Below, one piece after another: positions 1 to 64,000 of a stretch of DNA of 64,000 nt; the stretch's first letter is position 1; the number at the start of each line of letters is the position of its first letter. Location of the stretch: positions 1,303-65,302 of the forward strand of contig BJGQ01000014.1 of the NCBI GenBank assembly GCA_014190575.1, in the 5' to 3' direction. Both the position numbers and the translations under genes were made by a program. The stretch is from Bacteroidota bacterium. GTDB taxonomy: Bacteria; Bacteroidota; Bacteroidia; Chitinophagales; UBA10324. Under the pieces are notes generated by a model. The model was not told the DNA's origin, did not search any database, and saw only the letters and a program-made list of their open reading frames with translations.

Positions 1-273
1 GAAAAATAATTTGTTGCGCTTGTAATCAGCAATGGACGAAAGCATGGGAGAAATAAAAGCAATAACCAAGAAAGCAAACGACAATGAATAAGAATACAAA
101 GCCGATCGCATATATACTCTTCCGAATGCATGCACTTCCATTGGTGTTACACTATCATAATAAATCGGAAACACTGCTGATGTAATAACGAGCGAGTAAA
201 CCGAGTTCGCCCAATCGTACATGGCCCAACTGCGAATTAATTTTTTATCGCCACGCTGAAGTTGTTTTATCAT
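1..273 (-). CDS. MFS transporter, UMF1/Atg22-like family (first 91 codons; 3' end outside window)
   Basis: Not in the ORF track because it runs off the window edge. The reverse-strand ATG (complement of 271-273) opens MIKQLQRGDKKLIRSWAMYDWANSVYSLVITSAVFPIYYDS...FISPMLSSIADYKRNKLFF with no stop to position 1. The WAMYDWANS N-terminus and hydrophobic helices are typical of this MFS family. Confidence 0.6.
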   Translation of the reverse strand, partial: MIKQLQRGDKKLIRSWAMYDWANSVYSLVITSAVFPIYYDSVTPMEVHAFGRVYMRSALYSYSLSFAFLVIAFISPMLSSIADYKRNKLFF

Positions 274-402
274 GAACTGTTTTTTGATTGATGGCAAGGT
301 AAAAACATTTGACAACCATCATTGTTCTGTTAACAATATGATTTCAACAAAACCATTTCTCATTGGCAACACCATTAATTTTGGCGAAGCAGTAATTGAA
401 AC

Positions 403-609
403 ATGTACATCATTAAAATAAAAGGCAAAGTGAAAATTCCAGACTATGTACAAATTCGCGATGATAAATTCACGCTGCTCGCTTACTTCCGCGCTGACCG
501 ACCTGAAAATGCTTTGCTGAAATGCGGCCTGGGTGAGAGTGAAGAAAAAATAAAAAAAGTGATTGCTGAATTGCCTTACGGTAAAATTTTAAAACTTGAA
601 CTTGCATGA
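403..609 (+). CDS. hypothetical small protein (68 aa)
   Basis: ATG ORF whose stop overlaps the ftsE start (ATGA), suggesting translational coupling. No recognisable motif. Confidence 0.35.
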   Translation: MYIIKIKGKVKIPDYVQIRDDKFTLLAYFRADRPENALLKCGLGESEEKIKKVIAELPYGKILKLELA

Positions 610-1301
610 GTACTCCGATAATTGAATTGAACAACGCAGTGATTTACCAGGACGAAGCATTGGTGTTGAATGATGTGAACTTGAAAATAAATGCGCACGA
701 GTTTGTTTACTTGGTTGGAAAAACCGGTAGCGGAAAAAGTTCTTTACTGAAAGTATTGTATGGCGATTTGGATATTGCAGGCGGAACCGGACTAGTTTGT
801 GGTTATGATTTACAAAAATTAGAAGCGAAAGAAATTCCATTTCTCCGTCGCAAACTCGGGATTGTGTTTCAGGATTTTCAATTGCTGACCGACCGAAGTG
901 TGAATGAAAATTTATTATTCGTTTTGCGCGCAACAGGCTGGACCGATAAAACAAAAATGCACGAGCGTGTAACTGAAGTATTGGGAATGGTTGGGCTGAG
1001 CACAAAAGATTTTAAAATGCCACATGAACTTTCAGGGGGAGAACAACAGCGTATAGTTATTGCGCGTGCATTATTAAATCATCCTGAATTAATTCTTGCT
1101 GATGAACCAACCGGTAATCTGGATCATGCAACTTCTGATGACATCATTCAGTTGTTACAAAAAATTTGTCGCGAAGCAGGAACTGCTGTATTGGTTGCAT
1201 CGCATGATTTAATGGTGATTGGAAAATTTCCTTCGCGCACATTATTGTGCGAAGGCGGTCGCATTATGGAGCAGGCGAGTCAAGCAACTGTACCAGCTTA
1301 A
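606..1301 (+). CDS. ftsE: cell division ABC ATPase FtsE
   Basis: Walker A GKTGSGKSS, ABC signature LSGGEQQR and Walker B ILADEPTGNLD. It is a ~230-aa soluble ABC ATPase with an FtsE-like layout. Confidence 0.8.
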   Translation: MSTPIIELNNAVIYQDEALVLNDVNLKINAHEFVYLVGKTGSGKSSLLKVLYGDLDIAGGTGLVCGYDLQKLEAKEIPFLRRKLGIVFQDFQLLTDRSVNENLLFVLRATGWTDKTKMHERVTEVLGMVGLSTKDFKMPHELSGGEQQRIVIARALLNHPELILADEPTGNLDHATSDDIIQLLQKICREAGTAVLVASHDLMVIGKFPSRTLLCEGGRIMEQASQATVPA

Positions 1302-2391
1302 GCGCGTTGTTTCTGTTGCTGAAATTTTCTTCCAGAATATTAATTCTTCTTTCAGATTCTTCCTGTGTGAAATCATTTTCCATCAGTTGATGAATGGTAT
1401 CCACCATTTCTTCTGATTTTTCTTTTACGATACATAAACCATCCAAACCGCTTTCTTCCACCATCGCTTTATTCACTAACACATATCTCCCACGAAACAA
1501 TGCATTCAGTAATTTCAGTTTGGTTCCGGTTTGCTGAAAAGTCGGCAACACATTTATCTGCGCATTCGCCAGCAACTCATTCAACTTTGCTTCGGTTGGA
1601 TTTTCTACCAATTGAATGTGCGGATACGGAGCAATTAATTTTTTTATAGTTGGTGAAGGATTGGCTCCGGCAATAATGCACGGATAATTTATTTTACTGA
1701 AAACTTTACTAACCAGCCACGCAGCCGCCTGAATGTTTTCGCTCACCGATAAATTTCCGTGGTATAAAATAAAATCGCCACGACCAACTTTGCTGATGCA
1801 AATTTCATTCGGATGAAATGCAGGCAAGTATGTTACCTGATTATATTTTGCTGATAGTGTTTTAAAATCAATGGAAGAAATCGGCAGAATGTGATTGGCC
1901 TTCTTCAGAATTTTTTCATAAAATTTCAACTTCACTGATTCAGTATAAAAATAAAACCGGCGCAGCATGTTTTGTTCTGACTGACCAAGACCTCTGTAAT
2001 AATCTGCTTCCACATTGTGCATGCGCACCAACTTATTTCTTTTTTCAAGTGATGGCGCATCTAAATGATAACAGGTATGCAACCCTTCAAATAAAATTGG
2101 TGCATTCAGGTCTTCCAGATTTTTCAGTAACGATTTTGCCCTGCGTGTTTTTACGATGTAAGGTTTAAAGCTGCTGAAATCCCGGAAGCTGTGTTCGCGG
2201 TGATAATAGTTTACACTTTCGCACAACAGGTTTAATTGCTCAGCCGGCTCACGACCATATTCATAACAATGTAAATGAATTTTTATTCCGGCTTCCTTGA
2301 GTGCTTTGATTTTATAATACACATCAATCACACCACCATAGTCGGGTGGATACGGAACATTGAAGGAAATAATGTGGAGTTGGTTGGTCAA
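1264..2391 (-). CDS. glycosyltransferase, GT-B fold (family 1-like)
   Basis: The N-terminus HIISFNVPYPPDYGGVIDVYYKIKAL is typical of Bacteroidota GT1-type enzymes. Its start overlaps the stop of the downstream glycosyltransferase (2388..3497) by 4 bp (2388-2391), and its 3' end overlaps convergent ftsE by 38 bp. Confidence 0.7.
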   Translation of the reverse strand: MTNQLHIISFNVPYPPDYGGVIDVYYKIKALKEAGIKIHLHCYEYGREPAEQLNLLCESVNYYHREHSFRDFSSFKPYIVKTRRAKSLLKNLEDLNAPILFEGLHTCYHLDAPSLEKRNKLVRMHNVEADYYRGLGQSEQNMLRRFYFYTESVKLKFYEKILKKANHILPISSIDFKTLSAKYNQVTYLPAFHPNEICISKVGRGDFILYHGNLSVSENIQAAAWLVSKVFSKINYPCIIAGANPSPTIKKLIAPYPHIQLVENPTEAKLNELLANAQINVLPTFQQTGTKLKLLNALFRGRYVLVNKAMVEESGLDGLCIVKEKSEEMVDTIHQLMENDFTQEESERRINILEENFSNRNNALKLVQLLDSPAP

Positions 2392-3497
2392 TTAATTTCT
2401 TTAAACGCAGTTATCAATTTCTCTTTTTCTAAATCCCAATTCCATTGTTCACGCGCTATCAAACAGTTTTGTTTTAAGCGGTTGTAAAGTTGTTCATTAT
2501 TTAACAGACTATTTAATGATTCAGCAATTTTTTCTGAATGTAAATCATAAATCAAAACTGCCACTTCAAATTCCTTATTCAGCTTTTCATATTCCGGAAA
2601 ATTTATGTTGAGCGATGGAATTCCGGCTTCAGTGTAATCGAAAAATTTATTAGCAAGTGAGTGATAATAATTTTTGCTTCGCGATTCCAATAAATTTATT
2701 CCGATGTATGCTTGTCGTGTTAGTGATTTCAATTCATCAGGAAAAATAAATCCTTTGAACTCAACTTTATTTTCCAGATTTAATTCTTTCACCAATAATC
2801 TCAATTGATTTGACAAATCTCCTTCCCCTGCTAAAATCAATTTTGCATCAACTGATTTCATTGCATGAATCAATGCTTCCAATCCTCTTCCTTCGTTAAG
2901 TGTGCCTTGGTATAAAATGTTTTTTGAAATTGAAGCGGAGCTCAGCACGGTTTGTAACCGTGCTGCGATCTCATGCACAGGAAAATTTCTTACCACAAGA
3001 AAATCTTTTTCATAATTGGTTTTAAAATAATTTGCCAATCCACCTGATACACATATTCCTTTTGTCATTCTTTTCACTGCATTTTTCTCAACTCGCTTCC
3101 AGAAATTCTGAATCGATTTTCTTCTTTCCACTTCAGGAGTTTCGGTGAATAGTTCGTGTGCATCATATACACACGGTTTTCTTTTCAGTTTAGAAATCCA
3201 TAAACATGGAATGATTGAATCCAAATCAATTCCACATACAATATCAAATTGATGAGTGAGCAGGAAAAAAAATAATCGCAAATTGTATTCGATGTAAAAA
3301 AGTTTTCCTTTTTCGAAAAACAATTTCATTCGATGTTGATGGAAAGATTTTTTAATTAATGGTTTTGAATTTTTCTTTTCTCTTCCAACTAACAGTACAT
3401 CATATCCTGCTTCCTGCATTGAAGTACAAATGCGAATCATCCGCTGATCGTAATTCAAATCGTTGGTAACAGTAAAAATGATTCGTTTCAGTTCCAC
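2388..3497 (-). CDS. glycosyltransferase family 4-like
   Basis: The protein is 369 aa. The C-terminal half has a GT4-like EGRGLEALI...LILAGEGD pattern. Its start overlaps the recQ stop by 10 bp (3488-3497). Confidence 0.7.
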   Translation of the reverse strand: MELKRIIFTVTNDLNYDQRMIRICTSMQEAGYDVLLVGREKKNSKPLIKKSFHQHRMKLFFEKGKLFYIEYNLRLFFFLLTHQFDIVCGIDLDSIIPCLWISKLKRKPCVYDAHELFTETPEVERRKSIQNFWKRVEKNAVKRMTKGICVSGGLANYFKTNYEKDFLVVRNFPVHEIAARLQTVLSSASISKNILYQGTLNEGRGLEALIHAMKSVDAKLILAGEGDLSNQLRLLVKELNLENKVEFKGFIFPDELKSLTRQAYIGINLLESRSKNYYHSLANKFFDYTEAGIPSLNINFPEYEKLNKEFEVAVLIYDLHSEKIAESLNSLLNNEQLYNRLKQNCLIAREQWNWDLEKEKLITAFKEIN

Positions 3498-5410
3498 TGC
3501 AATTGGTGGCTTTCGGTTTCAGTAATCATATTCTGGTCGATGAGCCAGCGCAAAGTATGCAACAATTTTTCTTCAGTAACTCCATGAACAGTCAGCACAA
3601 GTTGATTGTATTCCAGTTGGTTTTTGGTTAACGAACTTTTCAGTTGTTCGATTATATTTTCAAATTCAATGTCACTTACTTCTAATTTATTTCTTCGCAA
3701 ACACACATCACAAATTCCGCAACGATTGGTTTCTTCTTCGTTAAAATAATTTAATAAAGTTTCGTTCCGGCAATGCGCATGGTCAGTTAAGTAATGCAGC
3801 ATGGCCTGCAAGCGGTTGTGAAAACTTTCTTTCCGTTGATTTAACAATTCAGTATTGAATTGCAATTGTTCGCTGCGCATTCTTTCTTTCAGAAAAAACA
3901 ATTGCGGATTTTCATTTCGCTCTTCGTACTGCAATAAATTATTCTGTTGAAACACACGCATGTGCTTAATGATTTCAATGTATGTGGTGTTCAACACCTT
4001 CGCCAATTCTTCTTCCCGCACCTGCGAAAAATAGTCGAACACTCCACCATACGAACGCATGATGGCTTTGAGGAGCGCCTCGTGTTCGGGATGCATTACT
4101 TCATAACGATACAATGATTCCTTATCAACGGTCATCATTATCCTCGATGGCAGATAAACTGAATCGGAAAAAGATAAATATCCTTCCTGCTCCAAAAGTT
4201 TTAATGACTGCAAAGTGCGGATTGCATTGAACTGATAGGTTTTCAAAAAAACATTCAGATCGAAATTAAAACTTTCGCCCTGCCCTGCACCGTCAGCCAC
4301 TTTGCAAAAATTTCCAATGGCATTGTAAATATTTTTCACCTCTTCCAAATCCGGAAACTGGTCGGCTTCTCTCTTATTTAACTCAGTTACATCAGCGTTA
4401 TTATAAATGATAACTGCAAAAGATTTTTTTTCATCGCGGCCCGCTCGTCCTGCTTCTTGAAAATAACTTTCTAAATTATCAGGCACATCCCAATGCACCA
4501 CCAACCGCACATCAGGTTTATCTATTCCCATTCCGAATGCATTGGTGCAAACAATTACGCGCACTTTATTCTGAATCCAATCTTCTTGCTTTTGTGATCG
4601 TTCGCCATGAGATAGGCCAGCGTGATATTCAGAGGCACTGACATTATTCTGTTGAAGAAACATTGCAACTTCCTTTGTTCTTCTTCGGTTTCGCACATAC
4701 ACAATTGCGGTTCCTTTTACTTTATCCAGCATCTTTAACAACCTGCCGAATTTATCTTCTTCAAATAAAACGGAGTACGATAAATTTTTTCGCTCGAAAC
4801 TTCTGCGCACAACATGCTGCTGCTTGAATTGCAGTTTCTGCATGATGTCACTGCAAACAATTTTTGTAGCAGAGGCAGTTAATGCGAGAACAGGAATATC
4901 ATTTAACTCTTCTCGCACTTCGGCAATGCGCAGGTATGGCGGACGAAAATCATAACCCCATTGTGAAATGCAATGCGCTTCATCAACAGCCAGTAAACTA
5001 ATTTTCATTTTAGGTAATCGAGCACGAAAAATATCTGTGGTTAATCGTTCGGGTGATAGGTATAAAAATTTGTAATGACCTTCCACACATTTCTCTAAAG
5101 TCAAATCAACTTCGCGATAACTCATGCCTGAATGAATGGCAACAGCGGAAATTTTTCGGGAGCGAAGATTATTCACCTGATCCTTCATCAATGCAATCAA
5201 CGGAGAAATAACCAGGCACATTCCCTCCATATACATTGCAGGAATCTGAAAACAAATTGATTTGCCTCCGCCGGTTGGCATCAAGGCGAGTGTATCCTGC
5301 TGATTCAACACCGAAAGAATTACTTCTTCCTGAAAAGGCCGGAAGTGATCGTAGCCCCAATATTTTTTCAGGATCTCGTGCAATTCGCTTGACTTTATTT
5401 CGGCGCTCAT
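3488..5410 (-). CDS. recQ: RecQ-family ATP-dependent DNA helicase
   Basis: Motif I PTGGGKS, DEAH box LLAVDEAHCISQWGYDFRPPY, helicase C motifs and a zinc-binding Cys cluster (CRNETLLNYF...CGICDVC). Confidence 0.9.
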   Translation of the reverse strand: MSAEIKSSELHEILKKYWGYDHFRPFQEEVILSVLNQQDTLALMPTGGGKSICFQIPAMYMEGMCLVISPLIALMKDQVNNLRSRKISAVAIHSGMSYREVDLTLEKCVEGHYKFLYLSPERLTTDIFRARLPKMKISLLAVDEAHCISQWGYDFRPPYLRIAEVREELNDIPVLALTASATKIVCSDIMQKLQFKQQHVVRRSFERKNLSYSVLFEEDKFGRLLKMLDKVKGTAIVYVRNRRRTKEVAMFLQQNNVSASEYHAGLSHGERSQKQEDWIQNKVRVIVCTNAFGMGIDKPDVRLVVHWDVPDNLESYFQEAGRAGRDEKKSFAVIIYNNADVTELNKREADQFPDLEEVKNIYNAIGNFCKVADGAGQGESFNFDLNVFLKTYQFNAIRTLQSLKLLEQEGYLSFSDSVYLPSRIMMTVDKESLYRYEVMHPEHEALLKAIMRSYGGVFDYFSQVREEELAKVLNTTYIEIIKHMRVFQQNNLLQYEERNENPQLFFLKERMRSEQLQFNTELLNQRKESFHNRLQAMLHYLTDHAHCRNETLLNYFNEEETNRCGICDVCLRRNKLEVSDIEFENIIEQLKSSLTKNQLEYNQLVLTVHGVTEEKLLHTLRWLIDQNMITETESHQLQWN

Positions 5411-5541
5411 TATTGCCTAAATGTAGTAGTTAAAATCAGTAGGCAGAATGCAGTTTACAGTAGGCAGGAAATACAATTGAAAAATTTTTATTGTCTGTAT
5501 TTTCTAAATACTCGTATTTACTCAATACTTGTATTTACCGC

Positions 5542-5991
5542 TCAAGGCATAATTATTTTTCCTCCTGCAATCTCCACTAACTCAATCTGAAAAATTAAAT
5601 CGCGACCTGCGAGCGGATGATTGGCATCGAGAACAATTACTTCTTCTTCAATGCCCACAACGATTACAGGAACAGGATTGCCTTGCTGGTCTTGCATTTG
5701 CAAACTCATTCCCAATTCAGGAACAAAATCAGCTGGAAAATTTACCTTCGGAAATTTTAAAATCATTTCGTCGTGTGCTTCGCCATAAGCTTCGAGCATT
5801 GGTATTTCTACTTTTTTTGACTGACCAACTTCCATATCAATCATTGCATTATCGAAGCCGGCAATTACCTGACCTTCGCCAACTTTAAATTCGAGTGGAG
5901 CACGACCTTCTGAAGAATCAAAAGTTTCGCCGCTTGCTAATGTGCCGTGATAGTGAACTTTCACTGTATCGCCGTTTTGTACTTTTCTCAT
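5542..5991 (-). CDS. slyD: FKBP-type peptidyl-prolyl isomerase, SlyD-like (no His-rich tail)
   Basis: GDTVKVHYHGTLASGETFDSS...FKVGEGQVIAGFDNA followed by an insert-in-flap segment and LAGRDLIFQIELVEI. The protein is 149 aa. Confidence 0.8.
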   Translation of the reverse strand: MRKVQNGDTVKVHYHGTLASGETFDSSEGRAPLEFKVGEGQVIAGFDNAMIDMEVGQSKKVEIPMLEAYGEAHDEMILKFPKVNFPADFVPELGMSLQMQDQQGNPVPVIVVGIEEEVIVLDANHPLAGRDLIFQIELVEIAGGKIIMP

Positions 5992-6191
5992 TTGAAATAT
6001 TTATGGGGGCAAAATAAAATGAAATATTGTGGCAAGAAACTTTTTAAGAAATTTTACTTCATTTAAGATTTCTCACGGTGACATTACAGAGAAAACAGAG
6101 ATTTAATACAGGGAATACAATTGAATGCTCCGTGATTTCTCCATGTTGCTTCTCCATGTATTCTCAGTGCGAAAACATTTTCTACCAACTC

Positions 6192-7496
6192 TCAAAGAAT
6201 ATTTCTGATTGCTTCTGTTTTCAATAACACTTCTTCCAGTTCATTCTGCGCATCGGAATCAATGGTGATGGCTCCGCCTGCTGAGAATGATAAATATTTT
6301 TTTGCTGCATCGTATTGAATACTCCGAATCACCACATTGAAATCAAAATTATTTTCAGGGGAGAAATAACCAACAGTTCCCGAAAATAATCCGCGCTTTG
6401 TGTTTTCCAGTTCATCAATCAATTGCATCGCCTTGATTTTTGGTGCGCCTGTCATGCTGCCCATCGGAAAAGCATTTTTAATTGCTTCAGTTGCTAATAC
6501 TTCAGTTCGCAATTCACCACTCACAGTAGAAATCATTTGGTGCACACGCGGATAAGAATAAATTCCGAAGAGTTCTTCCACTGTTACAGTTCCGGGTTTG
6601 CAGCTTCGCGATAAATCATTGCGCACCAAATCAACAATCATCACATTTTCTGCACGATCCTTTTCGCTGTTAAATAATTGTTCGCGGAGGTTTTTATCTG
6701 CTGATTCTTCTTCACTTCTTTTTATCGTTCCCTTGATTGGTTGGGAGAAAATTTTATTTCGCTCCTTCGAAAGAAACCGTTCAGGGCTTGCACACAAAAG
6801 AAATTTATTATTCAGTTTATAAAATGCAGCAAACGGAGCCGGTGATTTTTCATTTAACTGAAAATATAACTGTAACGGATTACACGAATAATTTTCGCAA
6901 TAAAATTCTTGGCACAAATTCAACTCATACACATCACCTTGCCGAATGAATTCTTTAACCTCGTACACTTTGCGCAGGTAATCATTTTCATTCATTTTAC
7001 TATTAACCTCAGGAAAAGAAGAAACATGATTTCCGAATAGTGTAATTGCATTTATTTCTTCGAAAATTTTTTCTTCCGGTTTTTCGTTCGAAGAAATTTC
7101 CACTTCATTTCCTTTCAACTGAATTAATATTTCAGGAATAAAAAAATGCAGCAACGGAAAATTCAATTGCGATGGATTCTTGGAGTGCAGTTTTTCAATT
7201 TCATTTTTTACATCATAGCTGATGTAACCGAATTTCCATCCAACATTCTCTTCAATAAATTTTTGAAGAGAAGAAAAACAATTTTCTGAAACAGAAATTT
7301 CTTTCTTCGTTCCAACAGCCAATAAAAATTCTTCTTGCTGATGCCGGTGATTGTTGTATTGATTATTGTCGAGCGCTGCTATAGTTGAATATTGCTGCGC
7401 CCATTGCAATGCTTTCTGTTTAAATATTTTTATATCCCCCGAAATAAAAAAAGCGACAACTCTTTTTATTTCAGAATTGCCGCTTGTATGTATCAT
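6192..7496 (-). CDS. pabB: aminodeoxychorismate synthase component I (chorismate-binding enzyme)
   Basis: C-terminal chorismate-binding motifs: SPERF, AENVMIVDLVRND, PMGSMTGAPK, RGLFSGTVGYF and GGAI. It could alternatively be another TrpE/PabB-family member. Confidence 0.7.
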   Translation of the reverse strand: MIHTSGNSEIKRVVAFFISGDIKIFKQKALQWAQQYSTIAALDNNQYNNHRHQQEEFLLAVGTKKEISVSENCFSSLQKFIEENVGWKFGYISYDVKNEIEKLHSKNPSQLNFPLLHFFIPEILIQLKGNEVEISSNEKPEEKIFEEINAITLFGNHVSSFPEVNSKMNENDYLRKVYEVKEFIRQGDVYELNLCQEFYCENYSCNPLQLYFQLNEKSPAPFAAFYKLNNKFLLCASPERFLSKERNKIFSQPIKGTIKRSEEESADKNLREQLFNSEKDRAENVMIVDLVRNDLSRSCKPGTVTVEELFGIYSYPRVHQMISTVSGELRTEVLATEAIKNAFPMGSMTGAPKIKAMQLIDELENTKRGLFSGTVGYFSPENNFDFNVVIRSIQYDAAKKYLSFSAGGAITIDSDAQNELEEVLLKTEAIRNIL

Positions 7497-7515
7497 TAGT
7501 ATTTATCGGTGACGA

Positions 7516-7767
7516 CTAAAAATCATCATCGTCATCTTCATCGTCGTCTGTCAGTTTTGTGAAATCATCATCCAAATCAAAATCTTCTTCAATTTCAAGA
7601 TTCGATTCATCTAAATCTTCATCATCGTCTTGTTTCTTTTTGTTAGCAGGTTTTGGAGAATTTCCGGAAGTCTTTTTTCCGGCGGCGGCAGATGGTTTGG
7701 CGGCTTTCTTCGGTGCAGCGCTTTTAGCGGAAGATTTGCCTGATGATTTGGCAGAAGGTTTTTTCAT
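7516..7767 (-). CDS. hypothetical charge-bipolar disordered protein (83 aa)
   Basis: The ORF has a Lys/Ala/Ser/Pro-rich N-half and an Asp/Glu-rich C-half ending DDDEDDDDDF. It sits in the same orientation between pabB and purA. The antisense ORF 7559..7843 is a low-complexity shadow. Confidence 0.5.
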   Translation of the reverse strand: MKKPSAKSSGKSSAKSAAPKKAAKPSAAAGKKTSGNSPKPANKKKQDDDEDLDESNLEIEEDFDLDDDFTKLTDDDEDDDDDF

Positions 7768-7839
7768 GGGTGTTGATGAATGTGATGTAAATTTTGAAAC
7801 TGTTTTTGAATGTTCAAAATTTTTTTTGAATTATTTTTT

Positions 7840-9123
<1,284 letters not shown>

Positions 9124-9330
9124 TCACTGTAATTTTTTTGTATAGATAATTTGAGCCGCCGAAATTGCTGTTGAACATTGAGAAAACAAAACTTTAGTTA
9201 CAAACAAATTGGAGGAGTGAAAAGTGAAAAACTAAAAATGAAAAATTTCTTATTTCGCACCGAGAATACATGGAGAACATATTTTCAAACTATTTTTTGA
9301 TTGGAAATGCCAATTACTTAATTCCAAAAT

Positions 9331-9798
9331 CTACTTGCTCAAAACATTTCTTTTTTTCTCACAACTTTCGCATAAGCCGTAAAGAATTAAAGTGTGATTG
9401 TCAATTTTAAATTTCAGTAACTCACCCATCTTGGTCGTTATTTGATGAATGCGCGGGTCGCAGAACTCAACTACTTTATGGCAGTCCTTGCAAATGATAT
9501 GGTCGTGTTGTTTATATCCAAATGATTTTTCGTAAAGCGCTTGATTATTATCAAACTGATGCTTTTTTACTAACTGACAACTCAATAATAAATCAAGCGT
9601 GTTGTAAACTGTTGCGCGACTAATGTGGTGTTCCTTTTTATTTAAATCCTGAAATAATTTCTCCGCATCAAAGTGATCGTTGCGTTTATAAATTTCTTCA
9701 AGTATCGTATACCGCTCAGGAGTTTTTCGTTGTTTTTTTTCTTCGAGATACTGAGTGAAAAATTGTTGAACTTGTTTTATTAATTCGTTTTGTTTCAT
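9331..9798 (-). CDS. fur: Fur-family transcriptional regulator
   Basis: Winged-helix N-domain plus the metal-site pattern HHDHIICKDCHKVVEF...CESC. The protein is 155 aa. Confidence 0.85.
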   Translation of the reverse strand: MKQNELIKQVQQFFTQYLEEKKQRKTPERYTILEEIYKRNDHFDAEKLFQDLNKKEHHISRATVYNTLDLLLSCQLVKKHQFDNNQALYEKSFGYKQHDHIICKDCHKVVEFCDPRIHQITTKMGELLKFKIDNHTLILYGLCESCEKKRNVLSK

Positions 9799-9814
9799 AA
9801 TGCGTAAAATACAA

Positions 9815-12145
9815 TTATACTGCTGGTTCCGTTTCAGTATTTTCTTCGAAGCGAGTTACTGTTAATATTCCTTCGAGGTCTTTCATGCTATCCATTAAAT
9901 CCTGAAGTTGCTGTGTGTCCTTCACAAACACTTTTATAATCCCTTCAAACAATCCATCCTTTGTTTCAATGGTAATTGATTGCATATTAATTTTTGCTTC
10001 GCCTGAAATTACATTGGTAATTTTATACATGACTCCAACATCATCAATGCCTGTAATTTTTAATCCGGTGAGAAATGTTATCTGATGTTGCTTGGTCCAC
10101 TTGGTACGAACAATTTTATAACCATACTTCGAAATAGAATTTATAGCCTTCGGACAATTTGGTCTGTGAATTTCAACTTCTCCGTTTTTACCAATGAAAC
10201 CAAACACATCATCTCCCGGAATTGGTTTGCAACATTCTGCTAAATTGTAATCAACAGTTTCTGATCCTTCGCCAAACACAAACAGATTTGCGTTGTGTTG
10301 CAGTTTATTTTTTATGGCGAGTTCTACATCAACACTACTTTTCTTTTCCTTATTCCGTAATTCAATTTCATCGCCCTGCTTAACAAAATTCTGAATCTCG
10401 CTGATGTGAAAATTGCCGACACCAATGCTGTAATACAAATCATTCAGGTTGGTGAGTTTATAAAATCCCAACAATTTATTCAGATTTGGATTATTAAAAT
10501 TCACTTTGTAATCTCTGAAAATATTTTCCAATGCCTTTTTCCCAATGGAAATGATGCGGCGACGCTCTTCCCGAAAAATATCTTTTAGTTTCGATTTTGC
10601 TTTTGCGGTCACCACATAATTCATCCAGTCTTCTGAAGGCTTCATTTTTTTTGAAGTAAGAATTTCCACCTGATCACCATTATTCAATCGGTGACTTATA
10701 GGAACAATTTTTTGATTCAGTTTTGCTCCTATGCATCGGTAGCCGACATCAGAATGAATTTCAAAAGCGAAATCAAGTATGGTTGAATTTTTTGGCAACA
10801 CCTTCATGTCTCCCTTCGGAGTGAACACATAAATTTCATCGGCAAAAAGATTCAGTTTAAAATCATCAATAAAATCGAGTGTGTTGGTATCAGGATTTTC
10901 CAGCAACTCACGAATGCTTCGCAGCCAATCATCCACAGCAGATTCACCAGATTGTTTTTCCTTTTCTTTCTCCTTGTACTTCCAATGTGCGGCATATCCC
11001 TTCTCAGCTATTTCATCCATTCGACGAGTGCGAATTTGCACTTCAACCCATTTTCCTTTTGGTCCCATTACAGTGGTGTGCAATGCTTCATAACCATTTG
11101 CTTTCGGGGTAGAAATCCAATCGCGCAATCGATCAGGATTCGGATGATAAAAATCGGTGACAATAGAATATACCCGCCAGCAATCTGCTTTTTCATTTTC
11201 AATATCTGAATCAATTATAATGCGAATCGCAAATTTATCATACACTTCATCGAAGAGTACTCCTTGCTCTTTCATCTTTCTCCAAATGGAAGAAATAGAT
11301 TTTGGTCGCCCGAAAATTTCAAACTTTTTTATTCCATGTTCCGGAATAACTTCTTTTACCGGTTTTATAAATTCATTAATATACCTATCTCTTTCCTTTT
11401 TTGAACCAGCAAGTTTTAAAGTAATCTGCTTATAAATTTTAGGTTCAGAATATTTGAGAGACAAGTCTTCCAACTCAGTTTTTATCGCATACAAACCTAA
11501 TCGGTGGGCGAGCGGAACATAGAGATAAACAGTTTCTGATGCAATTTTCAATTGCTTGTTGCGCGGCATTGAATCCATGGTGCGCATGTTGTGCAAACGA
11601 TCGGCAAGTTTTATTAAAATAACACGAACATCTTTTGCAAGCGTGAGCAAAATTTTGCGAATGTTTTCGGCCTGCACAAAACCATGCTGATCAAAAATGA
11701 CGGCAATTTTTGTGAGCCCATCAATTATCTCTTTTACTTTTTTTCCGAATTCGCGTTCAACATCTTCCAGTGTAATTTCGGTATCTTCCACTACATCGTG
11801 CAGCAGTGCGCATATCACACCAACCGGTCCAAGACCAATTTCTTTTGCCACAATTTGCGCAACAGCCAGCGGATGTAAAATATATGGTTCGCCACTGCGG
11901 CGGCGCATTTCCTTGTGTGCATCCAATGCCATTTCAAACGCCAGGCGAATTTGTTTGTGATCGCCTTTTTGCATTTGTGGTTTCAGCGACAATAATAAAT
12001 TACGATATTGTTTTAAAATTTCTTTCCGTTCCAGGTTAGTAATGGAATCATCGGCTTCCTTTTTTTCAGAAACAATATTCGAAGGTGCTGATTGAATTTT
12101 TTCATCAACAATACTATCCTTCTTTGTTTCTTTCAGTTCACTCAT
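9815..12145 (-). CDS. relA: bifunctional (p)ppGpp synthetase/hydrolase, RelA/SpoT homologue
   Basis: HD hydrolase motif (HDVVEDT), RelA/SpoT synthetase region (YRSLHT-like GYEALHTTV), and TGS and ACT-like C-terminal regions. The protein is 776 aa. Confidence 0.9.
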   Translation of the reverse strand: MSELKETKKDSIVDEKIQSAPSNIVSEKKEADDSITNLERKEILKQYRNLLLSLKPQMQKGDHKQIRLAFEMALDAHKEMRRRSGEPYILHPLAVAQIVAKEIGLGPVGVICALLHDVVEDTEITLEDVEREFGKKVKEIIDGLTKIAVIFDQHGFVQAENIRKILLTLAKDVRVILIKLADRLHNMRTMDSMPRNKQLKIASETVYLYVPLAHRLGLYAIKTELEDLSLKYSEPKIYKQITLKLAGSKKERDRYINEFIKPVKEVIPEHGIKKFEIFGRPKSISSIWRKMKEQGVLFDEVYDKFAIRIIIDSDIENEKADCWRVYSIVTDFYHPNPDRLRDWISTPKANGYEALHTTVMGPKGKWVEVQIRTRRMDEIAEKGYAAHWKYKEKEKEKQSGESAVDDWLRSIRELLENPDTNTLDFIDDFKLNLFADEIYVFTPKGDMKVLPKNSTILDFAFEIHSDVGYRCIGAKLNQKIVPISHRLNNGDQVEILTSKKMKPSEDWMNYVVTAKAKSKLKDIFREERRRIISIGKKALENIFRDYKVNFNNPNLNKLLGFYKLTNLNDLYYSIGVGNFHISEIQNFVKQGDEIELRNKEKKSSVDVELAIKNKLQHNANLFVFGEGSETVDYNLAECCKPIPGDDVFGFIGKNGEVEIHRPNCPKAINSISKYGYKIVRTKWTKQHQITFLTGLKITGIDDVGVMYKITNVISGEAKINMQSITIETKDGLFEGIIKVFVKDTQQLQDLMDSMKDLEGILTVTRFEENTETEPAV

Positions 12146-12152
12146 AAGTTGT

Positions 12153-14858
12153 TCAATTTACAACAACAATTTTTTGTTGCCATAATTTAATGGCTGAGTG
12201 AACTGATAAAATATACATTCCTGCCGACGCATTCTTCATTGAAAAAGTATTTATGATTGAACCTGAAAATTTTCCATATTGAAATTTTCGGCCTGTTAAA
12301 TCACATACTTCAAAGTCATACATATTTTCATCAGGTAACTGAATACTAATTTTTCCATTGGAAGATTGAACCGGATTTGGAAAAACAATTATTGAATTTT
12401 GTTTTGGAATTTCTTTTAATGAAACCAAATTGAGCGGAGAATCTAAAACCAATACATAAGATGAATATGGATTCAGGGTGTATAAACCTGTAACCATGTT
12501 TCCATCCAAATCACGAAAAACAGAATCAGTACCAAGCGGTACTGTAATTGTATTTGGTGAATAGTTCATTAATAAAACTGACATGTGTGAAGAGTCGTGT
12601 TTGAAAACAGAAACAGGAAACAGATGAATATTATCGAAATAAACGAGAGAATCACTTTTATGTAATTCAAAATTCAACCCAAGTGGGTTACCGTATGTTG
12701 AGGATTGAAAAAAATAATTAAAATCTTTTCGAAAAGTTTGAATCGGGAAATATTTATTAATGCCAATACCATCATAAGGTGCAATTTGCTCAGTGATATC
12801 CGAATGTAAAATTCCGTTTTTAAATCCTGCAGAGGAAAAAGACATTTGATAAAACTGATTTATCTGTAAAGCAAAATCATTTGAAACAGCCTTTGCGTAT
12901 TCATAAGGTATCGTATCAGTTACTTCAAATTTTATACAACCATTATCCATCATCGTTAAGTTGTCGAGTAAAAGTGAATTATTACCAGAAGGTTCAGTAT
13001 TCCATCCATCATAATTATTAGAAAAATTTCCGTTCATAATTAAATCGCTACCAATTGTATCAGTTACATAATAATTCAACCATTCAACATTTGAAACATG
13101 ACTGTTAGAATCCTGCAAGGTTGCCTGCTGCCACAATGGAAGTGAAAATATTTTTTCGCTAACGACAGTATCCGAAACAGATTTTTGATAAATTGGAAAA
13201 TAGTCGTAGGGATTACAGTAATAATTGCTATCTCCTTTCAGAGGAAGAAAATTATTATTTATTCCAGTAAGTTGAATAGATTTTTGTTTATCATTTAATG
13301 AATACAAAATGTTGTGGTTAAATTGAATATTATTAGTTGAGTTTATCGGATCACCATCAGCTATAAAAAGTTGACCATCTTGATTATTATAAATCACATT
13401 TCCCTTTAAAAAATGATTTTGATTATACGGCCCGATATAAATTCCATAGGAATCAGAATTAACTATTGTGTTGTTTATGATTGAGTCGCTCTGAATATTT
13501 TCAGCAAAATATATCCCATAAGAAGATTTTTCAGGTGATGTTGTTCCTTCAATATTTCCAATAGTATTTAAAATAAAATTATTAAAAACAAAACTTGAAC
13601 TAAGACCAAAAAACATCATCCCACCTCCACCATCAAGAAGAAGCATACTATGATTAACAATATTTTCTTCAAACCGATTATAGGAATTATAACATCTAAT
13701 TCCACCATATCCACAACTATCTATAGAATTGTGAATAACAGTATCTAATATCCCTGAAGATAGATGAATTCCTATTCCCTGGCAATAATTTTCAAACCCA
13801 AAACCTCTTTCCAAACCTATTCGTTGAATATGATTATTGGCAATTCTGCAATGGAAAAAAAACAAAGAAAAAATTCCTTCTCCGCCACAATCTTCTATAT
13901 CATTTCCAATTAAACGACAATATGTTGTTGTTTGTTGAAAATTGATTGCCCGTTCTTTACATTTTTTAAAGGAACAATTTTCAATTACAATTCCAACTCC
14001 TACGCCTTGTATATGAATGGCATCTTTAGATTGACCGGAAAATTCAATATTATCTATAATTATATAGCTCAAATCATTAATTGAATAAAAACCATAATCA
14101 ATTACCGAAGCCTGAACATCTGAATTAATTAAACTTGTTCCATTGGGTGGTATAATAAATACCTGGTTTGACAATGTATCACAGAACCATTCATTTGCTG
14201 TATCAAGTTCTGAAAGTTTATTATAAAAAAAGAAACCATAAAACTGTGGAATATTATATTGTGTAGGATTTGTTAATATAATATTCCCTTGAAAATAAGT
14301 ATCGATCTTACTCATTTCATATCTAATTCCACTTGAACGAATTGCAACACTTGCATTGTCCCAATAACCATTTGGATTTGACAATAAATTATTAAAAAGT
14401 AAATTATTGCCATTGGGATGAAAGTTTGAAATAAAACCACTATTTGGATATCGCGCTATTTGCATCCATTTCCCATTGTACCAAATACTTTTTATATTGT
14501 TTGTATCACTAACTGAATAAATATTTCCAGTGGTAGTCCAAGCAGTAAGTTTTTTAAAACCCGAAATTATCGGCAATGTTCCAGTTCCATATCTACCAAA
14601 GTATATTGGAGAATTTATACCTCCTGAATTATGAATAACAATTGTTCCAAAAAATGTATCTCCGCTTTTCAATAAAACAGAATCTCCTGGGAATAGATTT
14701 ATAATATTTAATCTGTCTAAAGTTTGCCAGGCCGAATCAGGAAATATTCCGGAATAATTATCGTCACCTGAACTTGATGACAAATAATAAGTGGTTGCAT
14801 TTACCCTTAGGGAGTTAATACCGAAAATAAAAACAATCGTTAAAATAAATTTCTTCAT
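12153..14858 (-). CDS. secreted right-handed parallel beta-helix repeat protein with T9SS C-terminal sorting domain
   Basis: Signal peptide, many N..I.N..G.GI beta-helix-type repeats, and a C-terminus ..IIVFPNPVQSSNGKISIQL...GMYILSV...KIVVVN typical of the Por_Secre_tail domain. Confidence 0.7.
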   Translation of the reverse strand: MKKFILTIVFIFGINSLRVNATTYYLSSSSGDDNYSGIFPDSAWQTLDRLNIINLFPGDSVLLKSGDTFFGTIVIHNSGGINSPIYFGRYGTGTLPIISGFKKLTAWTTTGNIYSVSDTNNIKSIWYNGKWMQIARYPNSGFISNFHPNGNNLLFNNLLSNPNGYWDNASVAIRSSGIRYEMSKIDTYFQGNIILTNPTQYNIPQFYGFFFYNKLSELDTANEWFCDTLSNQVFIIPPNGTSLINSDVQASVIDYGFYSINDLSYIIIDNIEFSGQSKDAIHIQGVGVGIVIENCSFKKCKERAINFQQTTTYCRLIGNDIEDCGGEGIFSLFFFHCRIANNHIQRIGLERGFGFENYCQGIGIHLSSGILDTVIHNSIDSCGYGGIRCYNSYNRFEENIVNHSMLLLDGGGGMMFFGLSSSFVFNNFILNTIGNIEGTTSPEKSSYGIYFAENIQSDSIINNTIVNSDSYGIYIGPYNQNHFLKGNVIYNNQDGQLFIADGDPINSTNNIQFNHNILYSLNDKQKSIQLTGINNNFLPLKGDSNYYCNPYDYFPIYQKSVSDTVVSEKIFSLPLWQQATLQDSNSHVSNVEWLNYYVTDTIGSDLIMNGNFSNNYDGWNTEPSGNNSLLLDNLTMMDNGCIKFEVTDTIPYEYAKAVSNDFALQINQFYQMSFSSAGFKNGILHSDITEQIAPYDGIGINKYFPIQTFRKDFNYFFQSSTYGNPLGLNFELHKSDSLVYFDNIHLFPVSVFKHDSSHMSVLLMNYSPNTITVPLGTDSVFRDLDGNMVTGLYTLNPYSSYVLVLDSPLNLVSLKEIPKQNSIIVFPNPVQSSNGKISIQLPDENMYDFEVCDLTGRKFQYGKFSGSIINTFSMKNASAGMYILSVHSAIKLWQQKIVVVN

Positions 14859-15002
14859 CAGGGCTGAAATGTAACACTAACTGTTTGTGTCAACTTTGTA
14901 AAAATATCAACGAAGACAATGTGTATCATTTTAATATTCATTTCTGACAGCATGATGGCTTCATTTACTTTCACGAAAATTTAGTTCAAAAATAATTCAT
15001 CA

Positions 15003-15767
15003 ATGGCTGCGACCACACAAACAGGTAAAGAAATAAATGAAGAAAAAACTTCTTCGTTAAAAAAATTACTTGAAGCCGGTCGCACGCTGCAACAAGCGGG
15101 TAATCATCATCACCCGTTCAATGAAAAATTAGAATGGATTGAAACACTTATTCATACTGAAGAATTGGAGCGAAGAAGATTTGCCGAATACCTGAATGAT
15201 GAGTTGGGTGCCATGCTCGCCGGTATCAAACTAAAATTTTCGTCAATTGAAAAAGATACTCTCAATTTATCTGTGGATTCAAAAGAATCATTTAACGCCG
15301 GAGTTAATTTATTGGATGATGCAATTGAACAAATCAGAAATCTCGCGCATCATGAAATGCCGATAAATATGGATTTCGGCTTAACCAATGCAATTAACAA
15401 TTTAGTTAATCGGATAAATGATTCTGCATTGCTGGCTATTCAAATTCACATTATCAATTCTGAAATTAGTTTACCAATTGCTTTGGAAACAACGGCGTAC
15501 AGAATTTTACAGGAGTTACTTAAAAATATATTGTATCACTCTAAAGCAATTAACTCAAGTATTTTTATTTACCAGCATGGTTCAACTTTGCTTATTGAAA
15601 TTTCGGACGATGGAATTGGATTTAATTATCAAAAGGAATTGCATCATCCACGCGGCCTTGGTTTGAAAAAAATATTTCAGCGTGTGCAAATGCTTGGTGG
15701 AAAAATTGATGTGCTCTCCACTCAAAAAATCGGAACTAAGTTCAGTATTGAACTTCCACTTAAATAA
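15003..15767 (+). CDS. soluble HisKA_3/HATPase_c histidine-kinase-like protein; H-box His replaced by Asn
   Basis: The ATP-lid motifs are intact (N box LQELLKNILYHSKA, G1 DDGIGF, G2 GLGLKKI). The dimerisation/H-box reads ERRRFAEYLNDELGAML where the family consensus is ER.RIA.ELHD. No transmembrane or sensor domain is visible. Confidence 0.75.
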   Translation: MAATTQTGKEINEEKTSSLKKLLEAGRTLQQAGNHHHPFNEKLEWIETLIHTEELERRRFAEYLNDELGAMLAGIKLKFSSIEKDTLNLSVDSKESFNAGVNLLDDAIEQIRNLAHHEMPINMDFGLTNAINNLVNRINDSALLAIQIHIINSEISLPIALETTAYRILQELLKNILYHSKAINSSIFIYQHGSTLLIEISDDGIGFNYQKELHHPRGLGLKKIFQRVQMLGGKIDVLSTQKIGTKFSIELPLK

Positions 15768-15875
15768 ATCAACAAGTACTATTCACAAATTGTGGTTAGC
15801 AATAACGAGCTAACCTTTCCGTTCATTGTATTTTCCCCTGATATTTTTGATTCACAAATTCAATAAGAAATAATT

Positions 15876-16562
15876 ATGGAACTTATTAAAATTTTTGTTG
15901 CCGACGATCATCAACTTTTTATTGAAGGGATTAAAGCATTGACTCGCGACAGTCAGGAAGTTAAATTGATTGGGGAGGCTGAGAACGGCGAAGATTTATT
16001 AAATCAACTAAAAACAAATGTGCCCGATGTTATTTTAATGGATATTAATATGCCCAAGATAAATGGCATTGAGGCAACAAAAAAAATTCGCCAACTATAT
16101 CCTGATATTAAAATTTTAGCACTCACCATGTTTGATGATACCTTGTATGTATCAGAGATGATAAAAGCAGGAGCTTCAGGATACTTATTAAAGAATGCAG
16201 GACGAGCCGAACTCATTACTGCCATTACAACTGTGTTTAAAGGCGAACGATATGTGAGCAGTGAAGTATCGCTCAAGATGATTGATAAAATGAATGCCGG
16301 CGATCACTCTTCGACAGAAAATAGAATGCCCCTGGTTCGCAAATCAGAAGTGACCAAGAAGGAATTGGAAATATTAAAACTCATTGCAACAGAATTAACC
16401 AATTCTGAAATAGCAATGAAGTTGAACAATAGTCCGATGACCATAATTACTCACCGGAAAAATTTATTACGCAAACTCGGTGTAAAAAATACCGCCGGGC
16501 TTATTAAGTACGCAATGGAAAACGGTATGCTGAACGATGATTATCAGATAGGTAAGCATTAA
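15876..16562 (+). CDS. response regulator, NarL/LuxR family (REC + HTH)
   Basis: The REC acidic pocket DD (ADDHQ), phospho-acceptor context ILMDINMP and conserved K (GYLLKN) are present. The C-terminal LuxR HTH reads LTKKELEILKLIATELTNSEIAMKL. Confidence 0.9.
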   Translation: MELIKIFVADDHQLFIEGIKALTRDSQEVKLIGEAENGEDLLNQLKTNVPDVILMDINMPKINGIEATKKIRQLYPDIKILALTMFDDTLYVSEMIKAGASGYLLKNAGRAELITAITTVFKGERYVSSEVSLKMIDKMNAGDHSSTENRMPLVRKSEVTKKELEILKLIATELTNSEIAMKLNNSPMTIITHRKNLLRKLGVKNTAGLIKYAMENGMLNDDYQIGKH

Positions 16563-16744
16563 TTTTATTACACCTACTTAATTCAATTTCCATCTATGTT
16601 ATAGAAGGCTAGCTTTGCTTTTATAAAAATATTTAAAAAATATTTTATTCTGTGTAACCTAATTTGAATTGGTTTGTAGAAGACCTCAAACACAGAGGAA
16701 AACACAAAAGGAAATTCGTTCAAACCGAAAATTTTTCAAGATTT

Positions 16745-16814
16745 AACCGCCTTCTTCCACGCTCACTTTAGGTTTGGTGTTTTACCTGACGGGAGATTTG
16801 AAGGCGGTTTTTTT
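16745..16814 (+). terminator. long hairpin plus T-run (10-bp stem AACCGCCTTC/GAAGGCGGTT, 45-nt loop)
   Basis: The arms at 16745-16754 and 16800-16809 are perfectly complementary and are followed by TTTTTTT. The hairpin lies 180 nt downstream of the response-regulator stop and 90 nt upstream of tRNA-Leu. Confidence 0.45.
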
Positions 16815-16873
16815 ATTTCCAGTATTCCCGATAATATTTTTTTTCTTTCACACTTTCCAACTCCATTCTGTAT

Positions 16874-16881
16874 TACATTTG
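16874..16881 (+). promoter_or_regulatory. candidate Bacteroidota -7 promoter element (TACATTTG = TAnnTTTG) for tRNA-Leu
   Basis: It matches the TAnnTTTG consensus exactly and lies 20 nt upstream of the mature tRNA 5' end. Confidence 0.35.
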
Positions 16882-16900
16882 CCGTCCCTGAAAAATAAAT

Positions 16901-16982
16901 GCGGGTATGGCGAAATTGGCAGACGCGCCAGACTTAGGATCTGGTGCCGCGAGGCATGTGGGTTCGACCCCCTCTACCCGCA
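16901..16982 (+). tRNA. tRNA-Leu (anticodon TAG)
   Basis: Acceptor stem GCGGGTA/TACCCGC, anticodon arm CCAGA-CTTAGGA-TCTGG, long variable arm and T-loop TTCGACC. There is one T.T mismatch in the T stem. No CCA is encoded. Confidence 0.85.
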
Positions 16983-17120
16983 CTTTGTTTTAGTTATCAG
17001 GTGATTACTAAATCAGATATTAGTAGCAATAGCACTTCAATAAAAACAGGCAACCTGAATTAACAGTATCTTCGAAAAAATCACAATCACATTACGAATT
17101 AATAATCAGAAATTTTTAGC

Positions 17121-18500
17121 ATGAACATTACCAAAGAAAATCTCAACGACCTGCATGTTCAGGTTAACATCAACATTGCTCCTGATGATTACTTGCCGAA
17201 AGTGGAAGAAGCAATAAAAGTTTACAGCAAGAAATTAAATATGCCGGGTTTCAGAAAAGGACATGTGCCTTTAGGTATGGCAAAAAAAATGGTGGGTAAT
17301 GAAATGCTTGCCGAAGAATTGAACAAACTGATTGGCGAAACACTCGACAATTATATTAAAGAAGAGAAGTTGCAGATTCTTGGTCAACCACTTCCGGTTG
17401 AAGACATGAAGAAGCAGCAAATAAATATTCAATCTCCATCTTCTTATGATTTTCGTTTTGAGTTGGGATTGGTAAGTGATTTTCAATTGCCTGATTTAGC
17501 TGCGAAAGAATTTTTGAATTATGAAGTGAAGCCTGATGAGAAAACTGTTTTGGATGAAGTTGAAAAATTGAAAGTTCGTTACGGCACCACTGAAGAAACT
17601 GATACAATAGTTAAAGATTCTGTTCTGTCAATCATTTTCAAAGAATTGAATGAAGATGAAAGTGAAAAAATGAATGGCATTGAAACAACCCGCAGAATTT
17701 CAATTGAATCGTTCAGTAATGAAGTTGTAAAGAATAAAATAATGGCTTTGAAAAAAGGTGAATTATTAGTGATAAATCTTTTTGAAGCATATAGTAATAA
17801 TGTAGAATTAATCATTCACAACATTCTTGACATCAATCACGATCAGGCGCACGGCATGAGTCATACTTTTAAAGTGACCATTGATGGAATATTTGAAGTG
17901 AAGAAAACTGAACTCAATCAGGATTTATACAATCGTTTGTTTGGAGAAGGAATTGTGAACAACGAAGTTGAGTTGCATGAAAAAATAAAAGAGGAATTAT
18001 CACGCTCTTACAAAGATTCATCTCATCAAAAATTGTTAAATGATATTTCAACTTACCTTATTGATAATACTACAATCAATTTTCCAGAAGATTTTTTAAA
18101 GAAATGGATTCTGTCGTACAACGAAAAACCTGTTACTCCCGAGCAAGTGGAAAATGAGTTTGGCCAATTTACACGACAGTTGAAATGGGACTTAATTACC
18201 GAGCGCGTTTCAAAAGAAAACGATATTAAAATAGAAGGTGCTGAATTGAAAGCCTTCGCCATGCAGCGCCTGCGCGAACATTACTTTGCTGGTCAGGTAA
18301 ATGAAATGGTGGAACAATATTTAACTCAGATGGCCGACAAGATGATGACAGAAGAAAAATCGCGCCGCAACTATTTTAACATGTTGATGGAGGAAAAGTT
18401 ATTTGCCGAATTAAAGAAAAAGGCAAATATTCAACCGCGTGAAATTTCATATGACGAGTTCATTCATCTGGAAGGACAACACAATCATCACCACCACTAA
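17121..18500 (+). CDS. tig: trigger factor
   Basis: The ribosome-binding N-domain has the GFRKGHVP signature, and the gene lies immediately upstream of clpP-clpX. The protein is 459 aa and ends EGQHNHHHH. Confidence 0.9.
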   Translation: MNITKENLNDLHVQVNINIAPDDYLPKVEEAIKVYSKKLNMPGFRKGHVPLGMAKKMVGNEMLAEELNKLIGETLDNYIKEEKLQILGQPLPVEDMKKQQINIQSPSSYDFRFELGLVSDFQLPDLAAKEFLNYEVKPDEKTVLDEVEKLKVRYGTTEETDTIVKDSVLSIIFKELNEDESEKMNGIETTRRISIESFSNEVVKNKIMALKKGELLVINLFEAYSNNVELIIHNILDINHDQAHGMSHTFKVTIDGIFEVKKTELNQDLYNRLFGEGIVNNEVELHEKIKEELSRSYKDSSHQKLLNDISTYLIDNTTINFPEDFLKKWILSYNEKPVTPEQVENEFGQFTRQLKWDLITERVSKENDIKIEGAELKAFAMQRLREHYFAGQVNEMVEQYLTQMADKMMTEEKSRRNYFNMLMEEKLFAELKKKANIQPREISYDEFIHLEGQHNHHHH

Positions 18501-18515
18501 AAAATTAAAACACAA

Positions 18516-19202
18516 ATGGATTACGGAAAAGAATTCAGAAACTACGCAATAAAGCACAGAGGAATCGGGGCAGTTACAGTTGACTCTGTAATGAAGCACC
18601 AGATAACTAATCTCACTCCATATATTATTGAAGAGCGCCCGATGAATGTTGCATCAATGGATGTGTTCTCTCGATTAATGATGGACAGAATAATTTTTAT
18701 GGGAGAAGGAATTAATGATTATGTAGCCAATGTTATTCAGGCGCAATTGTTATTTCTTGAATCAGCTGATGCAAAACGCGATATCCAGATTTACATCAAT
18801 AGTCCTGGTGGTTCAGTGTATGCTGGTTTGGGAATTTATGATACCATGCAATACATTCAACCTGATGTTGCAACCATTTGTACAGGCATTGCTGCTTCAA
18901 TGGCTGCCGTACTTTTGTGTGCAGGTCACAAAGGAAAACGAACTGCTTTGCCGCACTCAAGAGTAATGATTCATCAACCAATGGGTGGAGCTGAAGGACA
19001 AGCAAGTGACATAGAAATTACAGCGCGTGAAATTTTGAAACTGAAAAAAGAGTTGTATGAAATCATTGCCTTGCATTCTAATCAGCAATTTAAAAAAGTA
19101 GAAAAAGACAGTGACCGCGATTACTGGATGCTTGCACAGGAAGCAAAAGAATACGGTATGATTGACGAAGTTTTGATTAAGAAAACTCCAAACGCAGGAT
19201 GA
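18516..19202 (+). CDS. clpP: ATP-dependent Clp protease proteolytic subunit
   Basis: [18 protein letters not shown], catalytic Ser context [11 protein letters not shown], and His context RVMIHQP. Confidence 0.95.
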
Positions 19203-20431
19203 AAAAATCCACTCAGCACTGCTCCTTCTGCGGAAGAGGCAAGGAAGAAACTTTAGTGCTCATTTCAGGTATTGATGCTTTTATATGTGACACTTGTGTT
19301 ACACAGGCGAAGCAAATTATCGAGGAAGAAAATTTTTCTAAAAAGAAAAAATTCATAACTGCTCCACCTAAATTTTCTATTCCGAAAGAAATAAAAAACT
19401 TTCTGGATGAATATGTAATTGGTCAGGACGAAGCAAAAAAGGTTTTAGCAGTAGCTGTTTACAATCACTACAAAAGATTAAATCAAACAACCAAGGATGA
19501 TGTAGAGATTGAAAAATCAAACATCATTATGGTTGGTGAAACCGGAACAGGAAAAACATTATTGGCAAAAACCATTGCCCGATTTTTAAATGTTCCATTC
19601 GCAATTGTTGATGCAACAGTATTTACCGAAGCAGGATATGTGGGCGAAGATGTGGAAAGCATTTTAACCCGATTATTACAGGCGTGTGATTATGATATTG
19701 CCGCTGCCGAAAAGGGAATTATTTACATTGATGAAATAGATAAGATAGCACGCAAGGGCGACAATCCTTCAATCACCCGTGATGTTAGTGGCGAAGGTGT
19801 GCAACAAGGATTATTAAAACTGTTAGAAGGAACAGAAGTATTGGTTCCGCCACAAGGAGGTCGCAAGCATCCCGAACAAAAGATGGTGAACATCAACACA
19901 CAAAATATTTTATTTATCTGCGGAGGTGCGTTTGAAGGATTAGACAGAGTGATTGCACGCAGAATGCAAACCCAGGTTATAGGTTTCAAAGCGCAACAAG
20001 GACAGGAAAGAGTGAACAAGGAAAACTTATTGCAATATGTAAACCCGCAAGACATTAAACATTTCGGTTTGATTCCGGAGTTGGTTGGTCGCTTGCCTAT
20101 TGTCACTTTCTTAGATTCGTTGGACCGCACTTCTTTAAAAAGAATTTTGCTCGAACCAAAAAATGCTTTGGTAAAACAATATTATCGTTTGTTTGAAATA
20201 GAAGGTGTTGATTTAACATTTGAAGATGGAGCCATTGAATACATTATTGACAAGGCAGTAGAATATAAATTAGGCGCTCGTGGTTTGCGATCAATATGCG
20301 AAGCAATCATGACGGATATTATGTTTGAAATTCCATCACAAAAAAATGTAAAGACCTTCGTGGTATCGCGCGAAATGGCTGAAGAAAAACTCAGCAAATC
20401 AAAATTCAAACATCAACTTAAAGTAGCCTGA
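19199..20431 (+). CDS. clpX: ATP-dependent Clp protease ATP-binding subunit ClpX
   Basis: N-terminal zinc finger CSFCGR...CDTC, Walker A GETGTGKT, Walker [10 protein letters not shown] and the GYVG pore loop. It overlaps the clpP stop by 4 bp. Confidence 0.95.
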
Positions 20432-20845
20432 TAAATTCTAAATTATTTTTCTAATTATTAATTAGGCATTTTTTTATCGTTGCAATTTTAGTGCATTAAG
20501 TCACCCTAAACTCACTTTATTGCAAATCAATTGTGTATTCGTTGAAAAAGTGATGGACAATAGAATACTGGAAATCAAGAAAGACATAAGGAAAGAGATC
20601 TTTCCTGAAGGGAAATACAGGTTTCCGATAGAAACCTTTATATGTATAAGCGGGAAAGCCCAAGAATAGTAACGGAACTTCCTGTTTCACAGCCGGAAAT
20701 TGGGCTTAGCAGGATGCACCTTTGGTTAATCATACACTTCAAACAGCTTTAGCATTCCGAACGCTATAAATGGAAGAGGGAAAGACATTGGTTTGGTTTG
20801 GAACTTTGTTTTGATTGCTCGGAAAAAGTGGTTTGCAAACAGCCA

Positions 20846-20880
20846 AAAACAAAAATCCCCCTCCGGCAAGCCGAAGGGGG
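20846..20880 (-). terminator. Rho-independent terminator of the 20908..22749 gene
   Basis: Hairpin CCCCCTCCGG-CAAG-CCGAAGGGGG at 20857-20880 (10-bp stem, one mismatch). On the minus strand it is followed by a T-run (plus-strand A-run 20846-20856), 28 nt after the stop. Confidence 0.8.
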
Positions 20881-20907
20881 ATTGATGTTAATTAATTACC
20901 GACTAAA

Positions 20908-22749
20908 CTACTTACTGATGTTTACGCGGCTGGTAAAGGTGGTTTTTTCGCCTACCAGTACTCGTACCATGTAATTTCCTGAAGTAATGCTTGTTGGCAT
21001 TCCTACATTCTCAGTTAAGTGTCCGCCACTGATTGAGGTGATTTGTGTTTGAACTATTTGTCCTAACATGTTCATCACTTCTATCCGTACATCCTGTGTG
21101 CTTACATCACCCATTTGAAGGTCAATGTTAAACTCACCGGCGTTTGGATTCGGGAACAAGCTTAATGTTCCGTTCTCGGTGGTTATTCCGGTGTTGTTCA
21201 GGCTTTCTTCTGTTTGCTGATCTTCTTCGCGGCAACCAACACTTAAGGTGGTAACAGATTGTATATCCGATGCCGGTCCGAATGACCCGTTACATGAGTT
21301 AGCTCTTACATATACCTGAATCAAGGTGCCGGTTGCGAATATGTTTGCCGATTTTACATTGGTCAAACTTGGGTATCCGCTCCATTGTGCTGCGCCTGGT
21401 TTTACGAATACTGTGTAACCCAACAAGTTCGTTGATGGTACTCCACAATCTCCTACATTCCAGGTGGCTGTTAAGCCATGACAGGTTGCGTGACTCAATA
21501 CTAAGTTCTGTATCTTGTTACAGCCGCCTTTCACTTGTACATTAACTACCTGGGTCATTATTGAATATGGAATTCCGTATGATGGTCCACAGGTCGATAC
21601 TGCATATACTTCCCATACTTGTGGTAATGGTGTATTCAATACAGTATAGTTCATTGATGTTCCGGTTACATTGTAGGTAGTTGGTGCCGATACGGTTGGC
21701 AACACTCTGCGGAAGGTTACACGGTAGGTGTTAGATGGGTTACCACCTAATGCTACTGTGATGCGGTTCGGACAGGTTGATGTTACTTCGTTCGTTGTGA
21801 ATGGTGTTGGTGTCGGACATGTGCTGGTTCCAGGTAATAAATACTGAACTACAGATGGTCCTGCTTGTCCGTATTGTCCTACTGATGGACAGTTACATGC
21901 CTGTAAGTAAACTGATATTGCTGCTCCAGGGTAAGTGTTAGATGTTATTGTATAAGCACTTCCGCCAGCCAGACAACCACTTGCTGTATACGAATTTGAA
22001 ATCTGAAGTAATTTATAATACACTGTATAAGAAGTAGCTCCTGCTGGTATGTTCACTACTGCTGATGTAGCAGTAATGGTACCAAAAGTTGGTGCTGCAG
22101 GTGCTGCACACAATGTTTTAGTGGTACCTGTTCCTGCACTTACACCTGCACATGCGGGTGGATTTGTTAATGTAACAGTAACCGACAAGTTAGTATTTGG
22201 TGTTAAACCTGTTAATACTAATGGTGGAGTTGCATTGGCTAAACTTCCGGTACCAGCTCCAGTCCAAGCGATATTATAACTACCTCCTCCTGCAGGAGAC
22301 CAATTAACAGTTGTTGCTGTTGCAGTTACATTCGTGAATGTTACAATTGGGGTAGATGCAATTTCAACTAACGCTGTATTGGATGAAATATCATAACATA
22401 TTGTTGATTTTGAAATCAATCTGTAGTAATATAACAATGCCGTTGGCGGTGTAGTGTAACTTAAACCATTTGTATTTACTCCAGGAGCAGGATTCCAGGT
22501 TACATTATCTAAAGACCATTGCCATTGATAAACACCGGCAGCTCCAGTAGCAGATAATAGCTTAGTTCCACCAGAGCAAATAATCGATCCAATTGGTGTT
22601 ACAGTTCCAGCCAATGGAGTAGTTGCAACTGGGACAATATTGTATGAGGTACAGCCATTTGCCAAAGTACCAGTTACGGTAAAGAACACATTACTTGGAC
22701 TTGTGGTAGAAACAGTAACTGTTGCTGCAACTCCTCCAACTGGATTCAT
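20908..22749 (-). CDS. T9SS-sorted cell-surface protein with FN3/Ig-like repeats; apparently 5'-truncated (no signal peptide; frame open upstream)
   Basis: Thr/Gly/Ser/Pro-rich repeats (e.g. TATTVNWSPAGGGSYNIAWTG) and a T9SS CTD (LSLFPNPNAGEFNIDLQ...GNYMVRVL). The first ATG gives MNPVGG.. without a signal peptide. A further 67 in-frame codons upstream lack any ATG/GTG/TTG. Confidence 0.65.
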   Translation of the reverse strand: MNPVGGVAATVTVSTTSPSNVFFTVTGTLANGCTSYNIVPVATTPLAGTVTPIGSIICSGGTKLLSATGAAGVYQWQWSLDNVTWNPAPGVNTNGLSYTTPPTALLYYYRLISKSTICYDISSNTALVEIASTPIVTFTNVTATATTVNWSPAGGGSYNIAWTGAGTGSLANATPPLVLTGLTPNTNLSVTVTLTNPPACAGVSAGTGTTKTLCAAPAAPTFGTITATSAVVNIPAGATSYTVYYKLLQISNSYTASGCLAGGSAYTITSNTYPGAAISVYLQACNCPSVGQYGQAGPSVVQYLLPGTSTCPTPTPFTTNEVTSTCPNRITVALGGNPSNTYRVTFRRVLPTVSAPTTYNVTGTSMNYTVLNTPLPQVWEVYAVSTCGPSYGIPYSIMTQVVNVQVKGGCNKIQNLVLSHATCHGLTATWNVGDCGVPSTNLLGYTVFVKPGAAQWSGYPSLTNVKSANIFATGTLIQVYVRANSCNGSFGPASDIQSVTTLSVGCREEDQQTEESLNNTGITTENGTLSLFPNPNAGEFNIDLQMGDVSTQDVRIEVMNMLGQIVQTQITSISGGHLTENVGMPTSITSGNYMVRVLVGEKTTFTSRVNISK

Positions 22750-22993
22750 AATAACACCATTAACACCATTAATTGGTGTCCATTTAAAATTTGTTGTACC
22801 TACTGGGCCTGTTCCGCTTAATACTGCTGTTTGAACAATGCAAACTGCTGCTTGTGGAGAAACAGTTATATCCTGAATTGGATCGAGATATAAAGTATAC
22901 TCTTCAATTTCCCCATAACCATAAGCGTTTGTAACTAAAATCTTGCTTTGTTATTTTTATCTGAAATTAAACAAGCCATTTACATTTGAGGCA

Positions 22994-23815
22994 ATGGAAT
23001 TAAAACTTCTTTCTCAATCTGTGATTAAAATATCAAAAACTGCTGGAGCATTTATCCGCCAACAATATTTTTTATTCAATGAAAAAAATGTAGAGGTAAA
23101 AAGTTTAAACAGTCTGGTTTCATTCGTTGATATTACTGCGGAGAAAATGATTGTGGAAGAATTGAAAAATATTTTTCCGGATGCAGGATTTCTCACTGAA
23201 GAAAAAACTGTTGAAGAATCAAAAGCTGAATGGCTTTGGATTATTGACCCACTAGATGGCACCACTAATTTCATTCACGGCATTCCAACTTTTGCGGTGA
23301 GCATTGGTTTAATGCACAAAGGAAAAATGAAGCTCGGAGTGGTATATGAAATTATGCGCGATGAATGCTTTTCTGCTTACAAGGGAAGTCAATCACAGTT
23401 AAACGGAAAACCAATTTATGTTTCAGAAAGAAAAACATTGGTGGATAGTTTAATTGCAACAGGTTTTCCCTATGAAAAATTTGATTTCATTCCGCCGTAT
23501 TTAAAAACACTTTCGTATCTCATGCAGCACACACGAGGCATTCGCCGCATTGGTTCCGCTGCGGTTGATTTGGCTTACACAGCTTGTGGTCGCTTCGATG
23601 GTTTCTTTGAATACAATTTAAATCCGTGGGATGTGGCGGCAGGTGCTTTCATTGTGCAGCAAGCGGGCGGACAATTATCATGTTTTTCAGGAAGCGATAA
23701 TTTTATATTCGGGCGCGAAATAATGGCAGGCAACAGATTAATCAATCGTGAACTGTTACAGGTGATTCAACAAAACAATTCAACTTCCACTAATGCAATT
23801 GGAACAAATTCATGA
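22994..23815 (+). CDS. inositol monophosphatase family protein (SuhB/CysQ-like)
   Basis: Motifs FLTEE, WIIDPLDGTTNF and a C-terminal WDVAAG. I prefer the ATG at 22994 (MELKLLSQS..); the track's longer ORF starts at a TTG at 22943. Confidence 0.85.
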   Translation: MELKLLSQSVIKISKTAGAFIRQQYFLFNEKNVEVKSLNSLVSFVDITAEKMIVEELKNIFPDAGFLTEEKTVEESKAEWLWIIDPLDGTTNFIHGIPTFAVSIGLMHKGKMKLGVVYEIMRDECFSAYKGSQSQLNGKPIYVSERKTLVDSLIATGFPYEKFDFIPPYLKTLSYLMQHTRGIRRIGSAAVDLAYTACGRFDGFFEYNLNPWDVAAGAFIVQQAGGQLSCFSGSDNFIFGREIMAGNRLINRELLQVIQQNNSTSTNAIGTNS

Positions 23816-24452
23816 AAAGTTAAAAATATATCAGCAGAAAAATTTCCGCCTGTTCACCACTTGTTCTTTTCAGTCGCACAGCCTGGTGCTGTTACACATC
23901 ATTTCTTCTTACGATAAAAACATTCCGGTTTATTTTATCAATACCGGTTTTCATTTTCCCGAAACACTTTCGTTCAGAGATACTGTTTGCAATTTGTTAG
24001 GAATAAAAGTGATGAATCTTTTTTCCCCTACTCCGAAATCAATGCAGAAAGATGCGAGTGGAAAATTGTTGTTTGCATCAGACCCCGATTACTGTTGCTA
24101 CTTAAATAAAACTTTGCCCGTTGAACCGCTGCTGAAAGAATTTGATATTTGGATAAATGGAGTTCGTGCCGACCAAAGTGCCGCACGAAAATCAATGCAG
24201 GTGGAGCAAGCCACACCATTTCGCGCGGTGCGTTTTCATCCGATGCTTGATTGGTCACCGAAAAAGATTCATGAGTATGCGAAAAAATATTTGTTGCCAC
24301 ATCATCCGCTGGAAGAGAAAGGATACTTCAGCATTGGCTGCGAACCGTGCACCACTAAAGTTGATTTGAGTGATGAAGGAAGAACAGGAAGATGGTTCGG
24401 ATTAAATAAAACTGAATGTGGATTGAATACAGACCTGGTCACAAATAAATGA
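23793..24452 (+). CDS. cysH: phosphoadenosine/adenosine phosphosulfate reductase family protein (CysH-like, Fe-S type Cys pattern)
   Basis: PAPS_reduct fold (SFQSHSLVLLHII). The Cys pair DYCCYLNK plus GCEPCT is typical of 4Fe-4S APS reductases, and the C-terminal catalytic KTECGLN is present. It overlaps the preceding gene by 23 nt. Confidence 0.75.
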   Translation: MQLEQIHEKLKIYQQKNFRLFTTCSFQSHSLVLLHIISSYDKNIPVYFINTGFHFPETLSFRDTVCNLLGIKVMNLFSPTPKSMQKDASGKLLFASDPDYCCYLNKTLPVEPLLKEFDIWINGVRADQSAARKSMQVEQATPFRAVRFHPMLDWSPKKIHEYAKKYLLPHHPLEEKGYFSIGCEPCTTKVDLSDEGRTGRWFGLNKTECGLNTDLVTNK

Positions 24453-24502
24453 TAATTGATAATGGACAATTGATAATTGTTAATTGTCCACTATCAATTA
24501 TC
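24451..24502 (+). terminator. 21-bp-stem palindrome directly after the cysH stop
   Basis: GATAATTGATAATGGACAATT (24451-24471) pairs with AATTGTCCACTATCAATTATC (24482-24502), with 1 mismatch and a 10-nt loop. There is no clear T-run, so it may be a terminator or a protein operator. Confidence 0.5.
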
Positions 24503-24527
24503 AATTACTTAACTAAATAAAATTACG

Positions 24528-25442
24528 ATGCATGTTTTAATAACGGGCGGCGCCGGATACATTGGAAGTGAATTGGTCAAAAGATTGGTGAACAATTCAT
24601 CCATTTCGCGAATCAGTATTTACGATAACCTGAGTCGCAGCAACTATAATTTATTTATCGGCGATAAAATTGGCGGAACAAAAATTCAATTCATCAACGG
24701 AGATATTTTGGACTCACGAAAACTGCGCAAGCAATTGAAAGGAGTTGATGTGGTGATTCATCTCGCTGCGAAAGTCACCACGCCCTTTGCAAATATTGAT
24801 TCACACATTTTCGAACAGGTCAATCATTGGGGAACTGCTGAGTTGGTATATGCGCTGGAAGAAAATCCGATGGCGCAATTTATTTTCATGAGCAGTGCAT
24901 CTGTTTACGGCAATACAAAAACAGAAGTAACTGAAGATTCCATTCCGACACCGAGTAGTTTTTATGGCGTGTCGAAGTGGCGAGCCGAATCGCATGTGAT
25001 GCGATTGATGGAAAAGATGAACACGATTATTCTTCGTTGCGGAAATGTGTATGGCTTCAGTCAGAGCATGCGCTTCGATGCAGTGATAAATAAATTTATG
25101 TTCGATGCGCATTTTCACAATCGGGTTTCCATTGAGGGAAATGGAAAACAACACCGCACTTTCATTCACATTGATAAAGTGACTTTTATACTCGAACAAT
25201 TGCTTCAGCATAAAATTGAATCAGGAGTTTATAATCTTTCAGATAAAAATCTTTCGGTGCTGGAGTTAATTGAAACCATGCAAACGATGTATTCCGGTTT
25301 GGAATTTATGTTCATCAATCAGCATCTGGATATGCAGGAAATGAAAGTGAATCCGCAGAGTAAATTGTATTCTTATCTTGCATTGCCACAAAGCGATTTA
25401 GCTGCTGAACTTCAGCAATTCAAATCGCGGTTTGCATTTTAG
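24528..25442 (+). CDS. NAD-dependent epimerase/dehydratase (extended SDR)
   Basis: N-terminal Rossmann motif VLITGGAGYIGS and catalytic YGVSK (Y-x3-K). The protein is 304 aa. Confidence 0.85.
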   Translation: MHVLITGGAGYIGSELVKRLVNNSSISRISIYDNLSRSNYNLFIGDKIGGTKIQFINGDILDSRKLRKQLKGVDVVIHLAAKVTTPFANIDSHIFEQVNHWGTAELVYALEENPMAQFIFMSSASVYGNTKTEVTEDSIPTPSSFYGVSKWRAESHVMRLMEKMNTIILRCGNVYGFSQSMRFDAVINKFMFDAHFHNRVSIEGNGKQHRTFIHIDKVTFILEQLLQHKIESGVYNLSDKNLSVLELIETMQTMYSGLEFMFINQHLDMQEMKVNPQSKLYSYLALPQSDLAAELQQFKSRFAF

Positions 25443-25445
25443 AAC

Positions 25446-26948
25446 ATGAAAAGATTTTTACTGCTGGTTCTTATTTTTATTATTTCTGTTGCTGTACGAA
25501 TTCCGGTCATCAACAATCATTTGTCCATGCACCACGGATGGGTAACAGCACACACACTGCTCACTTTACAAACCTGGAATGAGAGTGGGATTTTAAATTT
25601 TCATGCTGCACCTGTTTACACTCCGCAAAATGAAGGCGACAAATTTGTTCCGGCACTTGCTGGAATAACAGATGTTAAAGGTGATTCATACTATGTATCC
25701 TATCCGCCACTTGGATTTTATGCGCCATATTATTTTATGAAATTATTTTTTCTGCAACCAACAATTTTATCGCTCATCATTTTCAATCTGCTGCTTCATT
25801 TTCTTTCGGCATTTTTCATTTATAAAATTGTTAGGCAATTGTTAAATAATAATTCGTCATCTGAGTTAGCGCCAATCATTGCGTTCATCATTTATTTATT
25901 TACTCCTGCTACTTTGTGGTTTCAGAGCAATGTATATTTCGTTGATATGCTCGAACAGTTTTTATGGATTGCAACTTTTTATGTCACCTTAAAATTGATT
26001 GAAGAAGAAAACAAAAAGAATGTTTTTCTATTTTCTATTCTGTTGTTTGCTTGTTGTTTTACCGAATGGATGGGATTGTTTTATGCATTCATGGCCTTCA
26101 TTTATTTTGGAATCAATTCAATTCGCAAAAAACAAATTCCTATTGTTAGTTTGATTTGTGTGGGAGTTGTATTAATGAGTATCGGATTATTTGTGTGGCA
26201 ATATTCGCAGATTTCAGGATTTCATTCTTTGATTGAAAGTCTGACCAGCAAGTACAAAACCCGAAGTGGTTTCTATGGCGAGAACACCAGTGAATTCGGT
26301 TTAAGCATTGGCAATCCGGATTCATTCATCCGATTGTGGGAACATTATTTCACCAATTATTTCAATCTCATTTTTCTTCCTCCAATAATTATTGTTGCTT
26401 TCATTTTCATCAAAAAGAAAAAACTTTTAAGCCATAAATATTGGTTGATAGTTGTTGTGTTTTTTGTTGTTCCGGTTTTATTGCATCACATTATTTTCTT
26501 CAACTTCACTTCATTGCATGATTTTTCAGTTTTGAAATCAGCTGTTCCCTTGTCCGTGATTTCAGGATTATTGATTGCTTCATTTGAAAACAATTTCAAT
26601 AAGAAAATATTTATCCCAATTGCTTCAGTCGCATTATTGCTCTATACAATTATCGGAGTAAAAGAATTTTATTCTTTGTATCACCAATACGGCTTAACTG
26701 ATTCATGTGAGAAACTAGCAACCTGTATCATTCAAAATGTAAAATCAGATGAAGCAATATTTATTAAGGGAGATTATCCTTTGGTTTCTCCAATGACTTA
26801 TTATTATTCACATCGTTTGGTTACAAATGCAAATGATTCCATTGAAGCAAAAAAACTTTCACTTCAATATCATCACACAAAAGGAGTTTATATGGAGTGT
26901 GATGCCAATGGAAATTGTTTAAGCATTCAACATTTTACTTTACAATAA
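25446..26948 (+). CDS. polytopic membrane protein, GT-C type glycosyltransferase-like (ArnT/PMT-like)
   Basis: The protein is 500 aa with more than 10 predicted hydrophobic helices. The N-terminal loop with YVSYPPLGFY resembles ArnT/PMT-family GT-C enzymes. It is adjacent to the sugar epimerase gene. Confidence 0.5.
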   Translation: MKRFLLLVLIFIISVAVRIPVINNHLSMHHGWVTAHTLLTLQTWNESGILNFHAAPVYTPQNEGDKFVPALAGITDVKGDSYYVSYPPLGFYAPYYFMKLFFLQPTILSLIIFNLLLHFLSAFFIYKIVRQLLNNNSSSELAPIIAFIIYLFTPATLWFQSNVYFVDMLEQFLWIATFYVTLKLIEEENKKNVFLFSILLFACCFTEWMGLFYAFMAFIYFGINSIRKKQIPIVSLICVGVVLMSIGLFVWQYSQISGFHSLIESLTSKYKTRSGFYGENTSEFGLSIGNPDSFIRLWEHYFTNYFNLIFLPPIIIVAFIFIKKKKLLSHKYWLIVVVFFVVPVLLHHIIFFNFTSLHDFSVLKSAVPLSVISGLLIASFENNFNKKIFIPIASVALLLYTIIGVKEFYSLYHQYGLTDSCEKLATCIIQNVKSDEAIFIKGDYPLVSPMTYYYSHRLVTNANDSIEAKKLSLQYHHTKGVYMECDANGNCLSIQHFTLQ

Positions 26949-26969
26949 TTCATCTGCTATTTTGCAAGC

Positions 26970-27752
26970 ATGATTATCGTTGACACGCACACACATATTT
27001 ATTTAGAAGATTTCAATTCCGATATTGACGAAACAATTCAACGCGCTGAAAATATCGGAGTGAAATATTTTATGCTTCCGAATATTGACAGCGTTTCAAT
27101 TGCACAGGTAAAAACAATGCATCAAAAATTTCCTGAATCCTGTTTGCCAATGATGGGATTGCATCCTTGCTCAGTTAAAGAAATTTTTCAGTCGGAATTG
27201 AAAATCGTCGAAGAAGAATTATTTAATAATGCATCAGTAAAATATTATGGAGTTGGTGAATGTGGGTTGGATTATTACTGGGATAAAACTTTTATTCAGC
27301 AACAAAAAGAAGCGCTTCACATTCAATCGAAATGGGCGAAAGATTTGAACTTGCCAATCATTTTGCACACACGCGATTCAATGGATGATGGAATCGAATT
27401 AATCAAGGAAGAACAGAATGGAAAACTGAAAGGAATTTTTCATTGCTTCGGCGGAACGATTGAACAAGCACAACAAATAATTGATTTAGGATTTCTTTTG
27501 GGAATTGGTGGAGTGCTCACTTATAAAAAATCGGGAATGGATGTAGTGCTGAAGAATATTGACTTGAAATATTTAGTGATGGAAACGGATGCGCCCTATC
27601 TCACTCCTGTTCCATTCAGAGGAAAAAGAAATGAACCTGCGTATCTCGAATATATTTTATCAAGATTATCAGAGGTAAAAAATTGTTCGAAGGAAGAAGT
27701 GGCGAGAATCACTACTGAAAATGCGATAAATCTTTTCGGATTGAAAAATTGA
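26970..27752 (+). CDS. TatD-family metal-dependent hydrolase
   Basis: N-terminal IVDTHTHIY, then GECGLDY, HTRD, HCF and a C-terminal ETDAPYL. Confidence 0.9.
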   Translation: MIIVDTHTHIYLEDFNSDIDETIQRAENIGVKYFMLPNIDSVSIAQVKTMHQKFPESCLPMMGLHPCSVKEIFQSELKIVEEELFNNASVKYYGVGECGLDYYWDKTFIQQQKEALHIQSKWAKDLNLPIILHTRDSMDDGIELIKEEQNGKLKGIFHCFGGTIEQAQQIIDLGFLLGIGGVLTYKKSGMDVVLKNIDLKYLVMETDAPYLTPVPFRGKRNEPAYLEYILSRLSEVKNCSKEEVARITTENAINLFGLKN

Positions 27753-27770
27753 AAATATTTTACGAAAACT

Positions 27771-28808
27771 CTATTCGAAGCTTAAAGCCTTTTGTAATCC
27801 ATCACTCAACTTCGGCAATTTTCCACGCTGACTTAAGAAAGAGGTCAGGTCTGCAATTTCTTTAAACACATAATGAGTATCGGCAGCGGCTTTTAAATAT
27901 TCTGCACCGGTACTTCCACCGGTTCCTATTCTTCTTCCGATCATTCGCTGCACCATGTTCATGTGACGATAGCGCCACTGTGCAAGCAACTCATCAATAT
28001 CCAACAACGAATTCAATAACTGATATGGCTGTAACAACAAAGGATAATCGCGATACAACATGATGAACAACGCACTCCGGTTTGCCAAGGCGCTGAAATT
28101 TCTATCCGAAGGATAAGTTGCATCTTTCAAAAAAAGTTTTTCAAAATTTTCTAAGTTTTGTTTTTCTCCGGGTTGAAGTGAAGAAGAATAGGTGGCTAAA
28201 TAATTTTTCCAGAATGGATGTTCGGCATTATTGCTCAACGATTTTTCGTTCCAGTATTTTTCTCCATTGAAAAAAGGCATGCGCTCGAGCCAGCGATTAA
28301 TTAATTCCAACAATGATTTTTCATTCTCGGAATCTTTCACCTGTTTCACATCTTCAGGTTTCAACTGACTTACATAATATTCATGACCGTAACGGTTTTT
28401 AAATTTCAAACCAAGCGCAGCTTCCAGAATTTTAAACTGAATACTTTGAAAACCACTTGCTGGTCTGAGCAAATCACGGAAGTCGAGAAAGTCAAGCGGA
28501 GTCATGGTTTCCAGAATATCGAGTTGATGAATCAACACTTGCAATATGGTTCCGACTCTTTTCAGGCGATGCGCCGCCTGGTACAAATCAGGAGAACTAT
28601 CCTTTATATCTGACTGATTAAAAATTCCGCGCACCAGATTCACTTCAAACAAAATCTGCTTGAACCACAATTCATATGCCTGATGAATGACAATGAAAAG
28701 CATTTCGTCATTGGCCACCACTCCTTCTTTTTCGCTTTCGGGAAGTTGTGCGTTCAGGATTTTATCTAACTGCAAGTATTCGCCGTAGTAAACAGGTTTT
28801 CTTTCCAT
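27771..28808 (-). CDS. kynA: tryptophan 2,3-dioxygenase
   Basis: YGEYLQLDKILNAQ...NDEMLFIVIHQAYELWFKQILFE, and a C-terminal GTGGSTGAEYL. Confidence 0.85.
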   Translation of the reverse strand: MERKPVYYGEYLQLDKILNAQLPESEKEGVVANDEMLFIVIHQAYELWFKQILFEVNLVRGIFNQSDIKDSSPDLYQAAHRLKRVGTILQVLIHQLDILETMTPLDFLDFRDLLRPASGFQSIQFKILEAALGLKFKNRYGHEYYVSQLKPEDVKQVKDSENEKSLLELINRWLERMPFFNGEKYWNEKSLSNNAEHPFWKNYLATYSSSLQPGEKQNLENFEKLFLKDATYPSDRNFSALANRSALFIMLYRDYPLLLQPYQLLNSLLDIDELLAQWRYRHMNMVQRMIGRRIGTGGSTGAEYLKAAADTHYVFKEIADLTSFLSQRGKLPKLSDGLQKALSFE

Positions 28809-28900
28809 AAATATTTTTTAATGGTGTGAAAGAAAGTAAAATGAAGCAGATAAAAAATGATACAACAACAAATAACGAGTCAAGTGATAAATTCACCGTG

Positions 28901-28988
28901 CGGAGAGAAAGGGATTCGAACCCTTGATACCCTTTTGAGGTATACACACTTTCCAGGCGTGCTCCTTCGGCCACTCGGACATCTCTCC
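28901..28988 (-). tRNA. tRNA-Ser (anticodon GGA)
   Basis: The reverse complement reads GGAGAGATGTCCGAGTGGCCGAAGGAGCACGCCTGGAAAGTGTG...GGGTTCGAATCCCTTTCTCTCCG. Features: 7-bp acceptor stem, anticodon loop CTGGAAA and a long variable arm. Confidence 0.9.
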
Positions 28989-29041
28989 AGATTTTTTAAA
29001 GGATGACAAAAGTCAACAAAAAAAAGTGGCTCACAAACTTC

Positions 29042-29431
29042 TCATGAATAAACATGAAGAATATTATTTATTAACTGAGTATAATATTTTGTGAGAGGTG
29101 AAGTAGCAGAACCAAATGTTGGATTCCCAGAGGTATCATAATGGCTTTGACAACATGGACAAACGAACTCATTAGTAGTTTGAAATTTTATCAAACATGC
29201 ATCATAAGTACAGTATGCAGAGAACGCGATGTAATTATTATTGACATCCTTTGCAACAATAACTGAAGAATTAAAAACTCTATATCCTCCAAGTGTTGTT
29301 AAATCAAAATTTGCCGGGTCATTTAAATCAATTGTGAAATCTATTTGAGGAACTTTGTCTTTGTTACAAGATTGGGTTGACAAAAAAATTAAGCATAGAA
29401 TTATAAAATTGAAAAATGAATTTCTTTTCAT
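29042..29431 (-). CDS. lipoprotein with Rieske-like domain (cluster-ligand His residues substituted)
   Basis: Lipobox LIFLSTQSC. The C-terminal pattern AYCTYDAC..(x13)..CPCCQSHYD aligns with the Rieske C-x-H...C-x-x-H boxes, but with Tyr and Cys at the His positions. I prefer the ATG at 29431 (MKRNSFF..); the track ORF extends to 29452. Confidence 0.5.
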   Translation of the reverse strand: MKRNSFFNFIILCLIFLSTQSCNKDKVPQIDFTIDLNDPANFDLTTLGGYRVFNSSVIVAKDVNNNYIAFSAYCTYDACLIKFQTTNEFVCPCCQSHYDTSGNPTFGSATSPLTKYYTQLINNILHVYS

Positions 29432-29523
29432 GATGAAAATTTGCAACGACAAATTTAAAAGAATTCTGACAGCGGAATTATTTCAATTTAAACAATATTT
29501 TTTTCTCCAAAATTCGATAAAAT

Positions 29524-29554
29524 AAAAAAGGGATGTGAAAATTTTTCACCGCCC
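29524..29554 (-). terminator. hairpin plus T-run downstream of the tRNA-like fragment (diverged copy of the tRNA-Pro terminator)
   Basis: GGGATGTGAAAATTTTTCACCGCCC at 29530-29554 with a plus-strand A-run at 29524-29529. It is paralogous to 29877-29908. Confidence 0.5.
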
Positions 29555-29588
29555 TCATTATGTCGGGGTACCTGGACTCGAACCAGGG
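29536..29588. repeat. 53-nt exact direct repeat, copy 1 (terminator arm + 3' flank + 3' 26 nt of tRNA-Pro)
   Basis: TGAAAATTTTTCACCGCCCTCATTATGTCGGGGTACCTGGACTCGAACCAGGG is identical to 29891-29943. Confidence 0.9.
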
Positions 29589-29630
29589 CCCCTCCCGACT
29601 TCTCTAGTCGGGATCCACTAACCAACTACT
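29563..29630 (-). pseudogene. tRNA-like 3' fragment (T-arm and acceptor 3' strand identical to tRNA-Pro; no 5' acceptor strand)
   Basis: The minus strand reads ..GTAGTTGGTTAGTGGATCCCGACTAGAGAAGTCGGGAGGGGCCCTGGTTCGAGTCCAGGTACCCCGA. There is a 7-bp stem with loop TAGAGAA (A where U33 is expected). No sequence is complementary to TACCCCG at the 5' side, so a cloverleaf cannot form. Confidence 0.6.
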
Positions 29631-29876
29631 TGCGTTTTTCAATCCATGCTCTTACACGAATTGGATTCTTCAAACTCTTTAATTCTATTTCAAGTTGCAC
29701 TGCTTCACTTCGAGTTTCAAATTTTTCCGAATGCAATAATTTCCACGGACTTTTCCTTTTGTATATTTATTTCTGTTTGAATTGTGTCGAATAATTCTGT
29801 CTTCCAGATTATTAGTTTGTCCGATATAAATTATTCCGGAAGTTTCTGATTCCAATATGTAACTTTAGTAACTCAT
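29626..29876 (-). pseudogene. GIY-YIG nuclease family gene, decayed (in-frame TAA at codon 4 plus a 1-nt frameshift)
   Basis: Frame 1 reads MSY*SYILESETSGIIYIGQTNNLEDRIIRHNSNRNKYTKGK. After the frameshift near 29743-29760 the reading continues SPWKLLHSEKFETRSEAVQLEIELKSLKNPIRVRAWIEKRK*. Together these match the small Bacteroidota GIY-YIG (URI) proteins. The length of 251 nt is not a multiple of 3. Confidence 0.75.
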
Positions 29877-29908
29877 AAAAAAAAAGGCGATGAAAATTTT
29901 TCACCGCC
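29877..29908 (-). terminator. Rho-independent terminator of tRNA-Pro
   Basis: Hairpin GGCGATGAAAATTTTTCACCGCC at 29886-29908. On the minus strand it lies 9 nt after the tRNA 3' end and is followed by T9. Confidence 0.7.
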
Positions 29909-29943
29909 CTCATTATGTCGGGGTACCTGGACTCGAACCAGGG
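29891..29943. repeat. 53-nt exact direct repeat, copy 2 (within and downstream of intact tRNA-Pro)
   Basis: Identical to 29536-29588. Confidence 0.9.
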
Positions 29944-29991
29944 ACCCCCTGCTCCCAAAGCAGGTACGCTAGCCAACTGCGCTACACCCCG
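29918..29991 (-). tRNA. tRNA-Pro (anticodon TGG)
   Basis: The reverse complement reads CGGGGTGTAGCGCAGTTGGCTAGCGTACCTGCTTTGGGAGCAGGGGGTCCCTGGTTCGAGTCCAGGTACCCCGA. It forms a canonical 74-nt cloverleaf with anticodon loop TTTGGGA. Confidence 0.92.
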
Positions 29992-30030
29992 AACTATTAA
30001 TTATTTCAATTTTAAAGAACAACTTTGGTG

Positions 30031-30121
30031 CGGAGAGGGAGGGATTCGAACCCTCGATACAAGTTTAAGCTCGTATAACGGTTTAGCAAACCGGCCCTTT
30101 CGGCCACTCAGGCACCTCTCC
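30031..30121 (-). tRNA. tRNA-Ser (anticodon GCT)
   Basis: The reverse complement reads GGAGAGGTGCCTGAGTGGCCGAAAGGGCCGGTTTGCTAAACCGT...GAGGGTTCGAATCCCTCCCTCTCCG, with a long variable arm. Confidence 0.9.
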
Positions 30122-30178
30122 TGTTATGCGGGCAAATGTATAAAATACTTTGAACCCTCAAAGAGAAGTTGAAAAAAA

Positions 30179-31612
30179 TCAGGTAATACTTAGCTGAATT
30201 TTCTTTTCTATCTCTTGAACTGACTCTTTAAATTCCTTATCAGTATCCATCATGTCTTTCACTGCCTGACAACTATGAATAACAGTACTATGGTCACGAC
30301 CACCGAAATGACGGCCAATAACCTTCAACGAATTTTTTGTATAACTCTTTGCTAAGTACATGCTTAACTGACGAGCCTGTACAATTGCGCGCTTGCGTGT
30401 TTTCTCTTTTAACTTTTCAGGTTGAACGCTGAAGAATTCGCAAACTGCTTTTTGTATGAACTCAATGGAAACTTCACGAGAAATTGTTTTAACAAAATTC
30501 TTGATAATTTTTTTCGCTAAGTCCAAATCAATTTCTTTTCTGTTCAAAGAAGATTGTGCTAATAAAGAAACTAACGCGCCTTCAAGATCGCGAACACTGG
30601 TGCTTATATTATATGCAACGAACTCAACCACATCACGAGGTAATTCAATTCCATCAGCATACATTTTCTTTTCAAGAATAGCGATGCGAGTTTCAAAATC
30701 AGGAACCTGAATATCAGCACTCAATCCCCAACGGAATCGACTCAACAATCTTTCCTCCATTCCTTCCAAATCACGAGGTGCACGATCAGAAGTAAGAATT
30801 AATTGTTTACCGCTTTGATGCAAGTGATTAAAGATGTGGAAGAAAATATCCTGAGTGCGATCCTTGTTAGCGAAGAACTGAATGTCATCAGCAATTAACA
30901 CATCAATCAATTGATAGAAGTGAATGAAATCATTCACGCTGTTATTTTTTAATGCATCTATAAACTGATTGGTAAATTTTTCTGCCGGAACAAACAACAC
31001 AGTTTTATTCGGATACAAATTTTTAATTTGATTTCCGATGGCTTGTGCCAAATGTGTTTTTCCTAAACCAACTCCACCATAAATTACAAGTGGATTGAAA
31101 GAAGTAGCACCGGGTTTTTGTGCAACAGCATATCCGGCACTGCGCGCTAAACGATTGCTATCACCTTCAACATAAGTATCGAAAGTGTACGCAGCATTTA
31201 ATTGTGAATCAATATTCACTTTGCGCAATCCCGGAATGATGAAAGGATTTTTTATCTGATGTCCCATCACCATTGATGCAGGCATCTCTTGTGTTTTCAC
31301 TGCATTAGTAGTTGCAGTTGGAATGTTAACAGTAAATGGTCCGTTCTTTTGCGAAGAGTTATCTACCACAACCTGATATTCCAAACGGGCATCGTTTGAA
31401 AGTTCACGCTTCAGTGCCTTGCGCAAAATGCTTACATAATGTTCTTCAAGCCATTCGTAAAAAAACTGACTCGGAACCTGAATGGTTAAAACATCGCCTT
31501 GAAGTTTAACCGCCTTAATAGGTTCAAACCAAGTTTTAAAACTTTGCGGGTTTACATTGTCTTGTATGATTTTCAGGCACTCATTCCAAACGGATTCTGC
31601 TGACTTCGACAT
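30179..31612 (-). CDS. dnaA: chromosomal replication initiator protein DnaA
   Basis: N-terminus WNECLKIIQDNV..FKTWF, AAA+ Walker A GGVGLGKTHL, Walker B ADDIQF and the domain IV DNA-binding motif (GRHFGGRDHSTVIHS). Confidence 0.95.
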   Translation of the reverse strand: MSKSAESVWNECLKIIQDNVNPQSFKTWFEPIKAVKLQGDVLTIQVPSQFFYEWLEEHYVSILRKALKRELSNDARLEYQVVVDNSSQKNGPFTVNIPTATTNAVKTQEMPASMVMGHQIKNPFIIPGLRKVNIDSQLNAAYTFDTYVEGDSNRLARSAGYAVAQKPGATSFNPLVIYGGVGLGKTHLAQAIGNQIKNLYPNKTVLFVPAEKFTNQFIDALKNNSVNDFIHFYQLIDVLIADDIQFFANKDRTQDIFFHIFNHLHQSGKQLILTSDRAPRDLEGMEERLLSRFRWGLSADIQVPDFETRIAILEKKMYADGIELPRDVVEFVAYNISTSVRDLEGALVSLLAQSSLNRKEIDLDLAKKIIKNFVKTISREVSIEFIQKAVCEFFSVQPEKLKEKTRKRAIVQARQLSMYLAKSYTKNSLKVIGRHFGGRDHSTVIHSCQAVKDMMDTDKEFKESVQEIEKKIQLSIT

Positions 31613-31714
31613 ATTGACTGTATAGTTTTTTTTATTTGTTGTGATTCAATTCGACGATGAATGTATGTATGTGCGCACAAAACTGCAAGAAAATATTTTT
31701 AAAAAAAATTTTTT

Positions 31715-32650
31715 TCAACTTGCAGAATTGGAAATTATTACTTGTTGTGAAATTGCCTGTTTATCAATGCTATTTTTTTTAAAATAGAAATCTAATTTTC
31801 CTAAAACCAATCCTGCCCATCCAACTTGATTTACGAGCACTTGTTTGTTATCAATGTTTTGGTAACTTATCGGCGCATCAAAAAATGTATGTGTGTGCCC
31901 GCCTATAATTAAATCTATGTTTTTAGTAGATTGTGCAAAAACCTCATCACTGATTTTTTTATCGTCGTACTTTGCTCCTAAATGCGATAAACAAATTATC
32001 ATGTTGCAATGGTAATCATTCTTCAATTGCGCAGCAATATTATTTGCAATAGAAATCGGTTCTAAATATTTTGTTTCACCAAATAATTTATCAGGCACCA
32101 ATCCTTTCAGTTCAATTCCGATTCCGAACACACCGATTTTTAATTTTCCTTTTTTAAAAATTTTGTACGGAATAGTTTTTCCCTGCATTGCTGTATTGGT
32201 GAAATCATAATTTGCAACTATCAATGGAAAAGTTGCATTGTGTAATTGACTCGCAAGACCTTCTACTCCATTATCAAAATCGTGATTGCCGATTGCACTT
32301 GCATCGTACTGCATCTGGCTCATCAATTTCATTTCGAGTTCACCATGAAAATAATTGAAGTAAGGTGTGCCCTGAAAAATATCTCCGGCATCTAACAACA
32401 AAACATTATCGGCAGCACTGCGTAATTTTTTTATCAATGATGCTCTTGCTGCTGCACCGCCAAGCCCTTGAAATTTTCCTCCATCCATCGGGAAAGGGTC
32501 AATGCGCGAATGCCAATCGTTGGTGTGAAGTATCGTGAGCTTTTGTGTCTCGTCACCTGCAAATGCTTCGAGCGGAAAATTATTTGCACCGAGTAATAAT
32601 GCACCGGCACCTAATTGCTTTAAAAATTTTCTGCGCTCATTCATTGACAA
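31715..32650 (-). CDS. 5'-nucleotidase/metallophosphoesterase domain protein with Tat-type signal
   Basis: Twin-arginine signal ERRKFLKQLGAGALLLGA. Calcineurin-like motifs ILHTNDWHS, DAGD, GNHDFD and GGHTH. Confidence 0.85.
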   Translation of the reverse strand: MSMNERRKFLKQLGAGALLLGANNFPLEAFAGDETQKLTILHTNDWHSRIDPFPMDGGKFQGLGGAAARASLIKKLRSAADNVLLLDAGDIFQGTPYFNYFHGELEMKLMSQMQYDASAIGNHDFDNGVEGLASQLHNATFPLIVANYDFTNTAMQGKTIPYKIFKKGKLKIGVFGIGIELKGLVPDKLFGETKYLEPISIANNIAAQLKNDYHCNMIICLSHLGAKYDDKKISDEVFAQSTKNIDLIIGGHTHTFFDAPISYQNIDNKQVLVNQVGWAGLVLGKLDFYFKKNSIDKQAISQQVIISNSAS

Positions 32651-33380
32651 CTCTGTGTTCGATTTTTTCAGAAATAGTTTTTCCTTCTGCAGTTAAAGAT
32701 AGAATGTAATTGATTAAAAGATTCCGAAACAAAATCGGACTCAATATTTTTTTTTCGGAATTCAAAAATGCGCAATCGTCGCCGCCATTGGCAATGTAAT
32801 CGCTGCATACAAAATGATAAGTAGCAAGTGTATCTAATTTTTTTCCGTTGATGTAAATCTGTTCGGCTGTTCCTTTATAAATCATATACTGCATTCCGGC
32901 AACGGGCCAACCACCTTTTGCTGCTGCTTTATTAATTAATTGCTGAACATTTTTTCCACGCACTTCCATTAATGCAATTGCATTGTCAAATGGCATGAGT
33001 TCAAATATTTTTCCCATTGTGATTTCTCCTGCGGTTAATGATGGAATCCGGATTCCTCCATTGTTCACGATGCTGAAATCAATTTCCGCATTCAATTCTT
33101 TTCGCGACTGTAACAGTAAAGCATCAGCAACAAAATTTCCGAGTGTGCCTTCGGGTTGTTGCTTTGTTAATTCCGTATCTGATTTTCCGATTACGATTTG
33201 CATTGTTTTATTCAAGCTGTCGCGAAAGGGAATCAAATATTTCCACATAGCAGAATCAACAGGATAATCTGCTTTCATACTGAATTTGTTTGCCGAATAA
33301 TCAGCAACCTGGTAGGGTTTGCAAGCTTGAATGATAAATGATAAAATATAAATGATGAATGTTGAGCGAATGAATTTCAT
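32637..33380 (-). CDS. 5'-nucleotidase C-terminal (substrate-binding) domain lipoprotein
   Basis: Lipobox FIIQAC. GNFVADA..., NNGGIR and F.NAIALMEVRG are typical of the UshA C-domain. The start of the downstream metallophosphatase ORF (31715..32650) overlaps this gene's stop by 14 nt (32637-32650). Confidence 0.8.
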   Translation of the reverse strand: MKFIRSTFIIYILSFIIQACKPYQVADYSANKFSMKADYPVDSAMWKYLIPFRDSLNKTMQIVIGKSDTELTKQQPEGTLGNFVADALLLQSRKELNAEIDFSIVNNGGIRIPSLTAGEITMGKIFELMPFDNAIALMEVRGKNVQQLINKAAAKGGWPVAGMQYMIYKGTAEQIYINGKKLDTLATYHFVCSDYIANGGDDCAFLNSEKKILSPILFRNLLINYILSLTAEGKTISEKIEHRVVNE

Positions 33381-33390
33381 GAATGCAAAA

Positions 33391-35751
33391 CTATTCCTTC
33401 ACAATTTTCTTCACAGCAAAATTTCCATCTTCCAATAAAACTTTCAGAAAATAAATTCCAGAAGGAAAAGATTTCAGATTTATAATTTGTGAATTAAGAT
33501 TTGGTTTAACACTCAAAACTTCTCTGCCAAAAATATCTGTAACTGTAAGTGTTGCTCCTGAAAACTGCATACTGCCTACAGTCAACTGACTACTGAACGG
33601 ATTCGGATAAACAGCCAACTGCAAATTGCCAACTGCCAACTCATTCACTCCAGTAATTACAATTGTATTGAGTGTGGTGTTAGTGACAACCGGGGAATTA
33701 AAATCAAAATAGATACTTGCGGTGTTTTCTATTTGTGTTCCGATGGCGAGATTTTGTTTTGGTTTTATTCTGTAACTCACATATCCCTTGCTGCCTTCAG
33801 TGTTGCTTCCGCTATCAGGTAAATTAATATTGACAAAATTGAAGCGCACTTTATTTCCGAACAGTTGTACCATTGGGTCGAATGAAGAAGAGAGCAATTG
33901 AAAAGTGCTTTCATCCAAATCAGAATCGAGTGTATCGAGAATCTGAATGTGTTGCGCAGGTGCAGTGCCGGTGTTCTGAAAATGAATGGTGTAAGTAAGC
34001 CAGTTGTTGAACGGATAATTCAAATCTCCAATGGGACTTACTTCTTTTTCATTCGGGTCGAAAGAATTTGAAACTGAAAAGCAATGCGTGAGTGCGTTGT
34101 TTAAAATATTATTATCTCCAGTTGTTGGTGTAACGCTCACATCAAAACAAATTGCATCTCCTATTTGCGCAGTTGAATCAGTGAGCACATTGAATGCAAA
34201 ATCAGTTGCTGCATTTACCAATGAAAAATCTGCAATACTGTAAGTAAGTGTATCACCATTTACTGTTGGTGTAAGTGCTCCAGCTAATGGAGAAACATAA
34301 TTTGCCGGACCATTGATTACAATTTTTACTTGTCCGCTGATGCCGGAACTGCAAGACACATTGTAAATGGATTGAACAATGTCTCCGGCAATAATCCACA
34401 TTGCAGTTGTGTCTTGAGGAAATAAAATGCTATTTCTTACTACATTCCAAACTCCATTGTCATACCCTGGTTTACAAATGAATCGAAAATTAATTCCGTA
34501 ATCCATAGAGTCAACTGGAGTTAAGGAAGTTTGAAAAGTGTCATTGTTTGGACAAACAATGTCAAATGGAAAATCCAGAGTATCAACAGAAGTGAAATAA
34601 TTTCCTAATGGTTCATCAAAGGAAAATTCACCTAATGCATTACTTGACACTTGTTCAATTAAATTAAATGTTGAGTCAAATAATTTTAGTTTCGAATTAT
34701 ATATGCCAGAACCATCATTTGCGGTTATACAATCATTATCAAAATCTGAAAATACAGACCCCTTCATGTTCCAAGCCACATTGCAATTATTGCTATTAAA
34801 AAAATTACAAATCGGAACTGTATCAACTGCCAGGTTGCTTCCGACATGTTGAATCAAATTAGGTAAGCAGTTAATTCCTGTGCCTGTAATATAAAAATTC
34901 AATGTGCTACCAAATAAAAACTCAAACGAAGGCAGGCACATTAACTGCGGATTATTCATTACACATACCATACTCATTGTATCATTGAAAGGAGGTAACT
35001 CGGTAATGTTATTGTTTGCACAATTTAAGTATCCCAAATGAGGAGGAAGTGGTGGAATACTTGTTAGCTGATTATAAGAACAACCCAACTCACTTAATGA
35101 ATTTGGAAGCTGTGGTAAATTAGTCAATTGATTAGATTGACAGAACATATATTTAATTGAATTTGAAAGAAAAGGTAAATTTGTCAATTGATTATTATGG
35201 CAATAAAATTTCTTAACTACTGATGGAACATTTGGTAATGATGTTATTAAATTAAAGGGACAATAAATCACATGCAAAGAATCCGGAAAATTTGGAATTG
35301 TTGCAAGTTGATTGTGATCACAATAAAGTAATATGAGTGAGTCCGGTAACGAGGGTAAAGAGGTCAGATTGTTAGTAGCACATCTAAAAGTTTTAATCGA
35401 ACTGCAGAGAGACGGTAGGTTATTTAAACCATCATTTGCTAGTTCAAGAAATGTTAAATTCTGAGGAAGGGCAGGAACCACCGCATTATTCAAACCATCA
35501 GCAGTTAATGAATCAAGGTTATCAAAGTATTGAATTCCAAAAAGATTCTGAATGTTTGTCTGCCAGTTTATATCAATAATATTTTCATTGACAATTGAGC
35601 TACAAGTTGTATCCATTTGATTCCCGCTCATGCAAGCAGGATAATTTGCTTGCAGCCACGCAACAAAATTCGCATCAGGTATAGTCACCCATTGCGCTTT
35701 AGAAAATGAAAAACTAAAAATGAAAAAAGAAAAGAGGAGAAATTTCTTCAT
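33391..35751 (-). CDS. secreted leucine-rich-repeat (LPX-type, 20-aa repeat) protein with T9SS C-terminal sorting domain
   Basis: Signal peptide ..SFSKAQ. About 8 tandem repeats of L(T)xLPxLPxSLxxLxCxxNQ span aa ~95-265 (nt ~34956-35466). The C-terminus reads LAVYPNPFSSQLTV...GIYFLKVL. Confidence 0.75.
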   Translation of the reverse strand: MKKFLLFSFFIFSFSFSKAQWVTIPDANFVAWLQANYPACMSGNQMDTTCSSIVNENIIDINWQTNIQNLFGIQYFDNLDSLTADGLNNAVVPALPQNLTFLELANDGLNNLPSLCSSIKTFRCATNNLTSLPSLPDSLILLYCDHNQLATIPNFPDSLHVIYCPFNLITSLPNVPSVVKKFYCHNNQLTNLPFLSNSIKYMFCQSNQLTNLPQLPNSLSELGCSYNQLTSIPPLPPHLGYLNCANNNITELPPFNDTMSMVCVMNNPQLMCLPSFEFLFGSTLNFYITGTGINCLPNLIQHVGSNLAVDTVPICNFFNSNNCNVAWNMKGSVFSDFDNDCITANDGSGIYNSKLKLFDSTFNLIEQVSSNALGEFSFDEPLGNYFTSVDTLDFPFDIVCPNNDTFQTSLTPVDSMDYGINFRFICKPGYDNGVWNVVRNSILFPQDTTAMWIIAGDIVQSIYNVSCSSGISGQVKIVINGPANYVSPLAGALTPTVNGDTLTYSIADFSLVNAATDFAFNVLTDSTAQIGDAICFDVSVTPTTGDNNILNNALTHCFSVSNSFDPNEKEVSPIGDLNYPFNNWLTYTIHFQNTGTAPAQHIQILDTLDSDLDESTFQLLSSSFDPMVQLFGNKVRFNFVNINLPDSGSNTEGSKGYVSYRIKPKQNLAIGTQIENTASIYFDFNSPVVTNTTLNTIVITGVNELAVGNLQLAVYPNPFSSQLTVGSMQFSGATLTVTDIFGREVLSVKPNLNSQIINLKSFPSGIYFLKVLLEDGNFAVKKIVKE

Positions 35752-35767
35752 GTTGTTTTGTTAAACG

Positions 35768-35816
35768 CTTCGACAAGCTCAGCGTGACAGTCGTCGTCGT
35801 TCTGAGCTTGTCGAAG
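35768..35816. repeat. REP-like perfect 15-bp inverted repeat
   Basis: CTTCGACAAGCTCAG (35768-35782) and CTGAGCTTGTCGAAG (35802-35816), separated by CGTGACAGTCGTCGTCGTT, in a divergent intergenic region. The arm sequence resembles a palindromic intergenic repeat family that I recall being common in Bacteroidota genomes. Confidence 0.6.
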
Positions 35817-35887
35817 AATGTCTGAATCAAATGTAAGAATGAAAATTGTTTTGTGTTGCTTACTTTTGAAAATGAAAAGCAATTGAA

Positions 35888-36100
35888 ATGTCGTTAAGAG
35901 AATCGAAACAGCAAACCGAACAACTTATTGAAAGTTATCTTTCATTGAATGAAACTGAGAAGAAAGATATTCTCAGAACTATCCGTTTGAAAAGAGCAAG
36001 AGCACTTGCAAAAAAATTAGACAAGCGGAAAACGAATTCCATTTCTGAAAAAGAAATTATCGCTGTTCTTCAGAATATCCGAAAGAAAAATCAGGCATGA
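35888..36100 (+). CDS. putative antitoxin (70 aa) of a PIN toxin-antitoxin pair
   Basis: Small charged ORF overlapping the downstream PIN gene by 4 bp (ATGA). The assignment is by position only. Confidence 0.45.
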   Translation: MSLRESKQQTEQLIESYLSLNETEKKDILRTIRLKRARALAKKLDKRKTNSISEKEIIAVLQNIRKKNQA

Positions 36101-36507
36101 ACAGAGTAGTTCTTGATTTGAATTTCTGGTTGTCGGTATTTATTTCAAAGAAGAATTCACTTTTATTAGATACTATTGAAAAACACGACCTAGAAATATT
36201 TTCGTGTGAAGAATTCCGGAAAGACCTTGAATCAGTTTTTTATCACAAGGATATTTTTAAACGAAAATTATTTCCGCCATTCGATTCCTATCTTGAATTT
36301 CATGCTGTTGTTTCAGAAACAATAGCCATTCAGTACAGAGGAGGATTGATTCACGATTACAAAGACAAACTCATTTACGATTTGTGCATTCAAAGCCGCA
36401 CAAGAATTCTGGTCACTAACGATTCTGATTTTGATGTACTGAAAAAATTCAAGCGACCTGAAATAATTATTATGAGCACTGCTGAGTTCTGGAAAGTTTT
36501 TAAATAA
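36097..36507 (+). CDS. PIN-domain toxin (PIN_3/VapC-like)
   Basis: N-terminus VVLDLNFWLSVFI (first acidic residue) and C-terminus ILVTNDSDF, which is the PIN_3 pattern. The protein is 136 aa. Confidence 0.65.
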   Translation: MNRVVLDLNFWLSVFISKKNSLLLDTIEKHDLEIFSCEEFRKDLESVFYHKDIFKRKLFPPFDSYLEFHAVVSETIAIQYRGGLIHDYKDKLIYDLCIQSRTRILVTNDSDFDVLKKFKRPEIIIMSTAEFWKVFK

Positions 36508-36529
36508 TTAGTTCGAACAAATTTTTTAA

Positions 36530-36570
36530 TACCCTGCAATTTTAAAATAATATTTTACATTTGCAGGGTA
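36530..36570. repeat. palindromic element copy A (TACCCTGCAA-N21-TTGCAGGGTA)
   Basis: 10-bp perfect arms with an AT-only spacer. The right arm ends on the A of the ATPase ATG (36570). Copy B at 37737-37775 is nearly identical. Confidence 0.85.
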
Positions 36571-37727
36571 TGATTAATCGCTCTTCACTCCCATCCTTAC
36601 TGAAACTGATAAAAGATTTTCCATCAGTGGCATTGTTGGGTCCGCGACAGGTGGGTAAAACCACACTGGCAAAAGCCATAATCAAAACATCCAAACGCGA
36701 CTCGGTTTATTTAGACCTTGAAGACCACGATGATTTTAATGCACTCGCTAATCCGAAATTGTTCTTCACCCAAAACAGAAATAAACTGATTGTGATTGAT
36801 GAGGTGCAACGCAAGCCGGAATTATTTCCTGCGCTCCGCTCCGAAATTGATGCACACCGGAAACCATCTCGGTTTTTATTGCTCGGTTCTGCCAGCGTTG
36901 ATTTATTAAAGCAAAGTTCTGAATCACTTGCCGGTCGGATTATTTATAAGGAACTGTCGCCGCTTTCTTTCAACGAGGTGAAGGATAAATATTCTATGGA
37001 AAGGCACTGGCTTCGTGGCGGTTTCCCTGAAGCAGTAGCTGCGCGCAATGCTGAACTGTGGCGCTTGTGGCAGCAATCGTTTGTGCGCACTTACATTGAG
37101 CGCGACCTGCCCATGCTCGGACTCAGCGCATCGCCCCATGATGTGAACCGACTGTTACACATGCTCGCTTACAACAACGGTCAGGTGCTGAATAAAAGCG
37201 AGTATGCGAAAACACTTTCGCTGTCGGTTCCAACCATCAGCATGATGATTGATTATCTGAGCAATGCTTTTTTAGTGCGATTGTTACAGCCGTTTTCAAC
37301 CAATGCTAAAAAGAGAATTATAAAAACACCGCGATTGTACTTGCGCGACAGCGGCATGCTGCACTTTCTGCTGAATGTAAAAGATGCAAACAGTTTACTT
37401 AAAAATCCGAAAGCAGGTTTTTCGTGGGAAGGATATGTGATTGAACAGGTGATAGAAAAAACCGGCGACGACCGCGATTACTATTACTACCGCACACAAG
37501 ACGGAACCGAAGCCGACCTCGTGATTTGCAGTCATCATACGCCCGAAATAATTGTGGAAGCAAAAATGAGTTCATCGCCTTCCATCTCTAAAAGTTTATT
37601 CAACAGCATGGAAGATTTGAAAGTGAAGAAAGGATTTATTGTTATTCCCGGTTCCGGAATTTCTTTTCCCCTGAGTAAAAATGTACAGGTGAATTCGCTG
37701 GATGTTTTTCTTGAAAAGAAAATCTGA
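36570..37727 (+). CDS. AAA+ ATPase, AAA_14 + DUF4143 architecture
   Basis: Walker A GPRQVGKTTLAK, Walker B LIVIDEVQ, and a C-terminal DUF4143-like region (YLRDSGMLHFLL, restriction-endonuclease-like tail EADLVI...EAK). I prefer the ATG at 36570; the track starts at a TTG at 36561. Confidence 0.8.
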   Translation: MINRSSLPSLLKLIKDFPSVALLGPRQVGKTTLAKAIIKTSKRDSVYLDLEDHDDFNALANPKLFFTQNRNKLIVIDEVQRKPELFPALRSEIDAHRKPSRFLLLGSASVDLLKQSSESLAGRIIYKELSPLSFNEVKDKYSMERHWLRGGFPEAVAARNAELWRLWQQSFVRTYIERDLPMLGLSASPHDVNRLLHMLAYNNGQVLNKSEYAKTLSLSVPTISMMIDYLSNAFLVRLLQPFSTNAKKRIIKTPRLYLRDSGMLHFLLNVKDANSLLKNPKAGFSWEGYVIEQVIEKTGDDRDYYYYRTQDGTEADLVICSHHTPEIIVEAKMSSSPSISKSLFNSMEDLKVKKGFIVIPGSGISFPLSKNVQVNSLDVFLEKKI

Positions 37728-37736
37728 TTTTTTTCT

Positions 37737-37775
37737 ACCCTGCAATCTTAAAATTAAATTTTAAAATTGCAGGGT
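37737..37775. repeat. palindromic element copy B (ACCCTGCAAT-N19-ATTGCAGGGT)
   Basis: It has the same arms and orientation as copy A. It lies 10 nt after the ATPase stop and 25 nt after the convergent mutase stop, so it may act as a bidirectional terminator. Confidence 0.85.
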
Positions 37776-37799
37776 TGTTTATTTCAGCAAATCAGTATT

Positions 37800-39368
37800 C
37801 TATCCCTTATATTCTCCAAATACATTCCGCAGCGCATCCGCAATCTCGCCGAGTGTTGCATAATTTTCTACGGCTTCAATCACTGTCGGCATTAAGTTCT
37901 CCTCTCCTTTTGCTTTTGTTTCGAGTGCTGCAAGAATCGAATTCACTTTTGCATTGTCTCTTCGCGCCCGTAATGATTTTAACTTTTCGGATTGATGTGT
38001 ACGAATAGATTCATCTACACGAAAAACATTTTCAGGTGGTTTTTCATCAGCCAAAAATTTATTCAAGCCAACAATAATTTTTTCTCCGCTTTCAATTTTG
38101 CGTTGGTACTGATACGATGAGCGCGCAATTTCTTCCTGCATGTATCCTTGTTCAATTGCTGCAACTGAGCCGCCCATTGCATCAATCTTGTGAATGTATT
38201 CCCATGCTTTTTTTTCTACTTCATCAGTCAGCGCTTCAACAAAATAAGAACCACCAAGCGGGTCAACTGTTTCGCTCACTCCGCTTTCGTGCGCAATAAT
38301 CTGTTGTGTTTTTAATGCAATTCCGGCAGCTTGTTCGGTTGGTAGTGAAAGTGCTTCATCAAAACCATTGGTGTGTAGCGATTGTGTTCCGCCGAGAACA
38401 GCAGAAAGTGCCTGAAGTGTTACACGAGTGATATTATTCATTGGCTGTTGCGCTGTCAATGTGCTTCCACCTGTTTGTGTGTGAAAGCGGCACATCATGG
38501 CGCGCTCATCTGTGGCGCCCATCTCTTTTGTTATCTGCGCCCACATTCTTCGTGCTGCGCGAAACTTCGCCACCTCTTCAAATAAATTATTATGTGCGTT
38601 GAAGAAAAAAGAAATCCGTTTTGCAAAAACATTTATATCAAGTCCGCGGTCAATCGCTGCTTTTAAATATGCTTTACCATTGGCGAGTGTGAATGCTAAT
38701 TCCTGAACTGCATCGCTACCGGCTTCGCGAATGTGATAACCACTTACCGAAATGGTATTCCACGCCGGAACTTCACGACTGCAATAATCAAAAATATCAG
38801 TAATCAATCGCATGGAAGGTTTCGGCGGATAGATATAAGTGCCACGCGCCGCATACTCTTTCAGAATATCATTTTGTACCGTGCCCGATAATTTTTTTAC
38901 ATCGGCTCCCTGCTTTTTTGCTAATGCTATATATAATGCCAGCAAAATAAATGCAGTGGCATTAATGGTCATTGATGTAGAAATTTTATCGAGCGGAATT
39001 CCTTTGAAAAGAATTTCCATGTCTTCGAGTGAATCAATGGCAACTCCAACTTTTCCTACTTCACCTTCTGACATTGCGTGGTCGCTGTCATATCCAATCT
39101 GAGTGGGCAAATCAAATGCAACCGATAATCCGCTGGTGCCCTGACTTAATAAATAATGATAGCGCTTGTTCGATTCTTCAGCTGTAGAAAATCCTGCATA
39201 CTGTCGCATCGTCCACAACTTATCGCGATACATCGAAGGATGAACTCCGCGTGTGAATGGAAATCCTCCCGGCAATTCTTCATTATGGCTTGAAGAATTT
39301 TTATACAATGGTTTTATTTCAATACCACTGTCAGTTTCAAATTTTTTTTCAGGAGATTTTTCTTTCAT
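37800..39368 (-). CDS. methylmalonyl-CoA mutase family, catalytic (TIM-barrel) subunit without a B12-binding domain
   Basis: [40 protein letters not shown] and [14 protein letters not shown]. At 522 aa it stops before the cobalamin-binding domain. Confidence 0.9.
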
Positions 39369-39443
39369 AAAATAATTTACCGCAGAGGTGCAAAGACGCA
39401 GAGGGATTTCATCATCAAATTATCAAATTTCCAAATCATCAAA

Positions 39444-39974
39444 TCAGTATATCTTCTTCACTTCATTCTTCAAAGTATCCAATGCTTTTTGCGTGGGCAT
39501 TGCCTGTTCGTTGTTAATGAAGTATTCTAAAATTCTTCGACTCAAATCTTTTCCCGATGCACTCTCCGGCAAATCAACTGCGCAACGATTAATAATGCTG
39601 ACGATTTCTTCCTTCACCTGCACAATCTGATTCCAGGTTGGCGCGCTCACATAAATCTGTTGCGCGAGATTGTGTTCGAACTCCAAACGAATATTGCTGA
39701 TGAGTGCGAGTTGCATATCGCGCGAATCCATTCCGGGTTTAACCACATGATGAATTAAACTATTTGGCGAAATGCGTTCGAGAAATAATGCCAATCGTTC
39801 ATACGCCTGCAAACGAATTGGAAGCGCTGCTTTAAAATTATCAATACGAACTTCCAATTGTTTTTTCTCTAGGTCTGACTGCAAAAAAGATTTCAGAATA
39901 AAGTAAGCCGTAAGAAAAGTGATAAGCGATGGAATTGTGAATTTTAAAATTTCAAGAAAAACTGTCCAAGCCAT
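39444..39974 (-). CDS. hypothetical membrane-anchored protein (176 aa)
   Basis: One N-terminal hydrophobic helix (FTIPSLITFLTAYFIL) and a helical soluble part. No recognisable motif. Confidence 0.5.
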   Translation of the reverse strand: MAWTVFLEILKFTIPSLITFLTAYFILKSFLQSDLEKKQLEVRIDNFKAALPIRLQAYERLALFLERISPNSLIHHVVKPGMDSRDMQLALISNIRLEFEHNLAQQIYVSAPTWNQIVQVKEEIVSIINRCAVDLPESASGKDLSRRILEYFINNEQAMPTQKALDTLKNEVKKIY

Positions 39975-40155
39975 TTGTATTTTTTTATTGAGGCGAAAGT
40001 AGATGAAAGAGAAATGAAAAGTGAAACCAAAAAATGAAATAATTATTTTATCATAAATTATTCACATAAAACTTTTAAATATCAATTGCAACATATTTTG
40101 TTTGAAAATGTAAGAGGCCTCAAGGCTCCTGAAAATCACCAAAAACAGGGAAAAA

Positions 40156-40647
40156 ATGAGAATCCTCTACACATCAATTGCACTACTTTTTATCTTTAAT
40201 TTAATAACAAGCGCGCAAAGTATTTCACCGCAGGTTTTCGGTTCGGCTGGAAATTATTATGCTGTTGCCGGAAACTCTTTATCATTTACAATTGGCGAAA
40301 GTTTAACAACAACTCTTACAAATTCCAATTCCAAAATCACACAAGGATTTCAGCAACCTTCGTACACTGCAACAGCAATTACTGAAGTTGAAAATCCAAT
40401 TTATGATTTAAGTATCTATCCGAATCCGGCGAGCAATGTGATTACAATTTTGAATAACGGAATTAGTTTTTCGAACAACACACAATTATTTCTTATTGAT
40501 GTATTGGGAAGAAGATTGATTGAACAACAACTCAACAACAAACAAACATTAATTGACCTGCAGCAAGTCGCAGCCGGCACTTACTTTATTGTGATTGAAG
40601 AAAACGGTCACGATTCATTCACGCACAAAATCACCAAAGTCCAATAA
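40156..40647 (+). CDS. small secreted protein with T9SS C-terminal sorting domain
   Basis: Signal peptide ..ITSAQ, a ~60-aa N-domain, then LSIYPNPASNVITIL...GTYFIVIE. Confidence 0.65.
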   Translation: MRILYTSIALLFIFNLITSAQSISPQVFGSAGNYYAVAGNSLSFTIGESLTTTLTNSNSKITQGFQQPSYTATAITEVENPIYDLSIYPNPASNVITILNNGISFSNNTQLFLIDVLGRRLIEQQLNNKQTLIDLQQVAAGTYFIVIEENGHDSFTHKITKVQ

Positions 40648-40664
40648 TTATAAATAAACAAAAC

Positions 40665-43600
40665 ATGAAAACGCTCATTGCTAATATTGAATCCATTCTT
40701 TTTCGAAAGATTGGATTATTTGCAATCACACTTTTAGTGAGTTTGCAATTTGCATTTGCACAGGTACCTCAGCGATTCAACTACCAGGGAGTTGCAAGAG
40801 ATGCTTCAGGAAATGTGCTCTCCTCACACATTATAACATTGCGGGTATCCGTATTGAATGGTGGTGCAACCGGAACTTCTGTTTATCAGGAAACCCACAG
40901 TGTGGTTACCAATCAATTTGGTTTGTTCACCGTACAAATTGGTGGTGGAACAGTTTTATCTGGAACATTTGCGGGTGTACCCTGGACATTGGGAAATCAA
41001 TGGGTGAAAATTGAAATGGACTCAAACGGCGGAAGCAGTTATTCAGATATGGGTACAACACAATTGCTAAGTGTTCCTTATGCAATAGTTGCAGGAAAAA
41101 TTGGAGGCAACATGAATTTAGATGACATGGGCGATGTGGATGTTACAACTGCTGCATCTGGGCAAGTTTTAAAATTTAACGGAACAACTTGGATACCCGG
41201 AAATGACAACACAGGTTCAGGTGGAAGTGGTGGAACTTATTATTCCGGAACAGGAATTTCCATTTCCGGAACCAATGTGATTAATAATACCGGAGATATA
41301 AATGCATCAGATGATATAACCAACACTACAACGGCTAATGGAGATTTATCGGGTACTTATCCGAATCCTATAGTTGATGGAATTCAGAACAAACCAATTT
41401 CTTCAACAGCCCCAACAATTGGTCAGGTTTTAAAATTTGATGGAACGCAATGGAAACCTGATGTAGATATTACTGGTGGAGGTGGAACAACATATACTGC
41501 TGGAACAGGAATAAATATCGCAGGCACAGTTATCAGTACTTCATCAATGTTGGGTGATGTAACTGGAGGAATCACAGCAAACACACTTTCAAAAATTCAG
41601 GGCAAACCTGTTTCAGCATTATCACCAACAGTCGGACAGGTTTTAAAATATGATGGAACACAATGGGCTCCGGGAACTGATATACAGGCAGCAGGTGGTG
41701 CAACTTATTCAGCAGGCACTGGAATAACAATCAACGGTTCAAATGTTATAAGCATTTCAAATTTAGGGGGTGATGTAACAGGAACTTCAACTTCAAATTC
41801 AATAAGTAATTTACAGGGAAAACCTGTTGTTGCTGGTTCACCTTCATCGGGTGAAGTTTTAAAATACAACGGAACACAATGGGTGCCTTCAACTGATATA
41901 GTTGGAAGCGGAACAACTTACACAGCTGGAACAGGTATCACGATCAATGGTTCAAATGCAATATCAGTCAATGCACTTTCAGGTGATGTAACAGGAAATC
42001 CAAATGCAACTGTTGTTTCAAAAATTCAAACAGTGAGCGTAACGAATACAATTCCAACAACCGGACAAGTATTAAAATACAACGGCACATCATGGGCGCC
42101 AGGAACTGATAATAGCGGTGGAGCTGGGACATACACAGCCGGAACAGGAATAGATATTACAGGAACAGTTGTAAGTACCCAACCAATGGGTGGCGATGTT
42201 ACTGGAAATTTAGTTGCAAACACCGTTTCAAAAATTCAGAACTATTCAGTTTCGAACACAGCACCAACTAACGGTTATGTTTTAAAATGGAACGGTACTT
42301 CATGGTCACCAGCACCTGACCAAACAACAGGAAGCAGTACAAATCTCTGGATTCAATCAGGAAGCAATATTTACAATTTCAATGGAGGAAATGTTGGAAT
42401 TGGTACAACTACCCCGACTTCATTATTCGATGTTGAAAGTTCAACGGCAACTAATGTGCTTGCACAATTTCAAAACAGCAATGCCACTAACACAAGTAAT
42501 ACTGTAAATATTCTAAACAACGGAAATGGATATAACTTAAATGTAACAAAGACCGGACAAGGCGAAGCAGTTTATATAACAAAAAACAATACAGGTTCAG
42601 GTACAACTGCAATGGTTGTAACAAATAATGGCATCGGAAATACAATGGACGCATTTGCTACCGGAACAGGTTATGCAGGATATTTTAATGGCGGTTCAAG
42701 TTCATCGGGAGCACTATGGGCTAAAACCACAGGAGTACAATATGCAGGATTATTTGACGGAGATTTAGTTGGAGGTGGAATTAAAGCAATTGTGGGTGGT
42801 TCCGGTTATGCAGGATACTTCGGTGGAAAAACAAAAATTGATTTCAATTCAACAAATGCAAGTAGTCCACACCTTGCCATCTATGAGCAAACTGTTGGAG
42901 ATTGGGCACGGATAAATTTTTATAGTGGAGGAACAAATTACTGGAGCACCGCAGGATTGGTTGGAGCTGGTGCAATCTCTTCAAAATTCTCATTGAGTTT
43001 CAGTACAGTTGGAGATATTTTCACAGCTACTGGCGATGGAAATTTCGGTATAGGCACAAATACACCAACATATCGCTTGCATGTGAATGGTGATGCCGCC
43101 TATACTGGAAGCATGATGCGATTAGAAAATAATAATTCAACTAACAGCAACACAATGCTTGATATTTTTACACTTTCCAGTTCAATATTGGTGAACGGAA
43201 CAAAATCTGGTATTGGTTATGGAGTAAATATTCAAAAAACCGGAACACTTTCAAGTTCGGCTGCCATATATGCCCTAAACGCTGGAACGAATGGAGAAGG
43301 AATTCGTGGAGTAGTAGTTGGCAACGGAGGTTATGCTCTCTATGGCAATGCTGCAGGAAGTGGTGCGAATTCATATTATGGAGTATATGGTTATGGATCA
43401 GGAAGTGCAGGTGCTGATTATGGAATTTATGGAGTGCAAGGTGCTGGAGCAAACGATTGGGCAGGATACTTCAGCGGTAATGTTGGATATACAGGAATGT
43501 TATTGAGTACATCTGATATTAAGTTAAAACAAAATGTACAAAATTTTAGTGGCGCATTGACTCAGGTTATGCAAATGCAACCTAAAACTTATGAATACAA

Positions 43601-43886
43601 ACACAATGGCGATTACGAGCACATGAATCTTCCGCAAGGAGAACAAGTAGGTTTAATAGCTCAGGATTTGGAAAAAATTATTCCTTCACTCGTTCAGCCT
43701 GCAACATTTTCATATGTGGTAAAAGATGATTCTAAAGATGGTGAAGACGGTGCTGTAACCACCACACAAATTGATTACAAAGGAGTAAACTATATTGGTT
43801 TAATTCCGGTATTAATTGGCGCCATACAAGACCAACAAAAAGAAATTGATGAACTTAAATTACAGATAACCCAATTGAGTAAATAG
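40665..43886 (+). CDS. tail-fibre-like surface protein with C-terminal Peptidase_S74 (intramolecular chaperone) domain
   Basis: Signal peptide ..AFAQ. Six ~70-aa repeats each contain G(Q/E/Y)VLK(F/Y/W)(N/D)GT.W.P. A Gly-rich central region follows. The C-terminus reads LSTSDIKLKQNVQNF...GLIAQDLEKIIPSLV...IDYKGVNYIGLIPVLIGAIQDQQKEIDELK, typical of the endosialidase/tail-fibre chaperone domain. Confidence 0.75.
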   Translation: MKTLIANIESILFRKIGLFAITLLVSLQFAFAQVPQRFNYQGVARDASGNVLSSHIITLRVSVLNGGATGTSVYQETHSVVTNQFGLFTVQIGGGTVLSGTFAGVPWTLGNQWVKIEMDSNGGSSYSDMGTTQLLSVPYAIVAGKIGGNMNLDDMGDVDVTTAASGQVLKFNGTTWIPGNDNTGSGGSGGTYYSGTGISISGTNVINNTGDINASDDITNTTTANGDLSGTYPNPIVDGIQNKPISSTAPTIGQVLKFDGTQWKPDVDITGGGGTTYTAGTGINIAGTVISTSSMLGDVTGGITANTLSKIQGKPVSALSPTVGQVLKYDGTQWAPGTDIQAAGGATYSAGTGITINGSNVISISNLGGDVTGTSTSNSISNLQGKPVVAGSPSSGEVLKYNGTQWVPSTDIVGSGTTYTAGTGITINGSNAISVNALSGDVTGNPNATVVSKIQTVSVTNTIPTTGQVLKYNGTSWAPGTDNSGGAGTYTAGTGIDITGTVVSTQPMGGDVTGNLVANTVSKIQNYSVSNTAPTNGYVLKWNGTSWSPAPDQTTGSSTNLWIQSGSNIYNFNGGNVGIGTTTPTSLFDVESSTATNVLAQFQNSNATNTSNTVNILNNGNGYNLNVTKTGQGEAVYITKNNTGSGTTAMVVTNNGIGNTMDAFATGTGYAGYFNGGSSSSGALWAKTTGVQYAGLFDGDLVGGGIKAIVGGSGYAGYFGGKTKIDFNSTNASSPHLAIYEQTVGDWARINFYSGGTNYWSTAGLVGAGAISSKFSLSFSTVGDIFTATGDGNFGIGTNTPTYRLHVNGDAAYTGSMMRLENNNSTNSNTMLDIFTLSSSILVNGTKSGIGYGVNIQKTGTLSSSAAIYALNAGTNGEGIRGVVVGNGGYALYGNAAGSGANSYYGVYGYGSGSAGADYGIYGVQGAGANDWAGYFSGNVGYTGMLLSTSDIKLKQNVQNFSGALTQVMQMQPKTYEYKHNGDYEHMNLPQGEQVGLIAQDLEKIIPSLVQPATFSYVVKDDSKDGEDGAVTTTQIDYKGVNYIGLIPVLIGAIQDQQKEIDELKLQITQLSK
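41110..42330 (+). repeat. intragenic tandem repeats (6 x ~210 nt) in the tail-fibre-like gene
   Basis: The GxVLKxxGTxWxP core recurs at about 41162, 41423, 41633, 41852, 42062 and 42272. Confidence 0.8.
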
Positions 43887-43920
43887 ATTCCTAGCTTATG
43901 TTTTAGTTTTTGGTTTGGGG

Positions 43921-43957
43921 GAAAACCACTGCAATTTTTTGCGGTGGTTTTCTTTTT
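43921..43957 (+). terminator. Rho-independent terminator
   Basis: GAAAACCACTGCAA-TTT-TTGCGGTGGTTTTC (14-bp stem with one G.U pair) followed by TTTTT, 35 nt after the stop. Confidence 0.85.
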
Positions 43958-44115
43958 ATACTAATTCTTAAGTTTAGAAAGAATTCATTGAAATAAAAAG
44001 ATAAATGCATAATGATTTAGTATTAAAAGCTATAAAAAACCTGATTGAATATTGAAGGTTTTATAATCATTCAAATGTTGAACTTTAAATTCGAATCATC
44101 CATATTTGAACTCTC

Positions 44116-45447
44116 TTGAAACTCTTTAAGCAACTCTTTCTAACCAATCGTTTTTTTGTGGCTATGGCCGCCATGGTTGCTGCCTATGCCATCAGTTTTG
44201 CTTACCCGTTTTTATTTTATTTGTGTCATGCAGTTTTGGTTTTATTCATCACCGCTTTTATTGCAGATATTTTTTTACTCTTCAACTCGCAGGTAAAAAT
44301 TAAAGCATCGCGCAAAGTGCAGCCTGTGCTTTCGCTTGGCGAAGTGCAGCATGTGGAATTGCATATAGAAAATCAATCGCCTATGAAAATGCGCGCAAGA
44401 GTGATTGATGAATTGCCGGAGCAACTGCAGGAACGGAATTTTCATTTGCATTTAATCTTAGAAGAAAATGAAAAGAAAAAAATTCAATACGATGTGCGGC
44501 CACTTTCTCGTGGTGAATATTTATTCGGAAACATCAATGTGTTTTTGCAATCCATTTTAAGTTTGGTTGAACGAAGAATTATTGTTGAATGTGAATCGTC
44601 AACCGCCGTTTTTCCGAACATCATTCAGATGAAAAAATTTGAGTTGATGGCTTTCTCTCGTCTCAATACTTTCCAGGGATTGCGAAGACTGCGCCGCCTT
44701 GGTCACAGTTATGAGTTTGAGCAGATAAAAGAATATGTGCAGGGCGATGATTACCGAAGCATTAACTGGAAGGCCACAAGCCGAAAAGCCGATCTGATGG
44801 TGAATCAGTTTGAAGATGAGCGAGCGCAACAAGTTTACTGCATGATTGATAAAGGCAGAGCGATGCACATGCCATTCAACGATTTGAGTTTGCTTGATCA
44901 TGCAATAAATACTTCGCTCGTGATTTTAAATATTGCTTTGCGCAAGCACGACAAAGTAGGACTTGTTTCGTTTGCAGATAAGTGCGATGTGTTTGTGAAA
45001 GCTGAAAAAGGCGGATACCAATTGCGAAAAATTATGGAACAATTGTATCGTGAACAAGAAAGAATGTTCGAAGCAAATTTTGAAAACCTGTATTCGATAA
45101 TTCGAAGTGCCATTACACAACGGAGTTTGCTGTTTCTCTTCACCAACTTCGAAAGTTATTATGCAATGGAACGAGTGATGCCTTTATTGCGTCGTATGAA
45201 TCTGCGACACTTGTTAGTAGTAGTGTTTTTTGAGAATACAGAAATTGAAGATTACTCCAAACAGAAAGCAAATTCATTAGAAGAAATTTATAATCACACC
45301 ATCGCACAAAAATTTTCAGCGGAGAAACTACAGATTGTTCAGCAACTGACTTTTTATGGCATTCAAAGTATTCTCACCCGGCCGGAAGAATTGGCACTCA
45401 ACACAGTCAATAAATATTTAGAGTTGAAATCCCGTGGACTGATTTAG
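44116..45447 (+). CDS. DUF58 domain protein (vWA-like, MoxR-associated family)
   Basis: Two N-terminal transmembrane helices. The DUF58 signature is YVQGDDYRSINWKATSRKADLMV. TTG start. Confidence 0.8.
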   Translation: MKLFKQLFLTNRFFVAMAAMVAAYAISFAYPFLFYLCHAVLVLFITAFIADIFLLFNSQVKIKASRKVQPVLSLGEVQHVELHIENQSPMKMRARVIDELPEQLQERNFHLHLILEENEKKKIQYDVRPLSRGEYLFGNINVFLQSILSLVERRIIVECESSTAVFPNIIQMKKFELMAFSRLNTFQGLRRLRRLGHSYEFEQIKEYVQGDDYRSINWKATSRKADLMVNQFEDERAQQVYCMIDKGRAMHMPFNDLSLLDHAINTSLVILNIALRKHDKVGLVSFADKCDVFVKAEKGGYQLRKIMEQLYREQERMFEANFENLYSIIRSAITQRSLLFLFTNFESYYAMERVMPLLRRMNLRHLLVVVFFENTEIEDYSKQKANSLEEIYNHTIAQKFSAEKLQIVQQLTFYGIQSILTRPEELALNTVNKYLELKSRGLI

Positions 45448-45881
45448 TTTTTATATATTACAAAAGTCTTAGCCAACTTATCATGCAATGCCTGATGCCG
45501 CGAATCGAATGCAGCCATGATGTATCCGATTAATAAAATGATGGAAGAAACAAATTTTGCAAAATATCTTCCGGTTGCATTCATAAATGAAATCCGTTCG
45601 CCTTGTTCGCTTACAACCATAATTCCTACAGTGATTTTGCCAAAGCTTCCCATGTTGCTCGAACTTTCCATTCCGGCAAAGTAGAGCCAGCCGACTAACA
45701 ATGAAATCGGATTGGTTGCAAAAGACGAATAGGAATAGCCATTTAAAAATACTAATGCAAATAATGATGATGCAATGCTGATGATAACTACATCAATGAA
45801 TATTGCTGCAAAGCGAGTCCAGAAATTTGAGTATCTGAAATTCAGTATTCTGTTTTCGGGTAAGTCGAGAATTGTTTCCAA
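45444..45881 (-). CDS. RDD family membrane protein
   Basis: FWTRFAAIFIDVVII...GRYFAKF...RHQALHDKLAKTFV. Convergent 4-bp overlap with the DUF58 gene. Confidence 0.75.
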   Translation of the reverse strand: METILDLPENRILNFRYSNFWTRFAAIFIDVVIISIASSLFALVFLNGYSYSSFATNPISLLVGWLYFAGMESSSNMGSFGKITVGIMVVSEQGERISFMNATGRYFAKFVSSIILLIGYIMAAFDSRHQALHDKLAKTFVIYKN

Positions 45882-45929
45882 AAATTTATTTCTCAGTGTT
45901 TCTCTATGCTCTATGTGTCTCCGTGGTTA

Positions 45930-47753
45930 TTATGCAAATGCCTGCAAGTCCACTAACTTTTTATACAAACCACTTTGCGCAATCAATTGGGCATGTGTTC
46001 CTCGTTCTTCAATTCTTCCCTGATTCAACACTATAATTTCATCAGCGTGTTGAACAGTTGAAAGACGGTGAGCAATCACAACTGCTGTGTGATCTTTCAA
46101 TAAATTATTCAATGCATCCTGTACCAATTGTTCCGATTCCGTATCAAGTGAGGAGGTGGCTTCATCTAAAATTAAAATCGGCGGATTGCGAAGCACTGCT
46201 CTTGCAATGGTTATTCTTTGTCGTTCGCCACCACTCAGTCTATTTCCTCTGTCGCCAATTATAGTTTGATAGCCTTGTTCTTTTTTTATTATGAAGTTAT
46301 GTGCATTGGCAACTTTTGCTGCTCGAATAACTTCTTCTTCTGTAATACCTGTTAAACCAAAAGCAATGTTATTTAATAATGTATCGTTAAATAAAACTGC
46401 TTCCTGTGTTACCATTCCGAACATGCTTCTCAAGTCAGCAATTTTGTAATCACGCAAATCATTTCCATCTAATAAAATACTTCCTTCCACCGGATCATAA
46501 AACCTAGGAAGCATATCAGCAATGGTTGATTTTCCTGCCCCTGATGGACCAACCAGCGCTATCATTTTTCCTTTTTGAATAGTGAGATTGATATTGTGCA
46601 ATACTGCTTTTCCTTCAGCATGAGAAAAACCAATATCTTTTAATTCAATACTATGATTGAATGATGAAACACTTTTTGCATTTTCTTTTTCTTCGATTTT
46701 TATTTCAGCATCTATAATTTGCTGAATTCGATCAGCAGATGCCATACCTTTTTGAATATTATAATATGCAGTTGACAATGCTTTGGCAGGACTAATGATT
46801 TGTGAAAACAACGCAACAAAAGCTATGAACTCTTCCGCTTTAAGAAATTCAGAGTTGAGTAGAACTAATCTTCCTCCATAAAAAAGCACAAACACAATTA
46901 CTGCGATACTTAAAAATTCTGAAAGCGGAGAAGAGAGATCTTTTTTACGCTGCATACTTTTAGATAATCGGTAATACTTCATATTGTCATCACCGAATTT
47001 TTTCTCAAGGTATTTTTCTGCTCTGAATGCCTTTACAATTCTGTTTCCTGAAATAGTTTCATCAAGAAGTGATAGAAGGTCGCCAATTGTTTGCTGTCCT
47101 TTTGCTGATTGTTTTTTCAAGAGCCGTCCAATTCTTCCAATGATTAATCCGGTGATTGGCAGAATAATAAAAATAAATATTGTTAACTGCGGACTAATAA
47201 TTATTAGTGCAACCAAAAAAACAATTATGGAAATTGATTCGTTTATAATGCTTTCAATAAAATTCATGATTGACCAATCAATTTCCTGCACATCATTCGT
47301 ACAGCGCGAAATTATATCCCCTTTTCTTCCTTCAGTGAAATAAGATACCGGAAGCTCCAGAATTTTTTTGAAAATATTATTCCGAATATTCCGAATTACT
47401 CCGTGCCGCATTGGTGCTATGCAATAAAGCGCGACATAGCGCGTACTGTTTTTAATAAAAAAAAGAACAGGCACACAAATACATAAAAAAATTAAAGCAG
47501 CTGTTGCGCCATGTTGTGAAATAATAATTCCAAACTGGTAATTAAAATAATCAAGCGCTCCTTTAGCATTAAAATGCAACCCCGGGTCAATGACCACAGG
47601 TTTGGTTTGCTTAAATAATAATTGGAGAAATGGAACAAGCATCATCAGACTGAAAACTGAAAAAATACTTGAGATGGTATTGAAAAAAATATTGAGTCCG
47701 ATATTTCCCCAATAAGGGCGCGCATATTTCAGCAACGAATTAAGTTTCTTCAT
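45930..47753 (-). CDS. ABC transporter, fused permease/ATPase (MsbA-like exporter)
   Basis: Six-helix transmembrane domain plus Walker A GPSGAGKST, signature LSGGERQR and Walker B ILILDEATSSLD. Confidence 0.85.
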   Translation of the reverse strand: MKKLNSLLKYARPYWGNIGLNIFFNTISSIFSVFSLMMLVPFLQLLFKQTKPVVIDPGLHFNAKGALDYFNYQFGIIISQHGATAALIFLCICVPVLFFIKNSTRYVALYCIAPMRHGVIRNIRNNIFKKILELPVSYFTEGRKGDIISRCTNDVQEIDWSIMNFIESIINESISIIVFLVALIIISPQLTIFIFIILPITGLIIGRIGRLLKKQSAKGQQTIGDLLSLLDETISGNRIVKAFRAEKYLEKKFGDDNMKYYRLSKSMQRKKDLSSPLSEFLSIAVIVFVLFYGGRLVLLNSEFLKAEEFIAFVALFSQIISPAKALSTAYYNIQKGMASADRIQQIIDAEIKIEEKENAKSVSSFNHSIELKDIGFSHAEGKAVLHNINLTIQKGKMIALVGPSGAGKSTIADMLPRFYDPVEGSILLDGNDLRDYKIADLRSMFGMVTQEAVLFNDTLLNNIAFGLTGITEEEVIRAAKVANAHNFIIKKEQGYQTIIGDRGNRLSGGERQRITIARAVLRNPPILILDEATSSLDTESEQLVQDALNNLLKDHTAVVIAHRLSTVQHADEIIVLNQGRIEERGTHAQLIAQSGLYKKLVDLQAFA

Positions 47754-47802
47754 TCGGGGGTAAAATTAACACTAAGTTTAACTTTACATTTGCCCAATTA
47801 CT

Positions 47803-48153
47803 ATGCAACACATTCGACAGAAAAAAATAGGCGAATTAATTCGCAAAGAGCTGAGCACATTGTTTCAGCGAAATGGAATAAGCACACATGGTGGTGGTAT
47901 GGTGACCATTTCAGGTGTAGATGTTACTCCTGACCTGATGATTGCCAGAGTGTACTTGAGTTTATACAATATAAAAACTCCGGATAAGTTTTTAGAAAAC
48001 CTGAATGAAAAAATGCATGAATTCCGTGGTCAGTTAGGAAATGAAATCCGACACCAGGTTCGCCATATTCCGGAATTGGAATTCAGAATAGATGATACAC
48101 TTGATAATGTTTTCAAACTTGAAGAATTATTAAAGAAGAATAAGGAGCAATAG
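47803..48153 (+). CDS. rbfA: ribosome-binding factor A
   Basis: RQKKIGELIRKELS...VTISGVDVTPDLMIARVYLS...IPELEFRID. Confidence 0.85.
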   Translation: MQHIRQKKIGELIRKELSTLFQRNGISTHGGGMVTISGVDVTPDLMIARVYLSLYNIKTPDKFLENLNEKMHEFRGQLGNEIRHQVRHIPELEFRIDDTLDNVFKLEELLKKNKEQ

Positions 48154-48160
48154 TTTTTTC

Positions 48161-49387
48161 ATGCATCTCCCCTCGCTATTTGCACGCCGGTACCTGGTTT
48201 CAAAAAAATCGACTCAGGCAATAAATATTCTGAGCGGCATTTCAGTTTTAGGAATGTTGGTTGGCAGTATGGGTTTGGTATTGGTGCTATCAGTTTTCAA
48301 TGGGTTTGAAAGTTTAGTGGTATCGCTTTACGATAAATTTTATCCTGAGATTATTATTTCTCCAAGCACGGGAAAATTCTTCAACGAAAATTCGATTCAT
48401 TATGATGAGCTGAAAAAAGTGGATGGAATAAAAGCATACTCACTTCAGTTAGAAGAAAAAGCATTGCTTCGTTATGGCGATAATCAATACATCGCTACAG
48501 TGCGCGGAGTAGACAGCAATTTCACCCAGATAAGTTCTGTGCAGAATTCCATGTTTCATGGTCAGTTTTTATTGCACAGTAATAGTTATCCGTATGCAGT
48601 TGTAGGAGCAGGAATTGAACAGGCGCTCGGGTTGAATTATGAAAATCCATTCAACGAATTATCCATTTACATTCCTAAAAAGGGAGTGAGTTATGTATTG
48701 AACCCGGAAAATGCTTTTAATCGCGAGTTGATTCGGCCAATCGGAAGTTTCAGTATTCAACAGGAATTTGATATGGAATATGTTTTTGTTCCGATAGAAT
48801 TTATGCGAACATTATTGAATGAACCTGAATCTGTTTCAGGGATTTCTATTGCAGTAAAAACAGGAGCAAATGTTGACCGGATAAAAAGTGAACTGAAAAA
48901 AATATGCGGAAAAAATTTCGAAGTGCTCGACCGTTACGAACAAAACAAATCTTTATATGCCATAATGAAAATTGAAAAGTGGGTGGTGTATGCAGTTCTT
49001 ACTTTCATTTTAATAGTTGCGGCATTCAATATTATTGGTTCGCTTTCCATGCTGATTATTGATAAACGAAAAGACATAAACATTCTTCGTGTGATGGGCG
49101 CTGATTTACCTTCTATAAAAAAGATATTTTTGTATGAAGGAATTTTACTTTCATTCATTGGGTGTGTTTCAGGATTTATTTTATCAGTGATTCTCATTTT
49201 GCTCCAGAAAAAATTCGGACTAATTGAAATCGGAGGCGGAACATTTGTTGTGAATGCCTATCCAGTAAAAATGCAATTAATGGATTTTGTATTAGTGTTT
49301 TTTACCGTGATGGGAATTGGAGTAATGGCTTCGTGGATTCCAATGATGCGAAAGATGAACAACCCTACAAGATTATCTTTCGAATAA
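48161..49387 (+). CDS. FtsX-like ABC permease (LolC/LolE family)
   Basis: MacB-like periplasmic domain between TM1 and TM2. The C-terminal FtsX module includes DINILRVMGA. Confidence 0.8.
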   Translation: MHLPSLFARRYLVSKKSTQAINILSGISVLGMLVGSMGLVLVLSVFNGFESLVVSLYDKFYPEIIISPSTGKFFNENSIHYDELKKVDGIKAYSLQLEEKALLRYGDNQYIATVRGVDSNFTQISSVQNSMFHGQFLLHSNSYPYAVVGAGIEQALGLNYENPFNELSIYIPKKGVSYVLNPENAFNRELIRPIGSFSIQQEFDMEYVFVPIEFMRTLLNEPESVSGISIAVKTGANVDRIKSELKKICGKNFEVLDRYEQNKSLYAIMKIEKWVVYAVLTFILIVAAFNIIGSLSMLIIDKRKDINILRVMGADLPSIKKIFLYEGILLSFIGCVSGFILSVILILLQKKFGLIEIGGGTFVVNAYPVKMQLMDFVLVFFTVMGIGVMASWIPMMRKMNNPTRLSFE

Positions 49388-49444
49388 TTTATTTTTCTTA
49401 TGAAATATTTCCTGAAATAAATTTTCAATATATATAAATAAAAA

Positions 49445-49470
49445 AAAGGGATTGAAAATTCAACCCCTTT
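49445..49470. terminator. bidirectional hairpin terminator between convergent genes
   Basis: AAAGGGATTGAA-AA-TTCAACCCCTTT (12-bp stem, 1 mismatch), flanked by an A-run upstream and a T-run downstream. Confidence 0.7.
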
Positions 49471-49496
49471 TAATTATTCAAACCAATTAACCTAAA

Positions 49497-49943
49497 TTAA
49501 AAACTTGCAGCCATCATCAATTTGAACATGCGAACAAATGATGATGCTTTTCTTCTTGAAACTTCAATTAAACTACCGTCGAACAAAATTACTTTCTTTA
49601 CTTTATCTGTTATCACTTCTTTCACTTGACTGAGATTAATAATGTGTGATTTATGTATGCGCTGAAAAAAACGAGTGTCAAGTTGACGCGCATGATAACT
49701 CAAATTATGTGAACTAAAGAAGCGTGTGCCGTCAGCAAAATAAAACATGGAATAGCTTTTAGCTGCTTCAATTCGAACAATTTTATTATAAGGAATAACA
49801 AGTGCTCCTTCTTTAAAGGATTTCAAAACAACATAATCAGTTAATCCACCAACCGGCTTGTTGGTTTCAGGTTTCATAAAAGAATTAAAATGACCAGGAA
49901 AAGTTGGAGCGGTGCGTGTTGCAAAACTTGGTTGTGGTGTCAT
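49497..49943 (-). CDS. LytTR-domain DNA-binding protein (stand-alone)
   Basis: IPYNKIVRIEAAKSYSMFYFADGTRFFSSHNLSYHARQL..FFRIHKSHIINL. I prefer the ATG at 49943; the track ORF starts at a TTG at 50030. Confidence 0.7.
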   Translation of the reverse strand: MTPQPSFATRTAPTFPGHFNSFMKPETNKPVGGLTDYVVLKSFKEGALVIPYNKIVRIEAAKSYSMFYFADGTRFFSSHNLSYHARQLDTRFFQRIHKSHIINLSQVKEVITDKVKKVILFDGSLIEVSRRKASSFVRMFKLMMAASF

Positions 49944-50064
49944 GATGTAGAGGTTTTGTTTTGTTATTATTTTTGGTTGAAGGTTAATTCTTTGGTAATT
50001 TTTTTCTTGTTTTATTCTTGGTGAGACCAAAGTATCTTTTAAGTACCCTTAACAAAACTGAAAC

Positions 50065-50343
50065 ATGCTGAACAGGAAAAATCTTATGCTGAATGTGACT
50101 GGCCGCGTACAAGGAGTCTTTTACAGAGCAACAGCCAATGAAATTGCCATTGAACTTGGCTTGAAAGGATATGTAATGAATATGAATGATGGTTCTGTTT
50201 TCATTGAAGCAGAAGGCACTATTGAGCAACTAACAAAATTTATTGAATGGTGTAAACGCGGTCCTTCACGAGCTATAGTAACTGATGTAAATATTCAGGA
50301 AGGAATGGTAAAAGAATTTACTGATTTCAAAATCAGACATTAG
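50065..50343 (+). CDS. acylphosphatase
   Basis: VTGRVQGVFYR and GYVMNMNDGSVFIEAEG motifs. The protein is 92 aa. Confidence 0.85.
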   Translation: MLNRKNLMLNVTGRVQGVFYRATANEIAIELGLKGYVMNMNDGSVFIEAEGTIEQLTKFIEWCKRGPSRAIVTDVNIQEGMVKEFTDFKIRH

Positions 50344-50353
50344 AACTCCACTT

Positions 50354-51061
50354 TTATTTTGAATAAATTAAAAATACTGTTGGCTTGTGATGAAGATCCG
50401 GTTTATTTTTTTTCCATTCAGCAATAGAAAGTGTTTTAATAAACTCATTTGGTTGAGTTAATTCAGCAGCAATACACAAAAGTATTTTTGAAGAACAGGT
50501 TTTTAAGATATCATCCAGCATGGAATTATTCCGATAAGGAGTTTCAATAAAAATTTGAGTTTCATTTTTACTAATAGAAACCTCTTCCATTTTTTTCAGC
50601 GCATTTATTCTATCAGAAGATTTTATTGGAAGGTACCCATTGAAACGAAATTGCTGTCCATTAAATCCTGAAGCAACTATCGCAAGTATTATTGATGAAG
50701 GTCCTGTAATTGGTTTTACCTTTATATTTAATCGATGTGCTTCCCTCACCCAATAATTCCCCGGATCAGCAATACATGGCATTCCTGCTTCTGATATTAA
50801 TCCAACATCATTTCCATTTAATAAATATTCAAAAACATATTTGTCAGTTTTCTCCGGGAAGTTTTTATCCATTAAAACCAAACTGTTTTCTGAAAATTCT
50901 TTTTTATAACCTATGCTTCTTAAATATCGTCGGGCACTTTTTTCGTTCTCAACAATAAATAAATCCACATGTTGAACAACATCTTTTACCTCTTGTGAAA
51001 TTACATTTATACCTTCTTCGCCGAGTGTTGCGGGAATTAAAAACAATGTGCCTTTTTTCAT
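50354..51061 (-). CDS. tetrapyrrole-methylase-fold SAM-dependent methyltransferase (RsmI-like)
   Basis: GTLFLIPATLGE N-terminus, SEAGMPCIADPG and ITGPSSIILA. Confidence 0.6.
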   Translation of the reverse strand: MKKGTLFLIPATLGEEGINVISQEVKDVVQHVDLFIVENEKSARRYLRSIGYKKEFSENSLVLMDKNFPEKTDKYVFEYLLNGNDVGLISEAGMPCIADPGNYWVREAHRLNIKVKPITGPSSIILAIVASGFNGQQFRFNGYLPIKSSDRINALKKMEEVSISKNETQIFIETPYRNNSMLDDILKTCSSKILLCIAAELTQPNEFIKTLSIAEWKKNKPDLHHKPTVFLIYSK

Positions 51062-51091
51062 TCAGGTGATGAAAATAACTTTAAACTTTTT

Positions 51092-51703
51092 ATGAAAAAT
51101 AAATTTCAGAAACTTTCAAAAGATTTTTATTTAAGAAGCAATGTCATTCAGGTAAGCAAAGAATTATTAGGGAAATTTTTAATCACAAATATTGATGGAA
51201 TAAAAACCGGTGGAATGATTACTGAAGTTGAAGCCTATAACGGAATAATTGATAAAGCCTCACATTCATTTGGTGGAAGGCGAACGGCAAGAACAGAAAC
51301 TATGTTTGCTTCAGGCGGAGTTGCTTATGTTTATCTGTGTTATGGAATTCATCATCTCTTTAATGTTGTTACAAACGAAAAAAATATCCCCCAGGCAGTT
51401 TTAATCCGAGCTATTGAACCATCAATTGGAATTGAAGAAATGTTAAAGAGAAGAAAAAAGGAAACAGTGAACCCAAATTTAACTTCAGGTCCTGGTTCAA
51501 TGAGTTCAGCTCTTGGAATAAAAATTTCTGAATCAGGTATTGATTTAACAAAAAATAAAATTTTTATTGAGGACAGGGCAATTCTCCTAACCGAAAAAAA
51601 TATTATAAGTACAAAAAGAATTGGTGTTGACTATGCAGAAAAAGATGCCTTACTAAATTATAGGTTTTATATAAAAGGAAATAAATTTATTAGTCAACCT
51701 TAA
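51092..51703 (+). CDS. DNA-3-methyladenine glycosylase (AAG/Mpg family)
   Basis: LGKFL..., ITEVEAY...DKASHSFGGRRTARTE.MF, GVAYVYLCYGIHHLFNVV and GPGSMSSALGI. Confidence 0.85.
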   Translation: MKNKFQKLSKDFYLRSNVIQVSKELLGKFLITNIDGIKTGGMITEVEAYNGIIDKASHSFGGRRTARTETMFASGGVAYVYLCYGIHHLFNVVTNEKNIPQAVLIRAIEPSIGIEEMLKRRKKETVNPNLTSGPGSMSSALGIKISESGIDLTKNKIFIEDRAILLTEKNIISTKRIGVDYAEKDALLNYRFYIKGNKFISQP

Positions 51704-52719
51704 AATTTCGGACAATATGTTTTTCTCATTTTCTTAGATTGAACAAGATTATTATAAATAATAGCAATCTCAAAACCTCCTTGTCCATTAGTTGGTTTAT
51801 TTAAGGTACTTGTTGTTATATCATAACTAACACCTGCCTTTAAGCTTTTTGTTATCATTCCAATGGTTGGAATAAGAGATTCATTGTAACGGGCAAATGC
51901 CCCTAAATAAATAACCGTACCTACCTTTCTTTTATTCTCAGTAAAATTTAAACCAAATGCCGCACCCCCAACAAATTCCTTAGATGGCCCTTGAAATGCA
52001 TATTCAACTGCAGGAAACATATATACTTTATTGTTGAATCCAAATGTTGCACTTGCATGAGCCACTTTTTTTGAATAAACTTCATTAAGAGTAAGTTTCT
52101 GTTTCAATGATTCATTTGGTTTATTCAAATGAAATGCTCCCAGTCCAAATGAAATCTGTGAATATTTGTTTAACTGTCCGTTGAAAGCCACCCCCATTCC
52201 AATATCACCATATATAGTGGTGCTAATTAAATTTTCATTGCTAATAATTTGATTATCGAATCCTTTTCCGGTAAATTGATTCCCAAAAAATAATTTCGAC
52301 GGGTCAATACCTTTTTGCGTAAAACCACCTTGCAAACCAAAAGATATATGGTAATTATTTGTACCATCTAATGATTGATGATAGGCAATAGAACCTTGCA
52401 CATGCATAGTTGAAAGATTTCCATCACCGGCCACATCATTTAAAATTAACACCCCCAATCCTAACGAATTTCCACGAAATCTTCCTCTCATCAATTGAAA
52501 ATCAGCAAAAATATCAGGAGTTGAATAAACAGATGGGGCAGAAATTGATCCCCATTGACTTCTATAGTTTATTCCAACTCTTGCTGTACCTCCCATATTC
52601 CCAGTTAATGCCGGATCTTGAGTGAGTGGAGCATAATAGAATTGAGAAAAATGCCAGTCTTGTGCATTTACATTTATACTAAGAATAATAAATAAAACAA
52701 TGGAAGTAAAAATTTTCAT
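51700..52719 (-). CDS. PorP/SprF-family type IX secretion system membrane protein
   Basis: Signal peptide then QDWHFSQFYYAPLTQDPALTG (family signature QD.HFSQ). Beta-barrel-like alternating pattern. The protein is 339 aa. Confidence 0.8.
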   Translation of the reverse strand: MKIFTSIVLFIILSINVNAQDWHFSQFYYAPLTQDPALTGNMGGTARVGINYRSQWGSISAPSVYSTPDIFADFQLMRGRFRGNSLGLGVLILNDVAGDGNLSTMHVQGSIAYHQSLDGTNNYHISFGLQGGFTQKGIDPSKLFFGNQFTGKGFDNQIISNENLISTTIYGDIGMGVAFNGQLNKYSQISFGLGAFHLNKPNESLKQKLTLNEVYSKKVAHASATFGFNNKVYMFPAVEYAFQGPSKEFVGGAAFGLNFTENKRKVGTVIYLGAFARYNESLIPTIGMITKSLKAGVSYDITTSTLNKPTNGQGGFEIAIIYNNLVQSKKMRKTYCPKF

Positions 52720-52808
52720 GGGCTTACAATTGTTTTTACAACGAAGTTAAAGGGCTAAAAATTGTTTGGAAAATTATCAATTATTTTAATTACAGACCAA
52801 TTTTATTT

Positions 52809-53459
52809 TTAATGCTGCATCTTTTCTCCAAAAGCTAAATCTCCTGCATCACCAAGACCGGGCACAATGTACGATAATGAATTCAGTTCTTTATCAATTG
52901 CCCCAGTCCATAAGGTAAAGTTATCAATTAAATTTCTTACTTTCTCAATTCCAGCTTCACTTGCAATTACTGAAACTATATGAGTATGTTTCGGCTTACC
53001 CAATTTAAATACTTCTTGTAAAGTTAATGCCATTGAATTGCCGGTTGCGAGCATTGGATCAGCAATAATTAGAATTTTATTTTCTATTGAGCTGCTAGCC
53101 ATGTATTCCAATTTAATTTCAAATGTTCCATCCTCATGATGATGACGATAAGCTGAAATAAAAGCGTTATCGGCCTGATCAAAGTAATTTAATAATCCAT
53201 TATGTAAAGGCAAACCTGCTCTTAAAATGGTTCCCAAAACCGGTTGTTCTTTTAACACAGGAATATCAATTTTACCCAATGGAGTTTGTATAGATCGTTT
53301 TTGGAATTCCAGTGTTTTACTGATTTCGTACGCTGCAATTTCACCAACCCGTTCTATGTTTCGGCGAAAACGAAGACGATCATTTTGGATTTCAATGTCC
53401 CGGATTTCTGATACAAATTGATTTATTAATGAGTTGGTTTTTGAAAGGTCAACTACCAT
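52809..53459 (-). CDS. upp: uracil phosphoribosyltransferase
   Basis: PRPP-binding motif ILIIADPMLATGNS and a C-terminal YIVPGLGDAGD. Confidence 0.9.
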   Translation of the reverse strand: MVVDLSKTNSLINQFVSEIRDIEIQNDRLRFRRNIERVGEIAAYEISKTLEFQKRSIQTPLGKIDIPVLKEQPVLGTILRAGLPLHNGLLNYFDQADNAFISAYRHHHEDGTFEIKLEYMASSSIENKILIIADPMLATGNSMALTLQEVFKLGKPKHTHIVSVIASEAGIEKVRNLIDNFTLWTGAIDKELNSLSYIVPGLGDAGDLAFGEKMQH

Positions 53460-53462
53460 AGT

Positions 53463-54374
53463 TTATTCTTTTATCCATTTTAGCGGCCAAGGTAAGCGAT
53501 TTAGTTTTATATAAGGATATTGGACAGCAACTCCTCCGAAACCTTTATAAAATCTTGCAACTTCTGCAATTTCTGAGCCTTCAAAGTCAAATGTTATATT
53601 GTTACCTGAATATAGTTTGAACAATTCGTTTAATAAAAAAAACATAGCTGAATTCTTTTTTCCCAATGAAGAGGATGCATTAAACAAATTTATACCTATA
53701 TTTTTTGAAGAAAGTAAAAACAAGCCAGCCTGTAAATTATTTTCAGTATCTCGAATTTCATAGATTTTTCCACTCTTATTATTAACTGCAGTTTTTATTA
53801 TTGATTCCAATACCTGGTAATCCTTCTTTTTCAGTTCTGTTTTTTTTCCAGCTGTTTCTTGAAATAAATTTATTAACGATTTTATTTTTCCCTTATCATT
53901 GAAAATCAAATTTAATTTTTCGGCTTTACGGATATTTCTTTTTGTGTTATCATTAAAAGAACTAAATATTTCCGCATACTTTTTATTTAAATCAAGATAA
54001 TGTGTCACCTTTAATTTACATGAATATTCTTTCGCGTTCAGATGACAAAAGCTATTTAAATTAATTTCTATGAATTTGAATTTTTTAGGAATTGCTTTTA
54101 AAAAATCGCTAACATCGGTTTCTTTTATTCCATTTCCATATAATCCTAACTGCTGAGTAAAGTAGGGTTGATACAAATATTTTATTCGTGCTTTCGTTCT
54201 GAAAGTGAGTGGAAATATTTTTTCATACTCACCAAAAACCAATGCATCCCAACCGGGGCTTACAATATTTAAGTACCAGCTATAACAATATGGTAAATGA
54301 TTTTCACATGTTTCAACACAACGATCCCATTTTACAAAATCAATTGCATTGTGCTTTATATATTCAGGCTTCAT
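53463..54374 (-). CDS. GNAT/FemAB-like acyltransferase-fold protein
   Basis: The N-terminus FVKWDRCVE....PYCYSWYLNIVSPGWDALV and the ~300-aa size match Bacteroidota Acetyltransf_6-type proteins as I recall them. This is a weak call. Confidence 0.4.
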   Translation of the reverse strand: MKPEYIKHNAIDFVKWDRCVETCENHLPYCYSWYLNIVSPGWDALVFGEYEKIFPLTFRTKARIKYLYQPYFTQQLGLYGNGIKETDVSDFLKAIPKKFKFIEINLNSFCHLNAKEYSCKLKVTHYLDLNKKYAEIFSSFNDNTKRNIRKAEKLNLIFNDKGKIKSLINLFQETAGKKTELKKKDYQVLESIIKTAVNNKSGKIYEIRDTENNLQAGLFLLSSKNIGINLFNASSSLGKKNSAMFFLLNELFKLYSGNNITFDFEGSEIAEVARFYKGFGGVAVQYPYIKLNRLPWPLKWIKE

Positions 54375-55675
54375 TCTTTTGCGTACTCAATAAACTCTTC
54401 AAAACAATTCTGCCATCCCTTCCAAATAGAATTTTTGCCTACCAAATCATTGTGTGCAATGAAAATAAATGTCCCATTCACTTTTTTTATTTCATCGGTA
54501 ATTAGTTTTAATTCTTCAAGGCCTGATTCAGCCGTCACTTTTAAATAATAGTATAAGGTACTATCCATCGCAGCGAAAGGAAAAATTCTTAAAGCAGTAG
54601 TATCGTCTCGTTTTAAATCATAGAAAAAAAACGGTGATGCAATGCTTGCTCTGAATCCAATAACATTTGGATTTCCCATTGTATAGTCTTCCTGAATTCC
54701 TTGCTCAATTAAATTTCGATAGGTATAAGGGAAATTCAATTGCAGAAAATGTTGACGGCTTCGAACAATTTGCTTTCCGGAAACTGAATTCAATCTGGCT
54801 ATTTCAGTTTCAACTTTGTTAGGTTTTTTAAATGATTTATAACTCGGATGTATTCCAATTAAAAATTTATCAGCAATGTTTTTTATTGTGGATTGCATCC
54901 GAGAACTGCTCCATGGATTGTTTTTATCCTTTGGTCCATAATTACTCATCAGAAAAAAGTAGATGGGGTAAACACGGTGTTTCAAACTGATTCGGTGTTG
55001 ATCTTCAAAAGTGTCGTAGGGATCCTTTTGTTCGCCACTTAAAACTTTTTTTCTTTCTCTTAAATAATCCCAATCCCGGCGCAGATATGCTTTGATCATC
55101 CCGCCATACGAACGATACCATGGTAGTTCGGCGTATTTGAATGCCTGATCAATGTCGTATGTAAGAATGAACTGATATTCCTTTGAAGAAAATATTAATT
55201 GCGGAAACTTTGATTTAATCAGTTCCTTTAAATGAATTGCATAGTGATTCACAACTGGTTTTTGATGAAATGCCTTATAGTAAGCAACGCCCTTTTCAAC
55301 CCTGAATCGGCCATGGTTATCTTCTTTAAACGGCAAATATTCTTCGTATCTTGATACTAAAAAAAAAGCTGCGGCAAAAGGATCGTATGGTAAATCAGCT
55401 TCTTTTTTTGCTGTAAATAATGTTACAATTCCATTGTGTTCGCCATACTCTGTTCGCTGTGGTTTTATTTCGTTTTCAAACAATAAAGGATGTGCTAAAA
55501 TAAATAATTCTGAACCCAACCGGTCCTTGCTGTAATTTAATTTTGAACCCTGATATTGATAGAAACGATCGGTACTTGTCGTAAATTCAAAATCAATTTC
55601 GAGTAACTCGCGAAGCAGCAGGTCGGCAATGTATTGAAGTCGTGGAGTAACTTTTATTGTATAAATCAGAATCAT
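54371..55675 (-). CDS. polysaccharide deacetylase-like protein
   Basis: The protein is 434 aa. The C-terminal half has IGIHPSY..., RSRQHFLQL and IAHNDL, reminiscent of NodB-type/related deacetylases. 4-bp overlap with the downstream gene. Confidence 0.4.
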   Translation of the reverse strand: MILIYTIKVTPRLQYIADLLLRELLEIDFEFTTSTDRFYQYQGSKLNYSKDRLGSELFILAHPLLFENEIKPQRTEYGEHNGIVTLFTAKKEADLPYDPFAAAFFLVSRYEEYLPFKEDNHGRFRVEKGVAYYKAFHQKPVVNHYAIHLKELIKSKFPQLIFSSKEYQFILTYDIDQAFKYAELPWYRSYGGMIKAYLRRDWDYLRERKKVLSGEQKDPYDTFEDQHRISLKHRVYPIYFFLMSNYGPKDKNNPWSSSRMQSTIKNIADKFLIGIHPSYKSFKKPNKVETEIARLNSVSGKQIVRSRQHFLQLNFPYTYRNLIEQGIQEDYTMGNPNVIGFRASIASPFFFYDLKRDDTTALRIFPFAAMDSTLYYYLKVTAESGLEELKLITDEIKKVNGTFIFIAHNDLVGKNSIWKGWQNCFEEFIEYAKE

Positions 55676-55693
55676 GTTGGAACCGCAAAGTTA

Positions 55694-56365
55694 TCAGTCT
55701 AAATAGAACTTCTGTTTATTTAAAAACATACTTTTTAATAACGGGCTACTGTTATATCGTATGTCATTTGAAAATTTTTTAATGCCCAGCAATGTTTCAA
55801 ATATATTTTCAATTCCAATTTTATCTGCCCATTCAAGTGGCCCAATCGGATAAGCAGTGCCGAGTTTCATTCCGGAATCTATATCTTCTTTTGAGGCCGT
55901 TCTTTCTTCTAATGTAAAACAGGCTTCATTAATAATCATGAATAGTATTCTCGGAGTTACCATACCAACCCTATCATTTACAATTCTGGTTTTCCAATTC
56001 AAAGATTCAAAAATGTTTTTCCACAATGAAAATTCATGCTGATTGAGAAATGAAATTTCCTGAACAGGTCGTGATAAAAAAGTTGGAAGCGAATTAATAC
56101 CAGCAATGATTGAAGAAATATTTTTTCTATTAGTCATTTGAGCCAACGATTTTTTAACCGCACATAGCAAAACAAATTTCCCTGATGTAAAAACTGAATC
56201 TGCAATTTCTAATCTGTCGTCTGCATTCAAATCAACTATTATATCAAAAGCTGAAAAATTAAATTGGGCTTTAAAATTTTCTGATTCAATCAATTCATGT
56301 TCATTAGCAATTATTTTTCTGAATTCTACTAATCTTTTTTCTTCGCCAGCAATAGCTATTTTCAT
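55694..56365 (-). CDS. 3-hydroxyacyl-CoA dehydrogenase family protein with shortened N-domain lacking GxGxxG
   Basis: The C-terminal domain is clear (DRVGMVTPRILFMIINEA...DIDSGMKLGTAYPIGPLEWADKIG). The N-terminus reads MKIAIAGEEKRL instead of the IGAGxMG motif. Confidence 0.6.
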   Translation of the reverse strand: MKIAIAGEEKRLVEFRKIIANEHELIESENFKAQFNFSAFDIIVDLNADDRLEIADSVFTSGKFVLLCAVKKSLAQMTNRKNISSIIAGINSLPTFLSRPVQEISFLNQHEFSLWKNIFESLNWKTRIVNDRVGMVTPRILFMIINEACFTLEERTASKEDIDSGMKLGTAYPIGPLEWADKIGIENIFETLLGIKKFSNDIRYNSSPLLKSMFLNKQKFYLD

Positions 56366-56401
56366 TTTTTAAATTAAAGGGCACAAAATAAAAAATTAGC
56401 T

Positions 56402-56902
56402 ATGTATCAAATTAAAAATCTCATTTTAAAATTGTCATTAACATTTTTTAGTATTCTGATTTTTTCTTGCGCAGAAAACAAGCATGTTTGCAATTCGAAA
56501 ACTCAAATCCAAACTTTAACCATGCAAAAAAAAATAATCCAAACCGACAAATCTCCAGCGCCAATTGGCCCATATAGTCAGGCTGTAATGGTGGGTAACC
56601 TACTATTTGTTTCAGGTCAAGTGGCCATCATTCCAGAATCAGGAAAAATAATTCAAGGTGATATAGCTACTGAAACTATGCAGGTTATGAATAACATTCA
56701 TGCAATTCTTGTACAAGCAGGAATGGATTTCGAAAATATTGTAAAGACAAGCATATTTTTAAAAAACATGGATGACTTTGCTAAAGTGAATGAAATTTAC
56801 GGTTCAAATTTTAGTGGCGATTTTCCAGCCCGCGAAACAGTTCAAGTTTCAAGATTACCAAAAGATGTCAATGTTGAAATTTCAGTTGTCGCTGCAAAAT
56901 AA
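56402..56902 (+). CDS. ridA: RidA/YjgF-family reactive-intermediate deaminase, possibly with lipoprotein signal
   Basis: APIGPYSQAV..GNLLFVSGQ...ARETVQVSRLPKDVNVEI. The longest ORF adds 40 aa containing LIFSCAENK (a lipobox). An alternative ATG at 56522 gives a canonical 126-aa protein. Confidence 0.8.
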   Translation: MYQIKNLILKLSLTFFSILIFSCAENKHVCNSKTQIQTLTMQKKIIQTDKSPAPIGPYSQAVMVGNLLFVSGQVAIIPESGKIIQGDIATETMQVMNNIHAILVQAGMDFENIVKTSIFLKNMDDFAKVNEIYGSNFSGDFPARETVQVSRLPKDVNVEISVVAAK

Positions 56903-56905
56903 ATT

Positions 56906-57781
56906 TTACTTAGAACGACGAACAAGGTAAACGCCAAAAAGAATTATTGCCAATGCGAAGAAATCAATCAACCCGATTGGTTCTCCGTCAGCAACTCCCC
57001 AACCGAGCGCAACCAGTGGCATAAAATAAGTTACAGTACTTCCGAATAATGCGCCGGTGGTTTGTATTAAATAATTGTACATAACCAATGCAATTGAAGT
57101 TCCGAAAGCACCAAGTATCATGCAACTGCTCAATGAATACATAGCTCCTTCAGTGAGCAATCGTTGAGTGAAATCAGTAGTCATTAACCAGCCAAATGCA
57201 AAAGGGCCCATGAATGCCATCGCAGTTGCTGTCATTAAAATGGGATTACAACCTTGCAGGTATTTTGTAATAATGTTATTGCTGAGGCCGTATAAAGCAG
57301 TTGCAATAATTATCAATGTTGCATAATAAATATTTGATTCAGTACCTCCTTCGTTATTAAAAAGTATTAGCATAACTGAACCGCCAAAGCCAACCAATAT
57401 CCCAATTATCTTCAGTGCGTTGGATTTCATTTTAAAAAATAGCAATCCAATAAATAAAACGAACAAAGGAGTTAATGCATTTAAAATTCCAGCAAGCGAA
57501 CTGCTTACCTGTGTTTCGGCTTCAGTAAATAAAAATGCCGGAATACCACTTCCGGTTAAGCCCATCAATATCATGTAAACAACTTTCTTCCTGTCAATTT
57601 CTCTGAATCGAATTAATAAAAACGGAAGTAATACCAGACACGCAGTTGAAATTCTGATGGCAGCAACTTGTGCCGATGAGAAAACGAGCAAACCTTTTTT
57701 CATCAATATAAAACTGCTTCCCCAAATCAGTACAAGAACTATATAAATGAAGAGATGATATGGGGATAATTTTTTTGTCAT
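56906..57781 (-). CDS. EamA/DMT-family transporter
   Basis: Ten hydrophobic helices with two EamA-like halves. The protein is 291 aa. Confidence 0.8.
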   Translation of the reverse strand: MTKKLSPYHLFIYIVLVLIWGSSFILMKKGLLVFSSAQVAAIRISTACLVLLPFLLIRFREIDRKKVVYMILMGLTGSGIPAFLFTEAETQVSSSLAGILNALTPLFVLFIGLLFFKMKSNALKIIGILVGFGGSVMLILFNNEGGTESNIYYATLIIIATALYGLSNNIITKYLQGCNPILMTATAMAFMGPFAFGWLMTTDFTQRLLTEGAMYSLSSCMILGAFGTSIALVMYNYLIQTTGALFGSTVTYFMPLVALGWGVADGEPIGLIDFFALAIILFGVYLVRRSK

Positions 57782-57869
57782 TGATGCAAATATTGATTAA
57801 CCAAAATTGCTTTGTCGAAATAGTAATCGACAAGGAAATTTTAAATTGGCTTACAGAAAATAATATTTC

Positions 57870-59135
57870 CTACTGCTTCACAAATTTTTCTGTAATGCAA
57901 TCTTTTCCGTTTTGAAACCGCACGAGATAAATTCCCGAACTCATCAAGGAAACATCAAATGATTGCTGATGAATTGAATTTCCAGAAACATAATTTATAG
58001 TTTGTAATTGCTGACCTGATAAACTGTAAATGGAAAGTGTGCAATTTGCATTTTCAGTTGTTGCTGTTACAATCATCATCTCATTTCCCTGAACAGGATT
58101 CGGAAAAATTTTAATTGACGAACTGTTTTCTGAAAGCGAAGCAGTTTCAGTTTTAGGAGCAGTGCCGGGAGTGGAGAGCCACTTCACTGCATTCACTAAT
58201 AATTTTTCGTGCGAACCACCAACTGCCGAATGAAAGGACGAATACAATGCATCATTCGTATCACCGGTGCCATCATCAGCAGGAGAACTGTCGCCGAGAC
58301 CACAAACTTTTCCACTCATGTAATTACTTGCGCAAAACATAACCTGTGTGTTGCCGGTATTTGATGCACCGGTTTTATAAACCAAACCTTTCACTGTGCT
58401 GTTGTTCGCTGTGTTGAGCATGATACTTGTTCCGTTGTTGAACTGAACAGATGTAACATTTCCAAAACTTCCATGCAAAATCGGATCGGTTGGCAGATTC
58501 GGAATGTTCGAAGTGGTTTGCGAAAAATTCTGCAGATCGAAAACAAAACCAAAAGCATTATTCTGAATCGTGTTGTTGGTGATTAAATCATTCCAGATGG
58601 CAGGTGAATCCCAACCATCATTGTTTCTGTCACTAACTGTGTGATCCGAAATCATCAGTAAGCCGCCACCGTTTTTTACAAAATTCATAATCGCAGTTTT
58701 TTCACTTGTTGTAAAACGAATATTTGGTTCATCCACAATAAAAACTTTGTAGTTTGCCAAATCTTGGGTGTTGGATGTTACACCATAAGTGATCAAACCA
58801 TTGTATGGAAGTGTTTCAACACCAAAACCCTGCTTCACTAAATCAATGGCGAAATAAGAAAGCGCACCTTTCCAATATGTTTCGGAAGTTAATGATGTGA
58901 TATTACTTTGGGCAGGTGTTGGATTTCGCTGTGGGTTCGATTCATTACCTGAACCAACAACCATTGCACCCCCGCTACCTGTTCCGATATTAAATAAATC
59001 AGCATCCATTACCCAATCTGCATTGCCCGCCATCTCTGCCGATGAGGCATCGAATAATACTTTAATGGTTTGTGCCTTTATCTGCGCGGTGAAAACTGTT
59101 ACACTTAAACCAATTGAAAAAAGAATTTTGTTCAT
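57870..59135 (-). CDS. secreted protein of unknown function with T9SS C-terminal sorting domain
   Basis: Signal peptide ..IKAQ and a ~300-aa N-domain (..KVFIVDEPNIRFTTSEKTAIMNFVKNGGGLLMISDH..). The C-terminus reads IKIFPNPVQGNEMMIV...GIYLVRF. Confidence 0.65.
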   Translation of the reverse strand: MNKILFSIGLSVTVFTAQIKAQTIKVLFDASSAEMAGNADWVMDADLFNIGTGSGGAMVVGSGNESNPQRNPTPAQSNITSLTSETYWKGALSYFAIDLVKQGFGVETLPYNGLITYGVTSNTQDLANYKVFIVDEPNIRFTTSEKTAIMNFVKNGGGLLMISDHTVSDRNNDGWDSPAIWNDLITNNTIQNNAFGFVFDLQNFSQTTSNIPNLPTDPILHGSFGNVTSVQFNNGTSIMLNTANNSTVKGLVYKTGASNTGNTQVMFCASNYMSGKVCGLGDSSPADDGTGDTNDALYSSFHSAVGGSHEKLLVNAVKWLSTPGTAPKTETASLSENSSSIKIFPNPVQGNEMMIVTATTENANCTLSIYSLSGQQLQTINYVSGNSIHQQSFDVSLMSSGIYLVRFQNGKDCITEKFVKQ

Positions 59136-59272
59136 GGTATTTTTTTATCCGAATCAAAAATAGAATTGCTTTTGATGAATTGAAGTTTCTAAAAGGTATT
59201 GTGTCAACTATTTTATTTAAGGTAAATCTGTTTGTTATTTCTTTCCTTAAAAATCTCATGAAATTTCATTCA

Positions 59273-59303
59273 CAAAAAAAAGAGGAGGCCGAAGCACTCC
59301 TCT
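59273..59303 (-). terminator. Rho-independent terminator of the 59362..60108 gene
   Basis: AGAGGAG-GCCGAAGCA-CTCCTCT at 59281-59303, followed on the minus strand by a run of eight T. Confidence 0.8.
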
Positions 59304-59361
59304 GATAAAATAAAATTGTAAAAACCTACCTTTTAAAATTGACTTTTATTTTCTGATTCAA

Positions 59362-60108
59362 TTACTGCAAAACTATTTTCTTATAAAGGTTCATATAATT
59401 CATAACTACCTGCACCAGGTAAACTCCCTTTGAAAGAAAATCCAGATGCAGATTCATTTCATTTTCTCCTGCTACAGCATTTGCACTTTGCTTGTAAACC
59501 ATTTTACCATTCACATCTGAAACGATTAAATCATAAGACTGATTGCGGACAGCATTGAAACGCATCTGAGTTAATCCTTCTGAAGGGTTGGGATAAAATT
59601 CAATAGATGAATTTTTATTTTCTGCTTCGTATATGCCATTTGGTGCATGAATACATTCCGTTATTTTAACAGAGCAGACATCGCCATTCAGATAAACCAA
59701 AACATTGTTTAAATCATCTTTACAAAATTGTCCTGATAAAATAGTAAAGCGGATTTTTACCAGCGGAGTATTATTCGCGAAACTTGTGATACTGAAAGAA
59801 GTGAAGTAAACAGTTGAATCGGTCATGTTGTAATTCGAAGTAATCGATAAATAACTTGCCAGCTTCAGAATGGTATCGTACGAAAAATTTGCCTGATTGT
59901 ATTTGAAAGAAAAATCAAGTGCATTTATAGTATCACCCGATAAAAAGTAAACAGGAAATTCAACAAAACCGACACCGGAATCAGCGTGCGCAATATCAAA
60001 AACAACAGTATCCTGCGCATCAATAATGCTCATGTCATTTGGTGATTGGGCAAATGAAATAAAAGAAGAAAAAATTATGGCAACTATCAGTACAATCTGT
60101 TTTTTCAT
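59362..60108 (-). CDS. secreted cohesin-like module protein with T9SS C-terminal sorting domain
   Basis: Signal peptide ..SFAQ. The module VGFVEFPVYFLSGDTINALDFSFKYNQANFSYDTI resembles the first strands of cohesins (..IPVyF..g..i...DF...YD...L). The C-terminus reads IEFYPNPSEGLTQMRF...GVYLVQV. Confidence 0.55.
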   Translation of the reverse strand: MKKQIVLIVAIIFSSFISFAQSPNDMSIIDAQDTVVFDIAHADSGVGFVEFPVYFLSGDTINALDFSFKYNQANFSYDTILKLASYLSITSNYNMTDSTVYFTSFSITSFANNTPLVKIRFTILSGQFCKDDLNNVLVYLNGDVCSVKITECIHAPNGIYEAENKNSSIEFYPNPSEGLTQMRFNAVRNQSYDLIVSDVNGKMVYKQSANAVAGENEMNLHLDFLSKGVYLVQVVMNYMNLYKKIVLQ

Positions 60109-60121
60109 TTGATTTTAATTT

Positions 60122-60155
60122 AAAAAAACCCACCCCGAAAAGTTGGGATGGGTTT
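60122..60155 (-). terminator. Rho-independent terminator of the 60174..63311 gene
   Basis: AAACCCA(CCCC)-GAAAAGTT-(GGGA)TGGGTTT hairpin at 60126-60155, followed on the minus strand by T7. Confidence 0.7.
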
Positions 60156-60173
60156 ATAATGTTTAAGAAAAAA

Positions 60174-63100
60174 TTACTTCTGTATCACAACCTTTTTGGT
60201 TGTAACAAAATTGGTGTTAGATACCTGAAGCAGGTAAACACCATTCGCTAGATTGGCAGTATTTATCTGTAGTTTCTCATTTGCATTTACATTATCAGAT
60301 TTGAACAGCAAACTTCCATTCACGCTGAATAACTGTATAGTTGCATCTTCTGATGAAACAACATTTAAAACATCACTTGCCGGATTAGGGAAAATATTCA
60401 CATTGTAATCGGAAGCCGATTCGTCAGTGTTAATTTCCATTCCAACGCGATCTCCATTCAGATAACCTTCGAGTGAATTAAAATCAGATTTTGTAACATC
60501 ACCCTTAGTGGTAAAACGAACAGTAGCAACCGGTTTTCCCAATGAATAATTCTGCAAACTGTTTGAAGTGAAACGCAAAGTGTTATCACCTGCATTGAAA
60601 TTACCAAGTGTTTCAATGTTTTCGTCAGTACTGATAATTGAATTAAACGAAAGTTTTGATTCATTGAATTTCACTGCGAAATCCAGTGCGTTAACTGAAC
60701 CTGCTGCTGATGCATAAACCGGAACATCAATATAACCATCAACTGTAACAGCTTTGGTTAAATCTAAAACTACTTTTCCTGCTTCGTTGTCAATTTTTAA
60801 ATTACCGTTTCCTGCAGTTGAGTAATTACCATTCACATCTCCGATCAAAATGCCTTTGTAAGTTTCGGTAATAAGTGTAACACAATCACTCGAAGTATCA
60901 GCACTTAAGTTTGGCAATGGAAGACAGAAAGGAACAACCGGTACTCTGTTTTTGTAAGCGCCTACTCCATCATCGTTAGGATAAGTCAAAGAAACACGGT
61001 AAGCCAAATCATTATTCAATGTAGTTAAGTCAATGAACAACCAATCTTTTGAAAGCGGACCGGTTGAAGTTCCATTTGCATTGTAGTTCCATGCTTGTTT
61101 CATTTCTGGATTTATTAAAACTGTACGCTGATTAATTTGAGAAACATCACCTGCGCTGACAACACCATCCAGATTCACATCCATTGCAATTAACTGGAAA
61201 ATAGAAGGAGTGAAAGTTGCATCATTGATTAACACTCGTCTTGCAAGAAATGCATCAAAGCCATTAACAACCGGTTGAATACTTGTTGCCGAAGCAATGT
61301 CTTTTTTAATGGTAAGGTTTGCACCGTTGTTAGTGCTGTAAGTAAAATGACCTGTTAAATCAGGTTGAGTTGCAGTTGCTGATAAGTTAGAGCAAGTATT
61401 GTTGTTGCCATAAATATTTGTAATCAGGTATTGAGCTGCATTACCTGAGTTGTAAGGCATCGCTGCATTGTTCGACCAGAAACTTAACAGACCAACAAAT
61501 GAACTGTCTTTGTAAGTATTGTACTTACCCGCATCAGCAGCCACTTGTTGCACGCCTGTGATATAACTTTCCTGCAATGAAACAACGCTGAAGTCAGCGG
61601 TATCAATTGCAACGAAGTTTACTGTTTTGCTGAACTCAACACAGAAAATATTTCCAGTACCTGCGAAGAAAGTATTAGCAGGAGCATTGCCATTGAAGAA
61701 TAAAGAAATATTTACATTGTGATTTACCGCATCAATGCTATTGATAACATCAACATAAGCCGGGTTAATCAAATTACTTGAAACTGTTACAATACCGGTT
61801 GGTGCTACTTTGTTTGCATCATAGTGCATCACCACATCATATCCGATCACATTAGCTACCGGAGAAAAAGCATCCACCTTCATGCAAAAAATACTTGGCT
61901 CGCAAGTGTTTGTTGCATTTACAATTTTGTATGGAAGTGCATTCGGATCAGCAAGACTTATAGATATTGTGCTTGAAGTTGTTGAAGCACCATTGTTGTC
62001 GGTTACCACAGCTTTTATCTGGCGGTTGCCGAATGGTGAGCCACTTGTCCAACCGAAACTGTATGGAGAAGTATTATCAATTCCAACTGAAACATTATCT
62101 ACAAAAAATTCGACCTGAGAAACTGTACCATCCGCATCATTTGCATTGGCAGTAATATTTACAACAGCAGGTGCAACAAAAGAAGCTCCGTTTGAAGGTG
62201 AAGTAATCGAAACTGTAGGAGCAACATTGTTGCCGACAATAACTGTTACAGCAGATGAAGTTGTTTGTCCGCCATTGTTATCGGTAGCTCTTGCTTTTAA
62301 TGCATGTGTTCCCACAACAGCAGTCCAGTTAAAAGAATATGGAGAAGTGTTATCGCTTCCAACCACAACATTGTCAACCAAAAATTCAACATTGGTAACT
62401 GAGCCATCTGCATCATTTGCAGTAGCTGCAATTGCAACTGTACTTGGCAAAACAAAAGTTGCATTGTTTGCAGGTGAAGTTATACTTACAGTGGGCAAAG
62501 TATTCGGCACACCAAAAGTTCCTGTCAAACTCGGAATGGTGATTTCAGCACCCACCGGATTTGAAGAAACAAAATTTTGTACTCCTGCACTTGGAGTTCC
62601 AATCTGAAGATTTAATTCAAAATGAAAAATTCCTGTTGTTGTAAACTGACCAATCAATACACGGTTAGCAGCAGTTGGACCTGTTGCACCACCCAGTACT
62701 GCAATAGAACCATTTGATGTAGTGAAGTTTCCACCCACTTGGCTTATACCATCAAAAACACCAAGATCTCCATTTCCCGTATTGGTTAATCCAACAAAAG
62801 TGACTGATGCAGGTGATCCTGCAATCATACCATCTTGTGTGTTAATCGCAATTCCTGCTGAAGCATCGTTATTCTGAAGCATAATTGGTACTGTATTGTT
62901 AAGAAGCGCTCCGTTGCTGTCTTCTGTTTTAAGAACAGCAACATTGCCTGCAGCATTTCCTCCCATTGAAAACCAAGAGTCAACCATCACCGAATTTTTT
63001 TTGGTATTGTTTACACTAATTCCGGTTGGCGTTGTACTTCCGTAATCTTCATTGTTAAAAAAGGTAGTAGATGAAGTGATCAGTAAAGTGTGATTGGCTA

Positions 63101-63311
63101 CACCATACGCAGCTTGTAAGTTGTAACCCGGAAGAAGATCAGCATACACTCTCCATGTAACTGAACCAACCGGAAGAGCACCTATACTTCCTGTAGCATC
63201 TACACTATTTGATACATAGTATTTTTCTACTGTAATATTTTCCAACCCGTTTTGGGCATTGGCAAAAGCTGCAAGAAAAAGCAAAGCCGTGCCGAGTATT
63301 ATTTTTTTCAT
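60174..63311 (-). CDS. large secreted multi-module protein: 2 Ig-like repeats, 2 cohesin-like modules, internal dockerin-like loop, T9SS sorting domain
   Basis: Signal peptide ..ANAQ. Tandem ~91-aa repeats PTVSITSP...ANDADG.V..VEF.VDN...G.DNTSPYSF.W. Cohesin-like stretches GYDVVMHYDANKVAPTG and GYIDVPVYASAAGSVNALDFAVKFNESKLSF. Dockerin-like DVNLDGVVSAGDVSQINQ. The C-terminus reads NIFPNPASDVLNVVS...GVYLLQV. Confidence 0.6.
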   Translation of the reverse strand: MKKIILGTALLFLAAFANAQNGLENITVEKYYVSNSVDATGSIGALPVGSVTWRVYADLLPGYNLQAAYGVANHTLLITSSTTFFNNEDYGSTTPTGISVNNTKKNSVMVDSWFSMGGNAAGNVAVLKTEDSNGALLNNTVPIMLQNNDASAGIAINTQDGMIAGSPASVTFVGLTNTGNGDLGVFDGISQVGGNFTTSNGSIAVLGGATGPTAANRVLIGQFTTTGIFHFELNLQIGTPSAGVQNFVSSNPVGAEITIPSLTGTFGVPNTLPTVSITSPANNATFVLPSTVAIAATANDADGSVTNVEFLVDNVVVGSDNTSPYSFNWTAVVGTHALKARATDNNGGQTTSSAVTVIVGNNVAPTVSITSPSNGASFVAPAVVNITANANDADGTVSQVEFFVDNVSVGIDNTSPYSFGWTSGSPFGNRQIKAVVTDNNGASTTSSTISISLADPNALPYKIVNATNTCEPSIFCMKVDAFSPVANVIGYDVVMHYDANKVAPTGIVTVSSNLINPAYVDVINSIDAVNHNVNISLFFNGNAPANTFFAGTGNIFCVEFSKTVNFVAIDTADFSVVSLQESYITGVQQVAADAGKYNTYKDSSFVGLLSFWSNNAAMPYNSGNAAQYLITNIYGNNNTCSNLSATATQPDLTGHFTYSTNNGANLTIKKDIASATSIQPVVNGFDAFLARRVLINDATFTPSIFQLIAMDVNLDGVVSAGDVSQINQRTVLINPEMKQAWNYNANGTSTGPLSKDWLFIDLTTLNNDLAYRVSLTYPNDDGVGAYKNRVPVVPFCLPLPNLSADTSSDCVTLITETYKGILIGDVNGNYSTAGNGNLKIDNEAGKVVLDLTKAVTVDGYIDVPVYASAAGSVNALDFAVKFNESKLSFNSIISTDENIETLGNFNAGDNTLRFTSNSLQNYSLGKPVATVRFTTKGDVTKSDFNSLEGYLNGDRVGMEINTDESASDYNVNIFPNPASDVLNVVSSEDATIQLFSVNGSLLFKSDNVNANEKLQINTANLANGVYLLQVSNTNFVTTKKVVIQK
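61950..62498 (-). repeat. intragenic tandem duplication (2 x ~273 nt) encoding Ig-like domains
   Basis: The two protein repeats align over ~90 aa with many identities (TVSITSP, ANDADG, VEF.VDN, DNTSPYSF, TDNNG..TTSS). Confidence 0.7.
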
Positions 63312-63344
63312 TTTTATTTTAGTTTTTATTTGGGGTTTTATTTT

Positions 63345-64000
63345 TTATTGGCAAGATTGATTAAACTGACCAAGCAATTGCAAGAAGTCAACATTATTGG
63401 TGACACCATCCTGATTAATATCTGTTGGGCATGGCTGCATTCCGTTTACAGTATTCAACAAAGTATTATAGGACCATGAAGACAACCAGTTCTGACCGGT
63501 AGAGGCAAATGCGCCTCTGTATGGTGCAGTAGAAAAGAAGCCATCAACCGGAGTTGAAATAAGTGTACCTGTTAAAGCTGGATTTGGAACCGCATCAACT
63601 TTGTGTGAAATAACATTGGTGTTGTTGTTTACTGTAAATACATAATCAAAACCGGGAACAGATGAAACAGTTTTGTTATTATCAGTAGTGTAAAACTGCG
63701 CAGTGTCTGAAGAAATAACATTTGCAGAACTGCTACCAACTGTAATCGGGTTGGTGCAATTAATGAAAGTGTTACATTTTACCTTCAAGCTATTGGTTGT
63801 ATTTCCACCTGTGTTAGCCCAGTTATGATATGCTTCACTTGATACACCGTTAATTGAATTTACTCTGGTACCCATTGATTTAACCATGTTGTAACCATTT
63901 TTAAAGTTGGCGAATACTGAATTATAAATTTCTCCTTCAGTTAATTCCTTCGCATTGATACCTGCAATAGAACTGTTGTCGGCAGTAAGTGTGGTTTTGC
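63345..64000 (-). CDS. secreted protein fragment ending in a Cys-bracketed single dockerin-like repeat (5' end outside window)
   Basis: The frame is open from the listed ATG (63887) up to the window edge (..KTTLTADNSSIAGINAKELTEGEIYNSVFANFKNGYNMVKS..), so the gene starts beyond 64000. The C-terminus reads CPTDINQDGVTNNVDFLQLLGQFNQSCQ. No T9SS CTD is present. Confidence 0.6.
   Translation of the reverse strand, partial: KTTLTADNSSIAGINAKELTEGEIYNSVFANFKNGYNMVKSMGTRVNSINGVSSEAYHNWANTGGNTTNSLKVKCNTFINCTNPITVGSSSANVISSDTAQFYTTDNNKTVSSVPGFDYVFTVNNNTNVISHKVDAVPNPALTGTLISTPVDGFFSTAPYRGAFASTGQNWLSSWSYNTLLNTVNGMQPCPTDINQDGVTNNVDFLQLLGQFNQSCQ

Follow-up and report, generated by a model that had tools for sequence, protein, structure and literature searches.

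Three adjacent minus-strand genes of a Bacteroidota contig, here called A, B and C, encode secreted proteins that together look like a conserved protein-docking kit, the docking itself being predicted. The window is the whole stretch of DNA that was analysed, 64,000 nucleotides long, and an ORF check of it gave the three ORFs at the coordinates first described. Profile searches and structural models identify their cohesin and dockerin modules as genuine and very divergent. At about even odds (a probability of roughly 0.5), A-B-C is a conserved cohesin-dockerin cluster of uncultured Bacteroidota in which A is tethered via its C-terminal tail to T9SS-anchored cohesin proteins. The MAGs with the cluster come mostly from freshwater, groundwater and wastewater. 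The features are as follows.

63345..64000, minus strand: 3' part of gene A, the last 217 codons of a secreted beta-helix protein of about 557 aa, cut by the window end
63351..63431, minus strand: C-terminal single F-hand tail of A, CPTDINQDGVTNNVDFLQLLGQFNQSC, the Cys-bracketed half of a "GC-type dockerin"
60174..63311, minus strand: gene B, a 1045-aa scaffoldin-like predicted T9SS cargo
62502..63254, minus strand: N-terminal domain (N-domain) of B, aa 20-270, invariant in the gene downstream of A
62007..62495, minus strand: two Big_7 Ig-like repeats of B, the first at aa 273-340, which has listed coordinates, the second at about aa 365-435, set by eye
61497..61943, minus strand: cohesin module 1 of B, aa 457-605, with GYDVVMHYDANKV
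61281..61493, minus strand: X-like linker module of B, aa 607-677, always between cohesin 1 and the dockerin
60822..61280, minus strand: internal dockerin-type module of B with a conserved extension, aa 678-830
60420..60803, minus strand: cohesin module 2 of B, aa 837-964, a paralogue of the C module
60183..60395, minus strand: type A T9SS sorting domain of B (PF18962 1.1e-14, TIGR04183 2.7e-12)
60126..60155, minus strand: strong terminator-like hairpin between B and C, an 11-bp stem and T run, from a consensus scan only
59362..60108, minus strand: gene C, 248 aa, with signal peptide, cohesin and type A T9SS CTD
60049-60108, minus strand: signal peptide of C, at the start of the gene
59644-60039, minus strand: cohesin of C, aa 24-155
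59371-59595, minus strand: type A T9SS CTD of C, aa 172-246
57870..59135, minus strand: gene D, a 421-aa predicted T9SS cargo with CTD matches, a neighbour only

The reading frame of gene A is open to the window end, and its product terminates in ...MQPCPTDINQDGVTNNVDFLQLLGQFNQSCQ before the stop codon. Homologues of A carry a precomputed annotation of Pfam PF28492 Beta_helix_4, and full-length orthologues have 557-620 aa and a Sec-type signal peptide. Neither a lipobox nor a CTD accompanies this signal. Pfam and NCBIfam profile searches found no T9SS CTD in A, and the domain is missing from 94 of 97 relatives. As to function, A had no match in the local Pfam library and its body no PDB relative; the sole PDB match of the whole-A profile is the dockerin 2y3n_B.

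The last 27 residues of A form one dockerin-type calcium-binding loop-helix between two Cys. Across 32 tails C5, D8, D12, G13, D19 and C31 never vary, and at least 90% of the sequences have N10. In other genomes, 94 of 97 ORFs of the A family keep the Cys-bracketed tail. The tail shows the calcium-ligand pattern D-x-[ND]-x-D-G-x(5)-D with an amphipathic helix and resembles dockerin profiles. Searched against the PDB, the tail profile found 2y3n_B best (E = 7.6e-11, aligned over both repeats of that dockerin), and its top 14 matches are all dockerins, ahead of EF-hand proteins. A type I dockerin is built of two F-hand repeats in tandem, each about 22 residues long, whereas the tail of A is one repeat. 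Window A scores 13.9 bits against Pfam Dockerin_1 (PF00404), below the gathering score. Against NF041540, the NCBIfam "GC-type dockerin domain-anchored protein", it scores 14.5 bits over model positions 36-67 only; a member must score 29 bits or more in a C-terminal match that spans all 67 positions. This model is matched by 9 of 31 A relatives, the best at E = 0.009. By profile alignment the tail of A corresponds to the second half of the GC-type dockerin. The model names no partner, and a literature search found no paper on this domain.

The order of B is signal peptide, N-domain, two Big_7, cohesin, X, dockerin, cohesin and CTD. The Big_7 repeats match Pfam in two stretches (E = 3.4e-38). 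The motif GYDVVMHYDANKVAPTG lies at aa 490-506 (nt 61794-61844) and the motif GYIDVPVYASAAGSVNALDFAVKFNESKLSF at aa 859-889. Window B has no match to Pfam Cohesin (PF00963, gathering score 24.1 bits). Relatives exceed this cut-off in module 1 (P0233 at aa 240-344 with 25.2 bits; P0059 with 40 bits, best stretch aa 183-263) and in module-2-type modules (P0248, 25.7 bits; P0208, 48.8 bits). The module-1 profile had no PDB match by sequence and no similarity to the module-2 profile of B. The AF2 model of the middle part of B has a pLDDT of 94.4 and a pTM of 0.85. Its best Foldseek matches are the Coh9-X-DocII structures of CipA, 4fl4_C and 3kcp_A, and single cohesins match at TM 0.70-0.75. Among these are 5nrm_A, 3ul4_A and 1g1k_A at TM 0.73-0.75, for which we infer the responsible B module.

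Between the cohesins, B carries a canonical calcium loop, DVNLDGVVSAGD, at nt 61128-61181; the motif DVNLDGVVSAGDVSQINQ, aa 711-728, occupies the same nucleotides and had first been placed at about 61120-61195. The first calcium loop of the module is degenerate (VNGFDA), and an orphan GDVNGNY stands at the module end. Alignment gives helix 1, a linker and the canonical second loop, and the AF2 model has helices at model positions 229-239, 249-255 and 265-275. Window B scores 16.0 bits against Dockerin_1, short of the gathering score. The model matches 60 of 68 B relatives (best 4.2e-7). Outside the window, its gathering score is reached in L065 (26.6 bits), L096 (23.4 bits) and P0233 (24.3 bits). 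Of the 12 structures in the PDB that the internal-dockerin profile matched, 11 are dockerins, the best being 4fl4_A (E = 0.0018). The twelfth match is a weak calcium-binding carrier. In window ORFs of at least 100 aa, D.N.DG.....D loops occur only twice, in A and in B.

The C module is 29% identical to module 2 of B (E = 2e-26) and has the motif VGFVEFPVYFLSGDTINALDFSFKYNQANFSY at aa 46-77. Window C reaches 18.1 bits against Pfam Cohesin (E = 0.0033), which is sub-threshold. In the C family 79 of 123 members match Pfam Cohesin at E <= 0.1 (best 7.3e-10) and 122 of 123 match the T9SS CTD; the relatives of C amount to 582 representatives. The AF2 model of C has a pLDDT of 92.3, and its top Foldseek matches are the cohesins 2w1n (E = 9e-9), 3l8q, 4dh2, 2jh2 and 2xdh, with TM 0.6 for the last of these and for 2jh2. 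By AF2 and Foldseek, the models of both C and B have the nine-stranded beta-sandwich (jelly-roll) cohesin fold. The T9SS type A CTD of about 75 aa (TIGR04183/PF18962) is above cut-off in B, C and D. B and C are predicted to be Sec-exported, and their type A CTDs identify both as cargo of T9SS.

The initial annotation, which had described three minus-strand genes with complementary secreted modules, is borne out in its ORFs, motifs and coordinates. The likeness of the C module to module 2 of B, the restriction of the calcium loops to A and B, and the retention of the Cys-bracketed tail in other genomes set these features apart from chance. Modules that it had called cohesin-like and dockerin-like by eye return cohesins and dockerins, not unrelated folds, in profile and structure searches. 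Translation and profiles agree with its account of A as lacking a T9SS domain and ending in a single Cys-enclosed dockerin-type F-hand, and profiles, AF2 and Foldseek with that of C as a signal peptide, a paralogous cohesin-like module and a T9SS CTD. The two Ig-like repeats, two cohesin-like modules and T9SS CTD assigned to B are likewise found as two Big_7, cohesins and a type A CTD. The dockerin-like loop noticed inside B is present as well; it is not a lone loop, being part of a whole three-helix dockerin-type module.

The A-B(-C) synteny recurs in more than 90 loci of Bacteroidota MAGs. Downstream sequence of 4.5 kb or more follows A in 52 genome loci, and in 39 of these, cohesin genes stand immediately after A. 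When the search was started from the cohesin, A and B were upstream in all 14 metagenome loci with room upstream. The block containing X is conserved in all B orthologues and the module order is fixed. Gene D has an orthologue only in L003 and is absent from the close relatives L007, L002 and L082; it lies outside the conserved cluster.

This conservation bears on the view that the modules of cohesin and dockerin type are evolutionary relics which act as spacers and do not interact specifically. The window's own cohesin and dockerin modules in A, B and C all fall under the Pfam and NCBIfam cut-offs, and cohesin and dockerin modules with no assigned role are widespread outside cellulosomes (Peer et al. 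2009, as cited in PMC8542988). Against this, the calcium ligands and cysteines are strongly conserved over more than 90 loci, the module order does not vary, and A, B and C co-occur from whichever gene the search starts. We regard the relic explanation as very unlikely.

The tail is also found on other proteins. In a doubled form it ends unrelated CTD-less proteins in sister loci. Some of these are small Ig_3 proteins encoded between B and C; the doubled tail is also found on a protein of 2194 aa with a metallophosphatase (Metallophos) domain and on an LTD protein of 1740 aa. Whereas A fits NF041540 in the second half only, the doubled tails match it end to end; that of L010 exceeds the cut-off of 29 with 33.1 bits, and those of L032 and L082 come near it (24.8 and 24.5 bits). 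Such portability on unrelated CTD-less proteins is the behaviour expected of a docking tag. Relatives also contain a protein of cohesin, PKD and type B CTD, and an adaptor that lacks a CTD and consists of signal peptide, cohesin, X and dockerin. These mixed architectures are typical of cohesin-dockerin systems.

Alternatively, the tail may be a self-contained calcium-binding, disulfide-stapled cap or homodimerisation hand that stabilises or dimerises secreted proteins, and its nearness to cohesin genes would then reflect only a shared function in one uptake locus. A single F-hand is an incomplete dockerin, and EF-hands occurring alone generally pair with a second hand. The tail stays intact and fully conserved in loci with no adjacent cohesin, and the joint loss of both cysteines in P0053 is consistent with an internal pair. 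Set against this are the unrelated passengers that bear the tail, single or doubled, at their extreme C-terminus, which argues for a tag and not for a fold-specific cap. The tail also stands in for the T9SS CTD in the A family: an A paralogue of 31-32% identity has a T9SS CTD exactly in its place. It is closer to dockerin repeats, helix included, than to generic EF-hands, and NCBI curators class the doubled form as an anchoring domain (NF041540). On balance a cap or dimerisation hand appears improbable.

Under the preferred cohesin-dockerin reading, the assembly would proceed as follows. In the established T9SS model, CTD cargo ends attached to the cell surface. B and C would thus become surface-attached through their CTDs. 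The calcium-bound and probably disulfide-closed tail of A would dock onto a cohesin of the C/module-2 class, the best candidate partner being the cohesin of C itself, and docked A would thereby be tethered to T9SS-anchored proteins. The internal X-dockerin of B may pack on the first cohesin of B, or it may link B-type and adaptor proteins together. The assembly would most likely serve substrate capture or processing at the cell surface, because the cluster adjoins a TonB-dependent receptor in relatives.

Tail divergence correlates with that of the C cohesin in distance matrices (r = 0.58), and a partial correlation persists when all other modules are controlled (r = 0.32, p = 0.001). Against the body of A itself r is only 0.31-0.35. 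The highest value is with the N-domain of B (r = 0.76, or 0.72 when only the major clade is taken; partial r = 0.63), better than with any cohesin. All these correlations are confounded by shared descent, and a tail of about 28 residues has few states. Known dockerins, moreover, need two repeats and the tail has one. In 17 of 77 complete downstream genes, 13 of them among the 52 genome loci, the N-domain and CTD are present without cohesin, X or dockerin. These 17 cohesin-less loci and the closer tracking of the N-domain count against a simple tail-cohesin pairing. The pairing is plausible and only partly supported. As for the surface assembly that the initial annotation had proposed, the module identities, the CTDs on B and C with none on A, and the conserved cluster stand, while the cohesin-less loci and the tracking of the N-domain speak against it.

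The same data raise the possibility that the tail binds the N-domain that B shares with its paralogues, or some other protein encoded in the TonB-receptor locus, and that the cohesins serve only the internal X-dockerins. The X-dockerin contacts would then be B-B, B-adaptor or intramolecular. All 90 genes that directly follow A encode the N-domain, the cohesin-less ones included, and its paralogues adjoin a TonB-dependent receptor in L007, L014, L055 and L105. Cohesin 1, X and dockerin are invariably fused and were modelled as one confident unit. Nevertheless, searches of Pfam and of PDB sequences gave no match for the N-domain, which has no recognisable fold or precedent, and we know of no dockerin-type module that binds a non-cohesin domain of this kind. 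The correlations in its favour carry the confounding described above. Extra GC-dockerin proteins occur only in cohesin-bearing loci (8 of 8), which is weak evidence since 78% is already expected. We consider the N-domain an unlikely partner.

Returning to the cohesin-dockerin reading, the cluster can be compared with known systems. Non-cellulosomal cohesins of C. perfringens (GH84C/GH33; 2W1N, 2JH2, 2VO8) and Archaeoglobus fulgidus (2XDH) are top or high matches to the C module and, like C, lie outside cellulose degradation. The partners of these cohesins are two-repeat dockerins in complexes of toxins or glycosidases, and to our knowledge none of them is linked to T9SS.

Clostridial scaffoldins, above all the C-terminal Coh9-X-DocII of C. 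thermocellum CipA (4FL4, 3KCP), share the cohesin-X-dockerin order of B's middle part and are its best structural matches. In clostridial cellulosomes, with anchoring scaffoldins such as OlpC (4DH2), the cohesins are likewise on surface-anchored proteins and the dockerins at the C-termini of unanchored secreted proteins. The adaptor of cohesin, X and dockerin without a CTD in relatives of the present cluster is a further likeness. The differences are several. The host here is Gram-negative; anchoring is by a T9SS CTD, of type A or, in relatives, also of type B, and not by SLH or sortase; and a protein carries only one to three cohesins. The cargo is a PF28492 beta-helix protein and not a recognised glycoside hydrolase, its tail has one Cys-bracketed repeat instead of two, and the window proteins have diverged too far to reach the Pfam cut-offs. 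In a cellulosome, carbohydrate-active enzymes bearing dockerins are gathered on a scaffoldin that has several cohesins and a CBM; Pfam and NCBIfam searches of A, B and C found no CBM and no glycoside hydrolase family.

The same logic is seen in the cellulosome-like system predicted for Ca. Stygibacter of the Cloacimonadota, where a scaffoldin-like protein of 3,755 aa bears cohesins in tandem and a conserved surface-attachment CTD, and enzymes bear dockerins (PMC8542988). Both systems combine a cohesin carrier having a T9SS-type CTD with dockerin-tagged secreted proteins, and both are deduced from sequence only. Ca. Stygibacter belongs to another phylum, its canonical Pfam-level cohesins and dockerins are found on known hydrolases and peptidases, and it has many tandem cohesins with CBMs (PMC8542988). 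The cluster described here, in contrast, is compact and of three genes, with a half-dockerin tail, an internal X-dockerin and a TonB-dependent receptor linkage. Cohesin scaffoldins with a T9SS CTD as anchor are not an entirely new idea, one having been proposed before for a Cloacimonadota MAG (PMC8542988), and NCBIfam already models this kind of tail (NF041540).

By the known rules, a Sec signal with neither lipobox nor CTD would leave A periplasmic, while the cohesins are exported, and this too counts against a simple pairing. One route, which we rate as quite unlikely, is hitch-hiking: CTD-less proteins with a GC-type dockerin or half-dockerin tail would dock on cohesin cargo in the periplasm and cross the T9SS translocon as passengers. 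This would explain why A-family proteins can end in either the tail or a T9SS CTD. It would also explain why Sec signals with no outer-membrane targeting signal are found on A, on the small Ig proteins, on the large enzymes and on the adaptor, and why their genes are always interleaved with CTD-bearing cohesin genes. If true, hitch-hiking would let Bacteroidota place proteins on their surface that themselves lack a sorting domain.

Three adjoining open reading frames were found on the minus strand as the initial annotation had given them, and the peptides that it quoted were all located at their assigned places. The features are as follows.

63345..>64000, minus strand: gene A, a secreted beta-helix protein, open up to the window end, which cuts off its N-terminal part; it finishes ...CPTDINQDGVTNNVDFLQLLGQFNQSCQ at the stop, and its C-terminal Cys-bracketed F-hand is termed the tail
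60174..63311, minus strand: gene B, 1045 aa, with an N-domain, two Big_7 domains, cohesin 1 (module 1), an X module, a dockerin, cohesin 2 (module 2) and a T9SS C-terminal sorting domain (CTD)
62502-63254, minus strand: the conserved N-domain of B (B aa 20-270), about 260 aa (NGLE.I.VEKYYVS...LPVGS.TYR.Y.D..PGY...)
60126-60155, minus strand: a strong terminator-like hairpin in the B-C gap, with an 11-bp stem, 6 G-C pairs and a T run
59362..60108, minus strand: gene C, 248 aa, with a signal peptide, a cohesin and a CTD

A and B are separated by 33 bp, and B and C by 65 bp. The hairpin in the latter gap resembles an intrinsic terminator, and thus C may be transcribed separately from B or be attenuated. 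The window has a G+C content of 36.4%, and no other tail or cohesin was found in its 64 kb.

In agreement with the initial annotation, Pfam and NCBIfam scans identified Big_7 twice in B, a type A T9SS sorting domain in each of B, C and the neighboring gene D, and no such domain in A. The module kinds that it had guessed correspond to sub-threshold matches: Pfam Cohesin in C (E = 0.0033), Pfam Dockerin_1 in B aa 682-728 (E = 0.014), and both Dockerin_1 (E = 0.066) and the NCBIfam 'GC-type dockerin' (E = 0.036) in the tail of A. The module of C and the last module of B are paralogous as proposed, with 29% identity (E = 2e-26).

Searched by sequence against the PDB, C alone matched through its CTD only, and a profile of nine module sequences gave marginal cohesin matches (E about 0.09); the assignment called for a deeper family together with structure prediction. 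A word-indexed search returned few relatives of C. With a profile, 1.84 billion representatives yielded 582, mostly of about 250 aa and consisting of a signal peptide, the module and a CTD. Among 123 aligned members, 122 carry the T9SS CTD and 79 match Pfam Cohesin, the best at 7.3e-10. The single-chain AF2 model of C (pLDDT 92.3) has cohesins as its best PDB matches, led by 2w1n (E = 9e-9) and followed by 3l8q, 4dh2, 2jh2, 2vo8 and 2xdh. The model of B residues 452-960, built from 87 sequences (pLDDT 94.4, pTM 0.85), best matches the Coh9-X-DocII fragments of C. thermocellum CipA (4fl4_C, 3kcp_A), and then many single cohesins with TM 0.70-0.75. Pfam Cohesin scores above the cut-off within module 1 of B relatives (P0233 aa 240-344; P0059) and within module-2-type modules of relatives. 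The family matches and the predicted folds thus bear out the cohesin-like modules claimed for B and C. The module-1 profile found no match in the PDB by sequence, and hhalign detected no profile similarity between the module-1 class and the other cohesin class. The two classes are therefore very divergent, and the assignment of module 1 rests on the Pfam matches of its relatives and on the fold.

B had also been credited with an internal dockerin-like loop. The dockerin kinship holds, with a Dockerin_1 match in 60 of 68 B relatives (best 4.2e-7) and dockerins as 11 of the 12 matches of the region's profile to solved structures, including 4fl4_A (0.0018), 4dh2_B, CelD and the ScaB dockerin. Aligned with these, the region is covered from where the first calcium loop ends, over helix 1, into the second loop and helix. 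Of its two loops, the first is degenerate (VNGFDA) and the second canonical (DVNxDGxxSAGD). What had been read as a loop is thus an entire dockerin-type module, which follows an X-like module and is extended by about 90 conserved aa terminating in GDVNGNY.

Full-length A proteins have 557-620 residues and a Sec-type signal peptide without a lipobox. Neither the full-length A search nor a profile of 41 A sequences found a relative of the beta-helix body in the PDB. The sole PDB match of the whole 558-position family profile is the dockerin 2y3n_B. This Cel48 dockerin of B. cellulosolvens is matched by the tail profile at E = 7.6e-11, and both repeats of the dockerin are aligned; dockerins fill the first 14 places of the list, and EF-hand proteins come lower. 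This bears out the dockerin-type tail proposed for the CTD-less A. C5, D8, D12, G13, D19 and C31 are invariant among 32 tails, and 94 of 97 A-family ORFs keep the tail. The exceptions are a frameshifted gene in L001 (a locus, like the other L numbers, from another genome or metagenome with A relatives), a degenerate loop in L101, and a paralogue in L055 (1176-2849, minus strand; 31-32% identity over the beta-helix body) that has a type A T9SS CTD exactly at the position of the tail. The L001 orthologue (9346-10963, MAG GCA_016707305.1) is split into three ORFs, its tail lost by the frameshift, which points to a pseudogene or else to a fault of the assembly.

The tail of A corresponds to positions 36-67 of NF041540, that is, half a GC-type dockerin, a domain for which our literature search gave no paper. 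In sister loci a doubled form, joined by C-x-G-C and aligning with NF041540 positions 3/4-67, terminates unrelated CTD-less proteins, so the tail motif is a portable module. Among them are Ig_3 proteins, 184-199 aa long, whose genes lie between B and C in L010, L012, L058, L065, L083 and L086; the L010 tail scores 33.1 bits against the curated cut-off of 29, and the L065 protein passes Pfam Dockerin_1. Two large secreted proteins without a CTD also have doubled GC-type dockerin ends, namely a 2194-aa protein with a metallophosphatase (calcineurin-like phosphoesterase) domain (L032 1965-8549) and a 1740-aa protein with LTD (lamin-tail), PKD and Ig domains (L082 11236-16458), both encoded at most a few kb from the A-B-C cluster.

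Relatives of A occur in at least 216 species-representative genomes of GTDB, a set outside which the window's own genome falls, and all are Bacteroidota MAGs. The closest relative is in L007 (92% identity), followed by L002 and L003. The N-domain begins the downstream neighbor of A in 90 of 90 cases and is the only invariant feature of that gene; 56 such genes have the complete N-domain, cohesin, X, dockerin, cohesin and CTD architecture, and 17 have the N-domain and CTD alone. Cohesin genes directly follow A in 39 of the 52 loci with enough downstream sequence, and none does in 13. Conversely, starting from the cohesin in metagenome contigs, A and B lie upstream in all 14 loci with room there. 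L007 is a groundwater MAG labeled Chitinophagaceae and other close loci go under Flavobacteriales or Crocinitomicaceae, so these MAGs bear conflicting taxonomic labels.

The cohesin carriers vary. In L030 14534-17536 and L087 6051-8555, the two such ORFs covered by the domain scan, a C-class cohesin at the N terminus precedes 7-9 PKD repeats and a T9SS sorting domain of type B (CHU_C). The other ORFs of about 1000 aa, in L050, L051, L060, L063, L064 and L077, share the N-terminal cohesin. Thus both CTD types serve as anchor. Some relatives' proteins carry three cohesins. CTD-less 'adaptor' proteins of about 380 aa consist of a signal peptide, cohesin, X and dockerin (P0248; also P0252 and P0261), and the P0248 gene (L105 10001-11149) is placed between two B-type genes, recalling cellulosomal adaptor scaffoldins.

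Upstream, the cluster extends in L007, L001, L014, L055 and L105 into N-domain paralogues and a TonB-dependent receptor. At least L007, L001 and L105 also encode a Fib_succ_major lipoprotein, and L105 has a small outer-membrane barrel, as does L014 judging by the sequence. Up to four N-domain paralogues per locus, mostly with T9SS CTDs, surround the receptor gene (L007 1382-2188, 2355-3452 and 6618-7898; L014; L055; L105 263-1570).

Gene D (57870-59135, minus strand), a further 226 bp away, encodes a T9SS cargo protein with a weak GldG/ABC_transp_aux-like stretch. It was rejected as a member of the system because it is not conserved. An 83% identical orthologue follows C in L003 (6126-7394), and L007, L002 and L082 have no D at that position, marking it as a variable insertion outside the cluster. 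The cluster is flanked by genes for an EamA-type transporter and a RidA-like protein, in which window 56402-57781 and L007 14797-16251 are collinear. With the C-family HMM, four further window ORFs were seen to end in a type A sorting domain (12153-14858, 20908-22749, 33391-35751 and 40156-40647), and no cohesin or dockerin module was found in them; T9SS cargo is thus dense in this genome.

From the observed module identities, anchoring signals, synteny and tail portability, we propose that the tail of A would dock on a cohesin of B or C, which would tether A to T9SS-attached proteins. The internal X-dockerin of B may pack on cohesin 1, or cross-link B-type and adaptor proteins. Some points are problems for docking on a cohesin. 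The tail is intact at loci without an adjacent cohesin; it is a single repeat, which a canonical dockerin is not; and we know of no way for A to cross the outer membrane. Docking in the periplasm followed by co-export through the T9SS seems an unlikely route.

These problems leave room for the tail to be an autonomous calcium/disulfide or dimerisation element, or to have the N-domain of B as its partner. The N-domain profile has no match in PDB or Pfam. To single out the partner, distance matrices were compared by partial-Mantel co-variation over 44 non-redundant loci. The tail co-varies best with the N-domain (r = 0.76, partial 0.63), then with the cohesin of C (r = 0.58, partial 0.32), and less with the cohesins of B and the body of A itself (0.31); the order is unchanged within the main clade. 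Shared descent inflates such correlations, so this result, which favors the N-domain and the cohesin of C over B's own cohesins, is a lead and not decisive.

Gram-positive cellulosomes are assembled by cohesin-dockerin pairing, a classic system of high affinity, and Bacteroidota display proteins at their surface mainly through the T9SS. The conserved cluster appears to join the two. Judged from sequence, A-B-C forms a cohesin-dockerin cluster that is compact, conserved widely and T9SS-anchored and that has a half-dockerin tail. By the features that define cellulosomes, it does not belong among them. Its closest analogues are the clostridial scaffoldins (Coh-X-Doc), non-cellulosomal cohesins, NCBIfam's GC-type dockerin, and a Cloacimonadota scaffoldin with a CTD, itself inferred from sequence (PMC8542988). 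Dockerins and a few cohesins were reported in Bacteroidetes with no system defined (PMC6487960; PMC10266427).

If the proposed docking is real, the orphan 'GC-type dockerin' domain of NCBI would gain a partner, and one disulfide-bracketed F-hand would suffice as a minimal docking tag, of use in protein engineering. Research on the T9SS would also face a sharp question open to testing, namely how a CTD-less partner reaches the surface. Environmental Bacteroidota would then build modular surface complexes on T9SS-anchored scaffolds adjoining TonB-dependent uptake genes.
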